From Cyanophora paradoxa CCMP329 (Eukaryota > Plantae > Glaucophyta): a stretch of DNA of 51,641 nucleotides. The DNA is taken from assembly GCA_004431415.1 (NCBI GenBank), contig QPMI01000215.1, forward strand, positions 1 through 51,641. Reading direction: 5' to 3'. Shown in pieces: positions 1-51,641 of this stretch; position 1 is the first letter of the stretch; each line of letters begins with the position of its first letter. The position numbers were made by a program, and so were the translations under genes. The notes under the pieces are model-generated. The model ran no database searches. It was not told where the DNA came from and saw nothing but the letters and a program-made list of their open reading frames with translations.

Positions 1-47
1 GCTGCAGCTGGAGCCCGGGGCTGCAGCTGGAGCCGAGCGGGCGGCAG

Positions 48-1452
48 GCGTTTTTGAACGTGATTCTCGCGGTGGCGGATGCGGGTGACGAGGTTGTCGT
101 CTTCCGCCCCACCTACTTCAGCGCGCCCCGCCCGCCACGGCCGCTCCCCGCCGGCCCGCCCGGGCCCCTCTGACGGTGCTCCCGCAGACCACATGATGGC
201 CCTCCAGATGACCGGCACCGTCCGCCCCGCCCCGCCCCGCCGCGCGGGCGGCCTCGGGGGTGTCCGAGTCGACGTCAGACGGCTGTGGTGGCGCCGTGCA
301 AGGGGGAGCTGGACGGGAGCGGGGACCTGCTGCCGGCGGTGGACGCCGTCCCTTTCTCGCCCCGCACCCGCGCCGTCGCCGTCGTCTCCCCCAACAACCC
401 CACCGGTGCCCCCGCCCTCCCCGCCTCGCCCCCCGCGCCTCCCCGCCGGCCGCGCGAGCCGCGCCCCCGGCAGGCGTCGTCGTCCCGCCGGAGGACCTGC
501 AGCGTCTCGCCGACGAGTGCCGGCGCCGCGGCGTCTGGCTCATTTGGTGCGCACCGCTCCGCCCCGCCGGCCGCGCGCGGTGAACGTTGACGGGGCGCGG
601 GGGCGGGGTACGGGGCGCAGCGACGAGACGTACGAGCAGTTCCTCTTCGAGGGGTCCGTGCACCGGAGCCCGCGGGGCCCGAACGTCATCAACCTCCACT
701 CCTTCTCCAAGGCCTACGGCATGGCCGGCTGGCGGGTCGGCTACATCGCGTACCCCGGCGGCGAGGCCGGCCGCGCCCTCGGCGAGCAGATGCTCAAGGT
801 CCAGGTCCGCGCGACCGGCCCCCGGCCCCCGCGCTCCTCCGAGGGCGAGGGGGCAGGACACGGTGCCGATCTGCGCGTCGGGCCCCGGCCAGCGCCTCGC
901 CCTCCGCTGCCTCACCGAGGCGGGCCCCGCGTGGGTGCCCCGTGCCCCCCGCCTCCGCCTGCGCGCGCCGCGGCGGCCTGAGGCGCGGCAGGTGGCGAAG
1001 CGGGTGGCGGCGCTGGAGCGCCAGCGCGCCCTCGTCTCGCACGCCGTCTCCCCCCTCTACCCCCCGCGCCGCCCGCCCCAGGGCACGGGTGCGGCGTCTG
1101 CCCCCCGCGCCGCGGGCGGGCGCTGAGGCGGGGCCAGGGGCGCTGTACTTCTTCGTGGCGCTGCCGAAGGGGGGCGGCCGGGACGACGACCACGCCTGCA
1201 CCCGCTGGCTCGTCTCCCAGCACCACATCATCACCCTCCCCGGCTACGCTTCGGCTCGCCCCCCCCCCCCCCCCCCCCCCCCCCGCCCCGCGCGCTCCCG
1301 TATGCCTCTCTCTGAGGGGGCGGGCAGGGATGCCGGGGCACGTTCGGATCAGCTACGCGAACCTGGACGAGGGGGACAGCGAGGAGGCGAGCGAGAAGCT
1401 GCACACCGCCCTCGCCGCCCTCGCCTCCTCCCCGACTGCCCCCTGGCTGTAG
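48..1452 (+). CDS. PLP-dependent class I/II aminotransferase, ISS1/VAS1-like (5'-partial, multi-exon)
   Basis: Spliced translation AFLNVILAVADAGDEVVVFRPTYF|NHMMALQMTG...SPNNPTG...DETYEQF...HSFSKAYGMAGWRVGYIAY...LKVQDTVPICA...GALYFF...HVRISYAN; PLP Lys motif SFSK; TAG at 1450-1452. Probable 1-nt indel near 1250. Confidence 0.9.
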
Positions 1453-1559
1453 CCGCGCACGCCCGCCCCCTCGCAATCTGAGCAGAGGGGAGAGAGCTGC
1501 AGGCCGGCCGAGCTCGACCGCGGACTCGGAGAGCGCGTGCGGGGGCCGCGATGCCGCCA

Positions 1560-2528
1560 TCACCAGCCGATGCCGGCGCCGGGGCTGGAGTCGGAGGGGG
1601 CGCCGGGGGCGGCGGCGGGGCCGCCGCCCTCCTCGTCGTCGCGGTGGAGGAGGTCGCTGACACCCTGCGGGCCGCCCCCGCCCTCGCCCCGCCGGACCCG
1701 CAGCACCGTCAGGTTCGGGTCCGTCGCCGCCATCCACGCGTACCGCGCCGCCGCCGCCATCGCCGCCCCCGACACCAGCAGGAACAGCAGCGACGCGATC
1801 GGCCACCGGAAGACGCACACCAGCTGCCCCCCGCCTCGGAGGGGGCGGGGGCGGGCGGGGCGGGAGGGGCACGGCACCTTCTCGCACTGGAGGTCGCAGA
1901 CGTCCTCTACCTCGAAGTTCTTGCACTCCTTCACGCAGCTCTCGAAGGCCCGCTGCGCGCGGCACTGGTCCGAGAGCGCTGCGCCTGGCATCAGGGCGGG
2001 GGCGGGCCGGGGCGGGGCGGGCCGGGGCGGGGCGGGGGCGGGGGGGCACCACTGGAGCGGCCGAAGACGACGGTGTAAAGGACGAAGAGGGCCTCGATGG
2101 CCGCGCCGGCGCCGGCGATGCCGGCGTAGACGAGCGCCAGCTTCCGGTGGCGCATCGTGATCGCCGTGAGGCCCGCCACGCCCCCGCACAGGCTGAACGC
2201 CCCCGCGATCGGGAAGAAGAAGAGCCCTGCGGCGGCGTTCACTCTTCGCTGGCCAGCCCCGCTGCCGCGGCCCGGCAGAGCGAGCGCGGCGCACCGGGCA
2301 GAGTGAGCCCCAGCAGCGTCCAGCTAAGCCAGTACGAGTACTTCGGCCCCTGCGTAAGCTTCCTGCGTGCGCGCAGCAGCAGCTCGCATGAGTTGTGTGA
2401 GGGGCTCGGCCGCGGGAATCGAAGGCGCTGCGCGTCCCGCTGCTGCCCGCGCACCGCCACTCGACGTTCAAGACGGCGCGCCACGCGTTCTCGACCATCG
2501 CGAGCGCCCCTGGACTCGCCTGGTCCAT
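1560..2528 (-). CDS. Small multi-pass membrane protein, about 4 TM helices with a Cys-rich loop (tetraspanin-like topology, no CCG motif)
   Basis: Spliced MDQASPG...WLSWTLLGLTLP|GLFFFPIAGAFSLCGGVAGLTAI...LALVYAGIAGAGAAIEALFVLYTVVF...DQCRAQRAFESCVKECKNFEVEDVCDLQCEK|LVCVFRWPIASLLFLLV...GIGW*; GT-AG introns keep the frame. Confidence 0.65.
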   Translation of the reverse strand: MDQASPGALAMVENAWRAVLNVEWRCAGSSGTRSAFDSRGRAPHTTHASCCCAHAGSLRRGRSTRTGLAGRCWGSLCPVRRARSAGPRQRGWPAKSERRRRALLLPDRGGVQPVRGRGGPHGDHDAPPEAGARLRRHRRRRRGHRGPLRPLHRRLRPLQWCPPAPAPPRPAPPRPAPALMPGAALSDQCRAQRAFESCVKECKNFEVEDVCDLQCEKVPCPSRPARPRPLRGGGQLVCVFRWPIASLLFLLVSGAAMAAAARYAWMAATDPNLTVLRVRRGEGGGGPQGVSDLLHRDDEEGGGPAAAPGAPSDSSPGAGIGW

Positions 2529-2808
2529 TGCTCCCGGCGCGGGACCCGTCATCGTCGGCTCAGGCCTAGGTGCTGCAGCAAATTAGCCGGTTCGGTGGCC
2601 CGAGCGCTCGTCGGACTGGCGCGCGAACCTAACAGGCCGAATTCGAATAGAAAGGTCGCGCAGCCGAAGAATTTGAAGGCAGCAGCCGCTGCTTCAAGTC
2701 CGACGAAACACTGTACTCCCGTCTTATCTCCTCGAACAGCGACAGAGCGGTTGGCCCTTGAACAGAGCGACAGAGCGGTTGGCGAGCTTCAGTGAGGCGG
2801 CAGGGCGT

Positions 2809-5800
2809 ATGGGTGCGCTCGCTTCACGCTCTGCACTGTACATGTGCATCTCTCACACGTACGTTCAGATCACTTCCGAGATCCATTTCAGAACCAGGAG
2901 TCGCTGCCGCCGGGCTTCGAGGCCGCCGCGCCGCCCTCTGCAGCGGCGCTCGCCGCACCGTCTCCGTCCTTCGCGGGCGCGAGCTCAGTCTCTCCGACTC
3001 CGATTACGACTCCGAGCCAGCCTGCAGTCAACCGGAGCCGCGATCCGCGGCTTGCAGCGCTCTCGTCGAGGCCCACCGACCCGCGCGCCAGACCCGCTTC
3101 TTCTCCCGCGCAGCTGCACGCAGCCCCTTCAGAGCCGGCTGCCGCTCAGCACGTTCACTCGCCGGCCGCGGGCCAGCCAAGCACACCGACACCGTGGCCT
3201 CTCCAACAGCACCCGCAGCCGGGCAGCCAGCAACACCCGCAGCCGAGGAGCCAGCTGCACCCCGGCGGACAGCCGCAGCTTGCCAGGGCTGATGAGCAGA
3301 GGGATCCTCGGAAGCTTGCGATGAGCGCTGGGCAAGCCGCTGCGACCGCGCCACCGGTTCCAATTGCTCAGCGTTCTGTCCCCGCGCCATCCGCGCCGCG
3401 CAACCTCTACCCGCCACCCGAGCACCTTCTTACAGCAGCAGCGGGCGTACCTCCTGCCCCGGCTGCGCCGCCGGTTCCAGCCCCCACTCCGCCCGCACCG
3501 CCGGTTCCGGCCCCTGCCGCGGCCGCACCGTCGATCCCGGCGCCCGCTCCTGCTGCGGCGGCTGCACCGGCTGCTCCACCTCGTGCGGCCGCCCCGTCGA
3601 CGGGACCTCCACGTCCCCTGTTCCCGCAAGCCCAGAGGCCTCCCCGCGCCCCGTCGCCCCCGAGCCGCCCCCCCGCGGCGCCGGCCGCGGCGCCCGCCGT
3701 GCAGGCCGCGCCGGTGGCGATCCCTGCTCCCGCGTCCCTCTCACAGACCTCCTCGAGCTCCTCCTCGGGCCCCCCGACCCCTGCCCCGGCCCCCTCCACC
3801 TCGGCCTCCGTCCCCGCTGCAACCCCCTATCAGGCCCCGAATCGCACCAAGTTCCCCACGCCGCGGGTGGCCCTTCGCACCTCTTCCGCCTCCCAGCCGT
3901 CGCCCAGCCCCCCGCTGGCCTCCTCGTCCTCCTCCCCTGCGCCGCCCGCATCTGCACCCTCCTCCTCGTCGGCCCCCGCCGCGGCGTCGCCGCCGCCGGC
4001 AGCGGCGGCGGAGGAGGTGAAGGAAGAGGCCGGCGAGGTGGACGAGGCGGCGGAGGCGGCGGAGCTGGAGGCGGTGGAGCGGCTGCTGCAGGACAGGCTG
4101 ACGGAGCTGCCGGGGGAGGAGTACGTCGCCCTCGCCCGCCGCGTCCTCCCCTGCGTCAGGGAGCAGTTCCACCGCGAAGCCTTCCGCGAGATGCGGCGCG
4201 CCGCCCGCCCGCCCGCCCGCCCGGCCCGCCGCGCTCCGCTGAGGGGGGGCGGGGGCGCAGGGCGCAGCGGCGGCGGTCGCAGGCGGGGACGACGAAGGGG
4301 AAGCGGAAGGTGACGGGGCGGCACGAGGAGGAGGTGAAGGAGGCGCTGCGGTGCCTGGTGCGCTCGGACGAGATGCTGGCCGGGGACCACTCCACCGCCA
4401 AGTTCCTGCGCGAGTGCGCGGGGACGGCCGTGGGCGCCGCCTGCGGCCTCTCCAAGGAGGCCATCATCCGCAAGCTCGAGGAGCTCGAGGCCTGCGAGCC
4501 CGAGCTCTTCTCCGGCCGCGGCAAGAAGCGCGCCGCCCCGCAGCCCGCCCCCAGCGCCCCGCCCCGGCCCCGCCCACGCCCCGCCCCAGCTCCGCCCCGC
4601 CGGCCGCTCCTCCGCGGCGCACGAGGCGAGTAGCCCGCGCGGGGATGCGCCGGGGCCTCGTCGAGCGCCGAGGCGGGGCCGAAGCGGAAGCGAGCGCGGG
4701 GAGCCCTCCGCCGCCGGGCGCCGGCCCCTCGGGCTCCAGCGGCGGCGGCCCCGGGGCCGGCGCGCCGTCCTCCTCTTGGAGCGGGGGGCGGGGCGGGAGC
4801 AGCGGGTGGAGGGGGCGGGGCACCTGGCCGGCCAGTCGCGGCTGGCGCGGGAGGAGAACATGGGGAAGCTGGTGGGGGAGATCCGCCGCGTCTTCGAGAA
4901 GTTCAAGGAGGCCGTCCTCGCGCAGGGCGCCCCCGCCGCCGCCGACCTCCCCCACGCCGCCGACCTCGAGCGCCACTGGACCGACCTCGACCGCGCCCGC
5001 CAGTGCGGCGACTGCGACGGCTTCCAGCGCGCCGCGCACGCCCTCAGCGCCCTCACCGCCCGCGCCGCCGAGGCTGCCGCCAAGCGGGCCGCCGCGGCGG
5101 CCCTCGAGGAAGGGGCGCCGGGCCCGTCGTCGTCGTCGTCGCTGGCGCAGCGGGCGACGCGCTCGTGGCCTGTGCGCGGCCGCCCGGGCACGATGAACGA
5201 CGAGGTGCCTCCGGCCGCGCCCCTCCCCACGGTCCGTCGTGTGACGGGGGCGGGGGCAGGAGTACCTGGTGTGCGAGGACGCGGCGGGGGGCCGGGAGGC
5301 CGTGAGGGTGCCGGCCTTCAACGCGGTGGACGAGGAGCCGTTCCCCGGGGCGCCCGACTTCGAGTACGTCCCCTGCATGGACCTCTGCTGGCTCGAGCAG
5401 AACTGCCCCGAGGCCCTCGAGAACGACAAGGCCCGCCCCGCCTCCTCCCCGCCCCTCCCCGCACGTCTGAGCGGCGGCCCCCGCAGGAGCTCCTGGCGAT
5501 GTCGCAGTGCGAGTGCCACGGGCGGAGCGGGTGCGGGAGCGGGTGCAGCTGCCTCGTCAACGCCGACCTCGTCGTCTTCCGTGCGCCCCGCCCCGCCCCG
5601 CCCCGCCCCGCCCCGCCCCGCCCCGCGGCACGGCCGGCGCCTTTCGACGGGGGCGCGGGGGCAGACCTGCGCGGCTGCGTGCCAAGCGGGGGCGGCAACT
5701 GCTCGCTGCGGTGCGCGGAGAGGCATCCGGAGTTCCGGGCGCCGTACGAGGAGGGCGGGCGGCTGCGGCGCGACGTCGAGTACGTGATGATGCAGGAGTG

Positions 5801-6788
5801 CCAGGCCGGCTGCGCGTGCGTCCGGAGCAACGCCTGCCCGCACCGCGTCGTCGGCCGCTGCCTCAGCCGCAGCCTCCGCGTGCGCCCCTCCCCGCCCTCG
5901 TCCCCCCTCGCTGCCCCCGCCGAGGGCGGGGCAGATCTTCAAGACGCGGGACGGGCGGGGCTGGGGCGTGCGGGCCGACGAGGACCTGCCGGAGGGCGTC
6001 TTCGTGTGCGAGTACGGCGGCGAGCTCGTCACCAACGCCGAGGCCGAGCGCCGCGTCCGCCCCGCGCCCCGCCCCGCCCCGCCCCGCCCCGCCCACCCCG
6101 CCGCCGGCGCCGAGCCGCGTCGGGGGCCGCGCGCGCAGGCGCGGGAGGAGTACGAGCCTCGGAACCTCTACTATCTGTGGGACCTCGACTACGCGGGGGA
6201 GGCAAAGTGCGCCCCGGGCGCCCCCCGCCCCGCGGGCCCCGCGCCCCGCCCCGCTTCTCTGACCGCCGCCGCGCGGCAGGTTCGTGATCGACGCGACGCG
6301 CAAGGGGAACGTGGGCCGCTTCATCAACCACTCCTGCGAGCCGAACCTGTGCATGCAGAAGGTGCGCGTGGCGGGCCGCGGGCCGGGCGCCGGCGGCGGG
6401 CCGACGGGGCGGGGCGGGGCGGGGCGGCAGGTGCTGGTCGACTCGATGGACGTGCTGCGCGCCCGCCTCGCGTTCTTCACGAGCCGGCCCATCCGCCGCG
6501 GCGAGGAGCTCACGGCGCGCCCCGGCCCCACCCCCCCCCCCCCCCCCCAACCGCGCCTGACGCGCCGGCGCAGATCGACTACGACCCACCGCAGCAGGGC
6601 GCGCGGCGCCAGGGGCGCAGCAAGAAGCACAAGCGCGAGGGCGCCAACTACAAGGCGCGCCTCGCTAGCGCCCGCTCCGGCGGCGAGGCATTTCCCTGAC
6701 GCCCTCCTCTCCGGCGCAGATGCCCTGCCGATGCGGTGCGGAGCGGTGCCGCAAGTACCTCTTCCGCATCACGCAGGAGGACGTCTAG
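2809..6788 (+). CDS. SET-domain histone-lysine methyltransferase, SUV39/G9a/SETDB-type (pre-SET/SET/post-SET), with long Pro/Ala-rich N-terminus
   Basis: Pre-[18 protein letters not shown] and [16 protein letters not shown]; [70 protein letters not shown]|IDY; post-[15 protein letters not shown]; TAG at 6786-6788. Start inferred (ATG G|gtgcgc). Whether 2.8-5.2 kb belongs to the same gene is less certain. Confidence 0.85.
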
Positions 6789-6909
6789 CCTCGTACGAGT
6801 AGGCCGGGCCCTCGCCCCCGGGCCCCGATCGCGTGTTCGCATGCGCTGTGAATTGATGAAACAAAACAAAACTGTCCTGCACTACACCAAACTGCCGCGG
6901 GGAATACCG

Positions 6910-8267
6910 TTACTTCTCCTTCTTGGCGGCGGCTTTCGCCCGCGTGGGGGTGGTCGCCCGCTTTTGCAGCACCACGTTGGTGCCCTGCGGTGGCGGCGAC
7001 TAAGAGGCTGGCTGCCAGCGGCGCCACGCGGATCGGGTCGCAGACGGACCTGGAGCCACTCGTTGTTGACGGCGTCCGCCTTGCTGCTGGTGCCCATCTC
7101 CACCTTGCGCGCCTTGCCGCCACCCGTCGCGCGGCCGATCTTCTGCTCGCCGCCCGCCGTGAGCGGTCTGCGAGGGCGGCAGGGGACGAGCGGCCGGGCG
7201 GCAGCGGACCTTCTTCGTCGCGGACGACATCGCCTTCCAGACGATGAAGAGAACAAGGGACACAAAAGCGGCGATCAGGACGTACAGGAACCAGCTGCGA
7301 GGCGGATGAGCCGCGAGGCAAGGCGGGGCACGGGGCGGCAGGCGCCGCGCACGTCTTGCTGTCGAACTCGGTGGTCGCCTCGACGATGTCGATGGTGGAG
7401 TTGAAGAAAGTGCTGGCGAACTTCTCGCCCTCCTGCGCACGGAGTGCATGAGGGAAAAGGAAAAGGAAGCGCGAGGAGCCGGGAGCAGGGCCTCACAAGG
7501 TCCTCGTAGAAGACGGTGGCGGCGATGACGAAGTCGCGCGGGTCGAGGTTCGGGTTCGGGGAGAACATGTAAGAGAAAGTGCCCTGCTCGCCAGCCGGGA
7601 CCACGCGGTTGTAGGCGATGCCAGTGTACTGCAGGCGACAAGTCAGAACGGGTTCCGCGGGCTTCGCGCTCGCGCGCGGAACGCTAGTTGCACGCGCATT
7701 CTCAACAAAGATGCCGAAGTCGTGGGGAGCGTTGAGGGAGGCCATGATGAAGCTAACGTTCAGCGCCTTGTCGCCCGTGTTCGCAAAGGCGCAGAGGAGC
7801 TTCACGACCTCTCCGGCGGCCATCTCTGCGCGAGTGCCGCGACAAACATGTCAATGATCTGGACGGGCGGATTCCAGCCCGCGCGGGCGCCGGCAGGCGG
7901 GTGCAGAGCGCCGATGGCTCACTCTTGTCGGCGTGCTCCGGAAGCACGAAGCCGGTTAGCACGTTAGGGTTCGGAGGAGGAAGGTTGGTGAGAGGGTGTG
8001 CGTAGGCCTCTTCCTTCTCCTGGAGCGCGGTGGTGGTCGAGCCGGCGGCCGCGGCGGCGGCGGCGGCGTCGGCCGCCTCTCCATCGCCAGCCTCGCCAGC
8101 CGCGAGCACTGTGCAACGCGACGGCGTTCGTCAGAGGTTTGGCGCGCCGCGCTCGAAACCTGACCCTGGCGACCGGCGGCAGCGCCCCAAGCCGTCTAAC
8201 AACGTTGCTCACCGGCGTGCGGGACCAGCAGCCCGAACAGGAACAGCGCGGCAACCCAGGCCTTCAT
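6910..8267 (-). CDS. SSR1: Translocon-associated protein alpha (TRAP-alpha)
   Basis: Signal peptide MKAWVAALFLFGLLV; AGEVVKLLCAFANTGDKALNVSFIMASL; Y-x-F-x-P (YMFSPNPNLDPRDF); FFNSTIDIVE; TM helix WFLYVLIAAFVSLVLFIVW; KVEMGT...NEWLQ|GTN...KKEK*. Confidence 0.88.
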
Positions 8268-8655
8268 TTTCGAGCTGTACCCTCTGACGCCGTCCGAGCG
8301 GTACCCCTCGAGCTTCGTGCTACTGCAGCCGCAGTACTAGTGCAGCAGCAGCTGCATGCGTAGGCCGTCGATCTAAGCCACGTGCGCATGTTCTCCGTTT
8401 CTCCGCCCGCCGTTGAACATGCGGACCCAACTTAAAGCGTGCCCCGGGAGCCGCCGCGGCGAGCCGCTGGCACGCGGCCTGCAGCGCTGTATGCGCAGCT
8501 GCAGCTGTGCCATCCAATCATAAAATATTGAATGACAATGTGCCCCGGCGGAGACCCTCATCAGACTAGATGGGGACAGGAGGCCTTAGGGCCCTGCAGG
8601 ATCCCAACGTTAACGGAGCCGCGCGAAGAGGCCGGGTGTTGCTGGCGCATGGCGC

Positions 8656-10071
8656 TCAGAACTGCTTGAGAATCTTGAGGGACTCGGCGACGTGGTCCTG
8701 CCGGCCCCGCCCTCAGGGCGCCGCCGAGGGGAGGCGAGGGCGGGGGGCGGGGACCTGGAACTTGAAGGCGCTGTCGAAGACGAGGCGGACGGTGCCCTCC
8801 TTGTCGATCACGTAGCTGCCCCGCGAGCCAGGCGTCGGCCCACGCGCCCCGCGGGCCCCGGGCGGCGGGCGGCGCACGTCACGCGGCCGGGCAGCATGCC
8901 GAACATCGCGCCGGGGACCTGCGGGGGGGCGGGGCATCAGCTCCAGCGGCGGCGTGTGGCGAGGGGCGGCGGGGGCCGGGCGTGCGCACGTTGAACGCCT
9001 TGCGGACGGAGCCGGTGGTGTCTGGGGCGCGGCGGCGGCTCAGCGACTCCCTTTTCAAGAGGGGTGCGAGGGCGGGCGGACCGGCGAGGAGCGGGAAGTT
9101 GAGGTTGTACTTCGAGGCGAAGGTCTTGTGGGAAGAGGCAGAGTCCGAGGAAATGCCGAGCACTGAAAGACGGAATTCAGGCGCCGAGCCACTGGCGTCG
9201 GCCGCCACAGGGGCGGCGGGGCGTACCGACGGTGTCGGCGGACGCGAACTGCTCATAGCTGTCGCGGAACGCGCAGGCCTGCGTGCCAGAATCGGCTCAG
9301 CCAACAGAATGCGCGAGCAAGTGCAAGCTGGAGCCGGACCTCCGCGGTGCAGCCGGGGGTGTCGTCCTGTTCGCAGGGACTCTAAGCGCGCGAGAACGGA
9401 CGTACGCGAAAAAATCAAGCGAACGAGCCTTGGGGTAGAAGAAGAGCACGATGTTCTTCTTGCCCTTGAAGTCGGCAAGCGAGACCTGCACAGCCACGTA
9501 GACGGCGGCGAGCGTTAGCTTGCTAGGCTCCCATCTGCACCGCGTCCAATTCGCCATGGGCGCCCTCGCACCGTGTTGCCGTTCTGGTCCTGTGGTGCGA
9601 GCAGTGTCAGCGCGCTATGCAGGCTCGAACGATTTCTGCGTAAAACCGGGAGCGCGCGTGCGGACTATATGGTTTAGCTATAACAAGTTGAGCACGAACC
9701 GGCAGCGAGAACTCGGGGGCCTTCTCGTTGACCTATGGAGAGAACAGTGTCAAATGGATGAGCGAGCTGCTCAGACCCCTGCTGCAAACTGCACGTGCAA
9801 CACTAGGAAAACCGCTGGTTCTGGTTATGGGGCGGCGGGGGCGCACGGAAACAGCCTTGATAGTCGTCGAGACGAACTGGCGCACGGGAGCCGGAGTCGG
9901 ACGGCGGGCCGCCGCGGCGAACCGGGTCGTCGCGTCGTAAGCGAAACTAGCCACGCGGCGCTCGACCACGCTCTGAATCTTGGGCGCCGCCGCTGAGCAC
10001 ACGGCGCCGCTTGTCCGAGTGACGCTAACGGCGCGGAACGGGGCTGCGGGGATGCCTGCGACGAACGCCAT
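8656..10071 (-). CDS. PRXQ: Peroxiredoxin Q (BCP family) with plastid transit peptide
   Basis: N-terminus MAFVAG, Ala/Ser/Arg/Thr-rich; mature part VNEKAPEFSLP|DQNGNT|VSLADFKGKKNIVLFFYPK|DDTPGCTAE|ACAFRDSY (Cp-x4-Cr), VLGISSDS..SHKTF, GRVT|YVIDKEG. Confidence 0.93.
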
Positions 10072-10102
10072 TTTTCTTCGTGAACTGAGGGGTAGATGTT
10101 TA

Positions 10103-13100
10103 ATGAGGCGATCCAGCAGCGCTTCCGCGGCCGACGAACAGCCCCCGCGTCGTGCCCGCCTGTCTCCAGAGCTCGTTTACAATGCACCCGCGCCCCCCAG
10201 CGCGCCTGCAGCGTGGCATTCGCCCGAGCCGCCGCCCGAAATCAGCGCAGGCGGCGATGCTGTGCACGCGCCGCAGGATGAGGACCTTTGGAGCGACGGT
10301 GGACCCGCGGAGGAGCTGGACGTGGAGGGCGCGGGCCTGCGCGGGCCTCCCGCAGAGCGCTGGCAGCACGACGAGCGCTGGGAGGAGCACGGCCGCGACG
10401 AGCGCTGGGAAGAACATGAAGAGCTCTGGGAGGAGCACGGCGAGCGCTGGGAGGAGCACGACGAGCGCTGGGCACTGCAAGAAGAGCGCTGCGGCGATGC
10501 GAGTGCTGAGCGCGGCGGCCCGTGGTTCGAGGAGCCAGCTTGGGAAGACGAGGAGTACGGACAGGCCGGCGCTCGGACCTTCGACGAGCCCGGAGAAGTG
10601 CCTGCCGCGCTTGAGGATGACGTGGTTGCGCAGCGCTCCGCCGATTTCATGCGCTCCAATCTCTCGTTTGCTGGGTTCGCTGACCCCGGCGAGGCGCTCT
10701 ACTTCACTGTTAAAGAAGTGCGCGGCGCTCGGAGCTCGAGCTCGATCTCGCTTTGCTCACCTTTGCGCGGTCTCAAGTTCCTCGACAACGCCGCTGACGT
10801 TCGCGCGTACCTCCGCGGCTCGCTTCGGCAGTGGGCTGAGCTTGCTTGCAGGCGTGCCGGGCGGCGTACGAGCTCGGGGATGAGCCTCGCACCATAACGG
10901 TGCTCGTGAAGCAGCTGGAGCAGCACTCCGCGCGGCGCCCCGGCAGGTTCCTCGTCCGCGGTGCGCGCTGCCGCCCCATCCTGCCGCCTCGACGGGGAGA
11001 GGTCGACTCGCCGCGCAGTGACCGACAAGGGTGCCGCGCTGCCCTCGGTCGCGCGCGAGTTCGGGTGCGATGGGGTGCTGGGGCGCAGGGCCGGGCATGC
11101 GGCCGGAGGAGGTGGCCCAGCTGCTCGGGCGCATGCACTCCTCCACCAAGTCGGGGCCCCGCGCCGCCCCGCCCGGCCCCGCCCCGGCCTCTGCCGGCAC
11201 CTTCGGCGTCGGCGTGAAGGCGCGGCCCGCCTCCTCTCGCGCACGCCCGCTCGCCGGCGCCCGCGCCCACGCCGGCCCGCCGCAGATGGCTCTCTTGTAC
11301 GCCCAGCGCACGGCCGGCGGCGCCCTTGAGATACAGACCACCCGTGCTTCTTTCCTTACCCCTCTTCTCTGCTTCTCTCGTGACAGCGCGGGGCGGGCGC
11401 CGGCAGGGGCCGACAGCGACGTCGTGTCTGCGCACGTGCTCACCATCGACGAGGGGGCGGCGCTGGGGTCCGGCGAGGTGCGCCTGGGGGCCGAGGACAG
11501 GCCGTGCCGGCGCCGCGCCTGCGCCCGAACGCGCGACGGCTTGGCCCGCCGGCAGGTGCTGGAGGAGCGGAGCGTGCAGGAGAAGGCCGTGCGCTTCTCC
11601 GGGACCGCGTGCTCCCTCACCGTACCCCCCCCCCCCCGGGCCTCTTGAGCTCCCCGCACCCCTCCCCTCCCCCTCACGCCGAGGCTGCAGACGGTCGGCG
11701 ACGCGGCGTGGGCGCTCCCGCGCATCCGGAGCTACTGTGAGGGCGCCACCCTCCTGGCCCGCGAGGTGCGCAGCCGGCCCCTCCCCCGCGCAGCCTCGGC
11801 CTCGGCTCGCTCGAGCCGCACGGCAGTTCCGCGTCGAGCTGAGCTTCGAGCCCCTCGCGCCCCGCCGCTCTCGCGCTCGGGCCTCGGCGGCGGCTGCGCT
11901 CGAGCCGGGGCGGGCGGCGTACGAGCCGGCGCTGGGGGGAGGGCCCTGCGCGCCCCTTCCCGACGACCTCCTCGCCGCCGTCGCCGCCCGCCTCGCGTGC
12001 GCCCCCGCCCGCCCCGCGCCCTCCTCCGGCCACCCACTCCCGCCGCGCAGCTTCGAGGAGGCGGCGGTGGATGCCGCGGCGAGCGCCGAGACGCCCTCCG
12101 CCCCCGCCGCCCTCTTCGCCTGCGCGGCGGTGCTCAACCCCCGGCCCCTCGACGCCGACGGCCCCGGCCTGGGGTGCTGCCCCGCGGAGGGCACCCTCCA
12201 GGCGCGCCCGCATGTTTGTGGCCCCCCAACCCCGGTCTGACGCCCGGCAGGTGCTGCGCCTCGCCAACCGGGCGCCCCTCTTCTTCAGCGGGGCGGCCAC
12301 ATGCGTCGTCCCGGCCATCCTGAACTCCGCCTCCGTGCGCCCACTCGCCCGCCCGCCCCGCTGCGCCCCCGCCCCCGCCGCCCCGAGCCCCGCGGCCAGA
12401 TCCGCTGGGACGAGTGGGGCGTGGCGCTCGGGGGCCCCGTCGAGCCGCGGGCGGGGGGATGGGCCCTCGCGGCGCGGGCGGCGGGCTACGCGCGCGACGA
12501 GGAGGCCCCCGGGCGCCCCCCGCTCCTCCGCTCCCTCCTCCTTCTCGTCGCCGCCGAGTCGCAGGGTACGCCCGCCCCCAGCCAGCGCGCCCCGCGCCGC
12601 TCCCCTTACACGCCCCAACAGGCCTGCGGTACGCCGACGCCGCCAAGACGGGGCTTGCGAAGCTCCCGCCCTACGCTGCCGCCGTCGGCGCGGCCGTCCG
12701 GGGTGCCCTCGCCGCCCTCCGCGCCGCCCGCCCCGACTGCTTTGTCACCCCCGCCGCCGCCCGCGTGCGCCCGCCCCACCCTCGCCCCGGCCCGCCCGTC
12801 CTGCCCTCGCCGAGGCGAACGTTCAGGTGAACGAGATGCGGCGGCTCCACGTACCCGCCCTTGCCCGCGCCATCGCCTCCATCGCCTCGTGCGTACCCCC
12901 CTGGCCTCCTTTCGAGGGCGTTTGCTCAGGGGCGCGCAGGGGCGCTCGCCCCGGGGGGCTCCTGGAGGCGTGCGAGGAGGCCGTGGCGCTGGCCCCAGTG
13001 GCCGGCCTCCGCGCCGCCCTCGAGCACTACATCCACGCCGCCCTCGGCACCGCCCCGCCCTCGCCCCCTCCCGCCGCCCCCGCCGCCCCGCCCTCGCCGA

Positions 13101-13723
13101 CCCCGGAGGACGGCTTCGCGAACGGGTACCCCCCCGGAGGGCCGGAGGACGGGGGCGACTGGGCCGGCCCCGCCGACGAGCCCGAGGCGCTGTGGGAGGA
13201 CGCTCCCGAGGGCGCGGCCGACCACGCCGGCGGCGGGCCCTCGGCGGGGCGGGAGGAGGGCCTCTGGGAAGAGCTCCCCGAGGAGGCGGGGGGCGGGAGG
13301 GAGGAGGCGAGGCGGCCGCGGCTGGCGGCAGGCGGGGGGCAGGAGGCGGGGCTCTGGGAGGACCTGCCCGAGGAGGCGCCGGAGGCGGCGCCGGCCGCCC
13401 GCGGCGCCGCCCCGGCCGACGCCGACGATGACCTGTGGGAGGACCTGCCCCCGGGGGGGGCGCCAGTCGCCTCCTCGAGCCCCCCGTGGCCGGCGGGGCG
13501 GCATCGCGACGGGGACCGCGAGGCTTCGGAGCGCGGCCGGGACGGCAGCCGCAGCCCCGCGGGCAGCCGCAGCAGACACGGGAGTTGCTCTCCGCGCGCC
13601 GCACCGTCCTCATCGTCAGCGGCGTCAGCGGATCTCGAGCTCGAGGGCTCCCCCGTGGCCAGGCCCAGGGGCTCCCCCCGCACCCCGCCCCGCCCTCCCT
13701 CCGACGACGGCTGGCTCGATTGA
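10103..13723 (+). CDS. DNA topoisomerase VI subunit B-like protein (GHKL ATPase + transducer), divergent; TOP6B or meiotic TOPOVIB-like
   Basis: SADFMRSNLSFAGFADPGEALYFTVKE|FLDNAAD (N-box), VTDKG..GM (G1), LGRMHSSTK, GTFGVGVK|MALLYAQ (G2), VLRLANRAPLFF (compare TOP6B FANRIPL), HVPALARAIASI. Start codon inferred. Confidence 0.8.
10357..10473 (+). repeat. Coding ~21-bp tandem repeat (ERWEEH[D/G])
   Basis: gagcgctgggaggagcacg-like units about 5 times, in frame in the TopoVI-B-like N-terminus. Confidence 0.8.
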
Positions 13724-14114
13724 GCGTGCTGAATACCGTAGTACTTGCCAAGTTGAATGCAGCAGGCGCTAGGCCTAGGTTCAGACTAGCGCGCGCCGCC
13801 GCGCGCGCTGCCTCTCGAGCTCGAGCCTCGGAGGACCAGACGTTGGGGCGATAAATATTGCTGCTCATGTGCACGCGCATGCCGCGCAGGCCTCGGGCCG
13901 CCGCCGCCGGCACGTGCACCGCCGTACGCGTGCGGCCACCGCGAGCATCATATGCATGGCATGCACGCGCACGTACACGTTCGAATTCGAAGCTTAAGCC
14001 TTTATCACGAACTCGGATCCGGAATTCGAAGGCGGCCGCCGGGCGCGCGCGCGGAAGAGCTTGAGGGCCGTCGGACGCGGGTTCAGCTCCCACCGGGGCG
14101 ATTGCTGCGCCGGA

Positions 14115-15275
14115 ATGCGGCCGAAGGAGGGCGAGGCGGCGCGCGCGGACGCAAGCGCGAGTGAGCCACGTCGATTCGATGCGAGCACTTTGGCCACGGA
14201 CCTCCGGCAGCGGCGGCAGTGGCAGAAAGTGCTGTACGAGAGCTCTGACTACCCGGACAACTACACGGACCGCTCCTTCCTCGCCTCCATGGTCACAAAC
14301 GGTCCTGCAAGCGGCCCTCAACCCCGCGGCGGCCAAGCTGACGCGCGCTCCGCAGCCAACGTGAAGCTCTACGAGTTCGGGAACCTCGTAGAGTCCGCCA
14401 CCGTAGTTGCACAGCAGGTGCTAGCGGTGCGCGCTGGAATCGGGCGCGCGCTGATCGAGCGCGCGCGTCGGCAGGTCTCTGCGGTCTTCTGCTATGTGGC
14501 GATCTTCTTCCTGTACCTCGACGAGGTCCTGGAGACGGCGGAGGTGATGGCGCTCGAGGCGGCGCTGCTCGGCGGAGGCGGCGTCCTGTGGCTCGCCGCC
14601 GGAGCGCGCGAGGAGGCGAAGGGCGACGGCGGCGGCGGCGACGGAGGCGGCGGGGGCGGCGGGGGCGGGTGGTGGAGCGGGAGCGTCGTGCGGGTGGTGG
14701 GGCGGCAGGCGCTGCTGGCCTTCGTGCTGTACGAGCTCTCGCCGGTGCTGCGGACGCTGACGCTGACGTTCAGCGACGACACGATCTGGGCGCTGACCGT
14801 CTGCCTCCTCCTCGCGCACCTGCTCCTGCACGACTACGCGAGCGCCGTGCCCCAGCACGCCCTCGTCTCCATGAACGCCGGCATGTTCGCCGCAGTCCTC
14901 CTGGCCTCCCGCCTCCCCTCCGACACCCACGTCTTCGCCACCACCTCCCTCTCCCTGCCCCTCCTCGTCTTCCTCCCGCTCCTCCGCCACCGCCTGCGCG
15001 CCCGCTGGCGCCTCGCGCACCTCGCCCTCACGGCGAGCATGGCGGCGGCCGCCGTCGCCCTCTGGCGCCCCCTCTCCCTCTTCGTGGCCGGCCTCTGCGT
15101 CGCCACGCAGCTCGCCATCACCCTCGCCTGCCCCGCCGCCCTCGTCTGCCTCCAGCGCCACAAGCGGTGCGCCCCTCGCACGTGTGCGGTCCCGCCCGCC
15201 GCTGAGGCGGGCCGGGAGCGCGCGCGCAGGAACATCAGCGGCCCGTGGGACGAGGCCTGCCCCCCGCTGGACTGA
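14115..15275 (+). CDS. PIGC: GPI-GlcNAc transferase subunit C (PIG-C/GPI2)
   Basis: WQKVLYESSDYPDNYTD, LSPVLRTLTLTFSDDTIWAL, HDY, SMNAGMFAAVLLASRL, C-terminal ISGPWDEA; many TM helices. Confidence 0.93.
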   Translation: MRPKEGEAARADASASEPRRFDASTLATDLRQRRQWQKVLYESSDYPDNYTDRSFLASMVTNGPASGPQPRGGQADARSAANVKLYEFGNLVESATVVAQQVLAVRAGIGRALIERARRQVSAVFCYVAIFFLYLDEVLETAEVMALEAALLGGGGVLWLAAGAREEAKGDGGGGDGGGGGGGGGWWSGSVVRVVGRQALLAFVLYELSPVLRTLTLTFSDDTIWALTVCLLLAHLLLHDYASAVPQHALVSMNAGMFAAVLLASRLPSDTHVFATTSLSLPLLVFLPLLRHRLRARWRLAHLALTASMAAAAVALWRPLSLFVAGLCVATQLAITLACPAALVCLQRHKRCAPRTCAVPPAAEAGRERARRNISGPWDEACPPLD

Positions 15276-15421
15276 GGCCCGCCCTACCCCAACGCTGGGG
15301 CCCCACCCCACGGCCTCCCGATACGTGCGCTTCGAGCTTCGTTGACGCAAATCCATTGAAAGAAAAGTGAAAAAAAGCGCGCGCCCCCGCACGGGGGCAT
15401 AATGGGGCGGACTTTGGGAAT

Positions 15422-15456
<35 letters not shown>

Positions 15457-15543
15457 TGCGAGGACGGGCAGGCGGGAATGCTGAGTCTCGGGCGCTGCGG
15501 AGGAGTGGGGGGGTCTGTGGACGAGCGAGGTGGGAGGTGCTGG

Positions 15544-16587
15544 CTAGCAGGCGCAGGAGGAGGCGTAGCCGCCCGGGGGCGGCTCGTGCTTGGGCATGAT
15601 GGTTATGTGCGCCTTGTTGGAGCCCGGCTGGATGCCGTACATCGAGGGGTCCACGTCCACGCTGCGCGCCCCCGCTCACGGGGGCCAGCGAGAGCAAGGC
15701 GGGGCGCGCGCGCCTGCCGCTCTGCAGCTGCTGGAGGATCGTCCGCGCCGTGCGGATGAAGCACTCCTCCACGTTGTCCCCGCTCTTCGCGCTCGTCTCC
15801 AGGAATATGCAGCCTGCGCCAGCCCCGGCTAAGAGGCGGCGCGAATCGTGCTCGGCGCGGGGCGTGCCGTTCTCGTCTGCGAAGCGCTGCGCTTCGTCGT
15901 AGGATACCTGCGCGGGGCGATCAGCGGCATTGCTGCGGGGCTCGCCGCGCCGCGCGGGCGACCTCGCGGTTGTGCAGGTCTGCCTTGTTCCCAATCAGCA
16001 TCACAACCGTCTTTGGGTTCGTCAGGTTCTTCGCGTCTGTTAGCCACCCGCTCACGTGGTTGAACGAGCTCCTCCTGCGCCGCCCCGCTCAGCGCCTCTC
16101 GCTGGTCATCGCGCGGCGCGAACCTCGTGATGTCGTAGACGAGCAGCACCCCCGCCGCGCCGCGGTAGTAGCTCTTCGTTACCGACCTGCGGTGAGCCGC
16201 GCCGGCGCCCGAAGTGAGGCAGCGGCGCCAACGCAGGCTCCGAGGACCGCGTCAGCGCACCGGAAGCGCTCCTGGCCGGCCGTATCCCATATTTGGAGCT
16301 TAACATGCGTGCCCAGCACATCGACGACGCGCGTGCCAAACTCGACGCCAATCGTGTGCGGTGCGTCGGGGTGAACTGGCAAGCGGTCAAACGAAACGAT
16401 TGGCGGGAGACAACGACGGCCGCAGGCATGAGCGCTCACACTTGCGTTCGGTAAATTGGTGGAGCAGGCATGATTTGCCAACGCCCATGTCCCCTGCTAT
16501 GGTGGTCAGTCGCCGTTGGCAGTCAAAGCGGCACAGCAGCGCGCCGATTATGATGTATTTGAAGCTGTATTCGAAACCGCCCGACAT
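15544..16587 (-). CDS. RAB14: Rab14 GTPase
   Basis: FKYIII|[18 protein letters not shown]|[54 protein letters not shown]-terminal CAC prenylation site. Confidence 0.93.
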
Positions 16588-16831
16588 GCTAGGAGCGGCG
16601 GTCTGAGAGCGGCGGTTGGCCCGGCTTGCTGTTGTCGGCGGCTCCCGGCTTGGCTGTCAACAAATGAGCGGTTGCTGCAGTCTCGGGCTCGGAATGCGCT
16701 GAGATGGATGCTGGTCGGGCTGCAAGGGGCTTCCTGAGCTCAGCGAGTTTCAAGAGGGGGATACAGCAATCAGACGTACCCCCCCCTGTAACGTCGCCCT
16801 TGGGGTGGTTACTACCGTGGTAGATTGCCCT

Positions 16832-19800
16832 ATGTTGGCACCCATCCCGGAAGAGGACTCGAGCTCTCCGAGTGCTGCCCGTCGATTCGTCGCTCGAGCT
16901 GTGAACGGTGCGCCAACCAGGCCGCCAGCAAGCTGAGCCAGCTCATCGTCCGCCTAGCTAACGCCGCGCTGACAGGGAAGGTCGTTCTCGTGAGCACACC
17001 GCCGCGAGGACCTGGTCCTCACCAGCCCGATAAGGACGCATCGCCCAGCTTTTGGGAGTGCGTGTTTCCTGCCCCTCCACTTTCCGAATCGGGCTCACGA
17101 TGGCACAGTCGGCTGTTCGGAACAGCCGAAGCTGAGAAAGCGAGCGAGGAGCAGCCCGCCCGCTGGCCCGGCACCGACGCGACAAGCCACGACAGTGAGC
17201 AGCTGGCAGCGTCTATTGGGCCGCTGTCCGCTACTGAGCAGCTGCACGTACGCTCGACACGGCAGGTCCCCAGGCGCCGACTCTTCAGGAAGAAGACATG
17301 GCATCCCCGCAGCTTGCTATGGAGCTGGAGCAGGAAAGGAGGAAGCGGGAGCAGCTGGAGGGCGAAATGCGGCAGCTGAAGGTCCGCTTGAGTGCTCCTG
17401 TTCGCAAGGGATCGCGCCGAGACGGCCCCGCAGGACATGATGAGCCGCATCTCGTACCAGCTTGAGACATCGCAGCGGTCCATCACCCACTCCGACGGCG
17501 GCTACCCCCCGGCCCCTCCACCACCACCACCACCGCCGCCGCCGCCGCCGGGCGCGCCGGTGGATGCGCCGCCGGCAGGGACGCCGCAGCGGCCGAGGTC
17601 GCCGCCTTTCTTCGCGAGGTGGCTGGGCGGCTGCTCGGGCCTGTGGGACGTCTTCAGCCCCGAGCACCCGCAGGCGACGCCGCGGCTGCCGCCCAAGCCG
17701 GCGCTGCCGCCGCCGACGCCGGACGAGGGGCCGGACCCGCGCTCGCCGATGCACGCGGAGCCGGGGGAGGCCTTCCGGTCGCCCGTGCCTGGCGCCGCCC
17801 TCCCGACCTCGCTCCTCGAGGCCCTCGCCGCCGCCGCCCCGCCCCGGCCGCGCCTCTCGGACCCGGGGGACCCCTTCCAGCAGGACATCTTCGCCCCGAC
17901 GGCCGCCTCCATGCTCGCCGCCGCCGGCGCCGCCGCCCTTCGCCAGCCCCGGCCGCCCCGTCGCCCCGCCCCCGTGCCGCCGCCGCACGTGCGGCCGCCG
18001 CCGCCACCGCCGCTGCGGGTGATGGTGGAGCAGCGGCCCGTGGAGGCGCCCTCGCCGCGGCCGACGCCCGGCCACTCGCGCAGCACGTCGCTCACCGACG
18101 TCCCCATCCGCGCCACCGCCTCCCCGCCCCGTCCTCCGTCGCCACCCCGGCCCTCCCACGCCCCGCCGGCCCCGGCCGCCCCGCCCTCCCGCCGCCGCTG
18201 CGGGGCCCGCCGCCGGGGCGGCGCGAGGCGAGCCCCGGTATGGAGTCCGTGGACTCTGACCAGGACACGCCGGCCCGCCGCGGTTCCGGGCCTCGGCGGG
18301 GTCGGCGCCCTCCCGCCGGCCGCGACGTCGACCCCGCCGGCCGCCTTCGGCACGCCGGGCTCGCAGGGCTCGGGGCGGGCGGGACGCCGGGGTCGCCCGC
18401 GGCTGCCTCGCCCTCGCGCCCGCGCCCGCGGCGGAACCGCTTCAAGGAGCAGAGCTCGTCGCTGCTGGACGGGGGCACGCCCCCCCAGCGGCGCGAGCGG
18501 CTGACGCCCTCGCCGTCCCCCTCGGGGCGGACGTCGCCGAGCTTGCTGGCGGGGCGGGGCGCGGAGGAGCACCACCGGTACGCGGGGCAGCGCGAGGTGG
18601 CGGCGGCGCACGTGCACCACGCCGTGCAGCACGCGACGGCGCAGCGCCAGTCCGAGCTGCAGGCCCTCGAGCAGCTCTACTTCGTGCAGCGCGCGCAGAT
18701 CGCCCAGCTGCGCCTCTCCGGCGAGGGGCCCCTCCCGCGGGGCCCGAGGGCACCCCGCCCGAGGCCCTCTCCCCGCCCCCATCATGCGGGCCGCCTCGCC
18801 GGCGCGGCCGGCGCGGGGCTTCGCCGCCCTCACGGCCTCGGCCTCGCCGCCGCCGGCCGCCCCGGAGCCGCGGCTGCCGGCGGGGGCGGTGGCGATCTTC
18901 CCGAGGAACGCGAGCGGGCGGCACCGGCGGACGCTGAGCAACACGAGCAACGCGAGCAGCGGGGGCACGCCGACGCAGGAGGGGGAGTGCCCGGGGACGC
19001 CCGTGGCGGGGGCCGGCCTCGAGGAGGAGGACTTCCTCGCCGACGAGGAGCTCAACCAGGTGCCCCCGCCCGCCGCCCGCCCGCCTCCGCCGCCGCCCCT
19101 CACCTTCCGGCCACCGCCGCCTCGCCCTGCGAAGGACCTTGCTGCGCGCCTGGCCGCACGCCGCCGAGGCCTCCACCACCTGCACCCCTCGAGGCCGGCC
19201 CCCCAGGCCGCCCCGCCCCGCACCCCCAACGCGCCCCGCCGGTGCGGCCGCCGCTGGAGCGCCTCGCTGGCTTGGGGTGCTGAGGCGGGGCCGGCAGGAC
19301 GCGCAGCTGGCGGCGATCATAGAGCGGCGGCGGCACATCGCCGACGGGGACGAGCCGCCCCGACCGCCGCCGCCCCATCCGCCCCGTCGCCGCCCTGCCC
19401 CGCCCTCCCCGGCCCGCCCCGCACCCGCAGCCGCCAGCGCCCAAGCAGACGTCGCCGGGGGCGGCGGCGGGGCCGGCGCCTGGAATGCCGCGGCCGAGCG
19501 TGGCGCGGCGGCGCGACTCCTCCGGCAGCGAGGACGAGAGCAGCGACGAGCGCTCCCGCCGCGCCTCCCTCGCTGCCCGCCTCCTCGCCGCCGCCGGCCC
19601 GGCGGCCGCCCCGCCCACTCCCGCCCACCGCCGCCCGGCCCCTCCGCCGCCCGCGCCGAGGCCTCGCCGGCCCGCGCTGCCCGCCCGCCGGTCTCCGTCC
19701 CGCCCCGGCGTCGCCGGCGCGGGAGCGGCTGGCGCCGCGGCAGGTGGCGGGCGCCTCGCAGGGGCCGGCCTCCCGCGGGGCGTCCGGCCCGCCGTCCCCC

Positions 19801-20398
19801 GAGAAGCGGCCCGAGGCAGGCCCCGAGCGGCGCATCGAGGCCCGCCACGCGCCGCCCGCAAGCCCCCTCACGCGCCCCGCCCCGGGCCCCGCTGCCAGCC
19901 CCGCGCCCGCCCCGCCCACGGCCTACATCCGCTCCTCGGTGACGAAGGCACGCCGCACGCCTCGCCCCGAGGCGCGCCCGCGCTGACGCGGGGCCGCAGG
20001 AGGGCGTGCACAAGACGATGGGCCTGCCGCCGCCGGGCATCCCGTCGAGCATCATGGCGCAGAGCGACTCGGACCTGGCCTCCAAGCTCGCCCGCCGCCG
20101 CGCCAACGCCGACTCCGCACCCACCACCCCCGCCAAGCCGCCGAGCTTCTCCCGCCCGCCCGGCCCGCCCGCCGGCGCCGCCTCGGCCGGCTCCTCCCCC
20201 GCGGCGGCCAAGGTCCCCATCGTGGACCACAAGCTCGCCGAGAAGCTCGCCGCGCGCCGCCGCGAGGCCGAGAGCGCCAAGCCGGCCCCCGCCCCCTCCG
20301 TCTTCGGGGCCGCCGGGGCCGCTGGCGCCCCGCCGCCTGCAGCCTCTGCCATGTTCGACCGCACCAAGGCCCCCTCCTACATCCGGACGACCCGCTAG
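16832..20398 (+). CDS. Large Pro-rich, mostly disordered protein with a short coiled coil and repeated L-A-x-[KR]-L-A-x-RRR helices; function unknown
   Basis: Spliced MLAPIPEED...SFWD|RLFG...ELEQERRKREQLEGEMRQLK|DMMSRISYQLE, poly-Pro; motifs DLAARLAARRR, DLASKLARRR, KLAEKLAARRR; ends PSYIRTTR*. Internal frameshifts or unresolved introns remain. Confidence 0.55.
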
Positions 20399-20665
20399 CT
20401 CCCGCCCCGCCCCGCCCCGCGCTTGCGGCGCCCCCTGTAAATTCTCAGAGCGCTTTGAGCTTGCACTCGGAGGGCCCAGCTAGAAGGGCGCGGCTTCGGA
20501 CCGGGGGGGTGTTGAGGCTTGGAGCTGCGCGAGACTTGAGTTTCGCTGGAGTGGTACAGCAAACTTTCGATTGCGACCAGCGCCTTGAATTCGAAGCTTG
20601 CATGCGCAATTGTTCGGTATACGATCTGACGTACCGCGGCTTTCAGCTCGCATCTAGATCTCAAG

Positions 20666-23600
20666 ATGGCATCTCGCGCCTCGCCGCGGCCGGCGCAGCT
20701 CGCGCGCGCGTCACCGCAGCCGTCGCCCGTCGACCTCCTCATCGGCGAAGACCCTTCGCTGGCGCCGTACCGCGCGGACCTGCAGCATAGGTCACTGCGC
20801 GCGCTCTCCCTTGCAATTGCGCGCGTGTCGGAGATCGCGGATTGCCTCGCGGCGCAGGTCGGACGCTTATTTCCGGCTTCTGGACCGCGTTTCGAAGGAA
20901 CCAGGTGGACTTGAGGCGTTCTCTCGCAGCTACGAGGAGTTCGGCCTTGTCCGCGTCACACGCGGCGGCCGCTCTGGCATCCGTGCGAGCGTTCTGCGCA
21001 CGCGGTCATTCCTCCCAGCTGCAGCAGACTTTGAATTTGCCCGCAGAGTACCGGGAGTGGGCCCCCGGGGCGCGCGGCGTGTTTCTCTTCGGAGAATTCA
21101 ACAACTGGAATAGGACCGCAGTCCCCTGCCAGCGCGGTGCGGGCCTCCCGAACTTAGGCCGCCTCCAGCTTTCCCTGCCGATATACCAAACTTAGTGGGA
21201 ATCGCTGCAGATCCGTACGGCCACTGGACGGCCTGGCTGCCCGACCACCCGGACGGGCGCCCTCAGATCCCGCACGGCACGAAGGTCAAGGTTCGCAGCG
21301 GCACGGCCCACCCGCCCGCCATCGACCAGGCAGCGCCATGGTGCTCAGGTCTCGATTCTGACCGAGATGGGGTACCACGTCGAGCGCATCCCCGCCTGGT
21401 GCGCGTGCCCGCCCGGCCGGGTCCACCTGCCCCTCCCGCTCAAGCGTGGGCGGGCCCGCAGGATCCGGTGCGCGGCCCGAGCGGCGCCCCTCGAAGGGGC
21501 GCGCACGGGGGCGCAGGTACGCTGTCCAGCAGCACGGCGCCGTCGGCTACGACGGGGTCGCCTGGTCCGCCGCCCCCCGCCCCCGCCGCAGCCGCAGCGC
21601 GTCCCCGGGCCCCGCGGGGCTCTGAGGGTCGGGTGGCAGGTGGGAGGCGCCGGCGTTCTTCCACCCGCGGCCGGCGCCGCCGGCGTCGCTGCGGATCTAC
21701 GAGGCGCACGTGGGGATCGCGACGGAGGAGCACCGGGTGGGGACCTTCAGGGAGTTCGCCCGCGACGTCCTCCCCTACGTCAAGCAGGCGCCCCCGGCCC
21801 CCCGCCGCCCGCGCCCCCGCACTCCAACCCCGCCTTCGAACCCCCGAACTCGCCCCTGACGCCCCGTGACGCCCCGGCGCCCGCGCAGCTGGGGTACACC
21901 GCCGTGCAGCTCATGGGCATCCAGGTGCGCGCGGGGCCAGCTCGCCCCACCGAGCACGGGCCGGGAGGCCGCGGTGTCGATCCCCCGCAGGAGCACGCGT
22001 ACTACGGGTCGGCGGGGTACCACGTGACCAACTTCTTCGCCGTCTCCTCGCGCTTCGGTGAGGCGGCGGGGGCGCCGCCCTCGCCGCGCCTGCGCGGGCG
22101 CCTCGAGGTCCGCCTCGAGCACTGCTGGACGCAGGCACGCCGCACGACTTCGCGGCGCTGGTCGACGCCGCGCACGCCCTCGGCCTCCTCGCCCGCCGAC
22201 CCCCCCCCCCCCCCCCCAGCCCGCCCCGCCCGCCCCGCGGCCTCGTGCCGAGGCGGCGCCGGCGCCGGTGCTCGCGCAGGTGCTCGTGGACATCGTGCAG
22301 GCCCACGCCTCCTCCAACGTGCGCCCCCCGGCCCCGCCACCAGCACCGCCGCCTCGCCTCGAATCCCCCGCCCTCCCCGCCAAGGTCAACGACGGGATCA
22401 ACCTGTTCGACGGAACGGACTCCTGGCTCTTCCACTACGGGGCGGCGGGGCGGCACCCCCTGTGGGACAGGTCCCCCCCTCTGCGCCGAGATCTGCCGCG
22501 CCCTAGGCCTGATGGGGGCCCCGGGGCGGGGCGGGGCGGGCAGCCGGATGTTCGACTTCGGGAATTACGAGACTGTGAGATTCCTCCTCTCCAATTTGCG
22601 CTTCTTCCTCGACGTCTACAACGTCGACGGCTTCCGGTGCGCCCCGCGCCGCCCGTGGCCGGCACGGCGCCGGGGTCGAGGCTGGGGGGCGGGAGGTTCG
22701 ACGGGGTGACGGCGATGCTGTACAAGCACCGCGGGGCGCACGTCTCCTTCTCGGGGGCGTACGGCGAGTACTTCGGGCCCCAGACCGACCTCGACGCCTG
22801 CGCCTACCTCGCCCTTGCAAACCACGTCCTTCAACTTCCCGGCCCGCCCTGCTCCCCGCGGGGGGCGAGCGAGGGCGCGGCAGGTGGTGCACGCGGCGCT
22901 GCCCGGGGCGGTGACGATCGCGGAAGACGTCTCGGGGATGCCCGGCCTCGCCCGCCCCGTCGCCGCCGCCGGCCTCGGCTTCGACTACCGCCTCGCCATG
23001 GGCCTCCCCGACCTGCCCGCCCCGCCCCGCCCCGCCCTTCCGGCCTCCCGCACCGCGCGAGCGAGGGCCGCGCAGGTGGTTCCGGAACATGCGGGTGCGG
23101 GACGAGGATTGGTACATGGACGGCATCCTCGCGCACCTCTTCGGCCGCCGCCGCCTCGAGAAGACCGTCGCCTACGCCGAGAGCCACGACCAGGCGCCCC
23201 CGCCCCGCCCCGCCCCGCCTCCGCCCGGCCCCTCGCCCGGCGCGCACCGGCACCGGCCCCGCTCACTGCCGCCGGCGGCGCGCAGGCGATGGTGGGCGAC
23301 AAGACCCTCGCCCAGCACCTCTTCGACCGGCGCGCGCCTCGCGTCCCTGTCCTCCCTCCCGCGCAGGCGAGGCGGCCCGGGCGCTGACGGGGCGGGGGCC
23401 AGGGAGATCTACACGCACATGTCGTGCTCGAGCCCGCGCACGGTCACCGTGGACCGCGCCCTCGCCTTGCACAAGATGATCCGGCCCGCCCCGCCCCGCC
23501 CCGCCCCGAGCCCGAGCCCGAGCTCGCCGCCGCGCTGGTGCAAGCGACGGGCGGGCCCCGGGGCGGGGCGCGCGCAGGCTCATCACCTTCGGCTTCGGGG

Positions 23601-24606
23601 GCGAGGTGCGCCGCGGGGCGCCGGAGCCGCGCCGGCTGCCTCGAGGCGGGGCGAAGGGGCGGGACGGGACGGCAGGCGTACCTGACGTTCATGGGGAACG
23701 AGTTCGGGCACCCCGAGTGGATCGACTTCCCCCGCGCCGGCAACAACTGGAGGCCCGCCCCGCCGCCCGCTCGCACGCAGCGCGGCAGCTCGGCCTCCTC
23801 GGCTGACCGCCCCGCCACGCAGCTACGCGTACGCGCGCCGGCAGTGGCACCTCATCCGCGAGCACGGCGCGCGCGCCGACCCCGCCCCACCCCGCCCCGG
23901 CCCGGGGCCCCCGCGGGGCGCGTGAAGGAGGGCGTGCAGGGCTGCGGTTCGGGTACCTGCTGGCGCTGGAGGAGGACATGATCCGCCTCGACGACGCCTT
24001 CCGCTTCCTCCCCGCCCCGCACCGCGCCTCCACCATGCCCGCCCCCGCGCCTCCGGGGCCCCGCTCCCCCGCCCATCGCGGCCCGCAGGCACCACGAGGA
24101 GCACAAGGTGATCGCCTGCGTGCAGTACAACCCGCGCCTCTTCTGGCCTTCAACTTCCACCCGTGCGCCCGCCCCCCCCCCCCCTCCCCCCCACCCCCCC
24201 CCCCCCCCCACCCCCCCCTCCCGCGCGCCCAGTGAGAGGGCGCGGGTGGGGCAGGACGCGGGGCCAGGAGGGGTACCAGCTGGGGGTCCCGTGGCGCGGG
24301 GTCTACCACGTGGTGCTGGACACGGACGCGCCCGAGATGGGGGGCCTCGGGCGCCGGCCCCGCGGGGCGGCCTACGCGGCCTCCGAGGCCCCGGCGCACG
24401 GCCTCCCCTGCTCCATCCGCCTCGACCTCCCCAGCCGCACCGCAATCGTCCTCTTTGCGGAGGAGCCGGGGCCGCCCCCCGCCGACCTCGCCGCCCCCGA
24501 GGCCCCCTTCGTCTCCCCCTTCGCCGTGCCCCGCGGCAGCCCCGTCAGCCTCCCCCGCACCAGCCCGACCGGCCTGCCCCGCTCCAGCCCCACCCGCGAG
24601 CGCTAG
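20666..24606 (+). CDS. GBE1: 1,4-alpha-glucan branching enzyme (eukaryotic GH13_8, GBE1/SBE type), about 25 exons, no clear transit peptide
   Basis: [66 protein letters not shown] (nucleophile), IAEDVSGMP (acid/base), [27 protein letters not shown]. Confidence 0.95.
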
Positions 24607-24782
24607 CATAGGCGCTTCGACTGAAGCTCTGGTTCTTTTATCTGTACATAGTGTAAAGAATGCCTTCTGAATCCTCGCTGGATTCTCGACTCTAGATCTG
24701 GATGACGGTTTTGGCGTATAGACGCGCTGCGTGAACTCGGAAGCTGGCCGTGCGGTCATCGCGGCCGGGAAGCTGTTCGGCG

Positions 24783-27679
24783 TCAGAAGCTCTGCTCGAC
24801 GGAGAGGGAGTCGACGAAGGTGCCGAGCTGCGGCAGCGGCGTCCCGTCGCCGAACAGGATTCTGGGGGAGGGAAAGGTGAGGCTCGGGTGCGCGGGGAGC
24901 GGGGCGGGCGGGCGCACTCGGCGGCGGTGCCGCGCGGGGTGACCTCGACGGAGCTGGCGCCGGAGCCCGGGGAGGCGGCGCCGGGGGCCGGCGAGGGCGG
25001 CACCCCGAGCCCGAAGGCGGGCGAGGCCGGCGCCAGGGGGAAGAAGCCGTCCTCGGCGGCGGGGCCGGCGAAGAACGGGTTCGAGGGGGCGCCCTCCAGC
25101 GAGCCCGACGAGCCCCGCTCCCGCTCCCGCTCCCGATCGGCCCCGCTGGAGCCCCGGCCGCGCCCCGCCGGCGTTTCCTCCAGCGCCCCCGGGCTCTCAA
25201 CGCGCAGCCCCGGCGGCCCAGCGCCCCGCTTCACCAGACGCGGCGGCGTCTCCTCCTCCGGAGGGCCCTGCCCCGCCGGAGGCCCCGCCGCCCGCAGCGG
25301 CCAGTCCGTCGCCGCGATGGGCCCGAGGCCTGACGGCCGCGAGATTAGACGGGAAAGAAGGGGCGGAAGCGGAGATGCAGAGGGCGCACCGAGCTCGCGG
25401 GTGGTGCGGGCGCGCTCGAGGGGCGCGGGGCGGTCGCCCGAGGACGCGGCGAGCCCTGCGGCCGGCGGGGAGGACGGCTGTGCCACGGCCGCCGGCTGGC
25501 GGCTCAGCCCGCCGGCGGGGTACGAGCTCGCCACCGGCAGGCCGGGCTGCGACGCACTGGGGGGAGAGGAGCCGCGTGAGGGGCAGGCCGGCGGGATGAT
25601 TACGAGGCCGGGAGCGCACATGTAGGAGGGGTAGTCGAGGAGCTGGAAGCTGATGCAGCTCGCGTCGAGGGGCACGCGCATCTGCTGTGGGATCTCGCGG
25701 GGGTTGCCGGCGGGACGGCCAGCGGGCGCGGGGCCCTCCTGCCCCTGGCGACCGGCCCGGGCCCCGCTCGCAGGGGCCGGAGGGGCGAAACCGTGCTGAG
25801 AGGTGCTGGACGGCGCCCGGGAGAGTTCGAAGCCTCCGGAGAGGGATACCCCGGAAAGCGCGCGGGTGAGGGATACCCCGGAAGGGGCGCGGGATAGCCC
25901 GGATCCCGACCCAGAGGGCCCGAAGGCCGCCGGGAGGTAGAAGCACAGGGCCGGCGTGCCGGGCGCTTCGTAGCTCTCGGCTGGGCTCAGAAAGCCCCCC
26001 GCGGTTGGCGTCTCCAGCTTTACAATCGCCGCCGCGGGCTCTGCCACCGGCCCCGGCGGAGGCGGCGGCAGAGATGGGGCGGAGGCCGAGCGGCGGCGAG
26101 AGGCGGCGGAGGAATTTAGCGGGTCGGCTCCCTGACCGCGAGCCCGCTGCGGAGCCTGCGGCGGTGACGTCGACGCGCTCCGAGCTGCCTCCCTTGCGCC
26201 CGGTAGCTGCCGCGCCGGGGCAGGCGGCCCGCGGGGCGGGCGGTCGGAGGAGCGGAGCGGGCCAGCGCCGGAGTGGCGCGCGGCCGGCTCGGGGCGCCAG
26301 TCGCGATCGCCGTCGCTGCCGTCGTCGTCGGGTCCGGGGGCGCTCGGGGAGTCGAGGAGGGCGCCGAGGTGGCTGACGGCGGAGGCGGAGGCGGCGCGCC
26401 GCGGGGGCCGCTTGCGGGCGCTTCGCGGGGGCGTGGGGGCGCCGGTCTCGGCCTCCGAGCCCGAGGGCGACCCCGAACGCAAGGCGGAGCTGCCGCCCTC
26501 CTCGACGACGTCCCAGTCGTCCTCGAGCCGGCTCTGCTTCGACGAGGAGCCGGCCTTGCGCTTCCCCAGGGCCGAGCGCGAGCCCCGCCGGTTGCACGTG
26601 TACTGCGCCCGCCCCCGTCAGCGGCGGCGGAGGCGGAGCGTCTCGCCCATGGCCAGGAAGCATGGGTTAAAGGCGGGGCCAGCGCGAGCCTTGTAGTCTG
26701 CGCAAGGAAAAAATCAGATCAATTTCAAGACGGAGAAGAGTGAAAACGCTTGCCTGGGTAGAGCTTGAAGAACTGCAGCGAGCGGAAGGGATTCGTACTT
26801 CAAGAAACGTTCGATTGGGAAGGGGGCGTTGAAATGAGCGCACCTCCTCGCGGAGGCGGGTCGCGAGATCGACCCAAGGCTGCTTCTGCTCGTTCGTCTT
26901 CGTGTTCCACTCCCTGCTCATCACCCTCTGGTGCTGCGCATTTTTTTGTCTCTCAGACAGGGGATTCCGACTATTAGAGGAAAGTGGCAGGACGATGCAA
27001 ACCTCGGTCGAAGGGATGCCCGGATATTCGTCTCGTATGGTCTTGCGGCGCTCGTCCGTGAAGAGAATAAACCTGCACGGCAGGCTTAAAGCTTAAGGCG
27101 CGAGCGGCGGGCAAAAGAAAAAAAAAGAAAAGGGGCGCACGCATTTCGCGGGCGCGGGGGCCGATTGCCGCGCGCCGCTGCCGCCGACGTGGCGCCGTGG
27201 CCGTGGCCAGGCGCGAAACAGGCCTTGAGTTCCGTCGGAGGCTGCGGCTCCGCGGCGGAGCTCGCTGCGCTCGCCGTGGACTTCAGCGATACCACCGAGT
27301 CGACTGAAGCGCAGGAGTCGCGGCGGGAGCGGCGGCGGTCAGCCGAAGGCGGGCGCAGGTGCTCCCCGTGATCGAGATCGTGATCAGGCGACGGGGCCCG
27401 GGCCGAGGATGACCCGCGGCGTGAACGAGTAGAGCTGCTGATCAAATTCGGCTTCACGACGACTGGAGGCGGAAGCTCGATCGAGCTGATGGAGCCTCCC
27501 GTCTGATCGGAGCGAAAGGACATGACATCCTCCAGGTCTGAGATGCTGGCACTTGAAGGCAGGCTGGGCGTTGGCGAGACAGTCCGAGCAGCAGCCGCTG
27601 CGCTCCGACGGGTGCGACCAGAAGGAATGACCTTCTTATCGTCTGCAGATTCGCGGAGCGGCTTCAGAAACGCTGACAT
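24783..27679 (-). CDS. Single HMG-box transcription factor, SOX/TCF/MATA class
   Basis: Spliced box RPPRPRNA|FILFTDERRKTIRDEYPGIPSTE|HQRVMSREWNTKTNEQKQPWVDLATRLREE|FFKLYP|DYK|YTCNRR, joining the long Ser/Pro-rich ORF 24692-26482; spliced end ILFGDG...VEQSF*. Confidence 0.85.
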
Positions 27680-28636
27680 GCGAGATCAGCGTCAGTCGGT
27701 GGCCTGTGGAATGCAACGGTGCGCTGTCAATGCTCACCCGGAGGTCCCGTCGGCCCGCCGGTCTCTGCCGCGACAAAAGGTCAGATTTTCGACGTACAAG
27801 ACACCGCGACACGCCCTCAGGGCCCGTCTTTGTGAGAGGGACGCGAGAAAAAGGCCGAGGTCTACTTTGTTGCAAAAATTGATCTGGCAGGCCCCGAGGG
27901 AAGGAGGCGCACGACTGCACTGCGCCATGTAGAGCTCGAACACGGCGAGAGCCGTCTGCTGCTCCGTCGTGGAGGGCCTTGCGGATCCGCGTCGTTGCTG
28001 GCGAACGAAAAAGTCAAGACGTCGACAGGAAAATGAGTTTTCGCGGTTTCGCGGCCAAGGGGCCAGCGTACGGCGCGCTTCTTAGCTTGATTCAGAGCCG
28101 TACGCACCCGAAGCGCAGGAAACTGCACAGAGGCGGCCTCCGGGTTGCTCGGGTTCGCGGCAGGCGCTCCCAGAAACGGGAAGGCGAGCGGGGCGCTGGA
28201 ATCCAGGTTGCCCGCTGCCGACGCATCGTTCCACGCCTCCATCGCGAGCCCGCCGCTGTCCTCGCAGCTTGGTTTCGTTGTGCTAGTTGCTTAAAAAAAA
28301 GTGGGGGGTACAGCGGACGAAAAAAATGAGGGGGAATCGCGGGATTCAATCAACGTCGAGGAACTTGAAACAGAGAGAGATATCGATCGAGCTCTCGAAG
28401 GAATTCGGATGAGAATTCGAAGATCGAGATCTTTAGAAGATCTAGATCTAAATCTAGAGGATCCGGAGATAACGAGATCAGCCCTAGCCCGGCCCGCGCG
28501 CGCGCGCGCGGTCAGCTAGCTATAGCGGCGTCGGGCGCCGCGTGAGCATCGAATATCGCTCCGGCCGCTGCATCGAGTCTCGCTTTAAAGACAAGGAGTG
28601 GAGCGGACAGAGGGACAAGGGGGCAGGAGAGGGGAG

Positions 28637-31582
28637 CTACGAGAGGGGCTCGGTGTTGGCGAGGAGCCACTCGAGGGGCCGGCCCTGCGCGCGCGGCGGT
28701 GGGGCGTCAGGGCGCGAGCGGGCGGGGCGGGGGGCGGTGGCGGGCGGACGGAGAGGCGCGGGGCGATCTTCGCGCGGATCTCGGCGTGGTAGTCGTCGAT
28801 CCACCTCCGCTCCGGCGCGGAGAGCATGCCGACGTCGATCAGCTTCCGCTCCAGGGGGACCTGCCGCCGTACCCGCCCTCGTCCGTGGACGGCCCACGAA
28901 GCCCAGCGGGGCGGGCGGACGAGGGTGATGTGCTCGAAGCCGAGGTAGTCCTTGTCGGCGAAGCGGTGCGGCAGGTCGAGCTTGCGCGTCACGAGCACGT
29001 TCTCGATGCGGATACCGAAGCCCTGTTCCGGCCGCTCCCCCGGCTCGTAGTAGCCGGGCTCTGGGGGGCGGCGTCGGCAGCGGCAGAGGGGAGGGGAACC
29101 GGTGCAGGGCGGCGGGGGCGGGCACCGTCGGTGACGGTCATGGAGGCCTGCAGGCCGGTGTCGAGGGCGGAGGGCCGGAAGCTGACGAGCTGGGGGCCTG
29201 CGGCGGCTCGGGCTCAGCGCGGCGGTGGCGAGGCGGGGCGGCGGGGGGCGGGCCCTCGTGGACGCAGAGGTAGGCGCCGACGCCGTGGCCGGTGCCGTGG
29301 CGGTAGTCCAGCCCGACGCGCCAGAGCGGGCACCGCGCCAGGATGTCCAGCACGTGGCCCGTCGTCCCCGCCGGGAAGACCGCCGCGTCCAGCGCGATGT
29401 GGCCCTGCAGCGCCGCCCCAGCTCGCGCTCGCACCGCGCGGCAGCGCGAGGCGGGGCGGGCAAGAGCCGACCTGCAGCACCCGCGTGTAGCACTCGCGCT
29501 GGTGCGGAGTCGGCTCCCCGTAGTGGAGCGTCCTGCGGGCCGTCGGCGCGCGGCGCACGGGCGGCGGCGAGGGGCGGACCTGGTCACGTCGGTGGTGCCG
29601 TCGGCGTACTGGCCGCCGGAGTCGCACAGGTACATGCAGCCCGGCCGCAGGAGCGCGCAGGAGCCGTGCTTCGGCTGCGGGCGGGGTCAGCGGGGAGAGG
29701 GCGGGGGGCCGGGGCGGGCGGGGGCGCCTTGTAGTGTATGATGGCGGCGTTGCCGTCGACGGCGCTGATCGTCTCGAAGGAGAGGCCCACGAAGTGCTCC
29801 TGCTCCCGCCTGCCGCCCGGCCCCGCCCGCCCCGTCAGCCCCGCCCGCCTCCCGCCGGGCCAAGGCGGCGCGGGGGCACCGGAACTGCTCGAGGACGTCG
29901 GCGGCGGAGCACTCGTCGAGGGGCTCGGGGCGGGGGGGCCCGAAGGAGGGGCGCCCCTCGGGCGTCGCCAGGCAGTCGTGGAGCCAGGCGAAGAAGGCGC
30001 AGAGGGCGGCGGCGTCGCGCGCGTGCGCCGCCCGCAGGCCCGCCAGCTCCGCCTCGTTCTTGCACGCCTTGAGCAGCGCCAGCGGCGACTGCTTCTCCAC
30101 TGTCCCCCGCCGCGCCGCCTTCAGCGCCGCCTGCACCGCCAGGTTGCACTTGCTTCCGTCTGCCCCGCCATCGTTGGGCCCCGCCGAGCGTGCACGCCGC
30201 CGGCGGCGCGGCGCGGCCTTTCGCGGCGGGGCGCACCGACCCACCAGACGCCGGCGCTCTCGCCCTTCCTCCGCTTCTTCGGCGCGCCGTCCTCCGCCTG
30301 CGCGGGGCGTGAGGCGAGGAGGCGCGTGGGAGGGGACGGGGCGCGGGCTGCGGGGGCGGGCGGGCAGGCCTGGGTGGCGGGCTGGGCGGGGGGTGAGGGG
30401 AGGGCCTCGAGCTCGGCGAAGAAGGCGTCGTAGGGGCGGACCTCCACGCCGCTCTCCCGCAGGTGCCCCGCCACCTCCTCCCCCGCCACCTGCCCCGCCC
30501 GCCCCGCCCCGTCCGCCCCCGAGCGCCCCGCCGACCGGCGCGCGTGCCTTCCGGGGGTCGATGTAGAGGCGGGCCCAGGAGGCCGTGACGGCCGCGTAGG
30601 CCCACACGACCGGCGTGCAGAAGCTGCCGGCGGCTCGGGGGAGGCCGCGAGGGGGCGGGGGACGGGGCGGCGGGGGCGTACACGTCGGCGCCGCGGATGT
30701 TGAAGAGCCAGGCGACCTCGTCGAGGGCCGTCACGACGATGCCCTCGCACCCGGACTTGGCCACCTTCTCCCGCAGCTTCCCCAGCTGCCCCGGCGGGGT
30801 CAGCGCGGGCGGCGGCGGGCGTGCGCGCCCCGCGCCTTGCTCGCGACGCTCTCGCCGGCGAAGCGGAGCGGGTGGAGGAAGGCGGCCTCGCGCGGGGCCG
30901 GCGGCTGCGCGGCGCCCCAGACGGCGTCCACCAGGTTCTGCCGCACCGGCACGAGCTCCATGTTCCGCTTCTCGATCTTCTTCCGCCACCGCTCCGCCGT
31001 CGCTGCCGCCCGCTCGCCCCGCCCGGCGCCGCTGCACCCGCGCCGCGCCGCGCACCGATTGAGACGAAGCGAGGGTCGACCGCCACGCGCGCCCCCGCCG
31101 GCAGGTTCTGCTTGAGCCATTTCTGCGCGGCGAGAGTGAGCGGACGGGCGCGGCGGGCCGCGCGTGACTGGACCTCCGTCGTCGCGTCGTCTGGAATGCG
31201 CATGAGCTTCCAGTTTTGATCGAGCTCCTTCTTGGCCTGGTCGAAGTACCTTCCGTCCGTCCACAGCAGCGCCTCGGTCTCCGTAATGACCGCGAGGCCT
31301 GCGAAGCGCGACGTGGGCGCCGAGGGGCGAGGGCGCTTGGGCGCGTTCGTACCGGCGCTCCCGGTGAAGTTCGAGATGAACTGGCGTCGCTTGTCGTGAT
31401 CCGACACGTACTCGCTCTGCGCGTCGCATAAGCAGACGACGCGAGGGCAGACATCCCTGCGAGCGGCCGACCTGGTGGGCGTCCTCGGACGGGACGATGT
31501 ACGCGTGAGCGTTGACGTCTGGTGTACGCATGAGCTCCCGCAGCCGCGCCAGGCGCGCCGTCGTATCGGGCGGCCCTTCCAT
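28637..31582 (-). CDS. XPNPEP1: Xaa-Pro aminopeptidase (aminopeptidase P, M24B)
   Basis: AYIVPSEDAHQ|SEY, FISNFTGSA|G, LWTDGRY, LDEVAWLFNIRGAD, SFETIS, YLCDSGGQYADGTTDVTR, DYRHGTGHGVG, HEGP, EPGYY, GIRIEN. Confidence 0.95.
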
Positions 31583-32522
31583 TCGTGTAGGAAAAAAGGG
31601 CGCCGGCGGGCCCGGGGGGTACAGCGGGCTCAGGCAGCCCAGCCCCTCCATGTGCAGCTGCGCAGGCCTGATGATCATGATCATGATCATGATCATGATC
31701 ATGCATATGATCAGAGCCCGGCAGCTGCAGTACTTATAATTTAGCTCTAGATCTAAACTAAACGTTAACGTTAACTTGCCAGTCACTTAGTTGGCAAGCA
31801 CTGCGGCAGCAGGCCTTTCAATGGGGCCTCTGGCATCGCGGCCGGCGGGCTCGGCATGGAACAGAGTGACTAAAACGCATTCTCGGTGCGCTAGGAAGCG
31901 ATTTACATCGTTAGTTCCCCGCGGTCCCGGTACCCCGGGTTTCGGCCGACCCCCGGCCGGGGCTTTTCCGTCGGACCTGGCGCGCCTGAGCCCCGCCCCG
32001 CGGGCCGAGAAGGCACGAATTCGCATCTGCAGTGAAGCCCGAGCTAATAGAGCGCTTCGTCTCTGCCGGAGCTCTGGTCGGGGGGCCCGAGCCCCGGGGG
32101 CGGGGCCCTGCGCCCTGGCGCGGCGCGAGCGCAGAGGCGGCTGCCGGGGATCGTTCCAAGCGTTCTTCTGATGCATTCCGAGCTAATAGAACGCATCGTC
32201 TGCGGGCGTGAACGCCGGCGCCGGGCTCCCTGGCCTCGGGTCGGGAAGGTTTCGAATACGCCCGGGGCCGCTTTCCGCTGTCGCTTGAGCTTGATCATGA
32301 TGCAGTGCGTCCTGCACGCTCAGAGCGAGCTGCGCGGCGTGCTCGCGGCTGCGCCGGCGTCGGGCAGAATATAATTATAATCACGTGCCTGAATTGGACG
32401 GTCGGACCTGCAGCCCAGCGGCTGCAGCTGGCGGTCGAGCAGATAAGCATGTCGTTCGCTTTTGATTAGTGCCCCCGGTGGCCCAGTGGCTTTTGACCCC
32501 CGCGGTCTACTCATATATAACA

Positions 32523-33605
32523 ATGCCCCGCATCAAGGTGGGAAAATGATCATGAAAGCCCGCTGAATTCATATCTGCGATTCTTAGTTCTTTCGAGTTC
32601 GTTCATTGTAATTATATTTTGCAGCAAACTGCCAAGCGTGGCACCGGAAACAAGGCCCCGCGAAAGGCATTCAAGAGCTCCGGCGCCAGCGGCCTCAAGA
32701 CCAAAGCCGCGCGGAAAAAGGCTGTGGGCGAGGGCGGAGTGAGAAAGCCGTTCCGGTCGGCCTGCTCTCTTCCCTACGTTTTATTTTGAAGAGAAAGTCC
32801 CGGCACGTGAGAATCGCTCGCTCGCGCAGCCATCGCCCTGGGACGGTGGCAAAGCGCGAAATTGTGAAGTACGTTCAATGTTTTTTATTTCACTCTTGTT
32901 TAAATCTATTTAGATCTGTGACAAATAAATTCTGAATGAAACCCCGCTCCTGTTCAGGTACCAGAAGACCTACAATGCCCTCATTCCGCTGGCCCCGTTC
33001 GGCCGCCTGGTACGTGTGGGGGCCCTTCAAAACTTGAAACTATCCTCTGCCGCCCGAGCCCTGTGCCCTGCTGTGCGGCGCGTGCACGTGCGCAGGTGCG
33101 CGAGCTCACGGCCGCGATGATCAAGGAAGACGTGGAGGCCGGTCTTCGTGAACAATCTGTTAACTTTCGGTTCACAAAGGTGCGCGCCCGTGCCGCAGTG
33201 CCGGGCGCGGGGGGGTGCGAATAGCTGGCTGATTAGTATTTCATGTCTTGCAGGACACTATCCAAGCCATTCGCGAGGCCGCCGAGGCGCACATCATTCG
33301 CTGGTTCGAGGGTGGTGTCCTCGCGGCCAAGCACCGCAAGCGAGTCACGGTCGGGTGCGCACGCGTAAGGTCTTGCCCTATTTTTGATTACAAATGCTGC
33401 AGTGCCTCTTCCGTCCCTTGATTATAACTATAATTATAAGCATGGCTTAAGCTCCCTCTGCCAGGCTGCTTCTTTAATTATAATGTCACGCTCGGATTGA
33501 TGCTAATCGCGACTGTCCTGATCCTTGAATTTGGACAGCCCTGCAGACACGGATCTTGCGCGACGCTTGAAGGGAGACACGGCGGCCGACACCGAGAGCG
33601 CCTGA
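32523..33605 (+). CDS. Divergent histone H3 variant, 162 aa, 7 exons (CenH3-like fold features, H3-like tail)
   Basis: Exons 32523-32537, 32625-32755, 32830-32868, 32958-33009, 33096-33179, 33254-33354, 33539-33605 (all GT-AG, total 489 nt) give MPRIKQTAKRGTGNKAPRKAFKSSGASGLKTKAARKKAVGEGGVRKPFRHRPGTVAKREIVKYQKTYNALIPLAPFGRLVRELTAAMIKEDVEAGLREQSVNFRFTKDTIQAIREAAEAHIIRWFEGGVLAAKHRKRVTVGPADTDLARRLKGDTAADTESA*. Confidence 0.93.
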
Positions 33606-34040
33606 AGCTTAAAATCGCGATAGAGACTCTGAGACAAATAGCTAGAATGCCGCCACCACGAGTTCTGGTCATGATCACGGTCACTTATTTACCAATTGCA
33701 AGTCAGTGATCATGAGCCGCCCTAGGCCTCGTCACGGCATGGCAGAATCGGGTGCTTAAGCTTGCAATCGATATCGATACTATGATAACACGTGAGCACT
33801 GAGCGCAGAAAGTCACACGGATCATAAAAGCACACTACGTACTGCACAGATCAGAAATCTACAAGTCTAGAGCGCGGGGAACATCGCATCAAATAGTCAA
33901 CTAGGGCCTAGCTATAGGCTTCACTCTAGATCTAGATCTTACTAAAGAGCCAGAAAGAGAGAGGGCCAGATTATTTAGATGATTGAAACGAAAAGGCTAA
34001 ACTCTAAACAGCGTATAACGTGTGCTATTTTCGTTGCCGG

Positions 34041-36374
34041 TCAGTCGCCTTTGGCGCCGGCCTCGCCGGCGCCTTCGGCGGCCCCTTCCTCGCCCGACGC
34101 CTCGCTCTGCTCGTCCCCGTCCCCGTCCCCGTCGCTCTCGCCGGCCTCCCGAAGCTCCAGCACCGAGCCGTCAAAGACAAAGCCCTTGGCGCGCTGCACC
34201 TCTTCCGCGAGCCGCTCCCGGATCTGGTCCGCCCCCTCTTTCGTGCAGCCCTTCAGGAGCGGGAGGCAGCTGACAAAGTCGACGACCGATATGCCGCTCC
34301 CGCAGACGCGCGCCAGGCCAGGGAACCTCGTGAGCGTCTCTCCCAGCGCGCGGAGGTCGTTGTAGATCTCGGACTGCGCGAGCCTCCGGTGAGCGACGTT
34401 GAAAGCACGCCGGGCCGGGCACGCGTGCTTGCAGCTAGCGCTAGGGGGCCCGCCCCCGCCCCCTCCTCCCGCAGGGGAATTCGAAGCGACCTCACCTTTT
34501 GGGCGCTGACCTCGAGGCGAAAGCCGGCCGCCTGGAGGATGTGGTCGTACTTTGCGCAGAGGTGCTCGGCGCGGTAGGCGCCCCAGAGGCGGCGGTTGCG
34601 GCCGTAGCGCTCCGTGTAGGCCTGGTGGACGGCGAGGACGGAGCAGGCGATGAGCATGATGCAGCGGATCCGCTCCCGCCCCGCCTCTTCGATGCGGTTC
34701 AGGAGGGCCGCGCGGGCCTCGGGGCTGGCGTCGATCTGGCGCCCGATGAGCCCCGGGTCGATCCCCGCCTCGAGCCCAAAGTCGTAGGCCTCCAGCGACT
34801 CTGGGTCGAGCCCGCCCTCGCCCTCGCCCCCGCCCCCGGCGGGGCCCTCGGCGAGCTCGTCGGCGTCGTCCGCGCCGCCCTCGGCCCGCTCCGCCTCGGC
34901 GAGGGCCTTGCGCCAGCGCTCCGCGAGCTCCTTGCCCCGCGGGTCCGGCGAGCCGGCGCGCGAGCCGTCCTCCTCGCTGCCCGAGCCGCCGCCGCCGCCC
35001 CCGCCGCCCTCGGGCCCGGCCTCGATGGCGAGGGGGGCCGCCGCCGCCTTGCCCTTGCCCTTGCCCTTGCCGCCGCCGCCGCTGCTGCCGCCGCCGCCGC
35101 CGCCGCTCCCGGCCGAGCTGCCCCCTCCGACTCGGAGCGCGCGTCCTCGTCCTTGGGGCGCGTGTACGCGTTGTAGAGGACGCGGATGAGCTTGTCCGAC
35201 TCCCACTCCTTGCGGCGGTCGCGCCCGGCGCCCCACTTGCTCCGCGCCGCCCGCCGCGCCGGCTTCGAGGGGCCGGCGCCCGAGCCGGACCCGGGGCCGG
35301 CGCCCTGCGCCGAGGCCGACGCCGACGCCGCCTCGGGTCGGGGGAGCTCGCCGGCTTGGGCGGGCGCAGCGTCTTGCGCCGCTCCAGCGCCCGCTCCTCG
35401 GCGCCGTCCTCCCCCTCTTCCTGCTCGGCCGCCGACTCGCCCCGCGCCGGGCCCTTGGTCGACGTCGCGGCGCGCTTGGCGCGCGATCGCGAGGGCCCGG
35501 TGGCCGGCCCCTCCTCCTCCTTCTCCTCCCCCTCCTCCTCGGCGGCCGGGCCCGGGCCCAAGGCGGCGCCCTTTTCCTTGCGCTTCTTGCCGCCCTGGGC
35601 CTTGGCGCCCGCGGCCGGCTCCCCCGGGGCCAGGGGGGCGGCCGCCGGCGCCGGCGGCTGGGCGGCGGGCGCGGATCCGTCGGACGGGGCGGCGGCTCGG
35701 GGGCCAGAGCCGGAGCCCGAGCTCGGGCCCGCCCCGGCGGGGCCGCGGGGGCCGGGGCGGGCCGCCGCCGGCGGCGGCGGCGGGGCGCGGGCCTGGGCGG
35801 CGGCCGCCTGGAAGCGCTCGAGGGCGTACGTGAGCGCCGTGCGGAGGCAGAGGTCGCCGGAGATCCACGAGGCGGCAAAGGCGGCGTCGTCGATGTAGGC
35901 GAGAAAGGAAAAGAGGGCGTCGATGCGGGAGCTGCAGACGAGGCCCGAGGCGGCCGGGTGGGGGTCGCCGCAGCTGGGGCAGGTGAAGAGGGGCGGCGAG
36001 GCGCCGCCCTCGGCGCTGACGGAGAGGAGGGTGAGGGCGCAGCTGAGGCAGACGAACGAGCCGGTCGAGTTGAACTTGAGGTCGTCGAGGGCGGGGCGCG
36101 GGTGGGCGTCCAGGGCCTCGTTGACGGACGATGCGCCGGTCTTGGCGAGGAGGCGGGCGGCGGCGCAGGAGAGGAGGATCGGGGGGAGGATGCGCTCCGA
36201 CTTGCAGCGGGCGCAGGCCGGGCGGCAGGAGAGGAGCGGGTCCCGCCCCAGGCTGATGAACGCGGGGAGGCTGACCTTGGCCGGCCGCGAGTCGAGGGGC
36301 GGGCAGCCGGACGCGCCGCCCGCCGCGCCCCGCGGGCTCGTCACCTGGGCCCCCGACGCCGGCTGCGACGCCAT
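34041..36374 (-). CDS. Intron-poor ORFan: N-terminal Cys-rich (RING/Zn-finger-like) region, low-complexity middle, helical C-terminal domain; two apparent frameshifts
   Basis: CRPACARC..LSC..VCLSC..FTCPSCGDPH; frameshifts near 35340-35380 and 35120 in G/C runs; one intron 34374-34495 joins VSAQK|SEIYNDLRALGETLTRFPGL; TATA-like motif about 85 bp upstream. Confidence 0.6.
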   Translation of the reverse strand: MASQPASGAQVTSPRGAAGGASGCPPLDSRPAKVSLPAFISLGRDPLLSCRPACARCKSERILPPILLSCAAARLLAKTGASSVNEALDAHPRPALDDLKFNSTGSFVCLSCALTLLSVSAEGGASPPLFTCPSCGDPHPAASGLVCSSRIDALFSFLAYIDDAAFAASWISGDLCLRTALTYALERFQAAAAQARAPPPPPAAARPGPRGPAGAGPSSGSGSGPRAAAPSDGSAPAAQPPAPAAAPLAPGEPAAGAKAQGGKKRKEKGAALGPGPAAEEEGEEKEEEGPATGPSRSRAKRAATSTKGPARGESAAEQEEGEDGAEERALERRKTLRPPKPASSPDPRRRRRRPRRRAPAPGPARAPAPRSRRGGRRGASGAPGATAARSGSRTSSSASSTTRTRAPRTRTRAPSRRGQLGRERRRRRRQQRRRRQGQGQGQGGGGPPRHRGRARGRRGRRRRLGQRGGRLARRLAGPAGQGARGALAQGPRRGGAGRGRRGRRRRARRGPRRGRGRGRGRARPRVAGGLRLWARGGDRPGAHRAPDRRQPRGPRGPPEPHRRGGAGADPLHHAHRLLRPRRPPGLHGALRPQPPPLGRLPRRAPLRKVRPHPPGGRLSPRGQRPKGEVASNSPAGGGGGGGPPSASCKHACPARRAFNVAHRRLAQSEIYNDLRALGETLTRFPGLARVCGSGISVVDFVSCLPLLKGCTKEGADQIRERLAEEVQRAKGFVFDGSVLELREAGESDGDGDGDEQSEASGEEGAAEGAGEAGAKGD

Positions 36375-36457
36375 CGCCGGAGGCAGGGGGGAAGGAGGAG
36401 GACCCCGGCAGAAGGGGCCTGCGGGTCTCGTCGGGAGGATCGGGGGGCCGGCGACTC

Positions 36458-36465
36458 CTATATAT
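36458..36465 (-). promoter_or_regulatory. Candidate TATA box of the Zn-finger ORFan
   Basis: Isolated TATATA in a very GC-rich context, about 85-90 bp upstream of the ATG at 36374. Confidence 0.4.
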
Positions 36466-36660
36466 GCCCCATCGGGGCCCGCCGGGATGGGCAAAAGCGG
36501 GCAGACGGGGTGGCGGGGGAGAGGGGAGAGGTACGGTGGGAAGGACGCGTGCCGGGGCGGGGCGGCGGCCGGCGGTGGGCGATGGCCCCGCGGGCCCCAA
36601 CGCCGGCGCGCGGGCCCCGCGGTGGGCGCCGCGAAACGGCGCCCGCCGAGAGTCGTCCGG

Positions 36661-38473
36661 TTTTGACCCGCCCGGTCGATTCCGGCTACGGCGCCTGTAC
36701 CCCTGGGCGGGGCCGCGAGCTCTCGGTGAGACGAGGCGAGCGGCGGGGGACGGGGGAGAAGCGGGGGTACGGACGGACCGGGCCCGCCGCTTATGGCCCG
36801 CCTGGTCGATTCCGGCTACGGCGCCTGTACCCCTGGGCGGGCTCGCGAGCTCTCGGTGAGACGAGGCGAGCGGCCAGAGGGTGCAGGGTACGGACGGACC
36901 GGGCCCCGCCAGTTATGGCCCGCCTGGTCGATTCCGGCTACGGCGCCTGTACCCCTGGGCAGGCCCGCAAGCACGCCGGTGAGACGAGGCGAGCGGCGGG
37001 GGGTGGGGGCGAGCGGGGGTACGGACGGACCGGGCCCCGCCGGTTATGGCCCGCCTGGTCGATTCCGGCTACGGCGCCTGTACCCCTGGACGGGCCCACG
37101 AGCCCTCGGTGAGACGAGGCGAGCGGCCAGAGGGTGCAGGGGAGCGGGGGTACGGACGGACCGGGCCCGCCGCTTAACGCCCGCCTGGTCGATTCCGGCT
37201 ACGGCGCCTGTACCCCTGGGCGGACCGCGGGCTCTCGATGAGACGAGGCGAGCGGCCAGAGGGTGCAGGGGAAGCGGGGGTACGGACGGACCGGGCCCCG
37301 CCGCTTATCGCCCGCCTGGTCGATTCCGGCTACGGCGCCTGTACCCCTGGGCGGGTGCGAGGCTCTTGGTGAGACGCGGCGAGCGGCAAGAGGGTGCGGG
37401 GGAAGCGGGGGGTACGGACGGACCAGGCCCGTCGCTTATCGCCCGCCTGGTCGATTCCGGCTACGGCGCCTGTACCCCTGGGCGGGCCCGCGAGCCCTCG
37501 GTGAGACGCGGCGAGCGGCGGGGGGCGGGGAGAGCGGGGGGTACGGACGGACCAGGCCCGCCGCTTATGGCCCGCCTGGTCGATTCCGGCTACGGCGCCT
37601 GTACCCCTGGGCGGGCTCGCGAGCTCTCGGTGAGACGAGGCGAGCGGCCAGAGGGTGCAGGGTACGGACGGACCGGGCCCCGCCGGTTATGGCCCGCCTG
37701 GTCGATTCCGGCTACGGCGCCTGTACCCCTGGGCGGGCCCGCAAGCACGCCGGTGAGACGAGGCGAGCGGCGGGGGGTGGGGGCGAGCGGGGGTACGGAC
37801 GGACCGGGCCCCGCCGGTTATGGCCCGCCTGGTCGATTCCGGCTACGGCGCCTGTACCCCTGGACGGGCCCACGAGCCCTCGGTGAGACGAGGCGAGCGG
37901 CCAGAGGGTGCAGGGGAGCGGGGGTACGGACGGACCGGGCCCGCCGCTTATCGCCCGCCTGGTCGATTCCGGCTACGGCGCCTGTACCCCTGGGTGGGCC
38001 CGCGAGCACGTCGGTGGGACGAGGCGAGCGGCGGGGGGCGGGGCGAGCAGAGGGCACGGACGGACCGGGTCCGCCGATTATGGCCCGCCTGGTCGATTCC
38101 GGCTACGGCGCCTGTACCCCTGGGCGGACGCGCGAGCTCTCGGTGAGACGCGGCGAGCGGCCAGAGGGTGCGGGGGAAGCGGGGGGTACGGACGGACCAG
38201 GCCCCCGCCGCCTATGGCCCACCTGGTCGATTCCGGCTACGGCGCCTGTACCCCTGGGCGGACGCGCGAGCTCTCGGTGAGACGCGGCGAGCGGCCAGAG
38301 GGTGCGGGGGAAGCGAGGGGTACGGACGGACCAGCCCCCCGCCGCCTATGGCCCACCTGGTCGATTCCGGCTACGGCGCCTGTACCCCTGGGCGGGCCCG
38401 CGAGCCCTCGGTGAGACGCGGCGAGCGGCGGGGGGCGGGGAGAGCGGGGGGTACGGACGGACCAGGCCCGCCG
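36661..38473 (+). repeat. Tandem array A: 14 units of about 122-134 bp
   Basis: Core CCTGGTCGATTCCGGCTACGGCGCCTGTACCCCTGG recurs near 36675, 36805, 36927, 37058, 37188, 37319, 37450, 37579, 37701, 37832, 37962, 38092, 38226 and 38360, with G-rich related linkers. Confidence 0.95.
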
Positions 38474-40019
38474 TGCTCGGGCGCACCCCCACACGAGGCC
38501 CCGGGCGCTCTTGGCTCGCCCGGCGGGCCGGCTGCGGAGGGCTTGGCGTTGGCGGGGAAGCGGATCCAGAGGGGACGCTCGAAGCGGGGCCCTCTCTCGC
38601 CCGCCACGGGCGCGGCGCCCGGCCGGGCCGCGCTCAACCTCGCGATGGACGCCCCGCCGCCGCTTGCGCCGCCGCCGCCGCAGGGCATCGGCCGGCTCCC
38701 CGTGCCGACCGACGTCCCCGCGCCCGGCCTCGCCAGGCCGCTGCCGCGCGTCCCGCCCCCGAGCAGGCGGCCCGAAGCGCACCAGGCGATCCGCTCTGGC
38801 GACGGGGCGCCGCGGCCCGGCGCCGAGGCCTGGGCCGGTTGAGCGCCGGCCGGCTCCGGCGGGGCGGGCCCGGCCGGGGCGCGCGGGCGCGCGTAGGCAT
38901 GAGCCGCTTTGGATTCGAACTGAACGCAGGAAGAGCTCGCGGGCGCGCAAAAACTTAATCCGGCGTCGGCGCCCTGCGGGCCGGGGCGAGGGACATGTAC
39001 AGAGGCATGCGCACGTCAGCCGCGGCGGATCGAAAGTTGCCTGCGGGCCGCGGCCGCCGAGCAGGCTACGACCGACGGGAGGCGCATGAACCGCACGGGT
39101 AGCTGGAACCGCCGGAGGCGTGGCTCTAGATCTCTCGGGAGAGCAGAAGGGAGGCTCGCGGCTCGGGCGCGTCCGAGCGCCCGCACGAGCGCGGCTCGGG
39201 TCCGCTGCTCTCTGTGCGTGGGATCGCTGTGGCTCTAGCGTGCTTTTCCGCCCGGCGGTGGAAATGCGTGTACCCAGAGACTCGCCGCAGCCGTGCGGCT
39301 GGAGCCTGGAGGCTCGAGCACGCGCACCGCGTGCCGCCAGCTGCCGCCGCAGCTCGGCGAGCGCGTGCACGCACGCTGGCCCAAAGCGCAGCTCTTTCGG
39401 GGGGGGGGGGGCCAGTTTGCAACGTTTCGATCGTGCGACATCGCACCATCGAATTTCAACAGCACGCCGCGTCGCGCGAGTGCCCTCTGGCGCAGTCCTT
39501 GGCTCCTGTTGAGCTCGAAAATCGCGTCGGCGCCCGCCCGGCTCGTGCTCGGGTCGGGCGCAGTCACTGAGTCGAAGATCCCATGGCCATGGCTAGCGAT
39601 CGATCCGCAGCGCCCCTCCGATGCCTCTCCGGCCCACAAGCTCACGTATGCGTGCCCTATTCGCACATGCTGGGCACCCGAGCTCGGCGCGCACGGCGCC
39701 GCGCTCGGGCGGTAGCGCAGACGCAGCCGGAGCCCAAGCGCACTTTCCGCGCTTTTCCGCCTGCGCGCCTCCGGCCGTCGATATCGATCGGTCCCGCGGC
39801 CGCCGCGTGCGGCGCCGGCGCGCAGCGTGCGGACCCGCGCGCTTCTCCGCCACACCCTCGCGAAGCGCTACGCGGGGAGGAGTGCGGGCGCACCGGGTCC
39901 GGCGAGCAAGACGATCACCGAGTCGGCCGGCACCGCGCTCGGTCCGCTTCTTCGGGCTGCAGCGAGCCCCGCCCCCTTTTCCTCGGCCCGCTGCCCCGCT
40001 CCGCGCGGCCCCTCGCGCG

Positions 40020-41213
40020 CCCCCCGCCCTCGTTGCTCCTTCGGCGGCCCGCACGGCCCGCGGCAGCTGGCCCGCAGTAGGGGCCCGGCCTGGTCGATTC
40101 CGGCTACGGTGTGTGTACCCCTTAGGCCTCTCGGCCCCTTTGAGCGCCCCGCCCCTCGCTTATTCGGCGGCCCGCACGGCCCGCGGCAGCTGGCTCGCAG
40201 TAGAGGCGGCCTGGTCGATTCCGCCTACGGTGTGTGTACCCCTTAGGCCTCTCGCCCCCTTCGAGCGCCCCCCGCCCTCGCTCACTCGGCGGCCCGTACG
40301 GCCCGCCGCAGCTGGCTCGCAGTAGGGGCGGCCTGGTCGATTCCGCCTACGGTGTGTGTACCCCTTAGGCCCCCTCGCCCCCCCTCGAGCGCCCCCGCCC
40401 TCGCTCACTCGGCGGCCCGTACGGCCCGCGGCAGCAGGCTCGCAGTAGGGGCGGCCTGGTCGATTCCGGCTACGGTGTGTGTACCCCTTAGGCCTCTCGC
40501 CCCCTTCGAGCGCCCCCCGCCCTCGCTCACTCGGCGGCCCGTACGGCCCGCCGCAGCTGGCTCGCAGTAGGGGCGGCCTGGTCGATTCCGGCTACGGTGT
40601 GTGTACCCCTTAGGCCCCCTCGCCCCCCCTTGTGCGCCTCCGCCCTTGCTCACTCGACGACCCGTACGGCCCGCGGCAGCAGGCTCGCAGTAGGGGCGGC
40701 CTGGTCGATTCCGGCTACGGTGTGTGTACCCCTTAGGCCTCTCGCCCCCTTCGAGCGCCCCCCGCCCTCGCTCACTCGGCGGCCCGCACGGCCCGCCGCA
40801 GCTGGCTCGCAGCAGGGGCGGCCTGGTCGATTCCGGCTACGGTGTGTGTACCCCTTAGGCCCCTCGCCCCCCCTTGTGCGCCTCCGCCCTCGCTCGCTCG
40901 ACGACCCGTACGGCCCGCGGCAGCAGGCTCGCAGTAGGGGCGGCCTGGTCGATTCCGGCTACGGTGTGTGTACCCCTTAGGCCTCTCGCCCCCTTCGAGC
41001 GCCCCCGCCCTCGCTCACTCGGCGGCCCGCACGGCCCGCCGCAGCTGGCTCGCAGTAGGGGCGGCCTGGTCGATTCCGGCTACGGTGCGTGTACCCTCCA
41101 ACGCGCCCCCCCCGCCCCCCCGCCCTCGCTCACTCGGCGGCCCGTACGGATCGCAGCAGCTGGCTCGCAGTAGGGGCGGCCTGGTCGATTCCGGCTACGG
41201 TGCGTGTACCCCT
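40020..41213 (+). repeat. Tandem array B: 10 units of about 122 bp, same core as A, different C-rich linker
   Basis: Core CCTGGTCGATTCCG[G/C]CTACGGTGTGTGTACCCC near 40093, 40214, 40336, 40459, 40581, 40704, 40826, 40948, 41069 and 41184. Confidence 0.95.
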
Positions 41214-41254
41214 GCTAACGCTGTCGTTTGCCTTTCCTCTCGACCCACCCCTTC

Positions 41255-41749
41255 GCGCGCTTCCGCACCCTCCGACCGCTCGCCCCCGTCTCTCAAAGAG
41301 CTCGCGCACCCGCCCAGGGGTACAGGCGCCGTAGCCGGAATCGACCAGGCGGGCCATAAGCGGCGGGCCTGGTCCGTCCGTACCCCCGCTCCCCCCGCAC
41401 CCTCTGGCCGCTCGCCTCGCCTCACCGACGTGCTCGCGGGCCCGCCCAGGGGTACAGGCGCCGTAGCCGGAATCGACCAGGCGGGCCATAAGCGGCGGGG
41501 CTCGGTTTGTCCGTACCCCCCCGCTTCCCCCGAACCCTCTGGCCGCTCGCCGCGTCTCACCGAGAGCTCGCGCGTCCGCCCAGGGGTACAGGCGCCGTAG
41601 CCGGAATCGACCAGGCGGGCGATAAGCGGCGGGGCTCGGTTCGTCCGTACCCCCGCTCTCCCCGCCCCCCGCCGCCCGCCTCGTCCCACCAGAGAGCTCG
41701 TGGGCCCGTCGGGGGTACAGGCGCCGTAGCCGGAATCGACCAGGCGGGC
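41255..41749 (-). repeat. Tandem array C: 4 units, inverted copy of array A
   Basis: GGGGTACAGGCGCCGTAGCCGGAATCGACCAGGCGGG (reverse complement of the A core) four times at about 133-bp spacing, with reverse-complement A linkers. Confidence 0.93.
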
Positions 41750-41899
41750 TATCTGTCAGCAGGGCCGGCCCGCACCATCTCCTCGAGCTCCCCCCTTTTC
41801 CGCTATGGTTCCACGCCCGGCTCGGTTGTGATTCCGATCGCGATCAACTCAAACCCGCGCCCTGAACGCCAACTGTACATCTGCCTAGCTTCCTAGCTA

Positions 41900-44530
41900 C
41901 CTTTCTACCTGTCCAAGCACGTGCACGGGCTTTGGCATGGGCGGGCCCCCGATAGAGGGCGAGCCCGTCCGACCCCGTCGGGCGGCCTCAGTCGGCCTCC
42001 TCGTCCTCGATTGCGCTCGCGTGGGAGACGCCGGGCTCGCCCCGCCGCCGCCGCTTGCTCCGCCCCGCTCCGCCGTCGTTGCCGCCGCCGCCCCCCGTCC
42101 TGCCGGTTGGGCCCTCGGGTCGGGAGCGCGCGCGCGCGCGCGCGCGCGCACGCGAGGGAAACGGGGAAAGAGGGCGCGCACGTCGCGTCGCGGGGCGCCC
42201 TCGCAGCCGCCAGCTCGTCGCCGCTTCTGCGCGCCCCGCCCCGGCCTTTCCGTCGGCGCGCGGCCGCGCCGTGGGCGCGCGGCCTGCCGCACCGGAGGGC
42301 GACGAGGTGCGCGTCGGACATCTCGAGCCACCGCTGCGCCCCGGGCTGCCTGCCGCTGCTCGGGGCGGGGCGTCGGGGCTCGGAGGGGGGCAAGGGCGAG
42401 AGCGGGGACGGGCGCACGGGTCCGGGGCGGGCCAGCCGAGGCGGCGGGCGGCGAGGACGACGAGGGCGACGACGGCGTCGCGGTCCATCTCGAGGACCTC
42501 GTCCGCCGGCGCCTCGGCCGGCAGGTGCCGCAGCGCAAACTGCCGGATGTCCTCCGTCCCGCGCCGGAAGAAGCTCCTGGAGGCGTACGTCTGCGCCCTG
42601 CGCGCGCCGGCGGGGTCGGTCGGGCGGCGGCGGCCGGCGGCGGCGGTGGTGGGGGGAGCGCCCCCAGGGCCCCCGCTGCGCACGCGTGCTGGGATCGACG
42701 ACGCCGCCCGCCTCGATCCGCCTCGCGGCCCTGCGGCGGCAGGGGGACGTCTCGGGGCGGCCCAGCGGGTCGTGAGGGGATGCGAGGCCGCGAGCTCACT
42801 CGGCAGCCGCAAGGAATCGCTCCGGCAGAGGATCGCTGCCGCGCGCGGGCGTCGGGGTCGGTCGGGGCCGGGCGGGCGAACGAGGCGGGAGCGGCGGCGG
42901 CCGGCGCACCAGTGGGAGACGTCGAGGCCGCGCTCGGCGCAGAGGCGCGCGGCGAGGGCGCGGAGGGGAGGAGGTCCCGAAGCTCGGCCGCCTGCTCCCC
43001 GGCGCCCAGCGAGGCGAGGAGCTTGAGCAGCCTCCCCGGTCCCGAAAGGCGTCCCGCCGGACGGGCCGCGGGCCGGCGGCCCGGCCGCGGGCCCGTCTGG
43101 GGAGCGCGGCGGCGGCGAGGCCGGGGCGTCGGGGGCCCGAAGAGGCGGCGCACGGCGGCAGGCTCGATCGGCTCGGCGGTGCGCACGAGCCGGCCGGTCG
43201 GGGCACCGCTGGGCGGGGCCGCCTCGTCAAAGACGTGCGCCGGCGCCCCGTCTCCCCCGTCCCCGCCGCAGGCCGGGCACGGGGCGCCCGGGACGGCGAG
43301 CGCGAGCGCCGCGAGGCCGCCACCAGCCGGCTCCCGCGCGGCCGTCCCGCGAGCTTGCGGCGCACCGCCGGCTCGCGCAGCAGGCGCGCGGCTGCGCGCG
43401 GCGCGCGGGCGTCGGCTGGGGCGGTCGACCGGGCCGGGAGCGGCGGGGCGCACCCAGGTCGATGTGCCGGCAGAGGACGGCGGCGCAGGCCGCGCGCTGC
43501 TCGCCGGAGAGCTCCGCCACGCCCTCCTGCGGCTTGGTCGGCTTGGGGGGCGACTCGGCGACGGGCCGGCGTGCGGGCCGCACCGGCAGGAGCGCGGGGC
43601 CCACGGCGGAGACCGCGCGGGCGTGCGCCGCGCGGACGGCGTCGGCGGTGGCCTCGCCGGCGTCCTCGAGCCCCAGCAGGATCACCGGGCTGCCGATATC
43701 GAGCCCCAGGCTCTCCAGCCGTCCGGCTCCATCCCGGCCGGCTCCCAGACTCTGGCAGAGTCCCATCGACCAGAGTCCACATTGACTCCACAACGGCGTA
43801 CCGGTAGTAGGTCCGGTACCCAGCCTGGCAGCGCGAGCGCAGCGTAGGCCTGCGGCTTGCCGTCAAGCGCTTGAGCCAAAGCTCAAGCCGGGCTGGGCGG
43901 TCAAGCGCTTGACTGGCTTTTGGCCGGCTCAAGCCGGCTCAAGCCCTGGCCGAGGGGGCCAGGGAGGGGGTATCGGCGCGCGGGGGGTACTTCGACGCAG
44001 CTGCAGCGAATTCGAAGCCGGCGCGGCGCGCGCGCGCGCGCCTGCGAGCGCTAGCGATGGCATCGCGACCGTTGGACCGAATGTCGATCTAGAGGTCTGA
44101 AGAGCGTGCAGGTATGATCGATATCGAGGCGCGGCGCGCGCGCGCGCGCACGTGCACGGCCTGCGCCGTCGCGAGCTCTGAGCTTGCCGAGTCGATATAT
44201 TAGCAGCTCATGATCATGATCAGTGTTTAGATGTGTTTCTTTAGAATTCAAAGCACAATAAGCGCTAGCTCTAGCATTTCGCTGCGGCGCTGAGGCTTGC
44301 GGAAGTGTACCCCCCTTCGGCTTGCCTCAAGCCGGGCCAAGCGCTTGACCCGGCCAAGTGGCCAAGCGCTTGTCCGGGCCGGTCGGCCGGCTTGGCTTGG
44401 CTTGGCAGCGAGCGCCCGGGCTTGGCTTGACTTGAGCCGACTTTCTGGCGTCAAGCCGCACCCCTAGCGCAGCGAGAAACTTGAAAACTCTATCGACAGT
44501 GATTCGGCACCGGTACTGTCCGACGGTCAT
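41900..44530 (-). pseudogene. Disrupted gene of unknown function (CPAC motif), interrupted by the hAT MITE
   Basis: Removing 43845-44466 plus one TSD gives FKFLAALALPGWVPDLLP|(gt-ag)|SLGAGRDG..LDIGSPVILLGLED..LCRHIDL|..CPACGG..RLLKLLASLG..; downstream frameshifts; both ends uncertain. Confidence 0.45.
43845..44466. mobile_element. Non-autonomous hAT-type DNA transposon (MITE), 622 bp
   Basis: Perfect 8-bp TSD GCGCAGCG at 43837-43844 and 44467-44474; imperfect TIRs TAGGCCTGCGGCTTGCCG and (reverse complement) TAGGGGTGCGGCTTGACG; clustered subterminal CAAGC/GCTTG motifs at both ends; no transposase ORF. Confidence 0.9.
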
Positions 44531-47039
44531 GTCATTAAGTTAGGCGTCGCTTTTCATAGACGTTTGCCCACCCGTTGTGATATAGACGTTCACAAAGATA
44601 GAAGAATGACCGTCGGACGGGAATTAGCTTGAATTTACCTAAGAAATTACGCAAAAGCTAGGGACATATAGACGAGGTTTTAGTTAGACGAGTACCCAGT
44701 GCTACCCACCCTCGTCTATCCGCGCCTATCATTGTGTATACGCCTAACTTTGTGGATTGACAGTATTATTAATTATCTGGCGCATTAATTAAGTGCATTA
44801 ATTAAGTGCATTAAAATATTACGGTACTAGTCCGTCGACGTCGACGTCCCGACTTCCGAGTCCGGGGACCGGGGACCCGGGAATCGGCGGGATCCGACGG
44901 TCGAATCCGGCCCATGCCATTATCCGGGTCGATCATTGCCGCGAGTCCCGCGACTCATGATCATGATCATGCGCGCATGCGCACTACACAGACCTACAGT
45001 ATACTGGTACTGCGGCCGCGGCATGCCGTCATTGCCATATATATAATTATATAATTATATAATGCAATGCCAAGCATGCATACATGCAACTTCAACCTTG
45101 CATAATTAATTAATTACGTATACGTAGACTACTTCAGTACTAGGTAACGTAGTACGTACGTATACGCGTACGCGTATACGTACCGTAGTACCGTAACGAC
45201 GCTACCACGGTATACTACAGTACCGTACGTACTACGTAGCCGCGCGCTCAGATCTAGACTCTCCGGATCCGAGTCCGAGCTCGAGCCTCGAGCTCTGAGA
45301 CAACTGCATGCTACTAGGCTAGACATTGCTAGTCATGCAGCCATGATGCAGGCCTTGGCCTAGGCTGCAGGCTGCAGCTGCAGCTATCAAGCTTAAGCCA
45401 CTTTGAACGATCTTTCTCCAGTCCGACGGTCCGACGAGGTCGACGGGCTTACTAAGTTGAGCTTCCCGTGACTCCGATCCGGCCGCGGGCTCTCGGCAGT
45501 TGCATATACCTTGGGCGGCGAAGTTGGGCCGGCCGCGCGCGCCTCGTCAGACCGTGCCGGCATTCGGCCTCAGCGGCTGCAGCCGCCCGCGGAGTAGGCT
45601 TCGAAGAGCATCTCGACATTGAGTGCAATCGTTGAACGTGAGCGGCTGCCTCTCACCTCTAGATCTGTGTCTCGCTCCTGGCCGTCCGGCCCACTGGGCA
45701 GCTTATATAATTAGGTCGACGGTCTGCGGCCGACCCATATATCATGATCATACATGACCACCGAGCTCGAGTACTAGTCAGGCTCGAGCCGACATATGCA
45801 TTTCATAAGCCTCCGGCTGCGCGCGCGCCTGCGCGGGCCGCCCCGGCCGATTGCGATCCGCGTGAGTGTACTATATATAGATTGGATGCCATCAGACGAT
45901 ACATATATATATATATATCCGCCGACGCCGCCACGCAATCGCAGGCCTGAGGCTAGGCCCGGGCCGCCCATGGCCAGCCCGGGGCGCCGGCGTCAATATG
46001 GACAAGTACATATATAGGGACGCGTACGCAGAGATGTGACCATCGCCGCTATAGCTAGTACTGTCAGACCACATGGTCCACACCTGTCGGACTTGGCCGA
46101 CTCGCGATCGATTGCTACGTATATACGTATATACTAAGCTAGTTATCGCTTGCAAGTGTAATATATGTAGCTCTCGCCGCGGCGCATACCATGATAGATC
46201 CACTAGAATACATAATATATATATATATCATTGTATAGCTACTATAGCTAGCTATAGGCGCCGGCTAGCCTAGTAGGGCGCTGGCATGCATGTCGGCCTT
46301 AAATAATCTTAGTATGCAGGACGAACAGCCTGTACATGTGTCACACAGTGTATCGATATCGCTCTGACGCCGGCACCGGCGCTGCGCACGACAGTGATCA
46401 CCGCGGCACGCGTACGAGCTCCTGATCACGCGCGCGCGCGCAACGCAGGTCGACGTCGACGTACGCGTCGGGTATCTACGTACTGGCGGCTAGGTGCTGG
46501 CTATGGCGATGTTTGTTCCGTGCCGCGGTCGGCGCCGGCTACGTATACCCATGACCGTGGCCTCGTCCGAGGCGTGGCTGATCGCGACCCGCTCGGAGCG
46601 TATCGCATCTTTCTTCCGTGGGAGCGGCGGCGTCAGGCTGTGCTGCCCAGGAACGGGGATCGAGACCTGGCTCCGGAGAAGCAAAAGGCCAGTCGGTTCG
46701 CCCAGCAGGCAGCCTGTAAACGGTACGAGCATGGCGAGCTCCGCCCGAACCCCCGGCCCATCAAGAATTCCATGTATGCCCAACGTTATATTAACGCTGA
46801 GTACGTATACGCCTTGTGCTCTCAGGCTGGGGGTTCTCAAGGGGTCCAAGATGCGGTGGAATAAGAACGAACGTCATTCCACCTTCGACCCCATCTGGCC
46901 CCCAGGCAGCCATGGCCAGCTCGACCGCCACTCTGGGCTGCTCCCTCTGAGCTCGATCACGAATGCGATGAGGCCCTTGCAGCGGACATTGAGCGCCTTT
47001 ACCAGATTGCGCGGAACGATTTCAACGTATCTCGCATGT

Positions 47040-50000
47040 TAGAGATAATGATTCGCAGCGACGACAGTGCCCCCAGTGTCCACTGGTTCGACTTGATGAC
47101 CCGCGTCAAATGCAAGCCCCTCCTTGGCGTGATTGGTGGTCTGGATCTGGAGCTTTTGGCGGTGATCGAGAGCTCCGCGCTTCCGCTGCCGCATTTGAAG
47201 GCAACGAAGCAGCCGTGAACGAGCTTCTCGCCGCCATGCATGTTAGCACCTCCAACTCTCGAGACGTCGACGACGGATCCGACACCCTGTCTACCGAGCT
47301 CAGCAATGCCCTCGCAGCAGCTGCAGCCGGCGGGTGGCCTCGATTGGTCGCCCGCCTAATCGAGCTGGAGCGTCGCCCAACGCGGCGCAGGGGCGGCCCT
47401 CATGTTGGCCGTGTACTGCGGTGCGTTTGCCGTTGACAGACTTTGCCGTGAGACTTCGAGGTTGCCAGCAATAGCAACAGCCGTGTTGGAGAGTATTTGA
47501 TCACTGTTGCTGTGCTTGTTGAGATGGGCGCCTGCCCGCTCGTCCGCGGCGGCCTCTGCACCTCTCTGGTTGTGGGTTGCTCTTGGACAGTCAAGGAAAT
47601 TACTTCCTGTCTCGACATCCTGTCAAAGGGTTGCGCTAGCTGCCGTGCTCAGTGCACTCTCACGATCGGCCACCGGGCACATGGATGCGACATTAACGTC
47701 GACGTCGATCGCGACGTCGACGCCTTCGGAAGCCTCAACCATGAACTCCGCGACCGCAAACCGGTGCGTGATCATGAGCACGCGTACGTTTGACACCGTT
47801 ATTGCTCTAAATTAAATCATGAGCCGGAGCACGCGTAATTAATTTCCGACCTGGTGATAATTTTGAGTTTATAATTAGCTTGCTGATTACAATTGAAATT
47901 AAAATCTGTTCGAAACGAGCCAGCTATCTAGATCTATAGTTAACGTTTGCGCTAGAACGTTGACATCTATTTACAGCGATACGCTTAGATGCTTCGCATA
48001 TGCATGTAATTAATATAATATTTAATTTGTCCCATTCTAATGTACAAGTTGTGCCTCTGGCAGATCACAAGATTGATCGCTTCTACGCTTTAGACGACGT
48101 CTCGAACATTGCTGACTGCATGAGCTTGACTTTCTTGCGGGAAGTCCATGAGCACGTGCACGAAGGAGATCCCATCGGCCGAATTGGATGAATGATCGAC
48201 GGGAGTTGTTCAAGGGTGCGCGGCATCCTGTAGATCTTTTGTAGATCAAAGTTCATGCATGTACGGTATACGTATAGATGCAAACTAATTCAAGATTGAT
48301 CTAGATCAATTAAGCATGCATACGTAAAATGCATCAACGTTCGCGATCAACTAGTCTCGAGTCTCGATCAAATTAAAGTCGTGACAAGACTTCCGCAGTG
48401 CGCTGGATTAAAACAGTAGGCGGCTGGGAGGTTGGCGTGCATCACCCCGTGAAGCTCGGCATTGTTTTGTGTCAGCACCCTGATGTGCTGAAGTGCTCTT
48501 TTCCAAAATGAGCCCCTCTCCCACGTGCACGCCGCTGGCCCAGCGAAACGCTTTGACGCAGCGTGAGTTGCTTGACGATGCGGCTGGATGCATCCAGGTT
48601 CTCGAAGTTCTCGGTCGGGCATATTCCTTCCTACGGGAAACGTTGCATGACAAAACCTCACTACAACCTGTTCAAGTTCCGCCCCCCCATTTCTCCTCTC
48701 AAGCGCTTGTCGGGCCTGGTCCTACCAATCGTGACCCCACACAAACGATGCGCAACGTTCCAGAAGATAGATGCCTTAGAATTCCGCTGCACCATCGAAA
48801 GTCGACATCTGAACACGAATCGGAGAAAACAGCGCCTGTACATGTGGTGCACGTGGGCGACCGTGACTCCGGACCTGAATCCGTCGAATGTGGCTCAGAT
48901 CAAGAGGATGAGCAGCTGCAGGAAGCCTCGGTTTGGGATGATCCCGTTCCTATGGAGGACCTGTTCTCCCTCGCCGCGAGGCGGTGCGCACATGCATTTT
49001 GTTTTCGCTACATTTATGTCGAGGAATGTGTAAACGCGTACACGAACATAGTTTTTGCAAGCTAAATAAGTGGACGCGACCCCCAATTTAGATGTTCTCT
49101 CTTGCCTTTGCGATACGCTTGACGCTTGACTCGAATCGACCGCAGATTGAGAGCTTACTCGAAGATGGAGACGACGGAATCACCGCGCTTCTGCGCGCAC
49201 GTACGCAAACGCACGCAACCATTGATTCTGACGTCGACTCCGGGATCGATGTCAAGGTATCTCAATCGCAGTCGAATCCCTGAAATCTTTGTTAGTGTGA
49301 AATAACTTCATTTCCATCTTTTACAGAACTCGATGTTGCAGTCGGACGGACTTGCAGGCACACGCCTTGCCAGTGAGAAGAAGCACGACTGGTCTCTGAG
49401 CGCCGACGATGTGCGTACATGTGTCTCACGATCAGTTGGAAATCATAAATAATTGCGAGTCGGCATGCGCGAACATCGTAAACTCGATTGATCATAAGCT
49501 TTAAAGTCATTGAAACGCCAAGCGCAAGCTTTCGAATCGTTTTCATAAATGCACACATAGGATATCGGAATGTTTTTCAAGATGAAAGTGAATATGTATA
49601 AGTTTCGAGACCTACTCTGATTGTGAATCCGATGTGGTACCAACTCCTGGACTTCTGCAAACCCGACAGATCTTGAACGGCTGGATGAGATCATTTTCCT
49701 TGCTCTTCGGAATGGATTCCCAGTCGACGGGATATTCCTTTCACTAATGCTAGAAAAGAACTGGCCTCTTCTCCGCATTCTCGATTGCATTGGCGCCGCA
49801 GAGCTTGACGAGTTTCACGATCCTTGTGCCACGGAGTGGCTTGTCGTACTTGCAGCCACGAGTCTACCAACCGCCGATTTCGCACCCTTCTCGACACCTC
49901 TGTAGAAGGCTCATCGTTCGAACGGAGCTTGACGGGGGTACCATGCTTCTGCAGCATGGAATCGAGACCGGACTAGAGTACTCTTTTGGGCCGGCGACGG

Positions 50001-50940
50001 AATTCCGGGAGCACATCGACTTCACTTTTCGCGCCTCAGTAATTTCTTGTAATAAGCGAATTTCAACCGGCGCCCCTCGAGCTCGAGATGCCCTTGCAAA
50101 CTGGCAAGACTCTTGGTGAATGTGTGTAGCTTGTGCTAATCTCGGTCTCCGCAAGCGGGCATTCAAATGAAATACGTTTATACTTAGTAATCATCGGCAT
50201 CTCGCAGGTGACAGTGCAAGGCATCTGCCCGACCCTTTCTACGGACCCAGGCTTTTTCTTTTTCGAATGATGCACTGCTCGATGCTCTTGGCGGCCAGCC
50301 CCGGCGGGCGGCTTTCTCCAGATGGAAGGCACGTTTTGCGGCCGGCGGAAACGGCTCACCTCTTGTCGGTTATTTGTATGCATGGTGACGTGAAGGTTCG
50401 TCTCTGGTCGCACGTTTAGTCAACGAATATCTTGTTCACTCCGACGTGTAGCTTTTAGATCTCCAAGACGTCTCCCTTTTTTCCGGCTCAATCATCGTGC
50501 TCTAACACATGCGGACAGCGTCTCATCGACGAAGAGGTGGCACTACCGCTGGACACGCTCAAGTTTCTCATCCCGAGAAGCGAGAATCGAATTCTCCTGT
50601 CAGCATATCAAACGCCGAAGCGGTTGCTTACCATGGCGGCAGAAGCTCTTCTGGCAAGGCTCCAGTTCGATGTTGAGTTCGAGGAGCTGAAAGGGTTCAA
50701 ATCCCCTTGTGCTTCTCACGGCGATGAATTCGAGAATTTCGGTGAAGAAGTCAAGGGCTGCACATATGCATGCGCACCGTGCCTCCTCTCTCTAATCGCA
50801 CTACTATTGTCTTCGGGTGCCACCGTTTACGCCAACGATTACGAGCTCCTCACCCATCCCCTCGTCACGCAATTCGTTGCCTCTGTCGCACACTTGTCAA
50901 TTGTCGGCCCCATCCTTCCTCCGGTACCGGTGCCCTAGCC
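47040..50940 (+). pseudogene. Degenerate ankyrin-repeat-like gene fragments in a lower-GC segment
   Basis: Fragments SSAL/AAAFEGNEAAVNELL, NALAAAAAGGWPRLVARLIE, LVEMGAC, HGCDINV, LALRNGFPVD, MLLQHG, LLLSSGATVYAND resemble the ankyrin consensus; split by stops and frameshifts. Confidence 0.35.
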
Positions 50941-51641
50941 TTCCTATCCCACGCGCGCCATCGATTGCGAGCTCCAGTTTTCTGACCTTTGAGTTCTATT
51001 CCTCTGTCCGGCTTTCTGCAGCCGCAGATGTCAACCTCAGAGGCGCCCATGTACACGTGTTGTTCCCATTCAGGCTGGCTGTGCAATCCCGAAACCTGTG
51101 TTCTGGCTGATTGTTACCACGGCGCGGGCCAATCCCGTGGTCTGCTGGAGGCGATGATTTGTGCCAACAAGGACGAGACATTTAAGACACTCTTTGACAA
51201 ACATCTCGGTATGCCTCAGCTCGCACATCGCTTACCTCACCCTAGACCCACGGGCTCTCTAGATCTTCGGCTATGCCACGTGCACGTGGTTATAGATTTA
51301 GAAGTGTTTATATATTTAATTATGGTTCAGCTCCCGCAATTCGCAATCCGCCCCCCATCGTTCCCCGAAATTCAAGTTTCATTATTCAATATATATACTG
51401 TTTCGGTATGATCATGATTTACTCCAAGATCGCTATTTGATATTTCGCACATCACGTGCAGGTGCTGGTGGAGCTGTCGAGGTTTGTCGTGAGAATCGGT
51501 CTCCGATGACGCGCGAGCTAGACATCGAAACTCTCGCTCTCCTCCCCCTCCGCACGTGGAATCCCGACGATGCGGCCCTGCGGGACATAGCCTCGGCACG
51601 CCTTCGAAAGAGAGTGCTTTCCTCGATCGATCCGAAGAAGA

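Follow-up and report, generated by a model that had tools for sequence, protein, structure and literature searches.

A divergent histone H3 gene and its surroundings

The window, i.e., the whole stretch of 51,641 nt that was analysed, carries on its plus strand (32523-33605) a gene for a divergent histone H3 variant. When its seven exons are joined they give 489 nt, which correspond to 162 amino acids and a TGA stop codon. The six introns, of 87, 74, 89, 86, 74 and 184 nt, all have GT..AG borders, and the mean intron length of Cyanophora paradoxa is 86 bp (PMC6704402). The gene, its two neighbours and the nearby arrays are the following:

28640..31582, minus strand: divergent neighbour tig00000923_g5475, Xaa-Pro aminopeptidase (single EukProt match, EP00741 Cyanophora paradoxa)
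32523..32537, plus strand: exon 1, start codon and H3 positions 1-4 with A1P and T3I (from the sequence; junction without RNA-contig coverage)
32625..32755, plus strand: exon 2, H3-like tail with R8K/K9R, S10G, an 8-aa insertion, S28K and K36R (PDB H3 matches; 3′ junction in X15 and X16)
32830..32868, plus strand: exon 3, alpha-N helix (tblastn with canonical H3; both junctions in RNA contigs)
32958..33009, plus strand: exon 4, alpha-N/alpha-1 linker and alpha-1 with R63P, L65A and Q68G (comparison with canonical H3; both junctions in RNA contigs)
33096..33179, plus strand: exon 5, last part of alpha-1 and loop 1, the latter longer by 12 aa; R83/F84 retained (alignment; both junctions in X15)
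33254..33354, plus strand: exon 6, alpha-2 and loop 2 with T107G and C110A, H113 kept (Pfam, PDB; both junctions in X15)
33539..33605, plus strand: exon 7, alpha-3, a 6-aa C-terminal extension of small and acidic residues, and TGA (comparison with H3; junction in X15)
33606..34040, plus strand: 3′ untranslated stretch, common to or running into the convergent gene (one X15 contig, from exon 4 to past 34100)
34041..36374, minus strand: convergent neighbour tig00000923_g5476, an ORFan with a candidate RING-like cysteine cluster (EukProt model)
36667..41749, no strand: three tandem arrays (131-bp, 122-bp and inverted 132-bp units) with one common core in 28 copies (from the sequence)

The original prediction of an intact 162-aa H3 protein spread over seven exons and missing from the list of open reading frames is borne out by the open frame and the GT..AG introns, and no ORF of at least 100 aa covers the gene. 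Exon 1 is the sole nearby ATG with a donor that yields both an intron of normal size and an H3-like N-terminus; none of the alternative first exons gives a normal intron. Of the donors and acceptors tried for intron 6, the pair 33354/33539 alone restores alpha-3; RNA shows this junction as well.

Homology searches were run with single exons as queries, and exon-wise matches in Pfam, PDB and Atlas indicate that an H3-type tail, alpha-N and the histone fold are all present. The best 60 PDB matches of exon 2 are all H3 (top E = 0.001), while exon 6 matches the Pfam Histone family (E = 6e-5), PDB H3 (E = 0.0009) and PDB Cnp1 (E = 0.004). The homologue search with exon 5 gave no match and exons 4, 5 and 7 had no significant PDB match, these being short queries and thus weak blanks. 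With exon 6, the homologue search returned only tandem-repeated histone-like proteins, four of which were examined and proved to be concatenated canonical H3s; scans for loci in metagenomes and viral contigs returned nothing, which is weak evidence for so short an exon.

Relative to canonical H3 (P0006:1-136), all of the predicted differences are found: the substitutions A1P, T3I, R8K, K9R, S10G, S28K, K36R, Q68G, T107G and C110A, the additions of 8 aa in the tail, 12 aa in loop 1 and 6 aa at the C-terminus, and the retained lysines. The canonical residues that are kept include K4, K14, K18, K23, K27, K37, K56, F84 and H113. Further changes beyond those first listed are the loss of K79, R63P/K64L/L65A, T32E, Y41H, Y99H and K122A, and the alpha-2 chaperone site (87-90) is rewritten. 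Identity amounts to 25/38 positions (66%) in the tail, 51/98 (about 52-53%) in the core and 76/136 overall, and the net charge equals that of canonical H3. The tetramer and DNA-contact residues H113, D123, L126, A127, R83, R116, T118, R42 and R49 are kept and R63 is lost. The C-terminal extension is made up of small and acidic residues, with no large hydrophobic one.

The EukProt models g5475 and g5476 flank the gene and carry consecutive numbers with none between them, so it was apparently missed by the 2019 annotation. Two further models, tig00020509_g9741 and tig00021535_g22229, are near-identical to g5476 (99% and 94% within the region searched), and their differences from it are mainly apparent frameshift errors. 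Since two models of this type possibly lie near contig ends, the extra ones may be redundant contig ends and not a duplication. The arrays (36667-38473, 40009-41213 and 41263-41749) lie 3-8 kb from the H3 gene. Outside the core, the 131/132-bp and 122-bp units are unrelated; 24 core copies are on the plus and four on the minus strand, and the outer arrays are mutually inverted, like foldback ends, around a 2.8-kb interior. A link of g5476 and the arrays to the H3 gene is putative, and both are only suggestive of an element. No terminal repeats, element ends, transposase or viral hallmark genes were found near the H3 gene, and within the 51,641 nt neither replication genes nor element ends were found, nor any CpG depletion that would point to a methylated element. 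In viral contigs the array core gave three single matches, about chance level.

Transcripts and constraint on the fold

Twenty runs, all of one species, contain the stretch of the H3 gene wholly or partly. Transcript contigs were obtained from runs X15 and X16, of two studies; the contigs are unstranded and the RNA status of the runs is predicted. They skip introns 2-6 exactly at GT..AG, whereas the DNA run X14 has no exon-exon joint. Thus, of the six junctions that had been proposed as a check on the gene, five are exact, and intron 1 lacks coverage. The H3 variant gene is live and spliced, and its protein is predicted. The reading of the locus as a pseudogene or artefact is ruled out by the spliced contigs together with the fold-conservation test described below. 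One X16 contig of low depth keeps intron 4, and four other RNA runs contain next to none of the words of the gene, so that expression looks low or conditional.

Over 435 exon nt, X15 does not differ from the window, as against five differences over 495 nt downstream (p = 0.064, suggestive only). In 33606-34040 a 6-nt deletion at 33693 and 4-5 substitutions relative to the window are common to three RNA runs. A single transcript contig covers the 3′ ends of both the H3 variant and the convergent g5476, which suggests overlapping 3′ UTRs. In X14, 33186-33295 is present in two versions of about equal depth, which differ in a stretch of intron 5 and by a two-base change of Gln to Arg in exon 6; the second version (50:50) may be an allele, i.e., heterozygosity, or a second copy.

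As a yardstick of conservation, 66 H3 proteins from viral contigs were used. Of the 21 fold positions that are most conserved, 17 are unchanged in the variant, compared with 27 of the remaining 62 (p = 0.005 by Fisher's test, p = 7e-6 by a rank test). Because the conserved positions are preferentially kept, including H113, D123, L126, A127, R83, R116 and T118, the product is likely to be a folded, H4-binding histone, and by extension it presumably forms nucleosomes. In two trees with viral H3s it is an unplaced long branch of 1.2-1.8 changes per column. The closest fold identity among the 66 viral proteins is 57-60%, as against 53% to canonical H3, the tree position is unsupported and there is no supported clade; neither the exon 6 scan nor this set yielded a close relative on viral contigs.

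Modification sites and centromere marks

The modification sites absent from the variant are K9, K36, K79, T3, S10 and S28. Both the sequence and the spliced contigs speak for the claim that it cannot be canonically methylated at K9 or K36 or phosphorylated at S10/S28. The sites had also been called rewired: the loss of K9, S10, S28 and K36 stands, but a targeted pattern does not, since changes affect 7 of 19 modification sites and 6 of the 18 remaining positions of the tail (Fisher p = 1.0). Targeted loss is equally unsupported when only the serine and threonine sites of the tail are taken, 4/7 of which are changed (p = 0.21).

K27 is kept, and the residue next to it is now lysine (S28K). Methylation of K27 silences transposons in several algae, and a simple anti-silencing story is therefore weakened. 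In Cyanophora paradoxa CpG methylation is found in repeats and methylated genes are mostly silent (PMC12344493). Algal DNMT3s have neither the ADD nor the PWWP domain (PMC12344493), which rules out an escape from read-out through these domains; because both readers are missing, any effect of the variant on DNA methylation would be indirect. An anti-silencing role of the variant is plausible but putative.

CenH3 proteins are recognized by an extended loop 1, by a tail that diverges strongly and by the loss of the signature residues Gln, Phe and Thr, the T107 site being numbered 118 in that report (PMC4359364). In the variant, loop 1 is 12 aa longer and Q68 and T107 are both replaced by glycine; T118 of the numbering used here is kept. 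F84 is retained in multiple alignments, and the tail is alignable to H3. CENP-C binds hydrophobic C-terminal residues of CenH3, and the extension of the variant has none of this type. The changes R63P, L65A, A75T, Y99H and I130L presumably resemble the CenH3 folds of green plants; each of them also occurs singly among the 66 viral H3s (in 5, 6, 6, 2 and 6 proteins, respectively).

Virus-borne H3s bear on how such marks should be read. Of the 37 viral-contig H3s in which 60% or more of the tail is canonical, 4 have a changed Q68, 3 a changed F84 and 10 a changed T107; at tail positions the numbers are 7 for K9, 25 for S28, 4 for K36 and none for K4. L035 (IMG/VR) combines Q68S/F84W/T107A with an 86% canonical tail and adjoins an NCLDV major capsid gene, L034 (IMG/VR) has a loop 1 longer by 19 aa, and L059 (IMG/VR) has K9R together with K36R. 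More widely, the giant-virus proteins L035, L043, L034, L059 and L024 (IMG/VR) have near-canonical tails with CenH3-like fold marks or tail changes, and Lys-to-Met at K23/K27 also occurs among them. In the best 30 metagenome H3 matches, which are biased to canonical proteins, K9, K36, Q68 and F84 are kept in 30/30. Since changes at Q68, F84, T107 and loop 1 recur on H3-like tails of virus-borne H3s, these marks discriminate poorly, and judged from the sequences loop 1, Q68 and T107 are not diagnostic for CenH3. The original prediction had named a long loop 1 and the loss of Q68/T107 as hallmarks of CenH3; they are indeed present, but their discriminating power is poor.

Weighing the explanations

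Altered modification sites are already known from divergent H3s of protists and viruses. Giant-virus single H3s (Talbert 2022, PMC9145170; L034, L035, L043 and L059) share with the variant an H3-like tail, substitutions at K9/S10/S28/K36, changes at Q68/T107 and, in L034, a long loop 1, and they are thought to enter host nucleosomes (PMC9145170). Unlike them, the variant is encoded by a nuclear gene that is spliced from seven exons and has no viral hallmark gene near it, and its fold identity to H3 is 52%, whereas typical single viral H3s have mostly 73-89% (PMC9145170) and its best viral relative reaches 57-60%. Protists have multiple H3 paralogues with differing motifs at modifiable residues (PMC2939574, PMC3380720); Stylonychia H3.1-H3.10, trypanosome H3.V and Euplotes H3.P are non-centromeric, as the variant probably is, and differ around these residues, the long loop 1 being extra in the variant. 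In the literature searched, no description of histone variants or of a centromere histone in glaucophytes was found, no case of a divergent glaucophyte H3 variant and no account of H3 variants or CenH3 in Cyanophora. The gene thus adds for glaucophytes an expressed and apparently unannotated and undescribed H3 variant.

The explanation that we favour, and regard as reasonably probable, is that of an expressed non-centromeric paralogue from a putative lineage-specific expansion, whose nucleosomes would be unable to take K9/K36 (and K79) methylation or T3/S10/S28 phosphorylation. The variant would belong to a group of divergent H3s specific to this lineage, of which many apparently lie on virus-like or transposable elements. 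It would pair with host H4, H2A and H2B and replace H3 in a minority of nucleosomes; given its rewritten alpha-2 chaperone site, deposition would probably follow a non-standard route. Such nucleosomes could still be acetylated and probably methylated at K27, and they would lack K9, K36 and K79 methylation and the three mitotic phospho-marks (T3, S10, S28), with the result that K9-type heterochromatin and K36 signalling would be locally diluted. The repeats of this genome are CpG-methylated and silent; that the variant in this way helps repeats or elements to remain active is possible but doubtful. The open 162-aa frame, six normal introns, five junctions in transcripts, the preferential retention of conserved fold positions, the H3-homologous tail, the kept F84, the C-terminal extension devoid of large hydrophobic residues and the recurrence of CenH3-type marks in virus-borne H3s speak for the favoured explanation, as does the ORFan neighbour g5476 with its three near-identical models and the repeat arrays beyond it. 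Against it stand the housekeeping upstream neighbour g5475 and six introns, which are host-gene-like, the lack of element ends, transposase or viral hallmark gene nearby, the possibility that the g5476 copies are redundant contig ends, a fold divergence (52%) far beyond that of typical viral H3s (73-89%), modification-site changes that are not enriched, and the kept K27.

One may ask if the gene simply encodes the CenH3 of Cyanophora paradoxa, with an unusually H3-like tail, that marks centromeres and recruits the kinetochore. A longer loop 1 (here by 12 aa), loss of Q68 and T107 (Q68G, T107G), a fold identity of about 50% (52% in the variant core, a divergence within the range usual for CenH3), an altered chaperone site and introns are all shared with CenH3/CENP-A; K79 is lost as well, the gene is intron-rich and weakly expressed beside a housekeeping neighbour, the five fold changes named above presumably recall those of green-plant CenH3s, and no other CenH3 of this species is established in the literature searched. 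Yet CenH3 tails are highly divergent (PMC4359364), whereas that of the variant is 66% identical and aligns with H3 over its whole length; F84 is kept, the C-terminal extension is acidic and offers CENP-C no hydrophobic residues, and viral H3s show these marks as well, each of the plant-like changes being found singly among them. CenH3 is moreover a functional class, and trees fail to separate cenH3 cleanly from divergent H3s (PMC3380720). A centromere histone is thus unlikely, and a non-centromeric H3 copy is the likelier of the two. The original prediction had offered either an unusual CenH3 or a new variant; a live divergent variant it is, but membership of a putative expanded H3 family, the likeliest frame, had been missed.

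A less probable reading is a paralogue, young or relaxed, with transcription but little function, as a passenger of a duplicated segment, or a non-nucleosomal decoy for chaperones or modifying enzymes. The very long branch (1.2-1.8 changes per column), tail changes that are random with respect to modification sites, low contig depth with next to no words in four other RNA runs, and the failure of exon-wise searches to find a homologue outside Cyanophora paradoxa would fit it, but the conserved-position test points to a fold under constraint, the frame and six introns are intact, and X15 differs from the window in 0/435 exon nt and 5/495 nt of the 3′ stretch (p = 0.064, suggestive only). We hold it to be quite improbable. 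Very improbable is a segregation histone of a selfish element, deposited on the adjoining arrays and giving the element or an extrachromosomal form a private centromere-like domain. The CenH3-like fold marks would suit such a role, as would the three arrays at a distance of 3-8 kb, in which a single core is present 28 times; no element ends or replication genes lie in the window, tandem repeats are common here, the C-terminus is not of the CENP-C-binding type, the array core has only three single viral-contig matches at about chance level, and binding to the arrays is purely putative.

A bolder extension of the favoured paralogue reading is that mobile elements of Cyanophora gave rise to a whole family of spliced H3 variants to which this gene belongs. 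These variants would be deposited on the elements' own DNA and arrays, and the resulting chromatin, insensitive to methylation at K9/K36 and to mitotic phosphorylation, would act as a counter-silencing or private-centromere system; all this we consider rather unlikely. No histone-based system of this kind in eukaryotic transposons is described in the literature searched. Should the variant enter repeat nucleosomes, it would provide a natural test of whether a histone that is devoid of K9 and K36 and keeps K27 shields DNA from silencing; should it instead be a CenH3, then its tail would be close to canonical for such a protein. Sequence rules commonly used to call CenH3 (loop 1, Q68, T107) can misfire, given that giant viruses have these marks on H3-like tails.

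Several minor features lie elsewhere in the window. Before the start of the H3 gene, the two copies of a 24-bp direct repeat (92%; 32039-32062 and 32178-32201) lie on either side of an ARAGORN tRNA-Ala call at 32080-32169, which is unconfirmed by Rfam and probably spurious. From 43900 to 51641 the GC content drops from about 78% to 49-57% and the ORFs match neither Pfam nor PHROG; this part may be an inserted element. At 43.9-46.5 kb 6-bp palindromes reach 97 per kb, as against about 30 elsewhere. At 21300-23500 on the plus strand, an intron-rich gene with putative motifs like those of starch/glycogen branching enzymes was recognized by eye.
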